Shown here one piece after another: positions 1 to 64,000 of a stretch of DNA of 64,000 bases (its first letter is position 1; each line of letters begins with the position of its first letter). The notes under the pieces were generated by a model that worked only from the letters and a program-made list of their open reading frames with translations, had not been told where the DNA came from and did not search any database. The DNA comes from Leptospiraceae bacterium (GTDB taxonomy: Bacteria; Spirochaetota; Leptospiria; Leptospirales; Leptonemataceae): positions 736,001-800,000 of the forward strand of contig JAVJNR010000003.1 in NCBI GenBank assembly GCA_040217195.1. Reading direction: 5' to 3'. A program made the position numbers and the translations under genes.

Positions 1-1
1 A

Positions 2-622
2 ATGCTCGTACTTCCGGGTCTGATTGTAATTGGCGCTCTGGTGGTTCAGAGTTATACACTGTTTGGGAACTGGTTACATCCATACTATCTCATGGATCGT
101 CCCGGTCACGATAACATTACAGGAGCCCTGGCCGCGAACCTATTCTCCCCAGCCCGGGGATTGTTCTTCTGGCACCCCATTCTGCTCTATTCGTTTGTAT
201 GGATGATTCGCTCCCCGGCCCATGGAACTCATTCTTCCATCTACGGAACTTTGCTCATTGTCTGCTTTCTGCATCTTCTGGCCGTTTCGGCCTTCAAGCA
301 CTGGTGGGGTGGCCACAGCATGGGGCCTCGGCTTACATCGGATCTTGTACCATTGCTCCTGTATTCGCTCATCCCGGCCATTCGCGAAATCAATCATTGG
401 AAGCGACCGGCCTTCACATTGAGCTTTATCCTGCTGGCTTTTCTGGGTATAGCGATGCACCTTAGAGCTGTCTTCGTCCCGGAGGTAGGTAAATGGAATC
501 TTGGACCGCCGGATGTAGACCGGGCTCCTAATAGGATCTGGAAAGACTCACCACCGATACTTAGCGGGGACAGAACGTTTCGCACCCTGCTCAAAATGCC
601 CGTGCCACCGAAGCCAGAATGA
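2..622 (+). CDS. Polytopic membrane protein, possibly GT-C-type glycosyltransferase-like (5' partial)
   Basis: Several hydrophobic helices; SPARGLF and WWGGHSMGPR motifs resemble membrane glycan-modifying proteins; runs off the window start. Confidence 0.5.
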   Translation: MLVLPGLIVIGALVVQSYTLFGNWLHPYYLMDRPGHDNITGALAANLFSPARGLFFWHPILLYSFVWMIRSPAHGTHSSIYGTLLIVCFLHLLAVSAFKHWWGGHSMGPRLTSDLVPLLLYSLIPAIREINHWKRPAFTLSFILLAFLGIAMHLRAVFVPEVGKWNLGPPDVDRAPNRIWKDSPPILSGDRTFRTLLKMPVPPKPE

Positions 623-773
623 TTGACCAGAACGAAAGTCCAGAGGTTAAGCCAGCAGATCACAGTTTACTCAACTGAAGGCTTGCAGGCCAGGACATGG
701 GTGCGATGCCCATTCCGAAATCAATACACCCCGGACTTCGCAATGGATTCCCAACGTCTTGTATGTTAAGCAA

Positions 774-2186
774 CTACTGAAATTGTGCCTTTCGCATCCG
801 GCTTTGCACAAGGCTGCGAAAACGGACTTTCTTTACCAGGGCATCAAAGTATACATTTTCCAGCCGATCCACCACAGAGTCCCACCCTGCCAGACTGGCT
901 ATTTCTCTGGCCCGCACTCGAATGGATTGAAAATCCAGATTGGAGACCGGACTGTTTGAATTTAACCTGGTCCCCATTCCTGGCTGTGCAATTGTTGCAA
1001 GCTTTCTGGCAAGTCCCAGAAAAGACTCTGGATCCATTTGTGATGCGATCAAAGCACTCTCTTCATCTTTCAGAAGTTGCCTTGCTGCTCCTCGATCATA
1101 GGCCAGAATAGCCAGGCCACTGGCAGCCGCCTCGGTGACTACGTTACCAAATGTATCTGTAAGACTGGGGAATAGAAATACGTCTGAAGAAGCATAGTGC
1201 TCCGATAGATCTTTTCCGGAAAGAAAGCCGGTGAAATACAGGTCCGGGTTTTCCCTTTCCAGACGATTACGCTCAGGTCCATCACCTACCAGAAGCATGC
1301 GTGCATTCGGAATTCTATTTTGAATCTCTCGAAAGGATTGGATAGCCAGTTCGATGTTTTTCTCCGGGGCCAGTCGTCCGGCGTACAATACCAGCAGGTC
1401 ATTTACTCCGACCCCCAGACTTTCGCGGAGCTCCGGATTCCTGTGCTCCGGCGAATAAGCCTGCAGATCTACGCCTCTTCCAATGACCGAAACCCTTTTG
1501 TATCCGGAGGCTAATAATTCGGATCTCATGCTTTCCGTAGGAACCAGTGTTCTTCTGGTCAGGTTATGGAATAATCGCAGGTATCTGGACACAGCTCGTC
1601 CCAGACCAGACATACCATAGTAGTCAAAGTACTGATCAAAGTGGGTGCGATAATCGCTTATCACCGGAATGCCACAGCTTCTGGCCGCAAGCATTGCGTT
1701 GAATCCCAGGGGCCCCTCAGTTATTATATGGACCAGGTCCGGTCTATGCTGGCGAAATCTGGACCTAAAGAAATGAGGGCTGGCCAATCCTACCTGAACC
1801 TCTTTGTAAAAGGGCATTCGCAATCCAATACATAGATGTTCGGTGGTACCTTCCCTGGCTTTTGAGTCATATGCTGGTCGGGAGGTTTCATTGGTTAAGG
1901 CAGAAACCCTTTGCTCTGATTCGATCGAAATACGGCGGAGACTGGATTTGCTTCGCGGGAAGAATCGACCGGAGATTGTCTTATAGGAGAGGCCGGTAAT
2001 TGAATCAAGAGTGAGGTCCAGACCTGGCGTTTGATCAGAAGACTGTGCCGGACGAAATACAGTCAATTCATGTCCTCTGTCTCGCATGCCCTGCATCATC
2101 CGATCCAGACTGCGAGAGACTCCATTTACTTCAGGCAGATGAGTTTCTGTAACCACGGAAATCCGTAGACGATTGGCCGCTGACAT
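774..2186 (-). CDS. Glycosyltransferase family 4 (GT-B)
   Basis: VTETHLPEVNGV N-terminus, LYAGRLAPEKN, FPSLTDTFGNVVTEAAASG. Start placed at ATG 2186 (ORF track begins at 2207). Confidence 0.9.
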   Translation of the reverse strand: MSAANRLRISVVTETHLPEVNGVSRSLDRMMQGMRDRGHELTVFRPAQSSDQTPGLDLTLDSITGLSYKTISGRFFPRSKSSLRRISIESEQRVSALTNETSRPAYDSKAREGTTEHLCIGLRMPFYKEVQVGLASPHFFRSRFRQHRPDLVHIITEGPLGFNAMLAARSCGIPVISDYRTHFDQYFDYYGMSGLGRAVSRYLRLFHNLTRRTLVPTESMRSELLASGYKRVSVIGRGVDLQAYSPEHRNPELRESLGVGVNDLLVLYAGRLAPEKNIELAIQSFREIQNRIPNARMLLVGDGPERNRLERENPDLYFTGFLSGKDLSEHYASSDVFLFPSLTDTFGNVVTEAAASGLAILAYDRGAARQLLKDEESALIASQMDPESFLGLARKLATIAQPGMGTRLNSNSPVSNLDFQSIRVRAREIASLAGWDSVVDRLENVYFDALVKKVRFRSLVQSRMRKAQFQ

Positions 2187-2502
2187 AAGAAATGTATGCT
2201 CACCCAACGCTACGATTCAATGAAAGAAATGTGTCATTCCTGTGTTTGAACTTACCTCTTAGCCATTTTTGGCGAATCGATTCAACAAAATCGTGAACCA
2301 ACTCGGGCATGGCAATCTGATTCTCCACTTATCGCATACTTCCAAAACGAATCTATGTACGGTTCATGTCATTTGCAAGACACTGAGCAATAAGCGAATG
2401 CATCCGGGCGCAGTCCGGAGGCATGCCTATATTTCTTTAATCGAACCCGACGCTGTGCGCCCTGGCAATGTTTCTTGCTTCTTGAACCACTTTCTTTCGA
2501 AT

Positions 2503-3843
2503 TCAGGCCAGTTTGTACACCGGCACCGCCTCTTTGCGACCGCGCACCTGAATGGGTTCAATCTCTGAGCCCAGAATTTCCATGCCTGCATTCTCTGCAT
2601 CTCGCCTTACTGTATCCGAAATAAGCAGAGCGGATTCGAACTTTTTATTCATCTGTTCCAGACGAGATGCAACATTTACCGTATCGCCTATAATTGTGTA
2701 CTCCTTTCTTCTGGAAGATCCAACGTTACCGGTTACGGCATCTCCTGCATGAAGGCCAATCCCCACTTTCGTTAGAGGAAAGTCCCTGGATTGATTCCAG
2801 GAATTCAGAGCATGTAGAATATCCAGGGAGGCCTGGATTGCATTTCGGGAATCCCTTCCGTCGGAGATCGGTGCTCCAAAGACAGCCATAAATCCGTCTC
2901 CCAGAAATTTGTTGATGATTCCTCTATTATTATTCACACAATCGATCATGAAATCAAAGAGCTGATTTAGGTATTGCACCACTTCAGACGGAGTACGATG
3001 TTCGGAAAACGCAGTGAAGTTGCGAATATCCAGAAACATTACGCAAACGTGTCTGGTTTCGCTTTCCAGATCCGTTTTTTGATCCAGCAGCTTATCCACT
3101 ACTTCCGGAGAAACATGCGCCCCAAACATTTCCACAACACGATTTCTCTCTTCCAGGGTGTTTAGAGATTCAAGAAATCCCTTTTTCAACTCCCGGGCCA
3201 CATAGCCCGCAACAGCGCCGGCCACAACAAACATCAGAATCTTTCCCAGATGGAAGGCTGGCATTGCCAGAATCATACCCGGCGAAATGGGTCCATCCAC
3301 CGGAAGCGTAAAGCCCACCAGCGCTGGCTGATAATAGATCCACAGAGCCGAGTATTCCACAGTAGCCACCAGGCCGGTAAAGATACAGAGCCGATAGTCC
3401 AGCCTCAATGTAGACAGCAATATAAAGAGAAAATAGGCATAGGTAGGAGGACTGTACAGTGCCTCCAGAGGATGAACCAGGTTCGTAAATGCCAGAATCA
3501 TGAAAGTTGGAATGCTGGTTTCAATCAAGGCATTGGCATAGCGGTGGCTGATCGGGACCATTCTTCCGCGCCTTAAGAAATAACGAAAGCCCATGAATGC
3601 AGCTATCTCATAGGCCAGGGCCACGGACAGGGTCAGAAATGCGAATCGAAGCTGCCATACCCGGAAATCTGCATCTTCCAGAAGGATTCTGGTAAATGTG
3701 CCCAGAATGAAAACAACTACAATGAGGCCAGCCAGTAGCATTGCCAGGATTCTGACCCGTCTGATTTCCGAATGCAGAATCTCTTTTTCAAAGGCTTCCT
3801 CGGCAGCTGAGAGTGGGTTGGCCTGTTTCCAGAATGGCATCAT
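2503..3843 (-). CDS. Membrane-bound class III adenylate/guanylate cyclase
   Basis: About 6 TM helices, then VMFLDIRNFT, NKFLGDG, IGLHAG, YTIIGDTVNVASRLE. Confidence 0.92.
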   Translation of the reverse strand: MMPFWKQANPLSAAEEAFEKEILHSEIRRVRILAMLLAGLIVVVFILGTFTRILLEDADFRVWQLRFAFLTLSVALAYEIAAFMGFRYFLRRGRMVPISHRYANALIETSIPTFMILAFTNLVHPLEALYSPPTYAYFLFILLSTLRLDYRLCIFTGLVATVEYSALWIYYQPALVGFTLPVDGPISPGMILAMPAFHLGKILMFVVAGAVAGYVARELKKGFLESLNTLEERNRVVEMFGAHVSPEVVDKLLDQKTDLESETRHVCVMFLDIRNFTAFSEHRTPSEVVQYLNQLFDFMIDCVNNNRGIINKFLGDGFMAVFGAPISDGRDSRNAIQASLDILHALNSWNQSRDFPLTKVGIGLHAGDAVTGNVGSSRRKEYTIIGDTVNVASRLEQMNKKFESALLISDTVRRDAENAGMEILGSEIEPIQVRGRKEAVPVYKLA

Positions 3844-3979
3844 GGCAGAATTTCTATCCGGGGTTTTTTTGGGTCAATGCGCTTTGATGCAGAAAAAAAT
3901 CAAAAATCTGCAACCGGATACCCGGCAAAGGTTCCTATGAATTGAGCCAGAAATAGGGCTCAATTGCAGGAGCGACAAA

Positions 3980-5128
3980 ATGATTAAGTGGAACGAAATA
4001 AACTGGCCCACCTTTCTATTCTTTATCTTCAGCCCCATTGGCGCAATAGCAGGTGTGGTTTATGTAGCAATGGAGATCGGATTTCATCCAGCTACCATTG
4101 CACTCGCTGTATTTATGATATTTGCCACCGGAATCGGAATTACCGGCGGGTATCACAGGCTTTTTTCGCACAAGAGCTATGAAGCATCAAAACTGGTGCG
4201 CTGGCTCTATGTTTTCTTTGGATCGGCTGCTCTGGAAATGAGCGTCATCGAGTGGGCCTACGACCATCGAAATCATCATCGGTACGTAGACCATGAAAAG
4301 GATCCGTATGCCATAACAAAAGGTTTCTGGCATGCCCATATTCTGTGGCTTTTTAGAAAGCGCGGAACCGGTAATCGTGAAGAAGTGGATCTAAATCTGG
4401 TTCAAGACCTCTGGAAAGATCCAGTACTGAGATTTCAGCACAGATTCTACATCCCTATTGCTCTTCTCACTTCCTTTCTATTTCCTGCCGTCGTAGCATC
4501 CCTCTGGGGAGACTTTATAGGCGGACTTTTAATTGCAGGTCTGGCCCGAACTGTCTGGGTGCACCAGGCAACCTTTTGCATCAATTCAGTATGCCATTTT
4601 CTGGGAACTCAGCCCTACTCGGACAAACATACAGCCAGAGATTCCTGGGTTACAGCTCTGGTAACTTATGGAGAAGGATATCATAACTACCACCATGAGT
4701 TTCCGGTAGATTATCGAAACGGTATTCGTAAATACCAGTATGATCCTACCAAATGGCTGATCTTCGCACTGAGCAAGCTGGGCCTGGTATGGAATCTGAA
4801 ACGCATTCCGGATGAGAAGATCCTGGCGGCCAAAATGGAAATGCGGGAAAAACAGCTAATTGCACTTTCGCAAAAGAAGGCCCAATCCACTGGCTTCGCA
4901 GAGGGCATTGCAGCTCTTAAAGAAAGCGGCGAGAAGACTCTGGTTCGAATACAGGACCGATTCGACGAGCTTGCAAAAAATCTCAAAGAGATGCGCAGAG
5001 AAAAGAAATCTCACACTGAAATGAAAAACATTCGCAAGCAACTGATTCGCACATACCGGCTCCACGAACAAAAAGCTGTGGAGCTCATGCGTCAGATTTC
5101 TTCTAAAGACCAGACTGCAGCTGCCTAG
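3980..5128 (+). CDS. Acyl-CoA (delta-9) fatty acid desaturase
   Basis: His boxes GYHRLFSH, HRNHH and GEGYHNYHHEFP; C-terminal helical extension. Confidence 0.92.
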   Translation: MIKWNEINWPTFLFFIFSPIGAIAGVVYVAMEIGFHPATIALAVFMIFATGIGITGGYHRLFSHKSYEASKLVRWLYVFFGSAALEMSVIEWAYDHRNHHRYVDHEKDPYAITKGFWHAHILWLFRKRGTGNREEVDLNLVQDLWKDPVLRFQHRFYIPIALLTSFLFPAVVASLWGDFIGGLLIAGLARTVWVHQATFCINSVCHFLGTQPYSDKHTARDSWVTALVTYGEGYHNYHHEFPVDYRNGIRKYQYDPTKWLIFALSKLGLVWNLKRIPDEKILAAKMEMREKQLIALSQKKAQSTGFAEGIAALKESGEKTLVRIQDRFDELAKNLKEMRREKKSHTEMKNIRKQLIRTYRLHEQKAVELMRQISSKDQTAAA

Positions 5129-5214
5129 GTCCGAATACTACTGGCTCGGGCAGGTTCCGGGCCAGAATCAATGAAATTGCAGATTTTCGGGAACCTCGTT
5201 GAAGGCTCCCACCG

Positions 5215-5244
5215 GAAAGGCCCCTCGGGGCCTTTCTTTTTTTT
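5215..5244 (+). terminator. Rho-independent terminator after the desaturase
   Basis: GAAAGGCCCC-TC-GGGGCCTTTC hairpin followed by a T8 run. Confidence 0.85.
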
Positions 5245-5393
5245 GCTGGTCAGGACTCACTTATGTCACAGACGGAATATAGAGTGTTCCCATGAAAACG
5301 CCAGAACTCAGAAGACTTCAGCCGGGCTTACCGGTGTCATCAACCACCAAATTAAGCCGCAGAACCGGCCATCCTTCCGATAATAAACAGGTA

Positions 5394-6479
5394 ATGCAGT
5401 TTCGTTTTCTGGATCTATTTGCAGGGATTGGTGGAATGCGCTTTGCGTTCGAAAAGGTTGGAGGCCAGTGTGTCTTCAGCTCGGAATGGGATCGTGCCGC
5501 GCAAAAAACCTATGAGGCCAATTTTGGTCATTTGCCCGAAGGCGATATTACAGCCATAGGAGCGGAAGACATTCCCGATGCGGACATTCTTGTGGGAGGA
5601 TTCCCCTGCCAGCCATTCAGTATTGCAGGAGTGTCAAAAAAGAATTCCCTGGGAAAGAAACATGGATTCGGCGATGAAACCCAGGGAACGCTATTCTTTG
5701 ACATTCTTCGTATTCTGGCTGTAAAGAGGCCTTCCGCCATTCTTCTGGAGAATGTGAAAAACCTCCGCAGCCATGATGGGGGAAAGACATTTGCAGTCAT
5801 TGTTGAAAAGTTGACAGAGCTGGGCTACCACCTGAACATCGAAGTCTTAAATGCATCGGCCGTTCTGCCGCAAAACCGGGCGCGAATCTTCATCGCAGGA
5901 TTCCTGGACCCTCGGGCCGCCGCTGCCTTTCAATTCCCACTGGCCCATGAATTCCCACTTCCCGACTATTTGAAGCTAAGACCAACTCGCTGGGACGATG
6001 CAATCCAGGACCGCTTAAGCTATAAACCCAGACTGGGCGATATCCTGGAAAAAGCAGTGAATCCAAGATACACTCTTTCGGACCATCTTTGGAAATACCT
6101 TCAGGATTACCGGGATAAACATCGCAAAGCCGGCCATGGATTTGGATTTGGACTATGCGGCCCGGCCGATATTGCCCGCACTCTATCAGCCAGATATTAC
6201 AAAGATGGATCAGAGATCCTGATTAAACAGCGCCCCTCCAGAAGAAATCCCGGAGCGAACCCAAGAAGACTTACTCCCAACGAATGTAGAAGGCTGATGG
6301 GCTTTCCAGAGGATTTCCAGATCGTGGTTTCAGATACTCAGGCCTACAAACAATTCGGAAACTCTGTGGCTGTGCCGGTTGTTAGCGCCATTGCATCAGG
6401 CATGGCGAAGGCCCTTCAATCAGTGAGCGCTTCCGGCAAAAAATGGAAAGTAGGGGCGAAACTGGCATCAGCGTCATAG
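5394..6479 (+). CDS. dcm: DNA (cytosine-5)-methyltransferase, Dcm/EcoRII-like (probably CCWGG)
   Basis: DLFAGIGG, catalytic GFPCQPFS followed by GVSKKNSLG..HGF..ETQGTLFFD, ENV, TRD RTLSARYYKDGSEILI, YKQFGNSV. An in-frame upstream ATG exists at 5292. Confidence 0.93.
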   Translation: MQFRFLDLFAGIGGMRFAFEKVGGQCVFSSEWDRAAQKTYEANFGHLPEGDITAIGAEDIPDADILVGGFPCQPFSIAGVSKKNSLGKKHGFGDETQGTLFFDILRILAVKRPSAILLENVKNLRSHDGGKTFAVIVEKLTELGYHLNIEVLNASAVLPQNRARIFIAGFLDPRAAAAFQFPLAHEFPLPDYLKLRPTRWDDAIQDRLSYKPRLGDILEKAVNPRYTLSDHLWKYLQDYRDKHRKAGHGFGFGLCGPADIARTLSARYYKDGSEILIKQRPSRRNPGANPRRLTPNECRRLMGFPEDFQIVVSDTQAYKQFGNSVAVPVVSAIASGMAKALQSVSASGKKWKVGAKLASAS

Positions 6480-7159
6480 GCCCAGGAACTCTTAGATCCA
6501 TTCATCGGAAGCTAATGGACTGGTTTCGAGGCTCCAGGAGGGACTATCCCTGGCGTCAAACTCATAACTGGTTTCATCTGGTCATTGCGGAGCTAATGCT
6601 CCGCCGCACCCGTTCCGATCAGGTGGCCGCCGTATACGAGCGCTTTGTCAAAAAATATAAGAATGCCCGGGCAGCAAGCAAGGATCCGGAAGGTGTTCAG
6701 GAAACCATTCGTTCCCTGGGGTTAAACTGGCGAAATGAACAGATTCAAGAAACGATCCAGTATCTAAGCCATAGGTATGGCAATAGGCGAAAGCTCAGTC
6801 CAGATGAAGATCTAAAGAGTACTCCGGGTGTGGGCGATTATTGCAATGCCATGCTAAGAAGTCGTCTATTTCAGGAACCGGAACCGGCTATCGATTCCAA
6901 CGTCGCTCGTATTTATTGCAGACTTCTGGATGTGGAGTTTCATCCAGAAATGCGTCGAAAAGCCTGGCTTAAGCAGCTGGCCAGAGACTATATGGATACT
7001 GCCGTACAATCCAAAGAGCTAAACGACCCATTTGAGATTAACCTGGCACTTCTAGATCTGGCCGCATTGGTATGTAAGCCTGGAATCCCGAAATGCATGG
7101 AATGTCCAATTCGCAATCATTGCAAGACCGGGCTTTCTCGAAACTCCAGGATTTCTTAG
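6443..7159 (+). CDS. HhH-GPD DNA glycosylase with 4Fe-4S loop, Mig/T:G-mismatch type
   Basis: RDYPWR, ELMLRRT, PGVGDY, AIDSNVAR, NLALLDL, C-X6-C-X2-C-X5-C; no MutY C-terminal domain; overlaps the 3' end of dcm. Confidence 0.85.
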   Translation: MESRGETGISVIGPGTLRSIHRKLMDWFRGSRRDYPWRQTHNWFHLVIAELMLRRTRSDQVAAVYERFVKKYKNARAASKDPEGVQETIRSLGLNWRNEQIQETIQYLSHRYGNRRKLSPDEDLKSTPGVGDYCNAMLRSRLFQEPEPAIDSNVARIYCRLLDVEFHPEMRRKAWLKQLARDYMDTAVQSKELNDPFEINLALLDLAALVCKPGIPKCMECPIRNHCKTGLSRNSRIS

Positions 7160-8394
7160 CCTGCGCTGATCATGCCGGCAGCCACTGTGGCATTGCTGGA
7201 CTCATCGACCAGGATGAAACTTCCGGTGCGACGATTCTTGGAATATCTATCAAAGCTCAAATTCTCTGCCGTTTTAATCCTTACCAGGCCAATGTCGTTT
7301 AGCTCCATACTATCCGAGGCCTGCTTCTCCAGACTCTTGATATCGTAAACCGCTTCAATGGATTGAACCACTGCCATCGACCTGCGAGTGGTTTGCTGCA
7401 GCAGGAATCGATTTCTGGACTGTAGCTTCGTTTGATCCATCCAGCAAAGATGGGCCACAAATTCCCGACCGGTCAGAGCCGGATCATCATTTGAAACGAT
7501 CATATCCCCGCGAGAAACATCAATATCATCCTCCAACTGAATGGTGATGCTCATTGGCGCAGAAGCTCTCTCCAGGGGTTCGCCACCCAGCTCCAGGGAT
7601 TTGATTCTACTCTTTTGGCCGGAAGGCAGCAAGGTCACTTCCTGACCCGCTTCCAGAACTCCGGACTGCAATTGCCCGGCATAACCTCGATAGTCATGGT
7701 ACTGCTCAGAATGGGGGCGAATCACCCATTGCACAGGGAAACGAGCCGGACCCACATCTTTGCGATGCGGCAACTCTTCCAGAACTTTCAATAGAGGCTG
7801 ACCTTTAAACCAGGGCATATGCTCCGATTTTCGAGCAACGTTTTCACCGGAAAGTGCTGCCACTGGAATATAAATCACATCGTCCAGATTCATTCTAGCT
7901 TTGATGCCTTCGTATTCCTGTACAATTTCATTGAATCTCTCTTCGCTGTATTCTACCAGATCCATTTTGTTGATCGCAAGAATTACATGTGGAATGCCCA
8001 GAAGAGAAGCCAGAAAACTATGACGTCTGGTTTGCTCTGCAATACCCTGGCGCGCATCGATGAGTATCACCGCCGCATCCACATTGGAGGCCCCTGTAAC
8101 CATATTTCGAGTATACTGCACATGCCCTGGAGCATCTGCGATAATGAACTTCCTCTTTTCCGTGCTGAAGTATTTATAAGCCACATCGATAGTAATTCCC
8201 TGCTCTCGTTCGGCCTTCAGTCCATCTGTAAGAAGAGCCAGGTTTACTGTATCGGATCCGCTTTTTTCGCTGGATCGCTCTATAGCTTCCACCAGGTCTC
8301 GAGCCACGGCTCCACTATCGAATAACATTCTACCGATCAATGTTGATTTTCCATCATCTACGGATCCGGCTGTGATAAATCTTAATAAATCCAT
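7156..8394 (-). CDS. cysN: Sulfate adenylyltransferase subunit 1 (GTPase)
   Basis: LRFITAGSVDDGKSTLIGR, EREQGITIDVAY, DAPGH, NKMD; no fused APS kinase domain. Confidence 0.96.
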   Translation of the reverse strand: MDLLRFITAGSVDDGKSTLIGRMLFDSGAVARDLVEAIERSSEKSGSDTVNLALLTDGLKAEREQGITIDVAYKYFSTEKRKFIIADAPGHVQYTRNMVTGASNVDAAVILIDARQGIAEQTRRHSFLASLLGIPHVILAINKMDLVEYSEERFNEIVQEYEGIKARMNLDDVIYIPVAALSGENVARKSEHMPWFKGQPLLKVLEELPHRKDVGPARFPVQWVIRPHSEQYHDYRGYAGQLQSGVLEAGQEVTLLPSGQKSRIKSLELGGEPLERASAPMSITIQLEDDIDVSRGDMIVSNDDPALTGREFVAHLCWMDQTKLQSRNRFLLQQTTRRSMAVVQSIEAVYDIKSLEKQASDSMELNDIGLVRIKTAENLSFDRYSKNRRTGSFILVDESSNATVAAGMISAG

Positions 8395-8477
8395 TTTATT
8401 CTCCTTTTAGAAAAGCTTGCCAGTGCGTAATGAGCCGTTAACACTCATAAACGAAAGAAACATTACGCCTCTGCGCA

Positions 8478-9410
8478 CTAGAAGTAACCTGCTCGCTTGC
8501 GCTCTTCCATGGCCGCTTCACTCCGGCGATCATCGATTCGAGCACCCCTTTCAGTAATGTCTGCAGATTTGATTTCATGAATAATATGTTTGATTTCCAC
8601 TGCATCGCTTTCAACGGCTGCCGTGCAGGTCATATCACCTACGGTTCGGAATCGAACATTTAGTTCCTGCACCTCTTCATCTGGGTCTACCTGAATAAAA
8701 TCGGACGCAGGGAAAAGATGCCCCATACGACGAATCAGTTTTCTTTTATGCGAAAAGTACAGCGATGGAAGGTCCATACCTTCTTTTAGAATATAATTCC
8801 AGACATCCAGTTCGGTCCAGTTGCTGATAGGAAATACCCGAACGTTCTCTCCTGGATGAATCTTACCATTGTAAAGGTTCCATAATTCAGGGCGCTGCAG
8901 ACGAGGATCCCATTGTCCGAATTCATCTCGCACGGAGAAAACTCGCTCTTTGGCCCTGGCCTTCTCTTCATCACGTCGTGCGCCGCCTATGCAGGCATCA
9001 AAGCCATTTTCTTCTATCGTATCCAGCAATGTGACGGTTTGCAGGCTATTGCGACTGGCATACTTGCCGGTTTCTTCTTTAACTCTACCTTTATCAATAG
9101 ATGCCTGAACGGATCCCACGATCAAACGCTCGCCTAACTGGTTGACCATATTGTCTCGAAACTCTATTGCTTCCGGGAAGTTGTGACCAGTATCGATGTG
9201 CACCAGAGGAAAAGGAAACTTGCCTGGCCGGAAAGCCTTCTCCGCCAACCGTACCAGAGTAATGGAATCCTTTCCGCCGCTGAATAACAATGCCGGTCGA
9301 TCGAATTGCGCAGCCACTTCGCGCATGATGTAGATCGCCTCAGCTTCCAGCTCCTCCAGGTGGGTTAATGTTGCCTTATCAAGTCCGTTATCTGCCTGTA
9401 CTGCTGTCAT
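8478..9410 (-). CDS. cysD: Sulfate adenylyltransferase subunit 2
   Basis: LFSGGKDS, GGARRDEEKARAKER, VRFRTVGD, MEERKRAGYF terminus. Confidence 0.97.
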   Translation of the reverse strand: MTAVQADNGLDKATLTHLEELEAEAIYIMREVAAQFDRPALLFSGGKDSITLVRLAEKAFRPGKFPFPLVHIDTGHNFPEAIEFRDNMVNQLGERLIVGSVQASIDKGRVKEETGKYASRNSLQTVTLLDTIEENGFDACIGGARRDEEKARAKERVFSVRDEFGQWDPRLQRPELWNLYNGKIHPGENVRVFPISNWTELDVWNYILKEGMDLPSLYFSHKRKLIRRMGHLFPASDFIQVDPDEEVQELNVRFRTVGDMTCTAAVESDAVEIKHIIHEIKSADITERGARIDDRRSEAAMEERKRAGYF

Positions 9411-9429
9411 AGTATTCTCCTCTGGATCG

Positions 9430-11103
9430 CTACTCTGCGATCAAAGCCTGAAATGGCTCCAGTCCAATTCGATTGCTGAAGTCTCCAAAGCTTTCGCCTT
9501 CTTTTCTATCCTTCTTCCATAAGGTGAACATTTCATCCACCAGAGATGGCAATCGCTCCACTGCCACGGTATCGGATATTTCCTGCACCAGACGGGTGCC
9601 TTCCGGGTTTCCACCCACATAAACTGCATAAATTCCTGCGCTTCGACCAACAAAGGCCAGCTCCGCCGAGTATGGTCGCGCGCAACCATTGGGACATCCT
9701 GTCATTCGCACAACCGGAGGTGAGTCTGTAAGTCCATGCTTGTCCAGGCTGCCCTGAATATCTGCCAGCAGATCCGGTAGGAACCTCTCCGCCTCGGCAA
9801 GAGCCAGGCCGCAGGTAGGTAATGCAGGACAGGCCAGAGCACGACTGTACACGGAGCCTTTAGGTGAAATAGCAAGCTGCTTATCTGCAAAGATAGCCTC
9901 AAACTTTTCCTTTGCACTCTGCGGAAGTCCCATAAACACCAGGTCCTGATCCGGAGTGATCTGAACTTCAGGCTGAAAGGTTTCAACAGCTTCTCGAATG
10001 GCCGATTTAATTGGCTCATTTTCTCGGTCAATAATCCGCCCGGAAAGGATGTGCAGCCCAAAACTCAAACTTCCATCTCTTCGCTCATGCCATCCGAGAT
10101 AGTCTACGAAATCCCAGGTAGGTTCATCGATTAAGTCCAGGGTAAAATCCAGATGTTTTTCTACTTCTGCGCGAAACCAGTCCAGACCGCGATCTTCCAG
10201 AAGGTATTTCAATCGGGCATGTTTTCTATCTTTGCGATCCCCATGTTCTTTTTGTACGGCGATGATCGCTTCGCATACAGGGATCATTCTTTCTACGGAG
10301 GACCAGCCCAGGTAGGAAGCCAATCTGGGATACGTTTTTGCATTTCGGTGGTTTTTCCCCAGGCCTCCACCAACATAATAATGATAACCGGTGATTTCAC
10401 CATTTTCGAACGTTGCTGCCAGGGCCAGATCGTTGGTGAATAGATCTATGGAATTATCGCCAGCGCGGGTCATGGCAATCTTGAACTTTCGCGGCAAATA
10501 GTTGGTTCCATAGATTGGATCCTCCTGCTCGCTCTGTGGATCCACTCTCTCTCCATCCAGCCAGATTTCTACGTATGCATTGGATTTAGCTGCAAAATGA
10601 TCTGAAATGAGATTGGAAGGCTCATCCAATTTTGCCAGCTCCGGATCCCCCAGTGGATTGGGAGCCTGGGTAACGTTTCGAACCACATCGCCGCAGGCAC
10701 AGATAGTACTGAGCATGGAGTCATGGATTCCTTTGATCAGGTCCTTCATCTTATGCTTCAATACTCCATGGTACTGAATACTCTGTCGTGTTGTGAGCCG
10801 GAGACCGCCATTTCCGTACAGATCTGCCAGCCTGTCGAATTCCAGGTACTGTTTGGCTGTCATTCGACCGCCGGGGATTCTTCCACGAATCATCATGGAA
10901 TAAGCTTTCTCCATGCCTCCGCCGCTGCGGCTTCGGGCATCCCTATCATCCTGCTGATAGATTCCATGAAACTTCAAAAGCTGGAGAGAATCCTGGTTAA
11001 AGTTCGGTGCATCATTGGCCAACTCTTCGGAAAGAGTGCCTCGCAGCCCCTGAGAGCTTTCCTTGATTTTTTCGACTTTTGATACCTGTGGTTTCTCGGA
11101 CAT
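9430..11103 (-). CDS. cysI: Assimilatory sulfite reductase hemoprotein (siroheme/4Fe-4S)
   Basis: KFHGIYQQDDRD, ACGDVVRN, YLPRKFK, ACPALPTCGLA, MTGCPNGC. Confidence 0.95.
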   Translation of the reverse strand: MSEKPQVSKVEKIKESSQGLRGTLSEELANDAPNFNQDSLQLLKFHGIYQQDDRDARSRSGGGMEKAYSMMIRGRIPGGRMTAKQYLEFDRLADLYGNGGLRLTTRQSIQYHGVLKHKMKDLIKGIHDSMLSTICACGDVVRNVTQAPNPLGDPELAKLDEPSNLISDHFAAKSNAYVEIWLDGERVDPQSEQEDPIYGTNYLPRKFKIAMTRAGDNSIDLFTNDLALAATFENGEITGYHYYVGGGLGKNHRNAKTYPRLASYLGWSSVERMIPVCEAIIAVQKEHGDRKDRKHARLKYLLEDRGLDWFRAEVEKHLDFTLDLIDEPTWDFVDYLGWHERRDGSLSFGLHILSGRIIDRENEPIKSAIREAVETFQPEVQITPDQDLVFMGLPQSAKEKFEAIFADKQLAISPKGSVYSRALACPALPTCGLALAEAERFLPDLLADIQGSLDKHGLTDSPPVVRMTGCPNGCARPYSAELAFVGRSAGIYAVYVGGNPEGTRLVQEISDTVAVERLPSLVDEMFTLWKKDRKEGESFGDFSNRIGLEPFQALIAE

Positions 11104-11175
11104 TCTTGCCTGCCTGTACTCCTGTTTTGTGACAGAGAAGTAATCCCATGGGCAAGATCAAGAAAAAAAGACAGT

Positions 11176-11198
11176 ATTCCTATCAAAAAAGTAGGAAT
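11176..11198. promoter_or_regulatory. Palindromic operator ATTCCTA-N9-TAGGAAT upstream of cysI
   Basis: Perfect 7-bp inverted repeat about 73 bp upstream of the cysI start; a near-identical copy precedes cysH. Confidence 0.7.
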
Positions 11199-11525
11199 TA
11201 AGCGGAATCCGCCTGAGCGGCCTTCTGAGTATACTATGAGGCTATTCTGAGGCTAATCTGAACAATGGGAAAATAGACAGGATGGAAAAATAGGAGCAGA
11301 AAGTTACCTCTTTGCCGGCAAAAGGGGCGGAGTAAATACTAAATTCCACGACTGAAGGGCCTGCTGGATCATCCTGTGGCAGGCTCGCAGACAGCGCGGC
11401 AGTCAGCATTGCAGAAGCGAGCCAGGGGTCGCTCGGTCCGGCAAAGTCCTATGTCCCTGCCCAGGAGGATCTGAATATTTTAGAACCAGGTGCGCTGAGA
11501 CCTGGACTGCGCATTCCATTCAGAT

Positions 11526-12635
11526 TCAAATTCTAAGTGGCACAGAGAAGGATACGATGACTCCGGTCAGAGAATACCTGAATCCGTCGCGGTTGAAGAT
11601 GGGCCCACCCAGAGCTACACGAATAGTAGCATACTCCCAGACATACTCTCCATGAAGAAAATAGGAAGGGACAAAATCCTCCCGGAAATCGACTTGAAGG
11701 TTGGCCAGACCTACCGCTCCCACAGCTTCCAGTGGAGTGAGCAATAGATCTCCAGGGGCCTGACCGCTGGTCAGGTAGTTAATCAGAAATAGCGTTGTAA
11801 TATCGGTTTTGATATCCCCTCGGGCCATCAAATAGGTTCCCATCCGTTCCAGGCCGCCCGGCTGCTGCAACCCAAGTAGTAGAGATCCGTACACAGGATC
11901 TCCTCGAGTAAAGTCGATGCTACCCTGCACAATGGTATTGAATTGCAGGTCCCGGGTCATTGTGGCTCGATCCTGGGAAAGAAAGAGAGGAGCCAGAGTC
12001 AAACCGCTATCCAGCGCCGCCGTACCCCTCAAGCGCACCACGGACGGTCCATACCCCAGACCAAAACGAAATCCTTCTTCCTCGCCATTTACGTTGTAAT
12101 ATACCACTGGAACCGTAAGTGCATAGTATCCCCTCATTCTGGTTCCCAGATCCTCAATGACAGTTTGAGACGATTCGCTTCCATCGTCGGCAGTAACCCT
12201 TTCCTGGTAACTTTGATACCCCAGATCAAAGCTTCGAGTATGAGCCAGTAAATGAACTCCCCAGTGTTGGGTAATTGGGTAGTCCCTGGATTTTATATCC
12301 AGCATCCAGTCCAGTTTGGTCCATGGGTTTTCATTTACAAGAGTTGCATTGCTTCCTGAACGATAACCCAGTCCGGAAATACTGACGTTGCTGGTTGATA
12401 CCAGAAAGCCAGGATTTAGCCGGACCCAGTAATCATCCATAACCTCTTTTCTTTTTGCTTCTCGTTCTTCCCGCTCCCGCTGTCTTCGTTCGGCATCTTC
12501 CTGCTTTTCGCGCTCAGTCTGTTCCGGCTCTTGAATCAAGGTTGGATCAAAGGCCTGAGCCGGGATAGCCGTGCTGCATAACAAACTAGAAGTGAGCACC
12601 GATAAAATGATAAGATTTTTATATCTGAATTGCAT
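11526..12635 (-). CDS. Exported hypothetical protein, possibly outer-membrane beta-stranded
   Basis: Signal peptide (PAQA), charged coil, amphipathic beta-strand-like segments at both ends. Confidence 0.6.
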   Translation of the reverse strand: MQFRYKNLIILSVLTSSLLCSTAIPAQAFDPTLIQEPEQTEREKQEDAERRQREREEREAKRKEVMDDYWVRLNPGFLVSTSNVSISGLGYRSGSNATLVNENPWTKLDWMLDIKSRDYPITQHWGVHLLAHTRSFDLGYQSYQERVTADDGSESSQTVIEDLGTRMRGYYALTVPVVYYNVNGEEEGFRFGLGYGPSVVRLRGTAALDSGLTLAPLFLSQDRATMTRDLQFNTIVQGSIDFTRGDPVYGSLLLGLQQPGGLERMGTYLMARGDIKTDITTLFLINYLTSGQAPGDLLLTPLEAVGAVGLANLQVDFREDFVPSYFLHGEYVWEYATIRVALGGPIFNRDGFRYSLTGVIVSFSVPLRI

Positions 12636-12722
12636 CCTGTCTAACTCCCTGCGCTTGTCTTACACGAAATGGCAGTCGATACTGCAAACCTTCTATTCCT
12701 GGGTTCTCAACCAGAGAAATGC

Positions 12723-13343
12723 CTAATCCGATTGCGGCTTCAACCGAAGACTTCCTCTCTGTCCCATACTTTCCGCCGCTGACACGATTGAAAGACTCAG
12801 ACTCAGTCGAGCTCTACCATATTGCCCATTCTGTTCGCGATAATTGAGCACCGGAAAAGCCACAGAACTATTCCAGGTTACTCTTTCCAGGTCCGCAAGA
12901 ATACGTACGGACTTTCTAGTTTGCGGATTTATGATCTGAATTGTGCTTCTGTGTATTTGCGTTTCCGTGTAGGGGATAACGGAGAAGGAAATCAGGGAAA
13001 GTATGACCCAGCCCATTCTCCAATCTTCCTCCTCGGTCCCTGTATCCACACTGCCATATTTTTCCAGTAATAATACAACATCGCAGGATAGCCCCTGTTG
13101 CTGCTCTCTCTGCACTTCCAGGTCAGCCCCAAGAGGTATCAACGTATGACCTCTTGCCTGTAATAGATTCACGACTTCGTAATGCCTGGTCATTCCCAGA
13201 GTGCAAACATTGAGCGAACGGACACTTCGCTCCGGGCTTTCCAGAAGAATACCTTCAGAGGACTCCACCCGCGGATAGTATATCGCCGAAGCACAACTTC
13301 CCAGAAACAATGCGAGAAGACAAAAGCAGCCGAACCGAATCAT
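12723..13343 (-). CDS. Hypothetical lipoprotein
   Basis: Lipobox LGSC; internal hydrophobic segment followed by VIPY; ATGA overlap with the upstream gene. Confidence 0.65.
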   Translation of the reverse strand: MIRFGCFCLLALFLGSCASAIYYPRVESSEGILLESPERSVRSLNVCTLGMTRHYEVVNLLQARGHTLIPLGADLEVQREQQQGLSCDVVLLLEKYGSVDTGTEEEDWRMGWVILSLISFSVIPYTETQIHRSTIQIINPQTRKSVRILADLERVTWNSSVAFPVLNYREQNGQYGRARLSLSLSIVSAAESMGQRGSLRLKPQSD

Positions 13344-14095
13344 GGAGTACGCCCCTGAAAATTGTGGGGCAACTGGTATTGGAAATCCAGGCCCTCCAGT
13401 AAATCATTGTTATCCTGACTATAGCGAACCCTTCTATCAAACCGGATTTCCCACTCAGAGCCGTAGCTGAGCCTCAATGGATAAGATCCATCGGGTACGG
13501 CGCAGGTAATTCGGGCCCTGGTCTTCCTTTCTGGCCACAACCAGAGAGCCGGTCCCTCATGGGGCAATGTTCCAGGTCCTGCCGGCGCATAACCGAACCG
13601 ACAGCGGCCAAGCCAGATTCCATCCTTAAGATGGGTTTCCACCATAAAATCGGATTGGGCCAGATCATCCATCCCCAGCTCCAGCCGCAAAAGACCAACT
13701 GTTGATTGAAATTTTTCATAATTGATCTGGGCTTTTTCTTCAGGCTTCGCACGAGACAGGCCTGTATCGCGCATCATAGTGATAAATTCCGATCTCATAT
13801 TCTGGTCATTGGTGCTACAGTTGAAGATACGTAAGCCATTACCCAGATGCTCCAGTTCGAGATGAATATGAAGCTGATGCTGACCAAAGTAATGGTAATC
13901 CCTGTGATAAAGCTCCTCGGCGCCCAGAAGCCGGGCCCTGAAGGATTGACCGCTCCATTCGCGTTCTGCGGGGACATAAAGTCGGCCTGTGCGATGTATG
14001 CCACTGGCCGTGGGCGAGCAACTTACCAGGACTGTTCCCAGCATCAGAATTACAGCCATGAAACCAGGGTGTCTTGTTAGGGGAGCTACATGCAT
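13340..14095 (-). CDS. Hypothetical lipoprotein
   Basis: Lipobox LVSC; AGAGG RBS; coupled to the downstream ORF. Confidence 0.6.
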   Translation of the reverse strand: MHVAPLTRHPGFMAVILMLGTVLVSCSPTASGIHRTGRLYVPAEREWSGQSFRARLLGAEELYHRDYHYFGQHQLHIHLELEHLGNGLRIFNCSTNDQNMRSEFITMMRDTGLSRAKPEEKAQINYEKFQSTVGLLRLELGMDDLAQSDFMVETHLKDGIWLGRCRFGYAPAGPGTLPHEGPALWLWPERKTRARITCAVPDGSYPLRLSYGSEWEIRFDRRVRYSQDNNDLLEGLDFQYQLPHNFQGRTP

Positions 14096-14286
14096 TTATA
14101 CCTCTCTTAGATCGCCAGCTCCCGGGCGCGAAAACCATAGATACATTCCAGCAATCGGTGAGCTATTTGAAAAACCCGGATGAAAGCGAAACGGAGCGCA
14201 ACGTACGTAGGCCCCTGGTTAATAAAAGTATGAGACGGGTAAGCGAAAGGTTGATTAGTGATATTGTTGGCCCGGTGCACCAAACA

Positions 14287-14312
14287 CAAAAGGGGGCCTT
14301 CACCCCCTTTTG
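14287..14312. terminator. Intrinsic terminator downstream of the ferredoxin (bidirectional form)
   Basis: CAAAAGGGGG-CCTTCA-CCCCCTTTTG. Confidence 0.75.
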
Positions 14313-14339
14313 TCCAGAAAAATAGCTTACTTAGTTGGT

Positions 14340-14621
14340 CTATAGACCGTAGTATTCATAGTTTTTCTTGATATAGGATTCCCATTTTTCCGGTACTTCA
14401 TCCTCCGGAAAAATGGCCTGCACTGGACAGGCTGGTTCGCATGCTCCGCAATCGATACATTCTTCTGGATTGATGTAGAGCATTTTACCTTCCAGTTTGC
14501 CCTCTTCGTAGCCTTTTGCGGGCCACTCCTCTTTCGTAGGGTGAATGCAGTCCACAGGACATACGTTCACGCAGGAAGTATCACATACTCCCTCACAGGG
14601 CTCGGTAATAATAAATGCCAT
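14340..14621 (-). CDS. Dicluster (7Fe/8Fe) ferredoxin
   Basis: MAFIITEPC..CDTSCVNVCPVDCI and ECIDCGACEPACP; AGGAGG RBS. Confidence 0.95.
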   Translation of the reverse strand: MAFIITEPCEGVCDTSCVNVCPVDCIHPTKEEWPAKGYEEGKLEGKMLYINPEECIDCGACEPACPVQAIFPEDEVPEKWESYIKKNYEYYGL

Positions 14622-14739
14622 ATTTTCCTCCTGGATATGGTCTTCTGACCAAACAGAAACTCCAGGGTCAAATTAGTGGTGCCCATCCAATTTTTCCACC
14701 ACAATCAAACCGGGACCTGCAAAAACGAAATTCCGGAAT

Positions 14740-16275
14740 TCAGCCGGCCCGGCCGGCCATCCTATCCTCCCTGGGGGACAATGGCTCCAGGGTTACCAGG
14801 TCTTGCCTCACTAGATTGTAAGCATTTAAATCCAGATTCCTGGTTGCCTGGCGGAAAGATAAAGTAGACCCGGGCCACAATACTCGGTTCTCCCCTTTTT
14901 CATTCAGATACCAGCTTATACAACCGCTGGTCCATTTGGTATTTTTCATCCTTTCCTGAATGGTCTTATTGAATGTCCGGTCATGTTCGCTCCTAACATC
15001 CAGATAATGATCCGGATATTTGCGAAGGGTCTTCAGATAGTCCGCCAGATAATTGGACTGAGATTCCATCATATGTACCATGGAGTTGTGTCCCAGGCCA
15101 GTATTTGGGCCCAGAAAGAATAGTAGATTGGGAAAGCCTGTGATAGTCGTTCCCAGATAAGCATGCATCCCATTGAGAGACCAGTATTCCTTTAAGCTCT
15201 GTCCACCAGGTCCTAGAATATCCAGATCCAGGTTCCGATGCATGTTCGCCACATGAAATCCGGTGCAAAAGATTAGTGCATCTGCCCGAGCCCGTTCGCC
15301 ATTGCTGGCGATCACCTGATTGCCTTCAATTCGAGCTACTGATGAGTCTATTACCCGGGCATGGTCTGTGGCAAGAGCCGGATAATAATCATCAGACAAT
15401 AGAACTCTCTTGCAGCCTATTCGATAATCCGGAGTGAGCTTTTGAATGAGCTCTGGATCCCGAATGGCTTTCTTTATATGTCTGAGAGCCACCCGCCTCG
15501 CCAGATGATTCAGAGTTTCGCTTCCATAGATAACTGGACCGGCAATAAGTTCATTGTAAGCGTAGATCTTCAAACGATGGAGCTTCTGAAGCAATGGAAA
15601 GAGATCAAACAATCCCTGCAGTAAGGATCCCACCGGTTTGTCCTTTCGGGGAGTAACATAGGCCGCTGTCCGCTGAAATAGATTCAGCTCCTTCACTTCA
15701 TCAATTATTCCTGGAACTACCTGTATGGCGCTGGCCCCGGTTCCCACCACAGCCACTCTCTTTCCTCGCAGGTCTACATCATGATTCCAGCGAGCGGAAT
15801 GAAAGACCGGACCCGGGAATTCTCTTAATCCGGGTATATCAGGTATAGAAGGGCGATTCAACGGGCCTATGGCCAGAACCAGAATTCGAGCTTCCAGTTC
15901 CATCCCCTTAGTTTTGATTTTCCAGCGGCCGGAAACGGAGTCGAATCTAGCTTCTTGCACTGCGCTGTTAAAACGAATATGCTGCCTTAGCCCCAGATTT
16001 CTGGAACAGTCCTGCAAGTACTCCAGTATTTCAGGCTGGGTGGCATATAATCGTGACCAGTTACTCCTTGGTGCAAAGGAATAAGAATATAGATTGGATT
16101 TCACGTCGCAGGCGCAACCCGGATAGGTATTTTCTCTCCAGGTGCCACCCACTTCATCTGCCTTTTCCAGAATCAGAAACGATTCGCATCCTTCTCTTTT
16201 CAACCGCGCTGCAGCAGCCATCCCGGAAAACCCGGCACCTACAATGATTACTTCCAGAACATTCTCACTCTGCAT
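14740..16275 (-). CDS. Flavin-containing Baeyer-Villiger-type monooxygenase
   Basis: GAGFSG, GGTWRENTYPG, FxGxxxHSARW fingerprint, GTGASAIQ. Start at ATG 16275 with a GAGGTG RBS. Confidence 0.92.
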   Translation of the reverse strand: MQSENVLEVIIVGAGFSGMAAAARLKREGCESFLILEKADEVGGTWRENTYPGCACDVKSNLYSYSFAPRSNWSRLYATQPEILEYLQDCSRNLGLRQHIRFNSAVQEARFDSVSGRWKIKTKGMELEARILVLAIGPLNRPSIPDIPGLREFPGPVFHSARWNHDVDLRGKRVAVVGTGASAIQVVPGIIDEVKELNLFQRTAAYVTPRKDKPVGSLLQGLFDLFPLLQKLHRLKIYAYNELIAGPVIYGSETLNHLARRVALRHIKKAIRDPELIQKLTPDYRIGCKRVLLSDDYYPALATDHARVIDSSVARIEGNQVIASNGERARADALIFCTGFHVANMHRNLDLDILGPGGQSLKEYWSLNGMHAYLGTTITGFPNLLFFLGPNTGLGHNSMVHMMESQSNYLADYLKTLRKYPDHYLDVRSEHDRTFNKTIQERMKNTKWTSGCISWYLNEKGENRVLWPGSTLSFRQATRNLDLNAYNLVRQDLVTLEPLSPREDRMAGRAG

Positions 16276-16345
16276 CCGATCCACCTCATAGTTGAATTCT
16301 TTTTTCAAACCATGTGAAGTATAGATCAAACACGGGTGTTAAACA

Positions 16346-16383
16346 ACCGGTCTTATAATACAGTCCCTGCATCTTATAAGTCC
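16346..16383. promoter_or_regulatory. Candidate AraC-family binding site (GGWCTTATAA inverted pair)
   Basis: ACCGGTCTTATAATA at 16346 and inverted TCTTATAAGTCC at 16372, between the divergent monooxygenase and AraC genes; matching copy at 18697. Confidence 0.5.
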
Positions 16384-16433
16384 TACCGAAAAAGACTTGT
16401 GCCCGTGCTTCAGAAAATACCTCATCTAGCGAG

Positions 16434-17561
16434 ATGGAGCTGCTCAATACTATAAGCCTGCAGTTCATATACTTTGGAGCCGGGCTTTCTGTCCTGATGG
16501 TAATTGGACAGCTATACTATAGTCGCCAGGAAGAAGCAGCGCCCTCCAATCCCTATCTGAGTCTTATTGGAATTACGGCCTTTTCTATTCTGACTCGTAT
16601 AGCACTCTACCTGGAGCAATTTGGACCGAACAGCTGGTGGTATTTCACCCTCTTTGCTTTCGTCTTCGCCAGTGGCCCTCTATTGATGCAAATGGCCCGA
16701 CGGATGATCGATGCAGCGTTTGATGGAGATCCACCTAAGCCGGCCAGAAATCCCTGGTTTCGCAGTAAATGGTATTTTGCCCCTCTACTGCCGGTTCTGG
16801 GCGTGGAGCTACACTTTCAGCTTCAGCCCGCAGACGATAAGAATGCCATACTGAAAACCATTTATACGGAACTGGGCGCAAACAGTGTTGATATAGGTCT
16901 TATACTGGGAATTCTGCAGACCATACTCTGCCTTGCTTTGCTCACATATTTCGTTTATCGAACGGGAAAGGAGTACAACCTGAGCGATACAACAAGAGCC
17001 CTGAGTATTTTTATTCTACCGTTACTGGCTTCCATTTCTCTTCTGGCTGGCTATTCGCTTAAGATTCTCTGGGCCGTGCACATGGGAGGATGGCTCATAT
17101 CGCTGACCATTGTTCTATCCTTTCTCTATATGCTTCGGTACCCGAACTTCTTTCAATCCATGAAGCGAGAAATCCAGAAAGAAAGATATGCCAGAACTCA
17201 GTTAACCGGACTGGATGTGCCCAGAGTTCTAAAACAGCTGGAAAGTCTCATGGAGAATCAGAAGTTATTTCTGGATCCTGATCTTAGGTTGTCGGATCTG
17301 GCAGATGAACTGGAAATGTCATCGCATCAGCTTTCCAGGATCCTCAACGAAACCTTCAGTCAGAATTTCAATGCATTCATAAACTCTTACAGAATTGCAG
17401 AAGCCAGAGAACAACTCATTCAGGAGCCGGAAAAAACCGTTCTGGCCATTGCATTCGATGTGGGCTTCAATACCAAATCGGCCTTCAATGATCAGTTCTC
17501 AAGAATTACAGGGATGACTCCTGCAAGATTCAGAAAGAAGCAATCGAAAACCAAGCATTAG
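16434..17561 (+). CDS. Membrane-anchored AraC-family transcriptional regulator
   Basis: About 7 TM helices, then LFLDPDLRLSDLA..HQLSRILN..NFNAFIN.YRI..IAFDVGFNTKSAFN..TGMTP. Confidence 0.92.
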   Translation: MELLNTISLQFIYFGAGLSVLMVIGQLYYSRQEEAAPSNPYLSLIGITAFSILTRIALYLEQFGPNSWWYFTLFAFVFASGPLLMQMARRMIDAAFDGDPPKPARNPWFRSKWYFAPLLPVLGVELHFQLQPADDKNAILKTIYTELGANSVDIGLILGILQTILCLALLTYFVYRTGKEYNLSDTTRALSIFILPLLASISLLAGYSLKILWAVHMGGWLISLTIVLSFLYMLRYPNFFQSMKREIQKERYARTQLTGLDVPRVLKQLESLMENQKLFLDPDLRLSDLADELEMSSHQLSRILNETFSQNFNAFINSYRIAEAREQLIQEPEKTVLAIAFDVGFNTKSAFNDQFSRITGMTPARFRKKQSKTKH

Positions 17562-17750
17562 CGTAAAGCGAACGACCACTGATAGCCCGGCATTAATAAA
17601 TCCTAAATCGAGAAGTGATAGGCTCTGGAAATCTTCGCTGCAGATCCGGGCATTAGAAAATGCATCCCGTGCCGGTTCGAGATGAACCGGGATGCTTCAA
17701 AGTTTCATGACCGAAAGACAGATAAACAGATTCTATGATACAGCAGAATT

Positions 17751-18626
17751 CTAAGCCGCCGCTTCTTCAGACACAGGAAGACCCTGATCTCGAAGTTTCT
17801 GGGCTGCTATCATTCGATTTTTATGATCATCTGGATGGAAACCTGGTCGCAAATAGTCCATTAATCTAAGTGGCAGGGCCAGAAAGAATCGATACCCTCC
17901 GCGACGCATAAAGCGAATAAAATCTCGATGGAAGCTCCAATAGTTTGCATTTGGATCATGCTTTACCATGAAGCGTGTGCCTCGGGCTGTAAAACTGAGC
18001 AATTGAACGGTTGCCATCATAAAGCCAGCAATCCTTTTGAAATATCCAGGACTCACATCTTGCATTACATCGTATGCTACAGATTTATGCTCAATTTCCT
18101 CGCAAGCATGCCAGTACAGAAGATCTCTCATATCCTGCGGCATTTCATATTCGAGCACTCCGGAATCGAAAACTGCCTGAGCCAGAGTAGCTGTATAATG
18201 CTCCAGAGCCACTGTATTGGCCAGAGATAACCAGGGACCAATACGGCGATTAACAAAACCTTCCAGTCTTTGATAGGCGCTCTGCCTGTAGGCATTCAGG
18301 AAATCATCCACCGGAAATCCCTGCTTTCGCAAAGTGTCCCAGGCCCTTTCATGGGCTACACCATGTTGAATCTCCTGGGCCATGAAGAGTCTGACCTGTT
18401 TTTTAAGCTCCGGATCCTGTATCTGTTTTCGATAGTGATTTACGCTTCGAATAAAGAATCTTTCCCCATCTGGAAAGATCAGATGCAAACTGTTGAGTAC
18501 GTGAGTGGCTGCGATGTTGCCTGCAAACCAGTGCCTGTCCATGGCACCTCCGCCATAGGGAACTCGCCTTTCTCTTATCTCCACCTGCCGGGTTCTTTCT
18601 TTGCTGGATCGTTTAAACAAATTCAT
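17751..18626 (-). CDS. Predicted metal-dependent hydrolase (ferritin-like fold family)
   Basis: FPDGERFFIRSV, QEIQH, LEHYTA, WHACEEIEHKSVAYD, YLRPGFHP. Confidence 0.88.
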   Translation of the reverse strand: MNLFKRSSKERTRQVEIRERRVPYGGGAMDRHWFAGNIAATHVLNSLHLIFPDGERFFIRSVNHYRKQIQDPELKKQVRLFMAQEIQHGVAHERAWDTLRKQGFPVDDFLNAYRQSAYQRLEGFVNRRIGPWLSLANTVALEHYTATLAQAVFDSGVLEYEMPQDMRDLLYWHACEEIEHKSVAYDVMQDVSPGYFKRIAGFMMATVQLLSFTARGTRFMVKHDPNANYWSFHRDFIRFMRRGGYRFFLALPLRLMDYLRPGFHPDDHKNRMIAAQKLRDQGLPVSEEAAA

Positions 18627-18696
18627 AATTCCTCCCTTCGGATCTAATCCAAATGGCTGTTAGAGGCAATTATGCACTGAATCCGAAGAAACTGCG

Positions 18697-18711
18697 ACCG
18701 GACTTATAAGA
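18697..18711. promoter_or_regulatory. Candidate AraC-family binding site, second copy
   Basis: ACCGGACTTATAAGA, 13/15 identical to the 16346 copy and at the same 71-bp distance from its ATG. Confidence 0.5.
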
Positions 18712-18757
18712 AATGGGTCTGAATCCGAGGATTTCGGACTTCTGCAAAAGAGAAGAA

Positions 18758-19324
18758 TCAGCCCAGATGATCTGAAACCATTCGATTAAAGCGTTCCAGG
18801 TAATAGGAGTCCGTGGTATCGAATCGGCCCTCTTCAGGACTATCAATATCCAGTACCCCGATGGGCCGGGCAGACACATGGGTGGTTTCTGGCGCAGGAG
18901 GCGGTGTACCAGGAGCGAATAAAGGAATTACCATTTCGGATTTACTGGCCGGATCACAGGTAATATGGCCCGGGAATCGATTCACATCGTCCACGATTAC
19001 CGGCTTCCTTCTTTCGAATGCGGATCCGCATACACCCTTGCCCGGCTCAATGACAGTGCAGGCCGGCATCCCCTGGAATGGACCCAGGCATAGTTTTTCA
19101 CCATCCCAGAGATAGAAACCACACCAGTTCACATCCGAAAGAAACCAGTTTAAAAGAGCTATAGAGTTTGTAAGGGTTGCCAGGGATTGAGGACCATACA
19201 GCCGAGATTCGAAGAAGCTATTCGGGTCGGTATCAGCCGGTTTCTCAAGCAAGGCATCCAGGGCTTTGAGAAGTTCCTCATAGTCAGACCTGGTATTCTG
19301 AGTTTTTCGAAATGGCTGAAACAT
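18758..19324 (-). CDS. msrC: GAF-domain free methionine-(R)-sulfoxide reductase
   Basis: NWCGFY, LGPFQGMPAC, GKGVCG, FPGHITCD, SEMVIP, GVLDIDSP. Confidence 0.88.
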   Translation of the reverse strand: MFQPFRKTQNTRSDYEELLKALDALLEKPADTDPNSFFESRLYGPQSLATLTNSIALLNWFLSDVNWCGFYLWDGEKLCLGPFQGMPACTVIEPGKGVCGSAFERRKPVIVDDVNRFPGHITCDPASKSEMVIPLFAPGTPPPAPETTHVSARPIGVLDIDSPEEGRFDTTDSYYLERFNRMVSDHLG

Positions 19325-19448
19325 CCAGGCACTCTGCTAATGCAAAACCTATTAGTCCATGCAATTCCAGAAGCAAAAAGAAGGGCCGCCTGATTAAGGC
19401 AGCCCCGACAACCCGGCTCATTGGCCGGTTCTGATACTCATTCTAAGA

Positions 19449-22181
19449 CTACTGCTGAACGCAGATGATACTATGCGAGTTGCGACAGTCTTCTTCTGCG
19501 TTGGTAAAAGTTCCGGATCCATTGGAGTTCCAAATCTCTCCGTAGAACTCAACACTACCGGCCGTTGGACAGGTCTGGAAAGTAAACCCATGGCAATTGT
19601 GTCGATACACTGTGGAAGGATCGACGCAGCTCCCGGTTGGAGTACTCGCCTGAGTCTGTGGTGCAAGCGAAGTGTTCATTCCAGTCCAGTAGGTGCCGCT
19701 AGGCCAGTATATCGCACTAGCATTATGTCTGGCCATACTGGTAGGATCGAACGAACTTCCTACAAATGCATGACTGGCCTCATCGTTACAGGTGCCGGCA
19801 CCGGTGCACAGGTAATAATAATTGGAAGAGTTGATCACCCAGTCTGTGCCTGTGCTACGATCATTCACTTCTCCACTACTATCACTGGCAATCAGCGCTT
19901 TATAAGTTCCGCTTGGAGCATATCCGGGTTTATTGCTATTGCAGATATTGTCTGCTCCCTGGACTCCCTGAGCGGTCATCTCACCCGGAGTATTCGTGGT
20001 GGCGATAAATACAGCCTTTCCAGCAGGCTCGTTATCTACGTTGGTTACATTTATGCTACCAGGTGATCGCCCGGAATAGCCAGCGTCCGTGCCTGTAGAA
20101 CCAGCCCCGAAATTCACTGAAAAGGTCTGATTACCATCAGCGAAGTCATCGTCCGCTCCGTTTACCGTAAACGATTTCACGTTAGTCGAACCGGCAGTAC
20201 AAGTGCCGTTGCTTGTAGCATCTGACTGCTCACCAGCACCCCAGGAAATCGAAGCCGGAGAGATCGTTGATCCTGCCTCATCCCCAGATGTAGCAGGAGT
20301 CAGCACAACGGTACCGGTGGGGCTGGCCCCCAGGCACACGTAGATGGTAGCAGTTGTAACCTCATCTTCGCTGGTATTGCCTACACGGTTAATATAGTAA
20401 TACTGCTCATTGTCGTTGGTCCGGGCGTATATTTCCACGGGATTGTAAGAATTGAAAGTGCCATCTGCAGAAGAGGACGCCGCCGTTTGCATAGTCCAAT
20501 CACGGTTCTGCGGCGTATTTACAATACTGTCATTGGCATGATTCAAGATCACACGGTTCGAGCCGCCAGCCAGCAAGGTGTTGTAATTGCTGCTATCAAT
20601 CACCACTGGTGTACTACCCGGAGTTCCGCCTTCTGTAGCATCGCTACTTGACAGCGTTACATTCACATCTGCGGCCGGTGAAGACTTGGTAATCAACCAA
20701 GTAGTGCTTGTGCCGCCTTCTGTCCTGCTGAACCGGTTCCCCATCGTTCCCAGTGGGGAACCAGAAAAGTTGCAATGAGCGATAACGTTGGTTGCATCGT
20801 TGTCGCAGGATCTAATCCGAAACACTGGCTCAGTTACTGAAGTGTTATAAGTAGAGTCGCTTGAAGACGCATCAAATGTCACATTATAATCCTGAAGCCC
20901 ACTATTTACAGAGTCTGTGGCACCTTCCACTTGCACGGTTTGGAAATTATTCCAGTTGCTCGGTGTAAAAGTTAGGCTACCGGTTAGCAGGTTGCATTTT
21001 GAACCGCAATTGGAGGAAAAGTTAAGCGTTACATCGGCAGATGGTTTCGAACGCAGGCGAATTCTGAACGTGGCATATGTAGCTCCCATTTGATTCGCTT
21101 CATCTGTCGCAAATCCGACAATGGTACCCCCTCCAGAATTTGTACTACCAGAACTCGTTTCTCCAGGAGCCGTATGGGAAAATTCCCAAGCATACCCGGG
21201 CACGCTCTGGTCACGGTTATATATCACAACATCCCTTGGATCGATACCGTTATAATCGCCATCGGAACTGGATGTACTCTCCACAGCAATTGTGTATATC
21301 TTGATTCCATCAACTTCAAGGTCATCCACGGCAGTAACCGTAACGGTCTGTGGTGTATTCCAATCACCTGGAGTAAAAGTCAGGGTTGTAGGGCTGGTTG
21401 TGCCCTCACGATTACCGGCATTAGTGGAGTCCGCAGTATCGTTTATTGGGATAGTAACGTTTGACAGAGGTGCAGTACGCAGAACAACGGAAAAAGTTCC
21501 GCTATTTGGTGTCGCCACTCCGGGCTCTTCCATAACATTCGAGATGTTGGAAACTCGAATCCCAGGCCCTTCATCGTCTTCCATTTGAACTGTTATGCTA
21601 CATGGAGTCTTGTTATGATAGGATCCGTCTTCGTTAATCTCACCCTCTGAATCCCTTTCAGTAACCCGGCCCATGGTAATTTCAAGAGGATCTTCAGGTG
21701 TATTTCTATCAAGATCATCCACGCGAGTAAAGGTAAAGCATTGTCGCTCCGCTACTCCCTCTGCATCAAAACTCAGCATTGCAGGAAGCGGGTCTCCATC
21801 CACAGAAGTAGGAAAGGAGCGGGTAACATCCACTCGACCATCATAAGAGCCGTTAGTAGTCAGGCCAAACTCAACACTACCCGAGAAGGCAACGTTAGGA
21901 TAGATGCAGGTTTCGAAGGACCGGTAGCCCCAGGATGTGCCACCGTTTACGTCATTTTCTGCGATCCCCTTGTCTTCGGAATCATCAAAAGTGGCTATTA
22001 CATCACCATCCTCTAGAAGAGAGATCTCTCGATAGGTGACGGTAATATCAGAAGTACAGGAATTGTCGTTTGACTGAAAAGCAGTACCAAACAACAGGCT
22101 ATCCCCTGCTCCCGTGGTTCCCAGGCATCCCAGACTGAAAACACTAACTGTTAATATTGCAAAGTAGTATGTGTATCGCAT
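19449..22181 (-). CDS. Large surface lipoprotein with Calx-beta/cadherin-like repeats and a C-terminal DUF1554 (Len/endostatin-like) domain
   Basis: Lipobox SLGC; repeated LTFTP.[DN]WN..QTV.V motifs; C-terminal GVQGADNIC..GTYKALI..YWTG..C..IICVQQ. Confidence 0.78.
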   Translation of the reverse strand: MRYTYYFAILTVSVFSLGCLGTTGAGDSLLFGTAFQSNDNSCTSDITVTYREISLLEDGDVIATFDDSEDKGIAENDVNGGTSWGYRSFETCIYPNVAFSGSVEFGLTTNGSYDGRVDVTRSFPTSVDGDPLPAMLSFDAEGVAERQCFTFTRVDDLDRNTPEDPLEITMGRVTERDSEGEINEDGSYHNKTPCSITVQMEDDEGPGIRVSNISNVMEEPGVATPNSGTFSVVLRTAPLSNVTIPINDTADSTNAGNREGTTSPTTLTFTPGDWNTPQTVTVTAVDDLEVDGIKIYTIAVESTSSSDGDYNGIDPRDVVIYNRDQSVPGYAWEFSHTAPGETSSGSTNSGGGTIVGFATDEANQMGATYATFRIRLRSKPSADVTLNFSSNCGSKCNLLTGSLTFTPSNWNNFQTVQVEGATDSVNSGLQDYNVTFDASSSDSTYNTSVTEPVFRIRSCDNDATNVIAHCNFSGSPLGTMGNRFSRTEGGTSTTWLITKSSPAADVNVTLSSSDATEGGTPGSTPVVIDSSNYNTLLAGGSNRVILNHANDSIVNTPQNRDWTMQTAASSSADGTFNSYNPVEIYARTNDNEQYYYINRVGNTSEDEVTTATIYVCLGASPTGTVVLTPATSGDEAGSTISPASISWGAGEQSDATSNGTCTAGSTNVKSFTVNGADDDFADGNQTFSVNFGAGSTGTDAGYSGRSPGSINVTNVDNEPAGKAVFIATTNTPGEMTAQGVQGADNICNSNKPGYAPSGTYKALIASDSSGEVNDRSTGTDWVINSSNYYYLCTGAGTCNDEASHAFVGSSFDPTSMARHNASAIYWPSGTYWTGMNTSLAPQTQASTPTGSCVDPSTVYRHNCHGFTFQTCPTAGSVEFYGEIWNSNGSGTFTNAEEDCRNSHSIICVQQ

Positions 22182-22280
22182 TGCATTCCCCCGCCGATTT
22201 ACGGCCTATACTAAGAAACGGACGGCCTAATATGCTGGCGCAATGCAAAAAAAGGCTTACTACCTGTCTGTTTTTACAGG

Positions 22281-22877
22281 TTATCGTTTTCGCCATTTCC
22301 AGGGGGGTTGAGGATTCGATCTGTTCCAGAGACCTGCGCGATCGTCTTGTGCCTGCTTCTGATCATCTAAATACTTCTTCGAGTATCTTCTAAAAGCCCA
22401 GGCGCATCCTTTGCGAACAAGTTCAGCATTCAAATCTACTCCTTTCAGAGACATAACGGTGGCCACATTTCTGCCGTAGGGGTCCTCATACTCGGTTTCT
22501 ATGCGAAACGCTTCTTTTTGCAGTATTTCTTGCAGGCAGCTTTTTGCATCCCGTCCAAATTCCTGATCCAGTTCCGGAGCATCTACGCCATGCATTCGAA
22601 CCTTGATCTGACGACCATTCAGCCGTGCTGTAAATGTATCTCCATCGGCCACGCGGATCAATTCAGCGGCGGTGCCTGCGTCAGATTTTAGCTCCGGGCC
22701 CTGACTGCTGCTCGAAGAATCCGAATTGGCCACTGAATCTGATTCTGGCTTACAACCAGAGCCCAGGATCATCAGAACAAGAGTGATTGCAATTGGGCCA
22801 GCAAACCGCCAGGCCGGGCCGGTTGAAATACCCGGAACAGAGTCCAATCCAGTAGATTTCAGAGTCCTTCGGCGCAT
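22281..22877 (-). CDS. Thermonuclease (staphylococcal nuclease family) lipoprotein
   Basis: RVADGDT, KVRMHGVDAPE, DPYGR, NAELVRKGCAW, RAGLW..PPWKWR; lipobox GSGC. Confidence 0.92.
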   Translation of the reverse strand: MRRRTLKSTGLDSVPGISTGPAWRFAGPIAITLVLMILGSGCKPESDSVANSDSSSSSQGPELKSDAGTAAELIRVADGDTFTARLNGRQIKVRMHGVDAPELDQEFGRDAKSCLQEILQKEAFRIETEYEDPYGRNVATVMSLKGVDLNAELVRKGCAWAFRRYSKKYLDDQKQAQDDRAGLWNRSNPQPPWKWRKR

Positions 22878-23007
22878 ATCGCTCAAAGACTCTTCCGTAG
22901 CTCAGAGGGCAGCCTTTTTTCTATGTTAGTGGACTCCCGGATCCGCTCCTTTCCCGGACCAAACCGCAAAAATACTTGTCGATGAACCCTGGACTGTTAT
23001 CCTGACT

Positions 23008-23030
23008 ATTCATAGTATTCAGATAGGAAT
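23008..23030. promoter_or_regulatory. Palindromic operator ATTCATA-N9-TAGGAAT upstream of cysH
   Basis: One mismatch from the cysI copy in the arms, same 9-bp spacer; about 20 bp upstream of the cysH ATG. Confidence 0.7.
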
Positions 23031-23049
23031 CATTCTATAGGAAACCGGT

Positions 23050-23802
23050 ATGGCCACAAAACAACTGGACTGGAAGAAAATCGCAGATCTAAATAAGGAT
23101 CCCGAGTTACAGACCGCTAACTCGATTGTTGACTGGGCAGCAAATTCCGGTCTGAATCTGGGGCTGGCCAGTAGCTTTAGCGCCGAGGACACCACTTTAA
23201 TCGATCACCTGGCCAGGGCCGTTCGAGCCGTGCCAGAAGCTGCAAAAAGAATTCATGTATTCTACCTGGAAACCGGACGGTTGCACGAAGAGACCCTGCA
23301 AACCCTGGAACAATGCAGAAAAATCTATCCAGAACTGGACTTCAAAGGCTATTTCCCGGCCCAGGCTGCTGTGGAACATCTCATTGGAGAAAAGGGGTTG
23401 TATTCATTCTACGATTCCATTGAGAACCGGAAGGAATGCTGCTTTGTGCGAAAAGTGGAACCTCTGAGCCGGGCTCTCAGAGATCTGGATGGCTGGATTA
23501 CGGGACTCAGACAATCCCAATCCGTAACACGAGCGAATCTACCGGTATTCCAGCTGGATACGGATCACGGAGGAATACTAAAGCTTAACCCATTGTCCTC
23601 CTGGGAAGAATCCGATGTGTATAACTATATAGAAGAAAACGATGTACCTTTGAATCCTCTGCATAAGCAGGGCTTTCCGAGTATTGGCTGCGCCCCCTGT
23701 ACCCGGGCTGTGCAACCTGGAGAGGATATACGGGCCGGCCGGTGGTGGTGGGAGAATCCGGAGCATAAAGAATGCGGATTACATGCAGGAGGCTCCAAAT
23801 GA
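23050..23802 (+). CDS. cysH: Adenylyl-sulfate (APS) reductase, thioredoxin-dependent, 4Fe-4S type
   Basis: ECCFVRKVEPL, WITGLR, SIGCAPCT, RAGRWWWE, KECGLH. Confidence 0.95.
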   Translation: MATKQLDWKKIADLNKDPELQTANSIVDWAANSGLNLGLASSFSAEDTTLIDHLARAVRAVPEAAKRIHVFYLETGRLHEETLQTLEQCRKIYPELDFKGYFPAQAAVEHLIGEKGLYSFYDSIENRKECCFVRKVEPLSRALRDLDGWITGLRQSQSVTRANLPVFQLDTDHGGILKLNPLSSWEESDVYNYIEENDVPLNPLHKQGFPSIGCAPCTRAVQPGEDIRAGRWWWENPEHKECGLHAGGSK

Positions 23803-24695
23803 TGCGCCAGCAAGAAGGCTTTTCTGGAGCTAAGAATCAAAAAACCGGTGCCAGCTCTGCGGAAGGTCTAGCGAAATCCCAGCAATACCAGGGAAGTGTG
23901 GTACTGGCAGGTGCCGGCCCCGGGGATCCAGATCTTCTCACGCGAAAAGCCATCAAAGCTCTTCGAAAAGCAGATGCAGTGTTGTACGATCGACTCATCG
24001 ATCCAGCCGTTCTGCGATATGCCAGAAATGCCATCAAGATTCCAGTGGGTAAAAAACCAGGTCGGTGCCAGGAAACCCGGCAGCGCAGGATTCATCAGCT
24101 AATGGTGTATTATGCGCGAAAGGGCTACAACATTGTAAGATTGAAGGGAGGCGATCCGTTCATTTTTGGAAGAGGAGGCGAAGAGCTTCAGATATTGCGG
24201 AATGCTGGCATTCAATGCGAAGTAATACCCGGTATAAGCTCCTTCTATTCCGTTCCGGAAAACGTTGGCATTCCATTGACATTTCGCGGAATCTCCACTG
24301 CCTTTGGAGTTTTCACCGGACATGAAGCGGATCGCACTTCAGGAATTGCCTACGATGCAGCGGCTCGTATACCCACCGCCGTTTTTCTGATGGGCGTTAA
24401 AAAGCTTCCCGAAATTTCCAGGCAGTTAATTCTACATGGCCGAGCACCAGAAACACCGGTAGCCATCATTCGAAACGGCACCAGATCCAACCAGGAGGTT
24501 CGTATCACTGATCTGGCTACGGCTCCTCATTTAGAAGGCCTGGCTTCGCCTTCCATCATAGTGGTAGGCGAAGTAGTTCATGCACTGGGAATTTCTCCAG
24601 ATGCTTCCAGCCTGGCCGCTCTAACGGAACTGGCCAATGAAATGGAGTCTGCAGTGCCCCGGAAAACAGAAAAGATTGCTCCAACTCGCAGTTAA
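23799..24695 (+). CDS. cobA: Uroporphyrinogen-III C-methyltransferase (siroheme synthesis)
   Basis: GAGPGDPDLLT, LYDRL, RLKGGDPFIFGRGGEE, IPGISS; ATGA overlap with cysH. Confidence 0.93.
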   Translation: MMRQQEGFSGAKNQKTGASSAEGLAKSQQYQGSVVLAGAGPGDPDLLTRKAIKALRKADAVLYDRLIDPAVLRYARNAIKIPVGKKPGRCQETRQRRIHQLMVYYARKGYNIVRLKGGDPFIFGRGGEELQILRNAGIQCEVIPGISSFYSVPENVGIPLTFRGISTAFGVFTGHEADRTSGIAYDAAARIPTAVFLMGVKKLPEISRQLILHGRAPETPVAIIRNGTRSNQEVRITDLATAPHLEGLASPSIIVVGEVVHALGISPDASSLAALTELANEMESAVPRKTEKIAPTRS

Positions 24696-24781
24696 CTAAT
24701 TTGCAGGTACCTGCCCTGGGTCGGGACAAACGGGATCTAACTCTGGTCCAGGAATGATCCTGGCCAGGGGATGCCCCTGGC

Positions 24782-25150
24782 TTAGCGATGTTGATCAAAT
24801 AAGATGGAATTTCCGTCTGGATCTTTAAGTGTAAAACTGGCAGGACCTTCGGAATTCTTTGTTTCGCTATCCAGGGAAATCCCCTGATCCTTGAGCTTTT
24901 TCTCTATTTCGCGAATATCTGTAAAACTTTCCAGTTCGCTTGCATTCTGGTCCCATCCTGGATTGAAAGTTAGAATATTGCCTTCGAACATACCCTGAAA
25001 TAAGCCAATATTGCAATCCCCGTTTTTCATAATTAGCCAGCCCTGATCCTGCTGCCCATGGAATACCTGAAAACCCAGGGCTTCGTAAAAATCCCTGGAT
25101 TTCTGAATATCCTTCACTGCAAGACTAATGGAAAAACAACCTGGATTCAT
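24782..25150 (-). CDS. VOC/glyoxalase family protein
   Basis: SLAVKDIQKSRDFYEALGF, IGLFQGMFE.NILTFNPGWD, DPDGN.ILFDQH. Confidence 0.9.
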   Translation of the reverse strand: MNPGCFSISLAVKDIQKSRDFYEALGFQVFHGQQDQGWLIMKNGDCNIGLFQGMFEGNILTFNPGWDQNASELESFTDIREIEKKLKDQGISLDSETKNSEGPASFTLKDPDGNSILFDQHR

Positions 25151-25407
25151 TTTATACCTGCCTGAATTTCGATAATTCGTATCAGAGACATGCCCAATCC
25201 TTCCAGCACTTTTTCAATTCTCCATCCGCAGATCCGTTCATAGGAAAAGCCTTTAGGTGGCCGTAGCTTGCGCTCGGTAGAGTGAGACATACTTCCGCGA
25301 CTGTAAATCCAGCCACCATAAAAGCTACCCTGCCCTGGAAACAAAACAGCTAACAATGCCCTGAACAGATTCTTGACATGTGAATTTTTGCTACTGGTAT
25401 TTAGCCC

Positions 25408-26415
25408 ATGCTGCGATTGTTTCTACTTCTGCTATTGGAAGCCGCTTCAGTATTCATTCTTTATCGCATTTCGATTACATCACCGACCATAGAATATGAA
25501 GTGCGCGAAATCTCCGGCTACATAGCTCTTGGCATTCATTGCCTGGCTTTGCTGCTTGCCCTGATCCTGGGGCCCAGAGGCGGCCAGGATTGGTCGGTAT
25601 CCCGTGAAAAGGCCCGGGCGAACCTAATCTACCTGGGCATCTTCCCTGCTTTCTCAGGATTTTGTATATACCTGGCATCCAATCAGAATATGTCATTGCT
25701 GGGAGTTTCCGGAGCCCTGAATGCGATGCTGGCATTATTCCTTTTGAACTGGTATCGCATGGATTTCCAACAGGCTGACCATCAGTTGAAACACAATTCC
25801 CTTTACGGGGAATTCCTGCCGCCGGCCGTAACCAGGAGTAATGGACTATTGGTAAAAAAGTTTATAGAGGGCACCTCTCTGGTCCTTCGAGGCAAAGCCG
25901 ATTGGGAAAGATTGGCAGGCTTTATTTTCTGGATTTTACTCTCTGCAGGGCTTGCAGGGATACTTTATCTGTCAGAAAACCAGAGTCTCTCCGGTTGGAT
26001 CATAGCCGTTCTACCAATTCTGGTTGCAATTCTGCACTACAAAGATGTCTGGCAGCTAAAAATTCGACTTTCTGCCAACTATCTTTCCATTGAGGACCAT
26101 ACCCTCATCACGAATCAAGATACGGATACCTCTATTTCACTCATATATGTGCAGGGTTTTCGCGTGGCCCATGAAACGCCCGGACATTACGTCTGGTTCC
26201 ATGAATCAAAGACTCATCAGTATTACAGACAACACAGAATTAGAATCTATGCGATTATGAAAAAGGGAGCTGATTACGGAAATTTAAGTATGGAGGGCTC
26301 GGAAGCTCTGGTGGGGGATTTTCATATTCTTTCTGAGAGTTCTGAGGAAGATGCAAACGAAGCTGAATACTTTATCAACAATGCACTTGCAAGCATCAAT
26401 GAACGATTAGGCTGA
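25408..26415 (+). CDS. Hypothetical membrane protein
   Basis: About 6 hydrophobic helices and a soluble C-terminal domain; TTGACA upstream. Confidence 0.6.
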   Translation: MLRLFLLLLLEAASVFILYRISITSPTIEYEVREISGYIALGIHCLALLLALILGPRGGQDWSVSREKARANLIYLGIFPAFSGFCIYLASNQNMSLLGVSGALNAMLALFLLNWYRMDFQQADHQLKHNSLYGEFLPPAVTRSNGLLVKKFIEGTSLVLRGKADWERLAGFIFWILLSAGLAGILYLSENQSLSGWIIAVLPILVAILHYKDVWQLKIRLSANYLSIEDHTLITNQDTDTSISLIYVQGFRVAHETPGHYVWFHESKTHQYYRQHRIRIYAIMKKGADYGNLSMEGSEALVGDFHILSESSEEDANEAEYFINNALASINERLG

Positions 26416-26566
26416 TCCGCTGACGGCCTATGTTGGTATTCCGGGTTCCATTGAACTCAAGCAACCAGAACCCGGGATAGGTTTTTTCACTGGTCATGGT
26501 CTGAGATGTTATCCAATTGTAACTCCGGATCATGAAATCCGAATAGAACAGAAAACGAGGAAAAAC

Positions 26567-26908
26567 ATGGAAAATGGGAAAACCTATTACAATCCCGAAG
26601 ATTTAAAGAAGTTTGGCAACATTGCTGATTTTCAGCCAGAACTGGCGAAGAAATTCTTTGATTATTATGGAACGGTGTTTCAGGAAGGAGCATTGACTGC
26701 CAGGGAGAAGTCCCTAATTGCACTGGCAGTATCACATGCTGTTCAGTGTCCCTACTGCATTGACGCTTACACTGTGGATACAATGGAAAAGGGAGCCTCG
26801 GAAGCGCAGATGATGGAAGCAGTTCATGTAGCGGCTGCAATACGAGGCGGTGCATCTCTGGTTCATGGTGTTCAAATGATGAATCGAGCAAGCGAACTCT
26901 CCATGTAA
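26567..26908 (+). CDS. AhpD/CMD-family peroxidase-like protein associated with ArsS
   Basis: YYNPEDLKKFG..KKFFDYY, REKSLIALAV..QCPYCIDAY, AAAIRGGASLVHG. Confidence 0.9.
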   Translation: MENGKTYYNPEDLKKFGNIADFQPELAKKFFDYYGTVFQEGALTAREKSLIALAVSHAVQCPYCIDAYTVDTMEKGASEAQMMEAVHVAAAIRGGASLVHGVQMMNRASELSM

Positions 26909-26945
26909 TTTTTTAGCGCATTGAATAAGAAGGTGAATCCAGAAG

Positions 26946-28010
26946 ATGACTAATGTAATGCCCACACTTTCAAAATCAGGAAATGAATTGGCCAGCTCCG
27001 AAGAGCAGCTGAGAATCCTTTCGCAACCGTTGCCGGACGGAAAGATACTGCCGTCATTTGAGCAGCGACTGTCTTCTATCGGCCTGGATCCATTCAAGCC
27101 CACAAAGATTGGCATCTTTCAGATGAACCTGGGTAAGCTCTGTAATCAGACCTGCAAACATTGTCATGTGGATGCTGGCCCCGACCGTACAGAAGTAATG
27201 TCCAAACATACAATGCAGGAATGTCTGGATGCTCTTGACCGAAGCGATATACCCACCGTGGATATTACCGGAGGTGCCCCGGAGATTAATCCAGATTTTC
27301 GCTGGCTGGTTGAGCAGCTTCGCATGCGAAACAAGCATATAATGGTCCGCTGCAACCTGACTGTAATTATGTCTGGATTAAAGTATCGCGACCTGCCTTC
27401 ATTCTTCGCCGAAAACCAGGTAGAAGTGATCTGTTCGCTTCCTTTCTATACGGAAGGTAGAACAGACCGCCAGAGAGGAGATGGAGTGTTTCAAAAATCC
27501 ATGGATGCACTCAAGGAACTGAATCGGATGGGCTATGCTCAGCCAGATTCAGACTTGAAGTTAAACCTGGTCTATAACCCGGCAGGAGCCTTTCTGCCCG
27601 GCAATCAGAGCGATCTACAGTCCGAGTTCAAGCGAGAACTGGAAAACCAGCATGGCGTGCAATTCAATGAATTGTATACTATCACCAATATGCCCATCAG
27701 TCGTTATCTGGAGTTTCTGATTCGATCCGGAAACTACGCAGAATACATGACCAGGCTGGTTGAAGCTTTCAATCCATCGGCTGCAACTGGAGTGATGTGC
27801 AGAGATACTATTTCTATTGGCTGGGACGGAACCCTATATGATTGCGATTTCAATCAGATGCTGGATATGCGAATTGAAGACCAGTATACAGGCCATGTAA
27901 GAGATTTTGACCAGAACCTTCTGGAGAGTCGAACCATTCGTACTCATCAGCATTGCTACGGATGCACGGCCGGGGCAGGCTCAAGTTGCGGCGGAGCTGT
28001 GTCCGAATAA
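26946..28010 (+). CDS. arsS: Radical SAM protein, ArsS (arsenosugar biosynthesis)/DUF3641 family
   Basis: QMNLGKLCNQTCKHCHVDAGP, DITGGAPE, NLVYNP, MCR..YDCDFNQML, HCYGCTAGAGSSCGG. Confidence 0.88.
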   Translation: MTNVMPTLSKSGNELASSEEQLRILSQPLPDGKILPSFEQRLSSIGLDPFKPTKIGIFQMNLGKLCNQTCKHCHVDAGPDRTEVMSKHTMQECLDALDRSDIPTVDITGGAPEINPDFRWLVEQLRMRNKHIMVRCNLTVIMSGLKYRDLPSFFAENQVEVICSLPFYTEGRTDRQRGDGVFQKSMDALKELNRMGYAQPDSDLKLNLVYNPAGAFLPGNQSDLQSEFKRELENQHGVQFNELYTITNMPISRYLEFLIRSGNYAEYMTRLVEAFNPSAATGVMCRDTISIGWDGTLYDCDFNQMLDMRIEDQYTGHVRDFDQNLLESRTIRTHQHCYGCTAGAGSSCGGAVSE

Positions 28011-28352
28011 GAAAAGCAGCCTCTCCAAACCGGCCGTTGCATTGAACCATAGGTCTATAACCACGGCTGGAACCGGGAGCTTGTATGGATCCTGGAGATT
28101 TAAACAGGATCCTTGTTCAGCCGGCTGCCCGGACAATTATTCGATTGGCATAAAACCATCTGTCTGAATTGAAGCGTCTTGATCCGAGCCGGTAATCTAC
28201 ACGTTGCCCGAGCACTCCAACGATCCATAATGGGCGGACCAGGAGGCAATAGCCCGACCGTACGCAGAAAGCGAGGGCCCATTGCCGTAGCCGAAAATCG
28301 GACACCTACTGGAAAAAACCTATGAAGGTATATTAAAAGGCTATCTATTCTA

Positions 28353-29846
28353 TTAATTCATTCCGACTACGGTTTCGAACATGATCTTGGTTCCCAGCTT
28401 AAGGTTGTCCTGGCTCAAGTATTCATTATCCGAATGAGTGCTGCCCAGTTCTTCTGAATTCAGCATCACCGGTGTGAGGCCATAGCAGAGTAATCCAATT
28501 TCGCGCAGATAGGTGTTGTCGGTGTTTCCTGGAGTGATCAGCGGCGTTACAACCGCTTCGGGCACATTCTGTACACTAACTCTGGCCATTACTTTGAAGA
28601 ATTCCGAATCCATGGGCGATGAGTTGGGCATGATAGTACCTATTGGCTTGATCTTGATGCCATATGGTTCAGCCAGTTTTTCCAGTTTTGCCAGATACTT
28701 CTCTGGAGTGGTGTTGGGTAACAGTCGGATATCTACCTTGGCGAACGCCTGATCTGCCACTACATTGATTCCCTCATCCTCATTGGTATTCAACCCGGTA
28801 AGGGCTCGAGTATTGCTGGTCATGGCCACCAGGTATCGGTTGCCCTTCAATGCAGGTAAAATCAAAGGTCTTACCAGAGGGTTGTTATTGCGTTTCATGA
28901 AGAATGATACAGGAAAGCTATAGGCCTCACCCATTTGATAGAGAAAGGTTTCCATCTCCGGCACGATGGTAAGATCCGTTTCCATATCTTGAAGCGCATT
29001 TAAGAATCTTACCATGTTCAGAAGTGCGTATTCACCGGGTGGACGCGCTCCATGACTGGATTCCCCTTTAACGGAAAGTTCCGCCCAGATCTTACCTTTT
29101 TCCGCCCATTGGATGTTAAATATCTTACTTCCTTCTACGGCCACACCTTCAGTGCCCAGGCCACCTTCATTGAATACATATTTATAACCTTCGAACACAT
29201 CCCTGTGTTGATCCACCATGTACTTGACGCCATATTTTCCGTCGCTTTCTTCATCAGCCAGAACCAGCAGCATTAGCTTTCGCTTCAATGGTACATCCAA
29301 TCGTTTCACCAGTAACATGGACATTAATCCCATTACCACATGGCCTTTCATATCGATGGCACCACGGCCCCAGATTTTACCATCGATCAGGGCGCCGGAG
29401 AAAGGAGGCTGTCGCCATTTCTCTTCATTTACTTCTACAACATCGGAATGACCCGTTAGAATAATTCCTTCATCTTTCATGGAAGAATCCATGTTATCAG
29501 GAATGATTTCAGCCACAAGGTTGGAGCGAGTGGGATCCTCGGGATGCTGATAAATACGAACTTCGATTCCTTCGCTTTCTAGAATCTTCTTAATGTAGAG
29601 ACTAACCTGATGCTCATTGCCCCGGATGGTTTTCATCCGAAGTAGATCCTGCAGATAGCCGGTGGCTTCATCCGTTACCGCAGGCCAATTAATATTCTGC
29701 GCTTTTTGAGGGTCCAGTCTGGTGATTTCGCCTTCATCTGCCATTTCAAGAGGCGATGCAGTCCAGAGTGCTGTGATCACCAGCAAGAGTAAAAGCAGGG
29801 AACCAACGATGATAAGGATCTTCTTTACGAGGGAAAGTCTGGACAT
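28353..29846 (-). CDS. M20/M25/M40 family metallopeptidase, membrane-anchored
   Basis: GHSDVV, WGRGAIDMKG, ADEE, NEGG, AEKG, HSDNE; N-terminal TM. Confidence 0.9.
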   Translation of the reverse strand: MSRLSLVKKILIIVGSLLLLLLVITALWTASPLEMADEGEITRLDPQKAQNINWPAVTDEATGYLQDLLRMKTIRGNEHQVSLYIKKILESEGIEVRIYQHPEDPTRSNLVAEIIPDNMDSSMKDEGIILTGHSDVVEVNEEKWRQPPFSGALIDGKIWGRGAIDMKGHVVMGLMSMLLVKRLDVPLKRKLMLLVLADEESDGKYGVKYMVDQHRDVFEGYKYVFNEGGLGTEGVAVEGSKIFNIQWAEKGKIWAELSVKGESSHGARPPGEYALLNMVRFLNALQDMETDLTIVPEMETFLYQMGEAYSFPVSFFMKRNNNPLVRPLILPALKGNRYLVAMTSNTRALTGLNTNEDEGINVVADQAFAKVDIRLLPNTTPEKYLAKLEKLAEPYGIKIKPIGTIMPNSSPMDSEFFKVMARVSVQNVPEAVVTPLITPGNTDNTYLREIGLLCYGLTPVMLNSEELGSTHSDNEYLSQDNLKLGTKIMFETVVGMN

Positions 29847-29967
29847 GGGATCGGTTTTGACGTAGATCCCTGAATCAGTAAATCGCTTTTTTCAAATCCG
29901 GAAGGGGCCCTCTACGAAGCGAAGCAGGCCCCATCGAGGATGAAATTCCTGAAATCTAAGGCTGACT

Positions 29968-31311
29968 TCATGAGACTCTGCTCAGAACTTCGTCTCGCGC
30001 TCTCTGGCCGGATTCCACTGCTCCATCGAAATATCCCATCCATCGCTCGGCCGTTTCTGTACCTGCCCAGTGAATGCGACCAGCTGGCTCTCTAAGGTAT
30101 TTACCGTAATGCATCATGGTACCCGGAATCATAAGTCCAGTATAGCATCCACCGCTCCATTCATCCATGGTCCAGTTTTTCTCAACGTAACCGATGGGTC
30201 TGTCCGCTTTCGGACCAAAGAAGCGTACCAGAGTGCGAATAATAGCAGCCTTCCTCTCTTCTTCAGTGGCAATGGCATAACGCCTTCCTTCTTCACCTTC
30301 CAGGAAGCCCACCAGGTATCCACGAGGATCGTCCGGCAAACAGGCATCAAAAACTGGACCAAACGGCCCCTTATCGCTAATGGCCATACCTGCCATATCA
30401 TCGCTTCTCCAGAAAGGCTTTTCGTAAGCAACTATGGCTTTTGTTACCGAGCCCATGGGCATTCTACGGGCCAGACTCAGTCGCTCCATCGGAGCCGGTG
30501 AGAAATGAATTCCGGTCATTAGATTGGGAGAAAGAGCTACTATGCAGAATCGACCTCGGTGCTGCCCTCTCTGTGTGCGGACCAGGACTTCCGACTCATC
30601 TTGCTCTATGGAGAGCACCGGGCTGGAAAGTGAGATATTTTCTGGTCCCATTCGATCCGCCATTTTCCTGGCAATTTGAAAGGCTCCACCCAGGATTCGA
30701 TCCTGCTGAGCAGCACCTTCTACATCGGCCAGGAGCTCAAAACTGCCGGCTCCCTGTATATAGTTCAAAAAATAGAGAAAGGAAATTTCAGAGGATTCTC
30801 CAGAAAAAATGGCTCGAATGGCAATTCGGATCATTTCCCTGGCAATTTTAGTGGGGACTCCCTGAATCCAGTGCTCGGCTGTAATGGTATCCAGAGCCTC
30901 TGCCCTGTGGTCCTTCCAGGGTTCCTGAGCCAGGGATTGGGCAAGCCGGTTTATCTTCTTGATGGCCCGATCTGCTGAAAGCAAGGAGAGAATTGGCAGG
31001 CGTGGAATGACTCCTTTATACCTGGTCAATTTACCGTGCATTTCCACCAGCTGAAAGCCTTCACTGTGCTGAGGGAATGTGCTCAGCTCCAATTCCTGGA
31101 TTAAACCCATGATCCTGGTCTGGGTAGGGCCCACCCACTGACCGCCTAGATCGAAAGACCGGTCCAGGAGTTTCCCTTCCATGGTCCGTCCCCCCACTCG
31201 ATCCCTGGCCTCCAGAACCTGAACGCTCCGGCCTGCCTTTTTTAGCTCATGGGCTGCGGTCAGGCCAGCCAGACCGGCTCCTACAATGATGACATCCTTC
31301 ACTTCTTCCAT
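29968..31311 (-). CDS. Flavin monoamine oxidase family protein
   Basis: GAGLAGL, LEARDRVGGRT, DLGGQWVGPTQ, IHWAGTETA..GYFDGAVESG. Confidence 0.93.
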   Translation of the reverse strand: MEEVKDVIIVGAGLAGLTAAHELKKAGRSVQVLEARDRVGGRTMEGKLLDRSFDLGGQWVGPTQTRIMGLIQELELSTFPQHSEGFQLVEMHGKLTRYKGVIPRLPILSLLSADRAIKKINRLAQSLAQEPWKDHRAEALDTITAEHWIQGVPTKIAREMIRIAIRAIFSGESSEISFLYFLNYIQGAGSFELLADVEGAAQQDRILGGAFQIARKMADRMGPENISLSSPVLSIEQDESEVLVRTQRGQHRGRFCIVALSPNLMTGIHFSPAPMERLSLARRMPMGSVTKAIVAYEKPFWRSDDMAGMAISDKGPFGPVFDACLPDDPRGYLVGFLEGEEGRRYAIATEEERKAAIIRTLVRFFGPKADRPIGYVEKNWTMDEWSGGCYTGLMIPGTMMHYGKYLREPAGRIHWAGTETAERWMGYFDGAVESGQRARDEVLSRVS

Positions 31312-31346
31312 TTTTTCCCCCTGCTTTCCCTTTCTTGATCATTAAA

Positions 31347-31360
31347 ATATACGCGTATAT
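31347..31360. promoter_or_regulatory. Perfect palindrome, candidate TetR operator
   Basis: ATATACGCGTATAT between the divergent amine oxidase and TetR genes. Confidence 0.6.
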
Positions 31361-31489
31361 CTAAATTTTCGGATGCATCCCTTTTTCTGCTCGCTCTGCT
31401 CAAACTGGCTCATACACTTGGAGCCGTGTAGTCTCGAAAATAGACCAGGCAACCGAGAAGAGTCAGATTCAGCCATTTAGAGAATTTCC

Positions 31490-32164
31490 ATGTCTAGCTC
31501 AGCAACCAGAGGCCCATCCGGGGCCAAACGCGGAAGGCCGGCCTTAACAGCACAAGAATTGGAGGAAGGCAGACAACATATTCTGTCTGTGGCTCGCTCC
31601 CTGTTCCAGAAGGATGGCTACGAAGCTGTCACAATTAGAAAGATCATGGAGCATACTTCCAGGTCTCCCATGATGTTCTATCGCTACTTTGCAAACAAAC
31701 GTGCAGTCATCCGATTTATCTGGGCAGACATTCTAACCAACTTCTTTGACCATTGCAAGGATTCCATCAGCCGAATTCAGAGTCCGGAGTTTCGCCTGGA
31801 GGGATTCTTGCGAGCAGCCATTCACTTCTGGCTGGATCGACCGGATGATTTTCGCATTCTCTATTTAAACCAGGACAGACTGGAATCAGACGAAGATTCC
31901 TATTTTGCACATGAACCAGAAGGGTATGCCCAGAGCGAAATCATTGATGAGTTACTTCTGGAATGGAATGGCCAGATCAACGCCCAGGATCTTCCACTCT
32001 TCCGTCAGCATATCATACTGCAGGTACTGGGAATGAGCTTTTCTTTAATTGTGCTTCCGGAATTGCCGTGGAGACCAGCTTCAGAGCTAATCGATGAAAC
32101 CGTAAAAAGCCTGTTTCTCTGGCTAAGAAATAAGTTGGAACAAGATAGAATCCGCCCGGCTTAG
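31490..32164 (+). CDS. TetR/AcrR family transcriptional regulator
   Basis: ILSVARSLFQKDGYEAVTIRKI..FYRYFANK HTH. Confidence 0.9.
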   Translation: MSSSATRGPSGAKRGRPALTAQELEEGRQHILSVARSLFQKDGYEAVTIRKIMEHTSRSPMMFYRYFANKRAVIRFIWADILTNFFDHCKDSISRIQSPEFRLEGFLRAAIHFWLDRPDDFRILYLNQDRLESDEDSYFAHEPEGYAQSEIIDELLLEWNGQINAQDLPLFRQHIILQVLGMSFSLIVLPELPWRPASELIDETVKSLFLWLRNKLEQDRIRPA

Positions 32165-32934
32165 TTCAGAAATGGATAAGGCTCAGCGCGATAGGGATAC
32201 CAGACCCAGGGTTCCAGTCCCCAGCGAAAGTCAGAAGGCCAGAGGATGGACTCTGAGTCTTCTGAACGGATCACTTCTTCCAGAATAAACCCATTTTCTT
32301 CCAGAGTTTGCCTGTAAACAGTGACCTGGCATTCCTGCGGTGAATACCAGGTAAAGTCCAGAAGATAGATTTCCCCTGGATGAACATTCAATAGCACTTC
32401 GGTTTTACATCCTGACTTTCGCTCAACAGAGACCCGAGTGACTCGTAGCCTCCAACTATATCCATCGAAATAAGTTACCTGTTCCATCCTGCTTTCTTGC
32501 CACCGAACGTACATCTGCGTTGTTAACTTTGACTCACCGGGAGCAATCCTTCCAGCGTCCATTGCCAGGCGGGGGATATTCCTCGAGTTCTGTTTTCCTT
32601 TTACAGGCCGATCGATGCCTGTATAATCGTGGAGCGCCTCATGGAAGACTCCTGCTGTTCCACCCTGGATACTAACTTCGGTATGAATCGTTGACTCAGG
32701 AATTTGATTTAATGTATGGAATTTTAGCTTGAGAATGGCAGACGGTTCATTCGCTAACGGAAAACGATAGGCAGAACTATGAAAGAAGCAGGATGTTCCG
32801 CCGGTATAAGCATACAGTAAGACGAAGCCACATAGCAACCCTCTGAGGGCTTTTGCACAATGGAGATACGAAAGAACTGGACTGCTATATTTCTGATCAG
32901 GACTGAATAACATTAGCGAAAGTCTTCCTCGCAT
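32161..32934 (-). CDS. Hypothetical exported/lipoprotein
   Basis: Hydrophobic leader ending GTSC and a beta-rich body; start position uncertain. Confidence 0.55.
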   Translation of the reverse strand: MRGRLSLMLFSPDQKYSSPVLSYLHCAKALRGLLCGFVLLYAYTGGTSCFFHSSAYRFPLANEPSAILKLKFHTLNQIPESTIHTEVSIQGGTAGVFHEALHDYTGIDRPVKGKQNSRNIPRLAMDAGRIAPGESKLTTQMYVRWQESRMEQVTYFDGYSWRLRVTRVSVERKSGCKTEVLLNVHPGEIYLLDFTWYSPQECQVTVYRQTLEENGFILEEVIRSEDSESILWPSDFRWGLEPWVWYPYRAEPYPFLN

Positions 32935-33149
32935 TTAAGGATGCATCTTGCCAGGGTTTCCTTACATTGATCAATATTCGCAGAGGTTCGGGCCTGCAGC
33001 ATACATATGTTTTGATATTCAACGCAGTTTCTCTTACAGGGAAGAAGCCCGGGATTTTCCCTGAAGGTTTCGCAATGCATGTATGCCAGGCCAAAAACCA
33101 GAAAAAGAGTCATTCCCATCCGTTTTGCTGCCTTTTTACCCTTTCGCAT
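32913..33149 (-). CDS. Small cysteine-rich lipoprotein
   Basis: Basic N-terminus, hydrophobic stretch, YMHC lipobox, then C-X3-C-X6-C and C-X6-C-X3-C; GAGG upstream of ATG 33149. Confidence 0.55.
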   Translation of the reverse strand: MRKGKKAAKRMGMTLFLVFGLAYMHCETFRENPGLLPCKRNCVEYQNICMLQARTSANIDQCKETLARCILKCEEDFR

Positions 33150-33465
33150 CTCTAGCCTCGATTTTTCTTTGCCATAATTCAGTATCGCATACTCTGCTGC
33201 CGTTGGCTTCCACAAAATAGCTATACAGTGCCCCTGGCGGCCAGGCAAATCCAGAAAGCAAAGAGTCGTATGCATTCCTGATCCAAATTTCCCGGCGCTC
33301 AAGATTTCTCGAAACACCCGCCTATCATACTTGGGGGAGCCAAACATTATATCCGGAAAGATGGCCCGGTGAAAAGCTCCGCAACGCTTTCGAAGTATAA
33401 GCTGGATAAACCAGAGTAGAATACAAAAAAACTATACTGATAGAACCGTTCAGCCACCATCGATT

Positions 33466-33891
33466 ATGGAACCTAGAATCAGCATGATCACTCTTGGAGT
33501 AGACGATGTGCAACGCTCCGTTCAATTCTATGAATCCGGGCTGAAATTGCCCCGATTGGATTTCGAATCCCCGGAGGTGGCTTTCTTTACTCTGAACGGC
33601 ACCTGGCTGGGAATCTTTGGAAAAAAGGATCTCGCAAAAGATGCCGGAGTGGAATTCTCAGAGAGTCAATTTCCTGGTTTTTCCCTGGCGCATAACCTGA
33701 GCAGTGAAGCAGAAGTGGATGAAGTTATGGATACTGTGGTAGCCGCCGGGGCCCGGCTGATCAAAAAACCGCAGAAGGTGTTCTGGGGTGGCTACAGTGG
33801 ATATTTCGCAGACCCGGATGGATATCTATGGGAACTGGCATACAATCCCATGATGTGGATAGGCCCCCCTTCTTCCAGCGAAAAGACCTGA
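33466..33891 (+). CDS. VOC family protein
   Basis: RISMITLGVDD..FY, SLAHN, VFWGGYSGYFADPDGYLWELAYNP. Confidence 0.92.
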   Translation: MEPRISMITLGVDDVQRSVQFYESGLKLPRLDFESPEVAFFTLNGTWLGIFGKKDLAKDAGVEFSESQFPGFSLAHNLSSEAEVDEVMDTVVAAGARLIKKPQKVFWGGYSGYFADPDGYLWELAYNPMMWIGPPSSSEKT

Positions 33892-34142
33892 CACTGAATA
33901 TTCCACTAGAACATTAAAGACAGACGGCGTTGCCAGAGTACACAGATGCCCTTGCCATAGCATCGGGCGAAATTACATCTGAGCTCCTGCTCGGCCGGGT
34001 GCACAGTGGCATCCGGAGTTCCACTGATTTGATCAGTAATCAATGTCATTCTGCCCACTAAATCAGTTTCTCCGGTGAATTTAAAATTGCAGAGTCTGTT
34101 GAGTTGGCGCGAAAAATCAAGGCAGCCTGGACTTGCGCCCAA

Positions 34143-34979
34143 CTACTTTCCGTTTAAAGACCAATCATAATCTAAATACTGAACATCCCAGGATCGGAGA
34201 GCATTCTCCGGGCTTTCCATGGACTCCTGCCAGGAAAAGGGAAAGTATTTCCACAATACATTGATTAGTGGTGTTTTGCCCCCGGTAAAATCCTTCTCGA
34301 ACCATTTAAAAATACGCGAAAGATAGATGGTTCGAGTTTTCGGATCTATGCGATTGCGAATCTCAGAAGCCAGAAATTCTTTCAGTTGCTCGTCCAGCTG
34401 TTCGTCGATTCGCTCCGGCGTAAACGCTTCAGTAAGAAGAAGAGGACAACTAACACTGGCGCATACTATTCCTGCATGAATTCGGTAGTCATTGTAATCT
34501 GGTCGCAATATCTGATGCTCTATTCCGTCTAGAGTGTATTGATTGTTTCCAACAGGAAATTTATGAATCTTCCAGATGGTCTGGCCCAGAGCCGTGGAGG
34601 TGTACAGTCCTCCGGCCCCATGAAGATCATTGATGGACTCCACTGGATAACCCAGGCAGATCAAATCCAGGGTAAATGCATTGTATGCATTGATCCAGAA
34701 TGCCAGGCCCTGTTCTCTGGTTTCTATGGTTGTGGTATCCACGGATCTAAATCCCTGCATTACCTTCTCCAGCCGAGGATCTTTGCACATTCCTGCATAG
34801 TCCACATTTCCGTTTTCAACATAATCGGTGAGCAGATTCGTATAACTACTATACAGAGGATCCAGATTGGTTACTGATATCATTCCAACCGGTGGCTCAT
34901 ATGTGCGATCTGGAAGTCCGGAACAATACGAATAGCCCAGGATAAGACCAGCCAACATTAGAATCGGAAAAGGCTTCAT
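34143..34979 (-). CDS. DUF547 domain lipoprotein
   Basis: VDYAG, LAFWINAYNA, TLDGIEHQILR, RIHAGIVCASVSCP, SRIFKWF..DF, YDWSLN. Confidence 0.9.
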   Translation of the reverse strand: MKPFPILMLAGLILGYSYCSGLPDRTYEPPVGMISVTNLDPLYSSYTNLLTDYVENGNVDYAGMCKDPRLEKVMQGFRSVDTTTIETREQGLAFWINAYNAFTLDLICLGYPVESINDLHGAGGLYTSTALGQTIWKIHKFPVGNNQYTLDGIEHQILRPDYNDYRIHAGIVCASVSCPLLLTEAFTPERIDEQLDEQLKEFLASEIRNRIDPKTRTIYLSRIFKWFEKDFTGGKTPLINVLWKYFPFSWQESMESPENALRSWDVQYLDYDWSLNGK

Positions 34980-35043
34980 GTAGATTTGTTCGAACTGCGA
35001 ACCGTTCGGTTACTTTTTTAGAGTGTTTCCAGTAGGATAAGAA

Positions 35044-35946
35044 TTAGAGCAACGACCATACGATGGCACCAAGCACCAGGATTCCAAGAAGTAGTCCGCC
35101 AAAGATGGCAAATTGCATGACTGAAATATCGCCTGCAATACCCGCATGATGGCCACCCATGGCCGATGCATCCTGCTTTTTGGAGGAAGGAGTGTATGTT
35201 CGTACCTTGATATTCGTATTTTCTTCCAGGATGTAGCCTTCCCCTTTCCCTGGAAGCTGGATTCGAATCATTGTTTCTTTGCTGTCGGACATTCGCTTCA
35301 TGGAAAGAATTCTTCCCACAGCCTCTGCCCTTCCGTCTTTAACTTCGATCCCCTGATTCTTGAGGTATTTCTCTGTTCCCGGTGCATTTACATCCTTGAA
35401 GCGAACATGAACCCTTTGATCTATTTGTAATCGGAAAAGTGGAATTCCCTGGAATGGAGAAATAATAAAGTTTAATGGCATCCCGGCAGCATCCAGTTCT
35501 GCAGCTTCGGTACGTTTGTTTTCTTCATCCAGATCGCTAATAAGCAATTCGATTTCCGGACTGTGAAGTCCAAGGGAAACCTCCAGATCCTGGGCCCACT
35601 CATATTCCAGTGTTGTAAGATCTCCCGAGTTTAGAAGCTCCACCATACGGTCCGCTTTGACGATGTTTTCGCTATGCGATTGGAGGAAGCGCTGAATGTC
35701 CTGAGTGGCTCCTGGATCCACCTGCCCTTGAAACTCCCTTGTGCGAAGCCAACCGCCAAATTCCTTCCAGGGTGCATCCAGAGGAATGCTCATATATTCG
35801 CTGCCGCTGCCAGCATTACCGCTCCATTCCATTACCTGGGAGCGATCCAAATCTATGAGCAAGAATCCAGTATATATCAACTGGTCACCGGGTATCCTGA
35901 ATTTCAAGACCCGCTTCTGCCCTGAGCTGTCCTTTTTGCCTGCCAC
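35044..35946 (-). CDS. Hypothetical protein with a C-terminal membrane anchor
   Basis: 300-aa ORF, GTG start with GAGG RBS, C-terminal TM helix. Confidence 0.65.
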   Translation of the reverse strand: MAGKKDSSGQKRVLKFRIPGDQLIYTGFLLIDLDRSQVMEWSGNAGSGSEYMSIPLDAPWKEFGGWLRTREFQGQVDPGATQDIQRFLQSHSENIVKADRMVELLNSGDLTTLEYEWAQDLEVSLGLHSPEIELLISDLDEENKRTEAAELDAAGMPLNFIISPFQGIPLFRLQIDQRVHVRFKDVNAPGTEKYLKNQGIEVKDGRAEAVGRILSMKRMSDSKETMIRIQLPGKGEGYILEENTNIKVRTYTPSSKKQDASAMGGHHAGIAGDISVMQFAIFGGLLLGILVLGAIVWSLL

Positions 35947-36094
35947 AATCTTCCTCGGTATGGTTCAGCGTTTTCCAGTGGATCGGACCAGGCCACATCT
36001 TTTTTGTAGAAATCCTGCCCTCGGGCAGAACTTTGGAGCCAGCAATCAGCCCGGGCTTTCTATGGAAGATAGAAGGTCCTTAATGGAGAATGGA

Positions 36095-37381
36095 ATGAAT
36101 CGCGAACGATCCGAGCAGCTATACAAAAGAGCGCTGGAAGTACTTCCAGGCGGGGTTAACAGTCCAGTGCGTGCCTTTCGTTCTGTGGGAGGTACTCCGG
36201 TATTTATGGAATCCGGTGAAGGCTGTGAAGTAGTAGATGTGGATGGCAATCGGTATCTGGACTTCTGTAATTCCTGGGGTCCGCTGATATGCGGCCACCG
36301 ACACCCGGACATAGTGAAGGCTATTCGTGAACAGCTGGATAAGTCTCTTACTCTGGGAATTCCCACTGAAAGCGAAGTGAAGCTGGCGGAATACATTCTG
36401 GATGGATTTCGCAAAGCATTACCGTCGGTTCGAAAAATTCGCTTCGTAAGCTCCGGAACGGAAGCTGTCATGAGCGCGGTGAGGCTGGCCCGTGGCTTCA
36501 CAGGTCGTAATAAGATTATCAAGTTTGATGGATGTTACCACGGCCATTCCGATGCACTTCTGGTAAAAGCTGGTTCCGGCCTGGCTACGGCAGGTATTCC
36601 CGACTCAAGCGGAGTACCGGAAGCCATGACCAGCGATATCATCGTACTGCCACTGGACGACGAAGAAGCCGTAAAGCAGGCTTTCCAATCCCATGGATCG
36701 GAAATTGCTGCCATTATTCTTGAGCCAGTTCCGGCCAACAATGGACTATTGATTCAACGACCAGAATTCCTGCAGTACCTTCGCGACATTACACAGCAGA
36801 ACGGATCGCTATTGATATTTGATGAAGTGATCAACGGCTTTCGCCTGGCCTTTGCCGGTGCTGCCGAGTATCTGGGCATAGAACCGGATCTAATTACTTA
36901 CGGTAAAATTATAGGTGGAGGAATGCCTGTTGGTGCTTTCGCAGGTAGAGATGACATATTCAAGTTGCTGGCACCGGATGGACCGGTGTATCAGGCAGGC
37001 ACATTGAGCGGTAATCCAGTGGCCATGGAAGCCGGTCTTGCACAGATGAAGCTATTGACTCCGGAACTATATAAGAATCTTGAATCAAATCGAAATCAGA
37101 TGCAAGAAGCGTTTAATTCCAGGGACTTCGATTTTAAAATGACCGGAATTGGCTCCATATTCTGGTTCCATTCGGGTGAGGCACCGCGAACATCTGCTGC
37201 CATTGATCGTGATTCTATGAAAACCTATGCGGCTTTATTTCATCATTGTCTGGATCATGGTATTTATATGGCTCCCTCCGGCTATGAAGTTGGATTCTTG
37301 AGCTCTGCCATGCAGCAAAAGGATCTGGATTACTTTCTGGATACTATATTCGCATTCTTCAAGAATGCGCCCGGAGTCTGA
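36095..37381 (+). CDS. hemL: Glutamate-1-semialdehyde 2,1-aminomutase
   Basis: PGGVNSPVRAF, SWGPLI.GH, VSSGTEA, GCYHGH, IFDEV..GFR, GKIIGGGMP, YQAGTLSGNP. Confidence 0.97.
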   Translation: MNRERSEQLYKRALEVLPGGVNSPVRAFRSVGGTPVFMESGEGCEVVDVDGNRYLDFCNSWGPLICGHRHPDIVKAIREQLDKSLTLGIPTESEVKLAEYILDGFRKALPSVRKIRFVSSGTEAVMSAVRLARGFTGRNKIIKFDGCYHGHSDALLVKAGSGLATAGIPDSSGVPEAMTSDIIVLPLDDEEAVKQAFQSHGSEIAAIILEPVPANNGLLIQRPEFLQYLRDITQQNGSLLIFDEVINGFRLAFAGAAEYLGIEPDLITYGKIIGGGMPVGAFAGRDDIFKLLAPDGPVYQAGTLSGNPVAMEAGLAQMKLLTPELYKNLESNRNQMQEAFNSRDFDFKMTGIGSIFWFHSGEAPRTSAAIDRDSMKTYAALFHHCLDHGIYMAPSGYEVGFLSSAMQQKDLDYFLDTIFAFFKNAPGV

Positions 37382-37382
37382 C

Positions 37383-38429
37383 ATGCCAGCGAGAAGACGT
37401 AGTTTTATTCCCACATTTCTGCTACCGGTGCTCTTTCTGGTTATCATTGGACAGCTCATCTGGTGGATGGTCTTCTTTCGCATGCAGGATCAGAAAATGG
37501 CACAAATGCAGCAAGAGCTGGATGCATTACATCTGGAAAGGCTAGATCAGATTTCCCCGGATCAGCCTGACCTCCAGGAAACCGAGATGGCCATTCGCAC
37601 AGAAACTGGCTGGAAGATGAAAGACCAGGTCATTGAAGAGCGAGAAAACGAAAGTCAGCGAAAACGATGGATGCTACTTTCTGAAAGTCTATTTGCTTTT
37701 GCCGTAATGGGAGCAGGTTCTTACTATGTGATCAACGCATTTCGCAAAGAAAAGGAGCTCCTGAAGGAAAAGGAGCTTTTTCTAAATTCCGTCAGCCATG
37801 AATTAAAAACACCCATTGCAGGATTGCAACTAAACCTACAGACTCTACAAAAAAGAAATCTGAATGAATCCAAGCGAGAAGAGATCCTGGATGATACCAT
37901 TTCACAGATTCGCAACCTCAATTCCACGGTGGCCCAGTTGCTACCGGGGGAATTAACATCCGATGCAGGAGGCAAACGTACCGCGGATCTGGAATCAGCT
38001 CTGCGCCTGGGTATTGAAAACCAAAGGGCACTAATAGACAGCAAGAAGGCTAAAATTCATCAAAGCATACCCGAGGTGCATCTGGCCATTCCGGAAGTGC
38101 TTCTGGGAAGGGCTCTGGGGCATATTATCGAAAACAGTTTAATGTACGGACCGGAAGGTGTACAGATCTGGATTCGAACGGAAGAGCATCCAGAACACTG
38201 TCATCTGGTCATCGAAGATAATGGGCCTGGAGTTCCGCCATCGGATTTGAGCCACATTTTCGATCCACTGGTTCGCCTGAATAATCACAAAGGTTATATC
38301 AAAGGCACCGGCATGGGGCTTTACATCGTTCAGGAGATTTTGCATCAATGGTCCGCCGGAATACAGGCAGAGGTGCGAGAAGGAGGCGGCCTGAGAATGA
38401 ACCTGGAAATTCCCCGCCTATCAACCTGA
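37383..38429 (+). CDS. Sensor histidine kinase (Leptospira Hklep/HemK-like, heme regulation)
   Basis: Two TM helices around a periplasmic loop, SHELKTPI, EDNGPG, GTGMGL; lies between hemL and hemE. Confidence 0.9.
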   Translation: MPARRRSFIPTFLLPVLFLVIIGQLIWWMVFFRMQDQKMAQMQQELDALHLERLDQISPDQPDLQETEMAIRTETGWKMKDQVIEERENESQRKRWMLLSESLFAFAVMGAGSYYVINAFRKEKELLKEKELFLNSVSHELKTPIAGLQLNLQTLQKRNLNESKREEILDDTISQIRNLNSTVAQLLPGELTSDAGGKRTADLESALRLGIENQRALIDSKKAKIHQSIPEVHLAIPEVLLGRALGHIIENSLMYGPEGVQIWIRTEEHPEHCHLVIEDNGPGVPPSDLSHIFDPLVRLNNHKGYIKGTGMGLYIVQEILHQWSAGIQAEVREGGGLRMNLEIPRLST

Positions 38430-38432
38430 TTT

Positions 38433-39128
38433 ATGTCCGGTTCTTCAATTACAACCATACTTCTGGTAGAAGATGAACCATTCCTGCGAAAAGGAATCCG
38501 TCTGAACCTGGAAGCAGAGGGATATCAGGTCATTGACTTTGAAAGAGCCGACCAGGTTCTGGAGCAGCAAAGTTCCTTCTCGGATATCGCTCTTGGGATT
38601 TTCGATATTATGCTTCCGGGGGAACTGGATGGCCTGGAACTTTGCCGTCGAATACGGGCCCGGTCTGATTTTCCAGTGATCTTTCTGACCGCGCGAAGTG
38701 GTCTGGATGATAAACTAGAAGCCTTTCGGTCCGGAGCGGACGACTACTTAACCAAACCTTTTGAACTGGAAGAATTGCTGGTACGGGTACAGGCAAGATT
38801 GAAGAACCGCCCTGCCTCTCAGGTATCCGAGACCATTGGAGAATACAAACTGGAACTGGAATCAGGGGTCGCCACCTCCCCGTCCGATGAGATGATTCGG
38901 TTTAATGAGCGTGAAATCAAGATACTGAGATTATTGGTTCAGAACCGAGGCAGGCCAGTGCATCGAAATGAAATCCTGGACCATGCCTGGTCCAGCGCGG
39001 AAAGTCCCACAAATCGCACAGTAGACAATTACATAGTTAAGTTCCGAAAGATTTTTGAGGATGATCCAACTAACCCTCGCTGGTTCATTACACGCCATGG
39101 ACAGGGATATGAACTGGCTCGCCCCTGA
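38433..39128 (+). CDS. hemR: OmpR-family response regulator (Rrlep/HemR-like)
   Basis: ILLVEDE, DIMLP, FLTA, GADDYLTKPF, winged helix RTVDNYIVKFRK..T..G.GY. Orthology inferred from synteny. Confidence 0.8.
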   Translation: MSGSSITTILLVEDEPFLRKGIRLNLEAEGYQVIDFERADQVLEQQSSFSDIALGIFDIMLPGELDGLELCRRIRARSDFPVIFLTARSGLDDKLEAFRSGADDYLTKPFELEELLVRVQARLKNRPASQVSETIGEYKLELESGVATSPSDEMIRFNEREIKILRLLVQNRGRPVHRNEILDHAWSSAESPTNRTVDNYIVKFRKIFEDDPTNPRWFITRHGQGYELARP

Positions 39129-39288
39129 CCGGTTACCGAGGATACTCCAGGTAAAACCATTCAGTTATTCCCGGAGAGTCGGAGTGTCTTACTTTTTCCT
39201 GCGCAGTCCAGGTCTGCTTGCGCCATGCAGTCTAGCATTCACCTAAATTTGAATCGACTACCTACCCCTGGCCGGACTTTCTTTCCTC

Positions 39289-40335
39289 ATGTCTGACTAT
39301 CCGCTAATTCAAGCATTCTCCGAAAGAAATCATAATTATCTGCCTCTGTGGTACATGCGACAGGCTGGACGCTATCTACCGGAGTACAATGAAATTCGCA
39401 AAGGAAAAACTTTTCTGGATCTAAGTATGAACCCAGAACTCTCCATTGAAGTTAGCCTGCAGCCACATAGACGCTATGGAATGGATGGCATCATAATGTT
39501 TTCCGACATTCTAACCCCTGTTCATGCAGCAGGAATACCGCTGCACTTTGAGGAAGGTAGGGGCCCGGTTCTGGAAAAGACCATTCGCAGCGAAAATGAG
39601 CTCAAACTAATAGACAACTACGATCCAGCCCGGGATAATTCCTATGTAGGCGAAACCTTGCAGGGCATTCAATCATACATTCAGGAATTAAAATCGGAAG
39701 CAAGGCCCGCATTGCTAGGATTTGCAGGGGCTCCCTTTACCCTGGCAAGCTATATCGTAGAAGGATCCACAACCAGAAAATTCGAATTAACCAAGACAGC
39801 CGCCTTTCGTGACACGGATTTCTTTTTGAAGCTGCTGGGAAGGCTGGCAGAGATCACAGCGGATTATCTGGTGTATCAAATTGAAAGTGGTGCGCAGATA
39901 GTGCAGCTATTTGACTCCTGGGGCGGAATCTTACAGTCAGAGGATTATGAAGAATTCTCCGGTCAGTTTAACAGACAGATTCTAAAAACCGTCAGACAAA
40001 AAGCAAAGAAGCCCTTCCGATTTATAATGTTTACCGGTAACTCCGCTCATTTGATGGATCAAATCGCAGCTATGGAGCCGGATGGAATCAGCATAGACTG
40101 GAGAACGCCGGATGAAACCATTCAGCAATTGCCCCCGGAACTAACGCTGCAGGGCAATCTGGATCCGCTCATACTCTACGGTAGTAAAGAAAGAGTCATG
40201 GACGCTACTCAAAAGACTATCCGGCGATTCGCAGGAAAGAAGCATATATTCAATCTAGGACATGGAATTCATCCTTCCACTCCTCTGGAAAATGTTCAGA
40301 CTATGATCGATACGGTGCGAGCCCATAAAGACTGA
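39289..40335 (+). CDS. hemE: Uroporphyrinogen decarboxylase
   Basis: PLWYMRQAGRYLPEY, FSDIL, GFAGAPFTLASY, QLFDSW, QGNLDP, FNLGHGI. Confidence 0.97.
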   Translation: MSDYPLIQAFSERNHNYLPLWYMRQAGRYLPEYNEIRKGKTFLDLSMNPELSIEVSLQPHRRYGMDGIIMFSDILTPVHAAGIPLHFEEGRGPVLEKTIRSENELKLIDNYDPARDNSYVGETLQGIQSYIQELKSEARPALLGFAGAPFTLASYIVEGSTTRKFELTKTAAFRDTDFFLKLLGRLAEITADYLVYQIESGAQIVQLFDSWGGILQSEDYEEFSGQFNRQILKTVRQKAKKPFRFIMFTGNSAHLMDQIAAMEPDGISIDWRTPDETIQQLPPELTLQGNLDPLILYGSKERVMDATQKTIRRFAGKKHIFNLGHGIHPSTPLENVQTMIDTVRAHKD

Positions 40336-40485
40336 ATCTAAAAGTATCTATTGAGAGTTGGGCCAGATGGGTCTGGATTTGAGTGCCGTTTATAGATTCG
40401 GCTGCCGGGTTGGTTCAGCTCCGGTGGCATTCTTACTGATCATACTATTTTGATTACAATCAGACCTGGACCGAATTACACCAAT

Positions 40486-41118
40486 CTAGAGCCCCTGGGA
40501 TGGCCGATCCGCAGGATCATAGATCCATTCTTCGGTATCCCAGCCTTCTTCGTTTTCAATGGGAGACCGCTTTCGATTTTCATAGGCTGTGTCTCCGGTG
40601 CTGTAATAAAGCAATGGATCAAAGCCCTCTTCCTCGGCCGATTCACTGTCCGCATATTGCCAGGGATCTGGTTCAGGCAGTACCTGGAATTCCACCTGAT
40701 CAAAGGGAATGGATTCATAGGCTATTTTTAGAATGTAGGAACCGGGATCCAGAGGTTCGTAATACTGCCGAAATACAACTCCTCCAGCGCCGGACTCAAG
40801 TTCCAATCTTCGAAGGTCAATTTCCACCGGTTCTGGACTTTCGCCGGTAGTGTATAATGCGGCCAGAAATTTCTCTTGATCGAAAGAGCCAGAATCAATG
40901 CGGTAAATCCAGAAGATAGTTTGTGATTCAGAAAAGAAAAGCCGATCTCGCCTAATGCGATAATCCCTGGGATGAAGGAGCCTCTCTTCAATTTCGCCCA
41001 TTCCTTCTTTATTCAAGGCAGCCCAGCCAAAATCACCGGGCTCGGGCTTGCCGCAGTGCAGGGCCAGCAGAATAAAGAACAGGATGCCCGGCAGTCTTCC
41101 GATTGAACGGGAAAGCAT
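40486..41118 (-). CDS. Hypothetical lipoprotein with an acidic tail
   Basis: Lipobox LALHC; ATG 1 bp after the stop of the upstream gene. Confidence 0.65.
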   Translation of the reverse strand: MLSRSIGRLPGILFFILLALHCGKPEPGDFGWAALNKEGMGEIEERLLHPRDYRIRRDRLFFSESQTIFWIYRIDSGSFDQEKFLAALYTTGESPEPVEIDLRRLELESGAGGVVFRQYYEPLDPGSYILKIAYESIPFDQVEFQVLPEPDPWQYADSESAEEEGFDPLLYYSTGDTAYENRKRSPIENEEGWDTEEWIYDPADRPSQGL

Positions 41119-41119
41119 C

Positions 41120-42583
41120 TTACTTACCCATATCTCCCGCTGAATAGGTCTGCAAAAGAACCTGGGCCTGCCAGCGAGCAATGGCAAAGAATCTGGATAG
41201 AGCGTAAACCTGCATGCTTTCGCTTCCGTATTCCTTTTTTACGTTCCTAAGTACAGCATTCAATGAACCAGGAACATTGATTCCTTTACCCATAAGCTCC
41301 AGAGCCTTTTCCTCCTTGATTCCGTAGTACTTCATGTAGGAACGTCTGAAGAACTGGGAAGACTCTGTATTCGACTCTGCATAGGATCTGAATGAATTAT
41401 GAATCTGCCCCATCAGGTTTCGAGCCGATTCGCTTCCCAGATTCTCGCTCATGATCTGGCTTAGAAGACCAACATATCTTTTAGATTGTGCCTCGGTGTA
41501 TGGAAGCCTGGAATAATTTCCCGGACGTATTCTTGTAACAGTGGGCTTCTTCTGGGGACGAGGCTGGGGACGAACTCTTGGCTCGGTATCAACGGCCACT
41601 TCAGGTTCCTTTTTCTCTTCGCGCTTGGGCTCTTTTGAGGCCTCGTCTTTCAACTCTTCCAGCAAAGCCTGAGGCTCCATATCTCGCATACGGGCCATGG
41701 CAACGATGGCTGCGGCCTGAGTTTCTGTTCCGTCAACGTTCAGAAATACTTTCTTCAGCGCATTATAGCTTTCATCGGAGTATTCTGTTTCGCCCAGAGA
41801 TTCCATTGCCTGATGCAGGACTTCTGAATTTTCATTTCTGTAATTCAGGACTATGGAACGCAGAACAGGCACTACCAGATCATTATCATTCAACTGAGTT
41901 AGATAACGAATGGCGAACAGTCGTGTAGGATGATTCGCATCGGCGGCGGATTGCAGCATATACTCTGCTGCGCCGCCAGTCTTGATTCTGGACATTGCAT
42001 CGAACGCAGCAGCCGGATCGATACTGTTTTCAGCCATATATTTCAATTGAGGGACAGATTCTTCCAGGCCATGCTCGGCGAAAATCCGGGCCATATCGCC
42101 GTTTAGAATGGTTCGATCCTTTTCAGCCATGGATAGCAGGAACTGGGCTGAAGGCTTATCGCCTTGCTGAATCATGTATTTTCCCACAACGGAGTTATAC
42201 AACCCGGGGTCCTGATTCACCCGGCTTCGAATAAAATCTGCAGTTATGGAATCATTTCGTTTGAGTAATCGGGCAATGATGGCTTCTTTCTGTGGCTTCT
42301 CGGAAAATCCGCCGGAGCCATAAAGTTTCATCAGTGCATCCCGTCCGGACTCCGGGCCCATAGAATCGAGTAATGAAATAGAACGGTCCTTCTGGCTTTC
42401 CGGAATCTGGGAGCTGTTCTCCAGAATCTGCCGGGCCACCTCATCTCCACCGCCTTCCTCAATGAGCTGCTGCGCCCTGTCATAGAATTCCGGTTCTTGA
42501 ACCGATGGACCGGAACATTGCACAATAAGTAGAGTCAGAGAGACTACGGCATAGATAGCCCAGTTTTTAAGATTATAGTTCAT
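41120..42583 (-). CDS. HEAT-repeat-like alpha-helical lipoprotein
   Basis: Lipobox IVQC; helical repeats (RLFAIRYL, QAMESLG, AAAIVAMA); Pro/Lys-rich linker. Confidence 0.65.
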   Translation of the reverse strand: MNYNLKNWAIYAVVSLTLLIVQCSGPSVQEPEFYDRAQQLIEEGGGDEVARQILENSSQIPESQKDRSISLLDSMGPESGRDALMKLYGSGGFSEKPQKEAIIARLLKRNDSITADFIRSRVNQDPGLYNSVVGKYMIQQGDKPSAQFLLSMAEKDRTILNGDMARIFAEHGLEESVPQLKYMAENSIDPAAAFDAMSRIKTGGAAEYMLQSAADANHPTRLFAIRYLTQLNDNDLVVPVLRSIVLNYRNENSEVLHQAMESLGETEYSDESYNALKKVFLNVDGTETQAAAIVAMARMRDMEPQALLEELKDEASKEPKREEKKEPEVAVDTEPRVRPQPRPQKKPTVTRIRPGNYSRLPYTEAQSKRYVGLLSQIMSENLGSESARNLMGQIHNSFRSYAESNTESSQFFRRSYMKYYGIKEEKALELMGKGINVPGSLNAVLRNVKKEYGSESMQVYALSRFFAIARWQAQVLLQTYSAGDMGK

Positions 42584-42706
42584 CCCATTAGAATTATCGG
42601 ACCGGTGACTGGAATTCATGGAAAAAATAGGGAAAGGTCCGGCTCTTTAGAAATCCGGAAAATAACCTGGAGAAAACCGGAATGGACTTTCTTCCGTGGG
42701 CTGTAG

Positions 42707-42895
42707 CTAATCGTCCAGAACCCTGGAGCGGTCGGTGACATCCTTTTCTCTGGAACCAGAGAAGGATGACCAGCGGCTCTCTTTACCAGAAAACCGCGGC
42801 TGCTCCTCCTGGTGGCCCCCGGATGATTTCAGGAGCCAGGATTTGATCAATCGATAGCCAATGTATAGCAGTACAGCGTAGAGAATAAGCCTCAT
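42707..42895 (-). CDS. Small single-TM hypothetical protein
   Basis: Hydrophobic N-terminus and EKDVT C-terminal motif; ATGA overlap with the caspase gene stop. Confidence 0.6.
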   Translation of the reverse strand: MRLILYAVLLYIGYRLIKSWLLKSSGGHQEEQPRFSGKESRWSSFSGSREKDVTDRSRVLDD

Positions 42896-44634
42896 CTATC
42901 CCTAACGCTTTTTCGTGTCAGTACCACGTCAAGCTTGGTTATGCCCCCCGGTCTCACCTCAAATCGATTGTTTTCGATCGGAGAATTCTCCAGAAAGGAT
43001 ACCATCAGCTGATAGTTCGCGCTGGCGGGCAGATTTAAGAACCAGAAGGATCCATCAGACAGGGTTTTGAATTTATGAATTTGATTCACCCCTGTAACGG
43101 TAGGCATCCAGATTTCATGACCGGCCATGGGCTGCTCATAGTTCTTATAGAATACCTTTCCTTCGATGGAACCTCTTCCTGTGATACTGGCAACCACCAG
43201 CTCTTTTGCAACCTGATTCTTTTCTACACCAACTCTTCGTTTCAGAGCTGGATAACCATCTGCTTCAATGGTAACTTCATGAACCCCTGCGGGAACATCA
43301 GAAATGACGATCAGGGCTACCTGATTTCTTTTGACTACACCGTTGAAGGAATAGACACCCAGAGGAATTTGCTCACCCGTAATCTGGCGCAGCTGATATT
43401 CGTTAACCCATTGAAGTTTAACTGGGAATTCCTTCCCTGACACGGTGGCTTTCACCCGGCGATCTTCATCTTTCCTGGGTTCGCGGTTCTTTCCTTCACC
43501 CGGCTTTCGCTTATAAGGGCTGGTTTCACCGATTATGGCATGTGGATCGTTTTCTCCAATGATTTCATTGGGATTCATGGAACTCACAGCATACTTGCTT
43601 TTCAGGATGGTCGTGGCCAGAATGATTTTTCCCTGCTCTCCATGATTTACCACTTCTGGCTCAGTGGGTCCTACTGGATCTACCGGATCCACCGGATTGG
43701 GTGGTGGACCCACAGGCGAAGGGTTGGGATTGGGCTGAGGATCCACCACATTGGGTCCTGGCTGTGGAGCCGGTGGCGTAGGCTTGAACTGACCTGCAAT
43801 TTGAATTCCTGATCCATCGCCAATCAGCTGGGGAGTTTGCTTATGATTATATTTCTTCGCGCTATCGGTAACCCTCTTGCGGGTCCATTCAAAGGCTTCA
43901 AATATTGTAACCGTCCGGTCCTTATTCAGGTCTCCGTTGGCTGGATTCAATGCCTGGGCGAAATAGTAGGTAAAGATTCCATGATTAATGCCGCCTCTGA
44001 TTTCAATAGAAGTCTCATTTGCATCGCTGGAGGCAACTACTACTTTGTTATCAAAGTAACGTGTAGCATTTCGGTTCTGCAGTACGATTCCGGAGCTGCC
44101 ATCGCCTACGGGTACATCCCCGGTTCCGCGCTGCTTCTTGTTCTGTCGTCCAATACCACCGGCATGGCAACAATCGAATACAAATACGGTTTTTGTAGAT
44201 TCAACATCTTCGAGCCATTCGTTTAGCTGAAGCTCGCTAATGTGCGGCCGGTTGAACATTACAATAACATTGTCCAGTCCATCCGGAGCATTTTTATTCC
44301 TCTGGTAAGTTCCATGACCGGAAAAGTAAAAGACTACGGTATCGTCTTCATCGGTTTCATCCGCCACTTCTTCGATGGCCTTCTCAACATTGGTGGCCGT
44401 AACCATGCGACCCAGGTACACCTTGACATCATCGAATCGGCCGTGGGACTTCAGGGTTTGTTCCATGAGAGCGGCATCCTTCTCACAGAGTTCCAGGGGT
44501 GGAATGCCCGCAGAATTACCTGTGTAGTTGGTGCCAAAAAGCACAGCTACTCGCTTCGCCTGCACCGAGCCCAGGGCAGCAAACAGGCCCACTACCATCA
44601 CCAGCCATCGCATCTTTCGTATCATAGAATCCAT
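42892..44634 (-). CDS. Exported caspase-family (peptidase C14) protein with Pro-rich linker and C-terminal beta domains
   Basis: Signal peptide (VQA), FYFSGHG and FDCCHAG His-Cys dyad, HGIFTYY, QTPQ. Confidence 0.88.
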   Translation of the reverse strand: MDSMIRKMRWLVMVVGLFAALGSVQAKRVAVLFGTNYTGNSAGIPPLELCEKDAALMEQTLKSHGRFDDVKVYLGRMVTATNVEKAIEEVADETDEDDTVVFYFSGHGTYQRNKNAPDGLDNVIVMFNRPHISELQLNEWLEDVESTKTVFVFDCCHAGGIGRQNKKQRGTGDVPVGDGSSGIVLQNRNATRYFDNKVVVASSDANETSIEIRGGINHGIFTYYFAQALNPANGDLNKDRTVTIFEAFEWTRKRVTDSAKKYNHKQTPQLIGDGSGIQIAGQFKPTPPAPQPGPNVVDPQPNPNPSPVGPPPNPVDPVDPVGPTEPEVVNHGEQGKIILATTILKSKYAVSSMNPNEIIGENDPHAIIGETSPYKRKPGEGKNREPRKDEDRRVKATVSGKEFPVKLQWVNEYQLRQITGEQIPLGVYSFNGVVKRNQVALIVISDVPAGVHEVTIEADGYPALKRRVGVEKNQVAKELVVASITGRGSIEGKVFYKNYEQPMAGHEIWMPTVTGVNQIHKFKTLSDGSFWFLNLPASANYQLMVSFLENSPIENNRFEVRPGGITKLDVVLTRKSVRDR

Positions 44635-44757
44635 CCGTATTGGTAATCTCCCAGAAAGAATCTGCTTTCCGGGTACTGTATTTCGAGATCTACCATCCTC
44701 TGGTTTTTGGACGAGGACTGTCCAACCTGGTTCGGCCTTTTTGGGCCTGAATCTGGA

Positions 44758-45132
44758 TCAGTGGTCCTTTCCTTTCAGAAATAGGCGAATGTGATCACCC
44801 ACATGTTTCTGAAATACATCCTTGAGGGCCCGATCTTTTAGCTGCTTTAGATTTCTGTCAACTGCATCCAGCAGCAGTAGGCTATGGCGCAGGTAGGTTT
44901 TCTCGTAAACTTGAGATTCAGGGATTGGGTTGGCACCGTAGGTTTGATCCAGTAACTGCTGGACTTCGGTGCTGACCGAGTCTATATCATAGAACAGGTG
45001 CTCATAATTCTCGCCGATGAATTCTGCCTGAGAGTCCGGGTTTTCCGATTTCAACGCATCCCGCAGCAAGGTATGGGCCTTCCAGAGAAGGCCACGATAC
45101 CGTTTGAGCAGGAAACGTAAAAAAGAAGTCAA
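44758..45132 (-). CDS. Hypothetical helical protein downstream of fliS
   Basis: TTG start overlapping the fliS stop (TTGA); the longer 45225 start would overlap fliS. Confidence 0.5.
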   Translation of the reverse strand: MTSFLRFLLKRYRGLLWKAHTLLRDALKSENPDSQAEFIGENYEHLFYDIDSVSTEVQQLLDQTYGANPIPESQVYEKTYLRHSLLLLDAVDRNLKQLKDRALKDVFQKHVGDHIRLFLKGKDH

Positions 45133-45575
45133 CCCTGGATGTTCAATCCAGCGCCTTCCGGTCGACCGGTGGCTGGACGAGGGGCGGATGTGCCGGATCC
45201 CTCTCGGCTCAGGACTTCTTCCCATGCGGCTTTTAGCGGTTCGATGAGTTTAATAACCTCATCGATGACTGCTCCTTCTTTGGCCATATTGGCTTCCAGC
45301 AGCCGCTTTTTCATGTAGGCATACAGGTTAAACAGGTTCTGGGCCACCTCGCCTCCCTCCATGTTCAGAGAGAGCATTAGCTCGGTGATAATATCCTGGG
45401 CTTTAATGATGTTTGCATTTGCTACATCATACGTCCTGGGATTCAGATTATCCTGTGCAATTCTGAGAAAGCGGATAGCACCATCGTATAGCATGACTAT
45501 CAGCTTGCCTTGATTGGCTGTCTGGATCTCGGTATCTTTGTAGGCGTCGTACTGGCTTTTTCTGGCTAGGGCCAT
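45129..45575 (-). CDS. fliS: Flagellar export chaperone FliS
   Basis: AYK...TA.QGKLIVMLYDGAIRFL, KAQDIITELM.SLN, NLFNLY.Y, L..AWEE. Confidence 0.96.
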   Translation of the reverse strand: MALARKSQYDAYKDTEIQTANQGKLIVMLYDGAIRFLRIAQDNLNPRTYDVANANIIKAQDIITELMLSLNMEGGEVAQNLFNLYAYMKKRLLEANMAKEGAVIDEVIKLIEPLKAAWEEVLSREGSGTSAPRPATGRPEGAGLNIQG

Positions 45576-45715
45576 TGAATCACTCCCGTGCTTTGCCTAT
45601 CGGCGGTATGGCAATTCGGCTTAATAGTTGTAATCATTCCAGGCACCGAATTTCCGCACCTCGGCCCGACGGGCCTCCGGAGCCTCAGATCCGACCTGAA
45701 ACCTCCGAGCCGGAC

Positions 45716-46579
45716 TTACTGGGCCGGATTGTCAATCATCCAGCCTGCGCCCAGAAGCACCAGAATCAGTATACCCAGCAGGATTCGGTAGGCAACAAAA
45801 ATGAGAGTGCTATGAGTCCTTAAATAGCGGAGTAAACCGGCCACAGCAATGTAGCCGGACAGACCAGCCACTATTGTACCCAGCAAAAGCCCTTCCAGAC
45901 CCAGGGTTTTCAGCTCATCAAAGTCTTTGATAAGCTCATAAACTCCAGAAAGCCCGATGGCAGGAATCGAAAGCAGAAAAGAAAATCGCATGGAGCCCTG
46001 ACGAGTGAGCCCCAGGAACAATCCCATCATCAAAGTTGTACCTGATCGGGATGCGCCCGGAACCAGAGCCAGTGCCTGCGCCATACCAATCCAGAAAGCA
46101 TCCATCATAGTAATGCTGTTAACGAGCCGCTCTTTTTTGCCGGTGCGGTCCGCCCACCAGAGAAATACAGCCAGGATAATTAAACTGCCAGCGATCACAT
46201 AGAGTGATCGAAACGGACCCACTATGTAATCTTTAAGTATGAGACCGAAAACGGAAACTGGAATGGTTCCAACAATCAGATAGTAGGGCATCCTGGCGTC
46301 CAGGTCCCAGTCTCGAAACTGGGCAAACTGAAGCCTCTGTCCCTGGGCCGGGAACAATGAACGATAGGTTGCCACAATGAATTCGCCCAGGTCTTTGCGA
46401 AAATAGACAACCAGAGATAATAGAGTCCCGAGTTGCAGCACAGCCGAATAGGCCGCACCGGGATCCTTGAGCTGCATGAAGGCAGGAATGATTCGAAGAT
46501 GCGCCGTGCTGGAAATCGGAATAAATTCCGCCAGGCCCTGTACAAGCCCCAGAATGACAGCTGTCTGATTGTCGATCAT
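45716..46579 (-). CDS. uppP: Undecaprenyl-diphosphate phosphatase
   Basis: GLVQGLAEFIPISSTAH, QALALVPGASRSG.T, FSFLLSIP, YRILLG. Confidence 0.96.
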   Translation of the reverse strand: MIDNQTAVILGLVQGLAEFIPISSTAHLRIIPAFMQLKDPGAAYSAVLQLGTLLSLVVYFRKDLGEFIVATYRSLFPAQGQRLQFAQFRDWDLDARMPYYLIVGTIPVSVFGLILKDYIVGPFRSLYVIAGSLIILAVFLWWADRTGKKERLVNSITMMDAFWIGMAQALALVPGASRSGTTLMMGLFLGLTRQGSMRFSFLLSIPAIGLSGVYELIKDFDELKTLGLEGLLLGTIVAGLSGYIAVAGLLRYLRTHSTLIFVAYRILLGILILVLLGAGWMIDNPAQ

Positions 46580-46745
46580 GAACCAGGATTGAAAGCCATT
46601 TAGGCCGGTCCAGTGAGTATTTGCTCAGATCTGGCCCAATGTCCGTGTCCCTGCTTCCCATTGGGCTCAGGTACATATTAATTCGCCGCGGTAGGAGTGT
46701 TCCAGGCCCATCCCCGGTGAAGTGTGCCGAAAGCCCTACCCTGGC

Positions 46746-47150
46746 CTAGTATTTCACCATGGGCTTCAGTCTCTTGGCCGTTGTAACCCAGCGCTTCACC
46801 TGAACCATACCAGGCACTCTTTCCACAAAGTTCTTCTTCTTGTTCATCTCCAGTAATGATTCATAGAGATTGTCCGGCCTTCTTTTGGACAGTTCCTTAA
46901 TGGTATCTACGCCTGCAGCCTCCAGCAATTCGGCCTTCAGACCTGCAATTCCTTTGATACGAAACAGATCTGCATGATTGACCCATTTAAGCAGTTGTTT
47001 TTCGCTTATCCTGGCTTCCTTTGAAATCTGCTTTCTGTCCTGCGGCCTGCTGGCCTGCTCCAGAAGCTTCTCAATTGTAGTAATGCCAACTGATTTCAGC
47101 TTCTGCGCTGCCCTGTCATCGATTCCTTCTATACGATTAAGCTTTGCCAT
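46746..47150 (-). CDS. DUF4332 (helix-hairpin-helix) domain protein
   Basis: IEGI...KL...GI.T..LL, LKWVNHADLFRIKGI...AELLEAAGVDT.KEL; GAGG RBS. Confidence 0.88.
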   Translation of the reverse strand: MAKLNRIEGIDDRAAQKLKSVGITTIEKLLEQASRPQDRKQISKEARISEKQLLKWVNHADLFRIKGIAGLKAELLEAAGVDTIKELSKRRPDNLYESLLEMNKKKNFVERVPGMVQVKRWVTTAKRLKPMVKY

Positions 47151-47594
47151 GATTTTCCTCTCCCCAAATGACGCGGCAGATGCAGATGCTTTCTGTGCCG
47201 CGAATGTAAAATAGAACCCGGGATAACTCAGACTTTCGCGTGGGATCTTCGGGCGAAGCCTCCTAAGACCCAATGGTTTCGCCTTTCTGACTGAGCTGGC
47301 CTATCTCCCCCATGTATAGTGTACGTTATACTTGGGATCAAGTATTTTATAAATCTAAAGCAAATTTTTTCAACCATTCGGCCAGGTCCAGGGATACATT
47401 CTCAAGCAGATAGGGTATAGTTGCAGGCCAAGATTCTAATGCTGCAAGCTTAGGTTAGTCGCCGGTGGACATTCAAAGGATGATTATACCATCAGGCGAT
47501 TTTCGCCGCCACCTGCCTAAATGGTGGGCTGCCAGACTTAATCTGATTTAGCTGGGGGTAGAAGATCTTAAAAGAAGAATGATTCAGTATTTGC

Positions 47595-48146
47595 ATGGAG
47601 AAATCCATGGGTTCCAAAAAATCAGTGAATATGCCGGGCGAAAGATACATTCGATCCTATTTCTATAAAATCGATGGCAAGGGATTACTTTACCATGATG
47701 GCACCTTGCAGGATGATGCGAAGTTCCTGGATTTCTTTTTCAAGCGTCTCAAGCCCAACGATACGGGGGAAAATCCAGATTATCCATACATTTCACCTTG
47801 CGGCAAAGAGATGAATTTCATCAGAAGCGAAGGGGCTCCCTTTGTTTTCAGGAAGCTAAACGACCAGCGTAAGGTTTTGATTTTTGCAGCATCCCTGGAG
47901 TTTAACTGGAGGCCGGAACAACTAGTATTTGGATCCGACGGACAGCTGTATCATCCGGCGCCGTTTGAGCTTGGTCGCATATCTCCTGAACTACTACTTG
48001 AATGGCAGAACTATCTGGACTTCGATAGCAGCTGGAAAATTCGACCGGAGGGACCCTTCGCAAGCCTGAGCAAAACTCAGATTCTATCTCCTATGGAGGA
48101 AGACCTGGATAAAAGGATGAGGTTACCCGAGCATTTCCCTGCCTGA
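47595..48146 (+). CDS. DUF4505 family protein (C8orf82-like)
   Basis: RSYFYKID..G.L, FLDFFFKRL..N.T, YPYISPCG.E.NF, G.LYHP. Confidence 0.8.
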   Translation: MEKSMGSKKSVNMPGERYIRSYFYKIDGKGLLYHDGTLQDDAKFLDFFFKRLKPNDTGENPDYPYISPCGKEMNFIRSEGAPFVFRKLNDQRKVLIFAASLEFNWRPEQLVFGSDGQLYHPAPFELGRISPELLLEWQNYLDFDSSWKIRPEGPFASLSKTQILSPMEEDLDKRMRLPEHFPA

Positions 48147-48235
48147 TTGGGAACTGATTCCGAGTCAAATTTGCCAGAGAGACAGGCCCGCCAGGAATGG
48201 CCGGACAATACGACCATCCGAACGGACCTTAATTC

Positions 48236-48775
48236 TTAGTATCTTGGAATGGAGTCGTCTATTTCTTCAGACCAACGGTCAATTCCACCACGCAGACTTT
48301 TTACGTTTGGAAGACCATGACCTTTAAAATAGCTGGCCGCTTCCAGGGATCGCTGACCCACATGGCAATAGAATGCGATGTTAGTATCTTTTTCCCATTT
48401 GTTGAGAATTTCGTAGGCCATTTCCCGGGTAAGCATTTCTGAGCCGGGAATCTCTGCCATTTGCGCCTCGAAAGGCTCTCGAACATCGATGATTCTCCAG
48501 TTCTCGCCGGCATCCAGTTTGGACTTCAGTTCCTGGGGATCGATTTGCATCTCTTCATCCACTCGAGCGCTTTCATAGATATGATCGATGGCCTCGCCCA
48601 CTGAATTTGGACGGTTATGATTGATGAAGACCTCTTCCAGAGTGTCGCTGGGAGCGAATCCGCAGCTGGAACAGCCGCCAATATGGTATTTTTGAAAAAG
48701 TGCTCTCTTGGCGCTGGGATAAATATCCATGATCTCCATCATAGACATATCAGGAGTAATATCTTTTGTAAGCAT
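48236..48775 (-). CDS. Rhodanese-domain protein with an N-terminal CxxC (DUF1858-like) domain
   Basis: HIGGCSSC in the N-domain; IIDVREPFE, YCHVGQRS, SLRGGIDRWS..D..IPRY. Confidence 0.85.
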   Translation of the reverse strand: MLTKDITPDMSMMEIMDIYPSAKRALFQKYHIGGCSSCGFAPSDTLEEVFINHNRPNSVGEAIDHIYESARVDEEMQIDPQELKSKLDAGENWRIIDVREPFEAQMAEIPGSEMLTREMAYEILNKWEKDTNIAFYCHVGQRSLEAASYFKGHGLPNVKSLRGGIDRWSEEIDDSIPRY

Positions 48776-48940
48776 CAAATCCTCTCCATTGGAAGTATTA
48801 AGGGCCCAGATTGGCCCGGGATGACCATGTCGACTCAAGCGCGGTACAGGTCCATCTCTCAGAGGAAAAAAACAAAACTGGCAGGAATGGAAAGCCTTTT
48901 CCTTCTTGCGGAGCAGCAGGGTAATGGGAAATCGACTTAA

Positions 48941-49531
48941 GTGGACCCGCTTTCTAGAATTCCATCCGGCCGAATTGGTCGAACCTTATTGTCTGTAATA
49001 CTGGCTGCCTTTCTAGGCGGCTGTAGCACACCGGACTTCATTCAGGAACTCTACGGGGTTAATCCAGAACCTCAGGTGCATCTGACCTATCACCGGGCAG
49101 CCTATCGCTGCAGTATCCTGGTGGAAGACATGAAGGTACCGGTAAAGATACTGCCCCGGGCTCCCATTCCCTATTCCGATCAAGCCTTTGCTGGCATCCG
49201 GGTAGGCTACAATTTCCCTTTTGAGCATTTCAAGGAAATCATGACCTGGGCCCGGAACTACTATAAAGAAGCCCGGTATATTATGCTAACTGATCCGGCC
49301 CAGGGTGGGAACCGAGTATCCCATTATACCATGCATCTGGGTGTGCGCACCGACGAAGCCTTCCAGGGAGGATGGAAACCCTGGAGCAATGAAGATTTCA
49401 ATCGGATTCGTTCCCTATCGTCCCAGGAAGAAATGCATCAGCTTCTGCGTTCCTTCAAGCAGGAGCCCAATCCATTACCATACCAGTCTGACGATAACAA
49501 TTGGTGGAACCTGGAATTCTGGTCCTTGTAG
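48941..49531 (+). CDS. Hypothetical lipoprotein
   Basis: Lipobox LGGC; GTG start. Confidence 0.6.
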   Translation: MDPLSRIPSGRIGRTLLSVILAAFLGGCSTPDFIQELYGVNPEPQVHLTYHRAAYRCSILVEDMKVPVKILPRAPIPYSDQAFAGIRVGYNFPFEHFKEIMTWARNYYKEARYIMLTDPAQGGNRVSHYTMHLGVRTDEAFQGGWKPWSNEDFNRIRSLSSQEEMHQLLRSFKQEPNPLPYQSDDNNWWNLEFWSL

Positions 49532-49673
49532 GTTTCGGCAGATTCATATAGACAGACGCTACTGGCGCAAACCGATGCTTGATTCGCAATCCTCATCGAT
49601 ATTCTCATCCCAATCCCTCTGGAACAGAGGATTCCAGTCGAATCCAAATAACCAGAACCCATCCAGACAAAGA

Positions 49674-50324
49674 ATGACCAATAAGCGAGATGCTGTTGAG
49701 GCAGGAATCATCCCATATCTGGCCTGCGTTTTGTTTCTTCTGATTTTTCATTGTAGCCCAGGTAGCGAGCCCTATACCTTTTTGCTTCCGGAATCCAGAA
49801 ACTATTTAATCATTGGAGACTCGCTCACCGAGCGTTCGGATGGATTTTACCTGGAAAACCTCAGTCCAGATCCATTAACGGTGTACATCCGGGGCGTGGA
49901 CGGCTATGATTACAGGGACTGGTATCTTAGAATGGATCAGGCATTTGCAGGGATTCCATCACCGGATCGAATCATTACGGTTCTGGGTTCCAACGATGCG
50001 GCGCGTTTCAGCGGACAGGACTTTCTGGACAATGTGAATCAATTTCATGAGGCCATCCGGCAACGTAGCAGTGCCACTGTATTCTATACCCAGGTGCCCC
50101 GAAGTCGCTATCTGCCTATTCAAAACGGAATACTTTCCAACAATGCATTACTGGAGAGTAACCTCCCTGCAGAATCCAGGTTAATCGACCTGGACACACC
50201 GTTTGAAACCCATTTAAGTACCGGAGGAGCTCCCCTGTATCCGCAGGATGATGCCATTCATCCCAATCGGACAGGCTATACTTTAATGGGTACTATCATT
50301 CTGGAAGCTCTGTACAGAGATTAG
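49674..50324 (+). CDS. SGNH/GDSL hydrolase lipoprotein
   Basis: IGDSLT, LGSND, DAIHPN..GY; lipobox IFHC. Confidence 0.88.
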   Translation: MTNKRDAVEAGIIPYLACVLFLLIFHCSPGSEPYTFLLPESRNYLIIGDSLTERSDGFYLENLSPDPLTVYIRGVDGYDYRDWYLRMDQAFAGIPSPDRIITVLGSNDAARFSGQDFLDNVNQFHEAIRQRSSATVFYTQVPRSRYLPIQNGILSNNALLESNLPAESRLIDLDTPFETHLSTGGAPLYPQDDAIHPNRTGYTLMGTIILEALYRD

Positions 50325-50326
50325 AT

Positions 50327-51583
50327 TCAGACTCTCAGGGAATCCGCAACGCTACTCATTTCAGCCAGGAGCAGATAACTGGCTACCCGCCCCATTCCTT
50401 TTAGCTCCACAAAGCCCCTTTCTTCGAACTGAAACTTGCCCTTGAGTAGAGAGTAAGTAGATTCGGTAACCTGAACTTTACCTGGCACCCCGCTGGATTC
50501 CATTCTAGACGCAGTGTTTACGCTTTTGCCCCAGAGGTCATAGACGAATTTCTTTTTTCCAATTACCCCGGCCACCGCATCGCCGGATGCCATGCCGATG
50601 CGAATCTCCAGTGGTAGCTCCTCTACCTCACGGTATCTCCGCACCACTTCCAACATATCCAGGGCAAATCTGGCTACACTCTCTGCATGCTTCTGGTCTG
50701 GTTCTGGTAATCCGCCAACCACCATATAAGCATCGCCTATGGTTTTGATTTTCTCCAGACCATGCTTTTCTGCCAGGTCATCAAACTCAGAGAAGATGCG
50801 ATTTAGCAGATCCACAACATCCACAGGACTCATGGAATGCGACATTTCAGTAAATCCCACAATGTCAGAAAACAAAATAGTACATTCTTCGAACCGCTCC
50901 GCAATGGTATCCGGGCTTTCGCGAAGCTTATCCACAATGGAAGCGGGTAAAATGTTCAGCAGCAATTTCTCTGATTTGGATCTCTCCAGGTGTAAATAGG
51001 TCTCCGCCACTTCATAGATTCGACTGATATAGGCCGCAAGTCCCAGGGTCAGGACCCCTGCACCCAGCAAATTGGCCCTTGAGATGGATAGCATATCCTG
51101 CTGGGTCCAGTTCAGATTGCGCCCCATCTCCGGTAAGTAAATGTGCAGAGCTGCCAGTTCCAGAAGAGCGGCAAAGCCAGTGAAGTTCATCCAGCTACGC
51201 TGTCTGGCCGGAAAAATGAAGAATTGAGCCAGTATGACGGGAAACAGAAAGAAGTGAAAGTTGGACTCCGCCCCCATAAGAAAGCTCATCAAACCCATGA
51301 AGATCATGCCGCTCAGAGAAAAGTATAGCCGGGCCAGCAGTCTGTATCCTTTTCCGTTTAGAAACAGCACACCAAGTAATAGAAGACTGTATACGAGTGG
51401 GATTTTGGGCAGGAGCTGCAGATTATCTGGAAGAATGGCAACGGAGATGCCGGTAAATATCAGAGTAAAAAGTAGCATCAAAACGGCCAGGGTATTAACC
51501 AGCAGCACATTCTTCTGCTCTGCTTCATCTTTTACCCCCGTCATCCCACTATAGGCGATGGTATTCCAGATCAGCTGAAGCAT
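50327..51583 (-). CDS. Membrane-bound class III adenylate cyclase
   Basis: About 6 TM helices, SEKLLLNILP, ILFSDIVGFT, KIKTIGDAYM, YDLWG..VNTASRMES. Confidence 0.93.
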   Translation of the reverse strand: MLQLIWNTIAYSGMTGVKDEAEQKNVLLVNTLAVLMLLFTLIFTGISVAILPDNLQLLPKIPLVYSLLLLGVLFLNGKGYRLLARLYFSLSGMIFMGLMSFLMGAESNFHFFLFPVILAQFFIFPARQRSWMNFTGFAALLELAALHIYLPEMGRNLNWTQQDMLSISRANLLGAGVLTLGLAAYISRIYEVAETYLHLERSKSEKLLLNILPASIVDKLRESPDTIAERFEECTILFSDIVGFTEMSHSMSPVDVVDLLNRIFSEFDDLAEKHGLEKIKTIGDAYMVVGGLPEPDQKHAESVARFALDMLEVVRRYREVEELPLEIRIGMASGDAVAGVIGKKKFVYDLWGKSVNTASRMESSGVPGKVQVTESTYSLLKGKFQFEERGFVELKGMGRVASYLLLAEMSSVADSLRV

Positions 51584-51674
51584 AGACACAGATAGTCAAA
51601 AAGTCCTTACTACGGCGCAACCATTTTGTCTGGGGTTCAGCAAAATGACTTAAAAAGTCCCCGTTGCAGCCCAC

Positions 51675-52121
51675 TCAAGGCTCGCAGAGCCGCCACTCTT
51701 CCCGGAGCTCACAAGCAAGGAGGCCTTGCCACAGACCGCCGTTCCGGAGCAACGGCCGGACAGGAAGTCCGCAAGGTCCGAAGGACCGCCATTCTTCCCG
51801 GAGCTCACAAGCAAGGAGGCCTTGCCACAGACCACCGTTCCGGAGCAACGGGCGGACAGGAAGTCCGCAAGGTCCGAAGGACCGCCACTTTTCCCGGAGC
51901 TCACAAGCCAGGAGGCCTTGCCACAGACCACCGTTCCGGCGCAACGGGCGGACAGGAAGTCCGCAAGGCTCGCAGAGCCGCCACTCTTCCCGGAGCTCAA
52001 AAGCAAGGAGGCCTTGCGGCAGACCACCGTTCCGGAGGAACGGGCGGACAGGAAGTCCGCAAGGTCCGAAGGACCGCCATTCTTCCGGGAGGTCGCAAGC
52101 CAGGAGGGCTTGCGAAAGACC
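51675..52121. repeat. 96-bp tandem repeat (about 4.6 units) composed of stem-loops
   Basis: Unit starts at 51679, 51775, 51871, 51967 and 52063; each unit holds several short inverted repeats. Confidence 0.95.
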
Positions 52122-52141
52122 AACTCTAAAAAAGACTTCCC

Positions 52142-52726
52142 ATGCTTGCCGAGCTCTTGAATTGTCACGCTGTGCGCCCCCTACCTGAAGTGCATAGCAC
52201 AGAATCGATTTCGGCTTTGTTAGAACAGTGCGAGTCCATTCAAAAGGCTGTGGAGACCTTTATCCGAGAGATACCTCTGGAGTATTTGAATGAGCAGGGT
52301 TATCCTGAAGGATGGAGTCCGGCTCGCAACATCAAACATGTAGGCAACAGCCTGACTCTATTTTCCAAGTTCATAGGGGCCCCGGCCTGGTTTATAGCTC
52401 TATTCGGAAAGGCGAAAGCCTCCATGCCACCCATTGAATCAGTGCGGCCCACCAATCGTCCGCCCAGGTACGATTACGGAACCTATAAGCCCGGCAAGCC
52501 CTGCACGGAAGAAAAGAGGGAGGCCCTAATCCAGGGGCTGGCCCGAAGTTTCGAACGGTTCAAAAAATCCCTGCAGAAGCGCAATGAAGAAGAAATGGAC
52601 CGCCGAAAAGGGCTCTTTGGGGGCATGAGCCTGCGACTATTTGCTCATTTTGTGCTCAAACATACGGTTTTTCATCTTCAGGTGGTCCGGACCCGCCTTC
52701 AGACAGCCTCAGAATTGGCCGGCTGA
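52142..52726 (+). CDS. DinB/YfiT-like family protein
   Basis: GWSPARNIKH and F...HTVFHL.V motifs in a four-helix pattern. Confidence 0.75.
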   Translation: MLAELLNCHAVRPLPEVHSTESISALLEQCESIQKAVETFIREIPLEYLNEQGYPEGWSPARNIKHVGNSLTLFSKFIGAPAWFIALFGKAKASMPPIESVRPTNRPPRYDYGTYKPGKPCTEEKREALIQGLARSFERFKKSLQKRNEEEMDRRKGLFGGMSLRLFAHFVLKHTVFHLQVVRTRLQTASELAG

Positions 52727-52812
52727 GGCCCGAATTCAGATCAGATTCTTCATCTTAAATAGTACTTGCCCGAGCCCGGCCTGAGTTCGTTCTTTCTGGA
52801 TAGGGAGCGGAT

Positions 52813-54264
52813 ATGTCGACAGAATTAATAGATAGAACCGATCAGAATGAACCAGCTTTTTACGAGGCCGATGGGTTTCCCCGAGGTCTGAACCGAAAGG
52901 TGGTAGAATCCATTTCCCACATCAAGAATGAACCGGGATGGCTTACCGAATTCAGGCTTCAGGCCCTGGAAACATTTCAGTCCAAACCCATGCCAACCTG
53001 GGGCTTTATTCCTCAGTTCAACATCAACCTGGAAGACTACATTCACTACGTAGGCTCGAATAAGAAAAAGAAAAAGTCCTGGGATGAAGTGGATCCGGAT
53101 GTACTGGAAAGTTTTGAAAGACTGGGCATTCCAGAACATGAACGAAGATACCTGGCCGGCCTGGAAGCGATGAACGATTCAGAGACGGTCTATGCCAACG
53201 TTAAGAAAGAACTGGAAGACCTGGATATTATCTTCTGCGATATAGATACAGCCATCCGGGAGTATCCTGAACTTGTTAAGAAGTACCTTGGCTCAGTAGT
53301 AACTCCAGATGATAACAAATTTGCTGCATTGAATAGTGCCGTTTTTAGTGGAGGCTCTTTTGCTTACTGTCCTCCAGGAGTAAAAACTCCCATGCCCTTG
53401 CAGGCCTATTTCAAGGTTACGGCTGCCAGCTCGGGACAATATGAGCGAACTCTATTGATTGCAGATGAAGGAGCGGAAATCGTCTACAGCGAAGGATGCA
53501 CCTCATTGCAAGATGCAGGTACGAACTTCCATACGGCTGTCGTAGAACTTGTAGCTCTTGAGAAATCTAGAATCCATTATACAACAATCCAGAACTGGAA
53601 AAAGAATATGTATAACTGGACTGTGAAGCGTGGCCTGGCAGAAAAGGAAGCGCATATCACATGGACTGATGTCAACATTGGCGCTCAGACTATGAAGTAT
53701 CCGGGAATTATTCTCAAGGGAGATAGATCCACCGGTGACATTCTATCCCTGGCTTTTGCAGGCTCCAATCAAATCCAGGACACAGGTGCCAGGGTAATTC
53801 ATGTTGGAAAAGATACCAGGTCCAATGTACTGGCCAAAGGCGTTTCCCTGGACGGAGGAATCAACTCCTACAGAGGCCTTGTAAAGTTTGACAAATCAGC
53901 CACCGGAGCCTTCAGTCATGTTAAATGCGATGGCTTGATGATGGATGATAGAAGTCAGTCCCATGCATATCCTTACAATGATGTGGCCGGCGCCGATGGT
54001 TCTTTGAACTACGAGGCTACCGTTTCCAAGATCGATGAGGACATGCTCTTTTATCTGCAATGTCGAGGTCTCAACGAAGATGAAGCGAAGCTTCTTATCG
54101 TAAACGGTTTCTGCGACGGTGTGGTCAGGGATCTTAACGTTGAATACTCGGTAGAAATGAGTCGGCTTATTCGAATGATTCTTGAGGATGGAAAAGCCAT
54201 CGAAAGAAAGGATCAGAAAAAACAGGAAGTGCCTCAGGCCTCCGTGTCCGGGCCAGCCTGTTAA
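52813..54264 (+). CDS. sufB: Fe-S cluster assembly scaffold SufB
   Basis: SWDEV...[52 protein letters not shown]. Confidence 0.96.
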
Positions 54265-54375
54265 AGCGTTTCTATTCCGGTCAGTACCGTGACCGGATCA
54301 TACTTGCAGACGCTAAATGCATAAAATCAGCCGGTACAGCCATGCTGGCCGGCGAATTATTTTAAGGAAAAAAAT

Positions 54376-55137
54376 ATGACTGCAATCATAGAGATTAAAG
54401 ACCTTCATGTTGAGGTCGAAGAGACAGAAATTTTAAAAGGTGTAAACCTTTCTATCCCTGCCGGGGAGATTCATGCTATAATGGGGCCCAATGGTTCAGG
54501 CAAGAGTACTCTTTCCAATGCAATCATGGGGCATCCCAACTATAAGATTACTGGCGGAGACATCCTATTCAAAGGAGAATCCATTCTAGGATGGTCCACC
54601 GATGAAAGAGCTCGTAAAGGTCTTTTCCTTTGTTTCCAGTATCCCACGGCCATCCCCGGCGTTACAGTGACTAACTTCCTTCGTAATGTCTTGAAGAATG
54701 TTCGAGGCAAGGATGTGCCGGTTCGGGAATTTCGCACGGAAGTCAAGCAGGCCATGGAAGAACTGCAGATGGATTCCAATTTCATGGGACGATATGTAAA
54801 CGATGGATTCTCCGGCGGGGAGAAAAAGAGAAATGAAATCCTGCAAATGAGCCTGATGAAACCAGGGCTGGCCATTCTAGATGAGGTGGACTCCGGACTT
54901 GATATTGATGCACTACGAATCATCGCCCAGAATATTGAGAAACAGAACAACCAGGATCGATCCATGCTGGTAATCACCCACTATCAGAGAATCCTGAACT
55001 ATTTATCCCTGGATAAGGTACATATCTTTCTGGATGGACGGGTGCAGACCAGCGGTGGTCCTGAACTCGCCGAGCGTCTGGAAAAAGAAGGTTATGACTG
55101 GGTAAGCAAAGCCGCTGCTGCCGGAGGCAATGCATGA
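54376..55137 (+). CDS. sufC: Fe-S cluster assembly ATPase SufC
   Basis: [49 protein letters not shown]. Confidence 0.97.
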
Positions 55138-56339
55138 GCGGGGTCGCCCAGATCCAGAACGAAGCCATAAATGCATTAAAAGCCGGTACGGAGAATTTGC
55201 CCGATCGGTCCAGCGAGCAATGGCGCAAGGTTCGCCTGGATGGAGTTGATGTTTTCTCTCGAAAGCCTGGAGAATTCAGCTTTGACCTGGCCTACAGCAA
55301 GGAATCCGGCGTTCCTCTGAATAGCTACAGCGAATTGCCCTCCCCGGCAAAGGGAGCGCAGACAAGCTACGAACAGGCAGGAATGAAGATTCTTGAGCCC
55401 GGCGAAGGAACCTTTGGTCAACATTGGTCCTGGCTAATAAATCGTGCTCGAGACACCAGAGATCCATTCGAATTAACTACACTTGGCTATGGACAGCCAG
55501 TGGGATTGCACATCCAGCAGGACATTGCATTACGAATTCGCTATGAGGCCGGCCAAGGTAATCTGTACCTACCATCCATTTACATAAAGGTGGACCCGGA
55601 CAAAGAACTGGATTTGTACATTGAATATTCCGATCCCAACGGGAACTCCGAAGAGCTGGGACGTATGTGGAGCAGCACTACTTTTATTGATGCCGGGAAC
55701 AATGCTCGAGTGCGAATTGTAGACAGCAGAAAACATGATGATCTTAGCTTTCACTTTCATCGACTGGATGTAGTTGAAGGTCGGGACAGCAATGTGCACT
55801 ATTGTGCCGTACATCGCGGTGGATTGACCGGAAAGGGCTTTGTTCGCACTAGAGCGATAGAAAAAGGAGCCTTCTTTCGCGGAATAGGATTGTACACCGG
55901 ACGTTCCGCTCAGCTGCATGATATGGAAATGGAAATCAGCCATGAGGCAGACCATTGCGTCAGCACTTTGCTCTACAAGACAGTGCTCCGCGACAGAGCT
56001 CACAGTATTTTCAATGGTTCCCTGGTGGCGCCGCCTCATATCAAACAGGTAGACTCCCATCAGACCAACAATAACATACTACTAAGCAAGAAGGCAAGGG
56101 CTGAGTCCATGCCAAGATTGATTATTCAATCGGAAGATGTTTCCTGCGAACACGGAGCTACAGTGGGTGACCTGGATGAACAGGCACTATTCTTTCTGCA
56201 GTGCAGAGGAATTCCTCTGGAGGAAGCTAGACGCATCCTGATTGAAGGATTCATGGAAGAAATTCTCTCCGAATTACGAATGACCGAAGAAGATCTTGCC
56301 AGCATGCGCGATGAACTGTTTCCAATACTCCAGAGTTAA
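55134..56339 (+). CDS. sufD: Fe-S cluster assembly protein SufD
   Basis: EQWRK, FNG, Q.NNNILLS..A.A.S.P.L.I...[15 protein letters not shown]. Confidence 0.92.
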
Positions 56340-56455
56340 ATCCACAGAACTCGAATTTTCCGTGCTGAGCTCAGGCCGGTTGGGCCGTCGTCCATACCGG
56401 CCACTTGCCTGGTCGCTACGGGAATAGAAGAAACAATTCCGCAACAGGAGAGAAC

Positions 56456-56764
56456 ATGGCTGAAAAACTGGCCTCAGAATCAGAAATCAAAGAAGGTGAA
56501 GTGTTCACCTGTAATACCAGGATTGGCAGGGTGGCCCTGACTCGGTTGAACGGTAAGATCTGCGCCTTTGAGAACACCTGCACTCATGATGGAGGCCCCT
56601 TGAATGGGGGCACTCTGGACGGAAATGAAATCGTATGCCCCAGGCATGGAGCCAGGTTTAACGTTGAATCCGGGGAGGCCACCCGGATGCCGGCCACGGA
56701 AAGTATTGAGATTTATCCTGTGGAAGTGGAGAACGGAGAGGTCATGGTAGATTTGGACGCCTAG
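56456..56764 (+). CDS. Rieske [2Fe-2S] ferredoxin
   Basis: CTHDGG and CPRHGARF; AGGAG RBS. Confidence 0.93.
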   Translation: MAEKLASESEIKEGEVFTCNTRIGRVALTRLNGKICAFENTCTHDGGPLNGGTLDGNEIVCPRHGARFNVESGEATRMPATESIEIYPVEVENGEVMVDLDA

Positions 56765-56915
56765 AAGGCCTGGAACCAGACCAGATTACCACTCAAATCC
56801 AGCCCGAAAGGCCGGAGGCTCAGGTCAGTAGCTTTGCCGACAAAAACACTGGCAAGGCAGGGTGCTGGCTATTTTTTTACCGGAGAAAGGTTTCGTACCG
56901 GGAGATTGGCATTCC

Positions 56916-58187
56916 ATGTCGGGAAAATTACTGGATTATCAAAAAATTAAAGAGGACTTCCCCATTCTGTCCAGCAAGATGAATGGGCAGCCGCTGGTAT
57001 TTCTGGATAGCGCCGCCAGCTCCCAGAAACCACGGCGAGTCATTGAAGCCTTTGAAGATTATTACCGCTGCAGAAATGCAAACATCCACCGAGGTGCCTA
57101 TCGACTGAGTTATGAGGCCACAGACCTCTATGATCGAACAAGGGCCAGACTGGCCAAATTCATAGGCGCATCGGATCCAGACACAGTAATCTTCACACGA
57201 AACACTACCGAAGGACTTAACATTGTAGCCTATAGCTGGGCCATGAATGAACTAAAGCCCGGCGATGAGATACTGGTAAGCGAATTGGAACATCATTCCA
57301 ATCTGGTACCCTGGATGATGGCCGCCCGAAAAACCGGGGCTGTGATTCGTCATATTCCATTGACTGAAGATGCACGCTACGATCTGACTCGGCTACCTGA
57401 AGTAATTAGCAATCGCACTCGAATCGTATCCGTTGCCCATATGTCCAATGCAGTGGGTACCATTCATGACCTGCAGGCTATTGGCAAGGCCGCCAGAGCA
57501 GCCGGAGCGTTGTTTGTTGTAGATGGTGCTCAGGGCGCCTGTCATTTGAATGTAAATGTAGAAGAGCTTGATTGTGATTTCTATGCATTGAGTGCGCATA
57601 AGATGCTGGGGCCCACAGGTGTGGGAGCGCTATACGGCAAGCGCGATATCCTGGAGAATATGGAACCCTTTCTGGGCGGCGGCGATATGATCCTTACGGT
57701 TTCTGCGGATTCCTTCAAGCCTGCACCCCTGCCCATGAAATTCGAAGCAGGTACACCGAACATCGCAGGCGTGGTTGCTTTTTCGGTGGCTCTGGACTAT
57801 TTAAGTCAGGTAGGTCTGGAGAATATTCACAATCATGAAGTGGCTCTTCTGGAATATGGCCTGGATGCAATGAAGAAGATTCCCGGCATCCGGCTGTTCG
57901 GTAGCCAGGAGTTAGAACATCGAGGGGGAGTCATAAGCTTTCTTCTGGAGGGTGTGCATCCCCACGATATAGGCAGTATCCTGGATGAAGAAGGGGTAGC
58001 GGTCCGGGCAGGTCATCATTGCTGCGAACCATTCATGAAAAAAGAAGGCATATCCGGTACAGTGCGAGCCAGCTTTTATCTATACAATGGACCGGAGGAT
58101 GTGGATGCACTGGTGAATGCACTACTCAAGGTGCGAAGCATCTTCAAAATGCCTGCGAACAAAGTGCCTGGACCGGCACAGAGGTAA
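56916..58187 (+). CDS. sufS: Cysteine desulfurase SufS
   Basis: LDSAASSQKP, NIHRG, EHHSN, VDGAQ, SAHKMLGPTG, RAGHHC. Confidence 0.96.
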   Translation: MSGKLLDYQKIKEDFPILSSKMNGQPLVFLDSAASSQKPRRVIEAFEDYYRCRNANIHRGAYRLSYEATDLYDRTRARLAKFIGASDPDTVIFTRNTTEGLNIVAYSWAMNELKPGDEILVSELEHHSNLVPWMMAARKTGAVIRHIPLTEDARYDLTRLPEVISNRTRIVSVAHMSNAVGTIHDLQAIGKAARAAGALFVVDGAQGACHLNVNVEELDCDFYALSAHKMLGPTGVGALYGKRDILENMEPFLGGGDMILTVSADSFKPAPLPMKFEAGTPNIAGVVAFSVALDYLSQVGLENIHNHEVALLEYGLDAMKKIPGIRLFGSQELEHRGGVISFLLEGVHPHDIGSILDEEGVAVRAGHHCCEPFMKKEGISGTVRASFYLYNGPEDVDALVNALLKVRSIFKMPANKVPGPAQR

Positions 58188-58190
58188 AAA

Positions 58191-58628
58191 ATGTCCCTGA
58201 GCGAAGATCTATACAAAGAGTTAATAATTGAACACAGCCAGGAACCATCCCACCGGGATATTCCTGCAGACCATAATTTACACGAATCTGGAGTAAATCG
58301 TAGCTGCGGTGATGAGGTTGAGGTATATCTCAAAGTAGAAGATGGGGTGATCAAATCCATCGGCATGGGAGGGCATGGCTGCAGCATCTCCACAGCATCT
58401 GGATCCATGATGGCCGATGCAGTGGACGGTATGACCGTGGAGCAGGCCGAAGATCTGATTGAGAAATTCAAATCCATGATCGTGGAAAAGCATCAGATAG
58501 ATTTTCCCGATGGACTGGAAGATCTGGAAGCACTTCGCGGAGTACAGCAATACCCAATCCGAGTCAAATGTGCCACTCTTGCCTGGAATGCCCTGGAGCA
58601 AGCCCTCCAGAACGCCGGTAAATTGTAA
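58191..58628 (+). CDS. sufU: SUF system NifU-family protein SufU
   Basis: LYKELIIEH, NRSCGDE, GCSISTAS.S.M, P.RVKCATL.W. Confidence 0.94.
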   Translation: MSLSEDLYKELIIEHSQEPSHRDIPADHNLHESGVNRSCGDEVEVYLKVEDGVIKSIGMGGHGCSISTASGSMMADAVDGMTVEQAEDLIEKFKSMIVEKHQIDFPDGLEDLEALRGVQQYPIRVKCATLAWNALEQALQNAGKL

Positions 58629-58728
58629 TACTGTACCTGGAGACTGGCATCGCAGCCATTGGCTTTGAATTCGGGCACCGTTGGGCTTTGCACTTGCATT
58701 TACAGCCCGGATACCGAAAACTCGCAGG

Positions 58729-59802
58729 ATGTTAAGACGGGCAGGCCTGGGACTGGCAGTAACGCTGGTACTATATTTCTCTCATTGCGCAACCACCACA
58801 ACTCTACCGGAAGGCCGAGTATTTCATCCGGTTACGGAAGACGGTTATCCGCTCACTCTGGAGCATTTTCCGGCCAGTGCTCAGGCACCTTCTCGCAAGT
58901 TTCCCGTAATCCTCTGTCATGGTTTCATGGCCAGCCGTAAATACTTCAAGATGAATGGAAGCCGGTCTCTGGCAATGGAGCTTCAAAAGCAGGGCTATGA
59001 TGTCTGGTTGCTGGATTTAAGGGGCCGTCCGGACGCTGGCTCCCCTTCTGTCTTTTTTGGTGATTACACCTACGACTATAATATGGATGATTACATTCAT
59101 CGCGATATGGATACGGCCATCTCATTCGTCCTGGAACAAACCGGCCGCAACGGAGTGAACTGGATAGGTCATAGCATGGGCGGTATGATTGCCTATGCAA
59201 GAATCGGTACCCTGAACGAAAGTAGAATCAAGAATCTAATAACCCTGGGCTCTCCTTTTCTTTTTCAGACTCCCACCAAGAATCTTAACACCTGGAATAC
59301 ACTTGGTATGTGCTCCTTCATGCTTCCTGTACTTCCCATGGGAAACCTGGCACGAATGGAAAGGCATAGTTGCATATCCCTTTCACCCGATAAATATCTG
59401 ATGAATATGTTCTGGTATCCGGAGAATTTACCAGAAGGCATGCTGGACGATATGAAAGTGCATGTTGCCAATAACATTGCCATTGGCGTAGCAGACCAAT
59501 TTGCAGATGCCGTAGAAACCGGCGATGTGCGAAGCGAAGATGGACAATTGAATTATACCCAGAACCTGAAAAGAATTCGCATACCCGTGATGATTGTCGG
59601 TGGCCGACGGGATCACCTGGGGTCTCCCTATATGCTGCGAAGAATCTATGAATCTCTGGGCAGCTCCGATAAGACTTTGTTTATCGCTGCTCGCTCCAAT
59701 GGCCAGCAGGAGGATTATGGTCATACGGATCTATTCGTAGGAATCAACGCTCATGAAGATGTGATCCCCGCAGTAACGGAGTGGCTCAATGAAAGAAATT
59801 AG
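58729..59802 (+). CDS. Alpha/beta hydrolase lipoprotein
   Basis: PVILCHG, DVWLLDLRG, IGHSMGG, YGHTDL; lipobox FSHC. Confidence 0.88.
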   Translation: MLRRAGLGLAVTLVLYFSHCATTTTLPEGRVFHPVTEDGYPLTLEHFPASAQAPSRKFPVILCHGFMASRKYFKMNGSRSLAMELQKQGYDVWLLDLRGRPDAGSPSVFFGDYTYDYNMDDYIHRDMDTAISFVLEQTGRNGVNWIGHSMGGMIAYARIGTLNESRIKNLITLGSPFLFQTPTKNLNTWNTLGMCSFMLPVLPMGNLARMERHSCISLSPDKYLMNMFWYPENLPEGMLDDMKVHVANNIAIGVADQFADAVETGDVRSEDGQLNYTQNLKRIRIPVMIVGGRRDHLGSPYMLRRIYESLGSSDKTLFIAARSNGQQEDYGHTDLFVGINAHEDVIPAVTEWLNERN

Positions 59803-60823
59803 AGGCTGGTTTTCAGTGAAAACTCAACAAATAATCATACCTCTGCTTCTATTCCTCAGCGCTGCACCTGTGATCGCAGAAAGAAATCCAATGGGCTTTC
59901 CCGAAGATGGAATTACAGCCACTCGAATCGCAGAAACCGATAAGCTCACCGTCTTTCGCCTGGGTGCTCTGCAAAAAGGTCAGGACTCAGTGGCATTGCT
60001 CGACCCCATGCTCTTTCAACCGGGCATCCTTGCCAGAGAAGACGGATTGATTCAATCTCTACTGGATGATGATCTGAATGTATATCTACTTATGTGGAAA
60101 TCTCCCGGTGATAGTATCCAGACTGTATTAATGGGAGCAGAGATCGAAAAGGCCGTTTCCATGGCACGAACAGACTGCGAATGTTCGGATTTTGTTGCCG
60201 GAGGAATCTCTCTGGGTGGTCAGCGCTGGTTACCCTATCTGGAGCGATTGGAGAGTTCCGACGATATAATGGTCGATAACAGAGGAACTCGAATCCGCTC
60301 TGTATTTTTTCTGGGAGCCGGGCTGGATTATTCCTATCCAGGTTCCCTTTACACAGGAAACCGATATCCCATAAATACGGATCTCTCCCAGAATTGCATG
60401 GATCTGGGAGCGCCCTGTCTGGGCTTCATTCCAGGCAGGCACTTTAAGGCCGGACTGAGGCTCAGAGCCATTCCCCCTGCCCTGGCCCCGGGAGATCTAA
60501 GTACCGCTCGAATGTTTCCCTCAATACGAAGGATGACCATTCCTGTTGCATTTATCTACGGAAAGATCGATGGATTCAGCCCGGAGGAGACCCTGTTTCC
60601 CATCTTTGAAATCTGGGGAGAGACGACCTACTTACAGGAGGTTCGCAAGGAGTACGATCCCTATGATACGGAAAATCCGGTTATGTGGCTGGAAGGTAGT
60701 GAGGCAAACCGACTGAATGATTACGATCACTTCGATCTTTTCTTGCATCCGGATGCAGATGCTGAATTATACGGTGAATTAACCGATTGGATTGAAGATG
60801 CGGAGCGGAAATCAGATCATTAG
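59789..60823 (+). CDS. Exported divergent alpha/beta hydrolase-like protein
   Basis: Signal peptide, GISLGG elbow, YGKIDG, YDHFDLF; overlaps the previous gene. Confidence 0.6.
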   Translation: MKEIRGWFSVKTQQIIIPLLLFLSAAPVIAERNPMGFPEDGITATRIAETDKLTVFRLGALQKGQDSVALLDPMLFQPGILAREDGLIQSLLDDDLNVYLLMWKSPGDSIQTVLMGAEIEKAVSMARTDCECSDFVAGGISLGGQRWLPYLERLESSDDIMVDNRGTRIRSVFFLGAGLDYSYPGSLYTGNRYPINTDLSQNCMDLGAPCLGFIPGRHFKAGLRLRAIPPALAPGDLSTARMFPSIRRMTIPVAFIYGKIDGFSPEETLFPIFEIWGETTYLQEVRKEYDPYDTENPVMWLEGSEANRLNDYDHFDLFLHPDADAELYGELTDWIEDAERKSDH

Positions 60824-61589
60824 AGATGCTTTAAAGTCTGCGGAACTGGATGAGCAGCTTCAACAGCTAGTGTTTTCCAGTTCTCTGGAAGAAAAAGATC
60901 GCAATACCGTGCTCTCCTGGATTCGGGCGGTTAGAGATGAATGTTCGGCCGCACTGCGCAAAGCCCAGGATTACCAGGACCTGGTCAGCCGAATGAGCGA
61001 ATTCCAGCTTCGGGCCGGACTATTCGAACTTCTGGCCATTCGAGAACCTGGAAGGGCCAGAAAGCAGAAGCTACAGGGCGAACTGCTGGCCCATCTACAA
61101 TCCTACATACAGGAGCTGGTACAGACCGGAGAGGAATCATCCGAGCTCATGGGCTCTTTGCGAAAGCAGATGATGGCACTGATTCCAGCACTGAATTTCG
61201 CAGACCCGGTTGAAAATCCCAATGGACCTTTGCTGGTTGTAGAAACTGATTACAAACAGGACAGGTATCAGCTCTCCGAAGATGGAACGGTCTTACAGGA
61301 AACCAATCTGCAATCAGCCGATTCCGGCGAAGAGGATAAGGATGCACATGATTCGGATTCCATGGCAACCGTTGCCACTGAGAGCTCTGAAAGCCCTCAA
61401 ACTTCCGATTCGGATTCTGCAGATCATGAATTGCTTAAACTCAGGGCTGAGAATCAGGAGTTGAAGCAGAAACTGAACGATTTTCTGGAAGAATGGGGTG
61501 AAGGCATTCGCATTGACGGCAAGACAGTGAGTATTCTCACCCATCGAAAAATCATAGTAAAGAAATCATCCCGGGAACCCTCTGAGTGA
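60798..61589 (+). CDS. Hypothetical protein with an acidic linker and coiled coil
   Basis: Overlaps both neighbours in an operon-like way; helical N-domain. Confidence 0.6.
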   Translation: MRSGNQIIRDALKSAELDEQLQQLVFSSSLEEKDRNTVLSWIRAVRDECSAALRKAQDYQDLVSRMSEFQLRAGLFELLAIREPGRARKQKLQGELLAHLQSYIQELVQTGEESSELMGSLRKQMMALIPALNFADPVENPNGPLLVVETDYKQDRYQLSEDGTVLQETNLQSADSGEEDKDAHDSDSMATVATESSESPQTSDSDSADHELLKLRAENQELKQKLNDFLEEWGEGIRIDGKTVSILTHRKIIVKKSSREPSE

Positions 61590-62401
61590 ATCCAGATCTA
61601 CCGCCTCTCCTGCCACATCCTACCGAGAATCAAAGGAATCTTTACGTATTTCTTTCCAGTATGTTCGTTACCATGCTGGTGCTCACGAACATGCTGGGTA
61701 CCAAGCTATTCATTCTGTTTCCGAATTATGATCCTCTTTCCGTTGTTCTAACCTCAGGAATTGTCACATATCCTTTTACTTTCTGGCTCACCGATATAGT
61801 CTCTGAAACATTCGGAAAGAGAAAAGCGGATTTGATGGTTGTATACGGATTTGTGGCCAGCATGCTAATGCTTCTCATCCTGCAGATTGTACAGTCTTTG
61901 CCCCCGGCCGAAATATGGAGAATACCCCCTGAATTCGCAGAGACATTCGCAGACGAATTTCATTTAATAGGCCGCGACGGTCAGCTCCTTGGGGCCAGTT
62001 CCACTGCTGCTCAAACTGCATTCACTTTTACCTTCGATGCACCGGGATTGTTGCTTTTCGCTTCCATGCTTGCCTATCTGGCAGCGCAACTAACGGATAA
62101 TTACATGTTTCATTTCTGGCGGCGCTTGACCAAAGGGAAGCATCTATGGCTGCGAAATAATGGATCCACAGCTGTTTCTCAGCTACTGGATACCATCATA
62201 GTAAATAGTATTTTTTTGACTTTTTACTGGAAGATGCCCTACCTGGTCCCTACGGAAGATCAGCCAGTTACGGTGGTGCAAGTCATTATGACCACATACC
62301 TGGTGAAACTTGCACTGGCCCTTCTGGACACTCCTCTGATCTACGGAGGGATAATTTTCATTAAGAAGGCCTTTGGCCTGGCTCCCACGGCTCAGTCCTG
62401 A
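61586..62401 (+). CDS. yhhQ: Queuosine precursor transporter (YhhQ/Vut family)
   Basis: YPFTFWLTDIVSE.FG, ASMLAYL.AQ..D, LWLRNNGST.VSQ..DT, LLDTP..Y. Confidence 0.9.
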   Translation: MNPDLPPLLPHPTENQRNLYVFLSSMFVTMLVLTNMLGTKLFILFPNYDPLSVVLTSGIVTYPFTFWLTDIVSETFGKRKADLMVVYGFVASMLMLLILQIVQSLPPAEIWRIPPEFAETFADEFHLIGRDGQLLGASSTAAQTAFTFTFDAPGLLLFASMLAYLAAQLTDNYMFHFWRRLTKGKHLWLRNNGSTAVSQLLDTIIVNSIFLTFYWKMPYLVPTEDQPVTVVQVIMTTYLVKLALALLDTPLIYGGIIFIKKAFGLAPTAQS

Positions 62402-62489
62402 ATTTCATTCAGACTCATTCACCGGTCAGGTCCTGTTGCCAGCCCACCTCGGCATTGAAGTCTTAGCCTCAATGCCATCCGCTATGCTG

Positions 62490-62734
62490 GTCTCAGTTCC
62501 CGGGCTTTATTTCCGTCCGCTCCACTGGTTTCAGGTTCGGGATTTTTGCCATCCGCGCCACTGATTTCAGATCCGGGATTTTTTGCCGTCCGCACCGCTG
62601 ATTTCAGGTCCGGGATTTTTTGCCGTCCGCACCGCTGATTTCAGGTCCCGCTCTCTTTGCCATCCGCGCCGCTCATTTCAGATCCGGGATTTTTTGCCAT
62701 GCGCGCCGCTCATTTCAGATCCGGGATTTTTACC
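62490..62734. repeat. 37-bp tandem repeat (about 6.5 units, degenerate at the left end)
   Basis: ATTTCAG recurs at 62564, 62601, 62638, 62675 and 62712; consensus ATTTCAGRTCCGGGATTTTTTGCCRTCCGCRCCGCTS. Confidence 0.92.
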
Positions 62735-62754
62735 GGCCGGAGAGATCAGCGATT

Positions 62755-63528
62755 CTAAGCAGGACTTTGATACAGTTTATGTTTTAAGATGTACGTATGA
62801 ACGGAAGGTAAAAGACAGTCCATAGCCTGCTGGAAAATCGGGTTTGAGCTTTCCCCGGTAGCATTGAAATCCTGTGCTGATTGCTTGAGCTGCAAAGCCT
62901 TTCGAATCTCGGTGCTGGAACAACCGGGAGGACAGATATCTAGAACCCTCAGGCTGCGAAGATCGAATTGACGGGCCAGTGTCTGCCTTTCCTGCTCAAC
63001 TCCTTCCTGTTGACCTTCCCGGCGAAAGACTAGAATTGATAACTTTTCCAGAAGGTAAGAATGTTCTTTCCATTTTCTCAGCGTGAATAGATTGTCCGCT
63101 CCAATTACCAGAACTGGATCCAGGCCTTCTGATTGTAGGTGCTGCACCGTTTTGAATGTATAGCTAAGTCCGCCCTGCTCCATCTCAAATGGATCGATTA
63201 CGATGGATATACCGGCAGCGCGAAAGAATCTTGGCTTCAGCTTCCCGGGGAGTTCCCTCTCGTCCTGCCTGGTATTGGCCGTATGCTCATCCACTGCTAT
63301 TTCTGAGCCCACCTTGAATTCGCGAATCATGAGCTCCAGCATTTGCAGCCGATGATGACTGGCTGCATGACGACGATCTTCTTTGAAGGGAGAAATGGCT
63401 GCCGGAACAATTCGAATTTCCTTTACACCGTCGGAATTCGCATTCTGTACCAGAGCCTCAATTAGAACCTGATGCCCCCTGTGGGGAGGATCGAATGAAC
63501 CTCCAAAGAGATAGGCCGGAGCGCTCAT
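62755..63528 (-). CDS. nadD: Nicotinate-nucleotide adenylyltransferase
   Basis: FGGSFDPPHRGH, SPFK, SYT..TV, VIGADN...W, SSTEIR, YI..H.LY; follows proA. Confidence 0.92.
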   Translation of the reverse strand: MSAPAYLFGGSFDPPHRGHQVLIEALVQNANSDGVKEIRIVPAAISPFKEDRRHAASHHRLQMLELMIREFKVGSEIAVDEHTANTRQDERELPGKLKPRFFRAAGISIVIDPFEMEQGGLSYTFKTVQHLQSEGLDPVLVIGADNLFTLRKWKEHSYLLEKLSILVFRREGQQEGVEQERQTLARQFDLRSLRVLDICPPGCSSTEIRKALQLKQSAQDFNATGESSNPIFQQAMDCLLPSVHTYILKHKLYQSPA

Positions 63529-63556
63529 GAAATACGAATAAGCCTATATCTCAGAT

Positions 63557-64000
63557 TCAGGAGCGAATCTGTCCTTCCCCTTCAAGAACATATGTAGTGG
63601 TAGTGAGATCCTTGACTCCCATAGGACCACGAACATGCATTCTACCTGTGGAAATTCCAACTTCAGCACCCATACCCATCTGCCCTCCATCGTGAAATCT
63701 TGTGGAACAGTTGACCAGAATGGCTGCCGTATCTACAGATTCGCGAAATACAGAGATGGATTGCTGACTGTCGGAAATGATAGCTTCGGAATGACCGCTT
63801 CCATAGCGATCGATGAACTGAATTGCTTCTTCCGTAGAGTCCACTATCTTTACTGAAAGCCTTTGATCCAGATACTCGGTGGAATACTCTTCGTCCGGGT
63901 TATCAATCCTGCCCGCCTCGGGAAAGAATTCCCGGGTTCGCTCGCAGCCCAGAAGGATAGCTCCCGCTTCCTTTATCTTCTCCAGCAGCGCGGGAATATG
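63557..64000 (-). CDS. proA: Gamma-glutamyl phosphate reductase (C-terminal part, 5' partial)
   Basis: YGSGHSEAII, VNCSTRFHDG...G.GAEVGIST..H.RGPMG...LTT; frame open to the window end. Confidence 0.95.
   Translation of the reverse strand, partial: HIPALLEKIKEAGAILLGCERTREFFPEAGRIDNPDEEYSTEYLDQRLSVKIVDSTEEAIQFIDRYGSGHSEAIISDSQQSISVFRESVDTAAILVNCSTRFHDGGQMGMGAEVGISTGRMHVRGPMGVKDLTTTTYVLEGEGQIRS

Follow-up and report, generated by a model that had tools for sequence, protein, structure and literature searches.

A Dcm-type methyltransferase gene overlapping a gene for a predicted Mig-type mismatch glycosylase, and a Vsr-like CCWGG footprint, in Leptonemataceae-type spirochetes

INTRODUCTION

A gene for a Dcm-type DNA (cytosine-5) methyltransferase that overlaps a gene for an HhH-GPD glycosylase raises the question of whether methylation of CCWGG can be coupled to T:G repair by an enzyme other than Vsr. 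Such a pair lies in the window analyzed here, by which we mean the whole 64,000-nucleotide stretch (positions 736,001 to 800,000 of contig JAVJNR010000003.1) from a Leptospiraceae bacterium of the lineage Leptonemataceae. A sequence-only reading of this window had proposed that the pair is a glycosylase-based very-short-patch repair module. Very-short-patch repair is presented as a pathway of the Vsr nuclease. According to the accessible part of one report, it is the only reported stationary-phase repair of 5-methylcytosine (5mC) deamination, and genomes are scored by the presence of vsr (10.1101/070839). Vsr converts CTWGG to CCWGG, resolving T:G toward C:G (PMC2715241 and 10.1101/070839, accessible parts).

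RESULTS

Anatomy of the locus

Both open reading frames and their 37-bp overlap were found as proposed, and similar overlaps occur in four congeners (Table 1). The stop of the methylase gene was likewise as read, and its start may need revision: the frame is open from an ATG 34 codons upstream of the ATG at 5394, and because three congeners carry an in-frame, MK-starting N-terminal extension, the ATG at 5292 may be the true start. Judged from the overlap, the two genes would be translationally coupled. The hairpin upstream suggests that the pair would be a separate transcription unit, with the caveat that four terminator-like sites were present in the region versus 2.9 expected, so that the hairpin is weak on its own.

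The only immediate neighbors are an upstream fatty-acid desaturase gene and a convergent gene for a CysN-like GTPase, and the claim that no restriction endonuclease or vsr is adjacent held: no nuclease was found among these neighbors, and neither were the adjacent defense genes of type II restriction-modification (R-M) or DISARM loci. The wider flanks across ortholog loci consist of housekeeping genes (fliG, recR, cysN, and others), and no restriction enzyme was present among 46 flanking proteins scanned (44 of 71 candidate open reading frames from 12 ortholog loci and 2 from the window). The description of the methylase as an orphan applies to the locus and fails for the genome, in which a second Dcm-like methylase lies by an EcoRII-type endonuclease on contig C8; the genus has this separate Dcm-like/EcoRII-type pair apart from the methylase-glycosylase locus. 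Four DNA runs on positions 1 to 20000 of the window showed 40 of ∼209 variant places, too few for a CCWGG spectrum.

Table 1. Features of the methylase-glycosylase locus (positions in the window)
Feature	Position	Strand	Basis or remark
Terminator-like hairpin and T run, after upstream desaturase gene	5214..5247	+	Terminator scan
Dcm-type DNA (cytosine-5) methyltransferase	5292..6479	+	395 aa from ATG 5292, or 361 aa from ATG 5394
Catalytic Cys72 (GFPCQ) of methylase	5607..5609	+	Invariant in 17/17 aligned homologs
Dcm/EcoRII-type target-recognition segment RTLSARYYKDGSEILI	6177..6224	+	Aligns with RTLSARYYKDGAEILI of 3lx6, 3me5
Methylase/glycosylase gene overlap	6443..6479	+	37 bp; sequence
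Mig-type HhH-GPD [4Fe-4S] mismatch glycosylase (predicted)	6443..7159	+	238 aa, without MutT-like domain
E50-LMLRRTR-S58 of glycosylase	6590..6616	+	Catalytic Glu; alignment with pFV1 Mig.MthI and E. coli MutY
Catalytic Asp151 of glycosylase	6893..6895	+	Mig D144; E. coli MutY D138
L201, thymine-pocket determinant (predicted)	7043..7045	+	Mig L187; MutY Q182
FCL motif C211-C218-C221-C227 (C211-x6-C218-x2-C221-x5-C227)	7073..7123	+	Sequence, alignment

The methylase is of Dcm type

The methylase matched PF00145 (E = 1.4e-89), and motifs I, IV, VI, VIII, IX, and X, as well as the catalytic Cys, were intact and are shared by the 17 aligned homologs. Its best solved relatives were the Dcm-type structures 3lx6 (294 bits, top) and 3me5, and its best PADLOC model was DrmMII (E = 8e-135). 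The two Dcm/EcoRII-like segments that had been pointed out, GVSKKNSLGKKHGFGDETQGTLFFD and RTLSARYYKDGSEILI, were both recovered, the latter being conserved in the alignment of 17 homologs. The protein is without the long N-terminal part of enteric Dcm and falls outside that subfamily (PRK10458; 354.5 bits versus a cutoff of 710). Among congeners, methylases were 85 to 87% identical, with 163 synonymous versus 46 to 54 nonsynonymous codon differences.

CCNGG enzymes also carry a recognition segment of the Dcm/EcoRII type, and the segment alone therefore leaves W versus N unfixed. A CCNGG target, raised by low TCGG and high CCGG, was ranked under CCWGG since the genomic footprint peaks at W (log2 odds ratios [OR] of −5.0 and −6.6, versus −2.9 and −3.4 for S). 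Taken together, segment and footprint point to the inner C of CCWGG as the probable target.

The glycosylase resembles Mig at the positions that discriminate it from MutY

The glycosylase matched PF00730 (HhH-GPD), and its predicted structure (pLDDT 93) has the MutY/Mig catalytic fold with the catalytic Asp and Glu and the [4Fe-4S] FCL motif of Mig-type enzymes. As had been claimed, a MutT-like C-terminal domain is absent, the 238-aa protein ending 11 residues past the last Cys. In an alignment of 195 sequences that included Mig.MthI from pFV1, E. coli MutY, and E. coli Nth, residues E50, L53, R54, R55, and S58 aligned with E42, L45, R46, R47, and A50 of Mig, and Y133, D151, N153, L201, and D205 aligned with Y126, D144, N146, L187, and D191 (LRRT being residues 53 to 56, PGVGDY giving Y133, and NLAL giving L201). 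The four positions that set the two apart hold Q41, Q42, V45, and Q182 in MutY and R54, R55, S58, and L201 here. The thymine pocket of Mig is thus matched by S58, L201, R54, R55, Y133, and Y35, the last at the aromatic position of Mig F27. In the accessible part of PMC2714593, exchange of A50/L187 converts Mig into an adenine glycosylase, and a Tyr after the HhH is also found in Bacillus MutY. Among the residues that had been called Mig-like, LRRT, the small S58, and NLAL stood up, and Tyr133 and the FCL motif were discarded as markers: the host's own MutY has both, and all MutY-type rows but that of E. coli have the Tyr. Nth is a poor match as well, Tyr133 lying where E. coli Nth has its catalytic Lys after the HhH. 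W96, R171, and R172, which are conserved clade-wide in the orthologs and absent from MutY, are candidate DNA contacts.

In raw similarity, Geobacillus MutY scored 107 bits and Mig.MthI 87 bits, Foldseek also put MutY first, and the glycosylase missed the MutY cutoff (TIGR01084; 116 versus 286.5 bits). In a quick IQ-TREE phylogeny with SH-aLRT support only (113 rows, taken from every second database protein, with two partial proteins and a plasmid row of broken frame left out), the query and 16 orthologs formed a clade (17 rows; support of 100) outside the 35-row MutY clade (support of 99), which contained the host genome's own MutY. The check by phylogeny that had been proposed thus placed the query outside MutY and Nth, though not as sister to Mig.MthI, which fell among short LxRT proteins in an unresolved radiation. 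Homologs are annotated as A/G-specific adenine glycosylases, the mislabeling that had been anticipated. A complex prediction for methylase plus glycosylase scored 0.00 and was counted neither for nor against.

The host genome carries a CCWGG footprint and no detectable Vsr

The host genome (G000; 93.7% complete) has five PF00730 genes, including a true MutY (LQQT) and Nth, and encodes Xth, MutS, and two members of the UDG superfamily. Neither Vsr, beside the methylase or elsewhere (best tblastn E value, 0.12), nor NucS was found in it. A hidden Vsr was considered and rejected, the only DUF559 match lying as an insertion within a type I HsdM.

If Dcm were active and unaccompanied by repair, CCWGG would be expected to decay to CTWGG; the opposite was seen. 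The most depleted tetramers were CTAG, TTGG, and TAGG, with CCAG and CCTG among the most enriched. At synonymous sites (third positions in C[T/C]WGG context in 2,785 called genes), CTTGG occurred 105 times versus 6,860 for CCTGG; T/C counts were 18/2,329 (CTTGG/CCTGG) and 22/2,638 (CTAGG/CCAGG) on the sense strand and 73/4,081 and 32/8,537, respectively, on the antisense strand. Effects in one-off contexts were weaker than in C[T/C]WGG. In noncoding DNA, observed/expected (O/E) ratios were 0.17 for CTTGG and 0.12 for CTAGG. The outer-C variants TCWGG were not depleted (1.11 and 2.43), so that CTWGG depletion and CCWGG excess were limited to the inner C, as in a footprint of the Vsr type. CTAG depletion was not counted as evidence, since CTAG is also low (O/E of 0.11 to 0.26) in several Leptospiraceae that lack the module, and CTTGG was therefore scored alone among relatives. 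A CTAG methylase exists in Leptospira.

The inner C is held in place while its surroundings change

In a three-way comparison of 134 orthologs of G000 and two congeners (G005 and G004), all three without a Vsr match, the inner C had changed at 1/142 sites where the CCWGG context was conserved, versus synonymous C>T changes at 1738/4810 and 909/2794 control sites on the G000 branch (Fisher P = 8e-25). With a stricter window, the inner C was the same in all three genomes at 139/141 sites. The outer C had changed to T at 39/107 sites on the G000 lineage, versus a background of 36%, and any base is seen at the W position across the three genomes. Where the context was unique to one genome and the other two had T, that genome had C at 8/10 sites (background, ∼29%; P = 0.001). 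An inner C that is frozen next to an outer C and a W that are free argues against motif selection and against the relic of a lost Vsr; to produce the pattern, some process must recognize the CCWGG context and settle T:G in favor of C:G.

Gene pair and footprint co-occur across the family

The glycosylase was present in 27/42 genomes of the spirochete family, the Dcm-like methylase in 30/42, and Vsr in 7/42; dcm, mig, and vsr were all missing from 12/42. All 27 glycosylase carriers had the Dcm-like methylase, linked in 25, where it lay upstream on the same strand (in 3/25 with one gene of 1.8 to 2 kb between). In the two others, the genes were on different contigs (G017) or the assembly was fragmented (G019). 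Vsr was not found in 22/27 carriers and was present along with the glycosylase in 5/27. The neighbor survey that had been proposed thus found the linkage conserved in the family. The methylase occurred without the glycosylase in three genomes: G006, which is 58% complete, G021, with a stand-alone dcm-like gene and an unlinked vsr, and G047, with a dcm-vsr-EcoRII cluster. Ortholog loci came from metagenome-assembled genomes labeled Leptospiraceae, Leptospirales, Leptonemataceae, or Spirochaetia, labels that make the host a spirochete, as the sequence-only reading had suspected, and no glycosylase ortholog was found in 16 sister-family genomes, the best matches there being 25 to 32% identical.

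The pairing of a Mig-like gene with a C5 methylase is general, as 72/80 Mig-like loci in GTDB had a C5 methylase within 6 kb (49/52 where 3 kb was available on both sides), as did 5/6 plasmid matches inspected; its rarity had been overrated in the sequence-only reading. No vsr was present at any of the 80 GTDB loci.

With CTTGG scored alone on 4 to 49 kb per relative (G045 and other 20-kb samples being small), log2 values were negative in 27/27 carriers (−1.2 to −6.05). They were weakest in G015 (−1.27) and in G016, which has the module and a weak footprint (−1.2 and −1.0); at the called synonymous sites of G016 (14 T and 53 C), the footprint was absent (log2 OR of +0.31). The footprint was present in the Vsr-bearing genomes without the glycosylase (−2.15 in G021 and −2.63 in G047), and G006, with the methylase and no glycosylase found, gave −3.34. 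It was absent from 10/12 gene-less relatives (−0.06 to +3.06), the exceptions being G053 (−1.52) and G056 (−0.89), with low counts and 26 to 28% GC, and from the sister family, of which 13/16 genomes were sampled (−0.17 to +2.61). In a RecA tree (one gene, quick method, without G016 and G046), gene-less genomes were nested among carriers in at least three separate places, so that the contrast reflects more than one event, with kin still nonindependent. Loss is confounded with base composition because the loss lineages are mostly AT rich and reduced; G042 (48% GC) and Leptospiraceae (45 to 47% GC) served as GC-matched controls.

DISCUSSION

We put at roughly 0.85 the probability that the two genes form a domesticated Dcm-Mig epigenetic module of Leptonemataceae-type spirochetes, in which CCWGG methylation and coupled T:G repair produce the footprint. 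The methylase would place 5mC on the inner C of CCWGG, deamination or misinsertion would give T:G, and the Mig-type glycosylase would flip out and excise the T from T:G in and near C[T]WGG, after which AP endonuclease, polymerase, and ligase would restore the C and the methylase would methylate it again. Like E. coli Vsr, the glycosylase would be blind to the difference between deaminated 5mC and a legitimate T that faces a wrongly inserted G, and this blindness would leave the inner C frozen and convert CTWGG to CCWGG, a conversion that would have reshaped synonymous codon use genome-wide. By analogy, the gene overlap may keep levels of the repair enzyme low and matched to those of the methylase. 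Both the substrate of the glycosylase and its part as the cause of the footprint are what we infer from the Mig-like residues, the 25/27 linkage, and the footprint of T-to-C change at the inner C, which together favor the glycosylase-based very-short-patch repair that the sequence-only reading had put forward. In our judgment, the context specificity probably stems from the glycosylase's own contacts; a hand-off from the methylase is a possible source, though we think it the less likely one.

It is improbable that the glycosylase acts on T:G/U:G regardless of context, or is for another reason not the cause, and that a UDG-superfamily enzyme, MutS/MutL together with the methylase, or a missed vsr makes the footprint instead. 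The host does have two UDG-superfamily genes and MutS, and assemblies that are 67 to 95% complete leave room for missed genes; yet the searches for Vsr came up empty in the host and in most carriers, with the sole DUF559 match accounted for by HsdM, the footprint tracks the module across genomes, and a context-blind enzyme would not give the methylated C its ∼50-fold stability (1/142 versus 35%). A footprint that is an ancestral Vsr relic, or that is kept by selection for CCWGG with the glycosylase as a bystander, is more doubtful still. Vsr does occur in the family, and G021 and G047 show the footprint without the glycosylase, but ∼35% of control synonymous Cs have changed since the Vsr-less G000, G005, and G004 split and the inner C has not, and selection on the motif would also have fixed the outer C and W, both of which turn over freely. 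Least credible of all is a glycosylase that is a second MutY in truncated form, or a demethylase that excises 5mC as plant ROS1 does, working alongside the methylase: MutY provides the top sequence and fold matches and plants have 5mC-excising HhH-GPD enzymes, but S and L stand in for the adenine determinants V45 and Q182, there is no oxoG-binding domain, a true MutY is encoded elsewhere in the genome, Y133 stands in place of the lyase Lys, and neither activity would deplete CTWGG.

The proposed Dcm-Mig module has several known counterparts. Mig.MthI (PDB 1KEA), from Methanothermobacter plasmid pFV1, acts on T/G and U/G (PMC2714593 and PMC9945173, accessible parts); the accessible part of PMC8307549 makes no statement on Mig. 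The two glycosylases are alike in having HhH-GPD and [4Fe-4S] elements, a length of ∼220 to 240 aa, and no C-terminal domain, and in being encoded near a C5 methylase, and they share E42, L45, R46, R47, Y126, D144, N146, L187, and D191 (Mig numbering), with Ser for A50 and Tyr for F27 here. They differ in that they are only ∼31% identical and are not sisters in the tree. The gene for Mig.MthI is on a plasmid, divergent from and two genes away from the methylase of a complete R-M system with an NgoPII-family nuclease, whereas the gene in the window is chromosomal, overlaps that of a Dcm-type methylase with no nuclease alongside, has been retained across a family of bacteria, and is accompanied by a CCWGG footprint throughout the genome. 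We take the MthTI system of the Mig.MthI plasmid to recognize GGCC. That Mig lies beside a C5 methylase was reportedly known already in 1996.

E. coli Dcm-Vsr likewise consists of an orphan CCWGG-type methylase and an overlapping downstream repair gene (by 20 bp in E. coli and 37 bp here), and its 5-mer O/E ratios (from 50 kb of E. coli K-12) are close to those in G000: 1.94 versus 2.39 for CCWGG, 0.28 versus 0.30 for CTTGG, and 0.04 versus 0.08 for CTAGG, with relaxed contexts similar as well. In contrast to the predicted base-excision glycosylase, Vsr is a nicking endonuclease of unrelated fold that is stimulated by MutS/MutL. In mobile R-M and DISARM loci, a Mig-type glycosylase is also found beside or fused to a C5 methylase, and a PADLOC "type II nicking endonuclease" model (221 positions) matches the glycosylase studied here. 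The loci of this kind that were inspected, however, are mostly mobile or defense linked and carry non-Dcm methylases, whereas our pair is flanked by housekeeping genes, and several mobile loci with a Dcm-type methylase were without a local CCWGG footprint (CCTGG/CTTGG of 23/24, 2/12, 11/29, and 7/19 at loci L194, L215, L216, and L220, respectively). MutY is alike in catalytic fold, Glu/Asp catalysis, FCL motif, and highest raw similarity and differs in that LQQT, V45, Q182, and the MutT-like domain are lacking here, the query also being under the TIGR01084 cutoff and outside the MutY clade.

Both this class of enzyme and its association with C5 methylases were known before, and the pairing of the genes is in itself no novelty. 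What the data suggest to be new is a domesticated, CCWGG-directed Dcm-Mig pair with an E. coli-like, actively maintained footprint in Vsr-less genomes, for which the support from in vivo patterns is unusually strong; we found no report of a bacterial dcm-mig module or of a Vsr-free CCWGG footprint in the literature searched, a set to which most subscription journals and supplements were external. We lean toward the stronger reading that a Mig-type HhH glycosylase, with evolved CCWGG specificity or delivered by the methylase, would amount to a full base-excision counterpart of Dcm-Vsr, inherited vertically as a core pathway of the family, and to a directional T-to-C mutator strong enough to have removed ∼98% of synonymous CTTGG options, perhaps with a parallel origin in Chloroflexota.

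The analysis points to a large number of proteins that are wrongly labeled MutY, and the glycosylase is a candidate reagent as a context-selective T:G glycosylase. The locus opens questions on how an HhH glycosylase reads context, on the hand-off of DNA between methylase and glycosylase, and on the weight of biased repair on codon use. If the proposed module is real, genomes classed for want of vsr as having a C5 methylase and no repair would often be misjudged, and the context specificity of uncharacterized Mig enzymes could be deduced from 5-mer footprints. For the spirochete family itself, the locus would be population-scale evidence that in mesophilic bacteria an unrelated base-excision enzyme performs the function of Vsr at the same motif and leaves the same mutational imprint.

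Module anatomy and additional methylase loci

The overlap of the methylase and glycosylase genes is interrupted in one genus of the spirochaete family by a response-regulator/GGDEF/EAL-like gene, and the CCWGG footprint (CTWGG depletion with CCWGG excess; log2 scores, CTTGG scored alone) is nonetheless among the strongest there (-3.5 to -5.1). In the window, sulfate assimilation genes are convergent with the glycosylase gene, overlapping it by 4 bp, and the CysN neighbor is conserved within the genus.

Coordinates of the features discussed
Feature	Location	Strand or position
Sulfate assimilation genes (sulfite reductase-, CysD-, CysN-like)	window 7156-11103	minus
Response-regulator/GGDEF/EAL-like gene	L160:4021-5811	opposite strand, between methylase and glycosylase
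Second Dcm-like methylase gene overlapping EcoRII-type endonuclease gene	G000 (the window's genome), contig C8, 60.6-62.8 kb (L006)	
Type I HsdM with inserted DUF559 nuclease-like domain	L227:193-2289	

The nuclease of the second Dcm-like pair comprises EcoRII-N and EcoRII-C domains, and the pair is also found in G002, G003, G004, and G006 (nuclease identity, 76 to 82%). Lacking a dedicated repair gene, this pair may depend on the window's glycosylase. Contig C9 of the same genome (L008; 82 kb, GC 53%) carries phage-like genes together with genes for a small C5 methylase and for a protein resembling an adenine methylase; its CTAG O/E of 0.05 and CCWGG footprint of -2.84 suggest that it is a prophage or plasmid of long residence. 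The DUF559 insert of the HsdM at L227 is flanked by two copies of the short repeat PSPRSPLP.

Vsr and Mig-like genes within and outside the family

In G021, a genome that retains the CCWGG footprint and has no Mig orthologue, the dcm-like gene and vsr (L056, L069) each stand alone and are unlinked to one another; Vsr may have naturally taken the place of Mig there, or a loss may have happened recently. Three module carriers (L070, L071, L072) have a vsr adjoining a different, non-Dcm C5 methylase.

Outside the family, Mig-like genes were found in footprint-bearing DNA at four Chloroflexaceae-type loci (L163, L184, L187, L192), at three of Ktedonobacteraceae (L167, L171, L188), and at L197 and L165, mostly adjoining non-Dcm-type C5 methylases. 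Pooled CTTGG O/E across these loci was 0.32 to 0.47, and Vsr was found in only one of five of their genomes; the loci possibly represent an independent origin of Vsr-free CCWGG repair. At L165, CTTGG O/E was 0.10, with no methylase within the locus.

CTAG depletion, reverse bias, and base composition

CTAG was strongly depleted (O/E, 0.11 to 0.26 in five genomes) in pieces from Leptospiraceae, relatives without the module (L116-L122, L126-L127, L131-L134). CTTGG depletion was absent from the same pieces, and the cause of the CTAG depletion is separate from the CCWGG footprint.

A reverse bias, with T exceeding C at the CTTGG context, was observed in G007, G008, G020, G023, and G040 (synonymous T/C of 25/0, 39/2, 49/1, 10/0, and 23/0, respectively), which could reflect either CCWGG erosion after repair loss or restriction avoidance.

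Sampled GC was 45 to 64% in module carriers versus 26 to 48% in family genomes without the module. Biased T:G repair could contribute to the carriers' higher GC, with genome reduction as a confounder.
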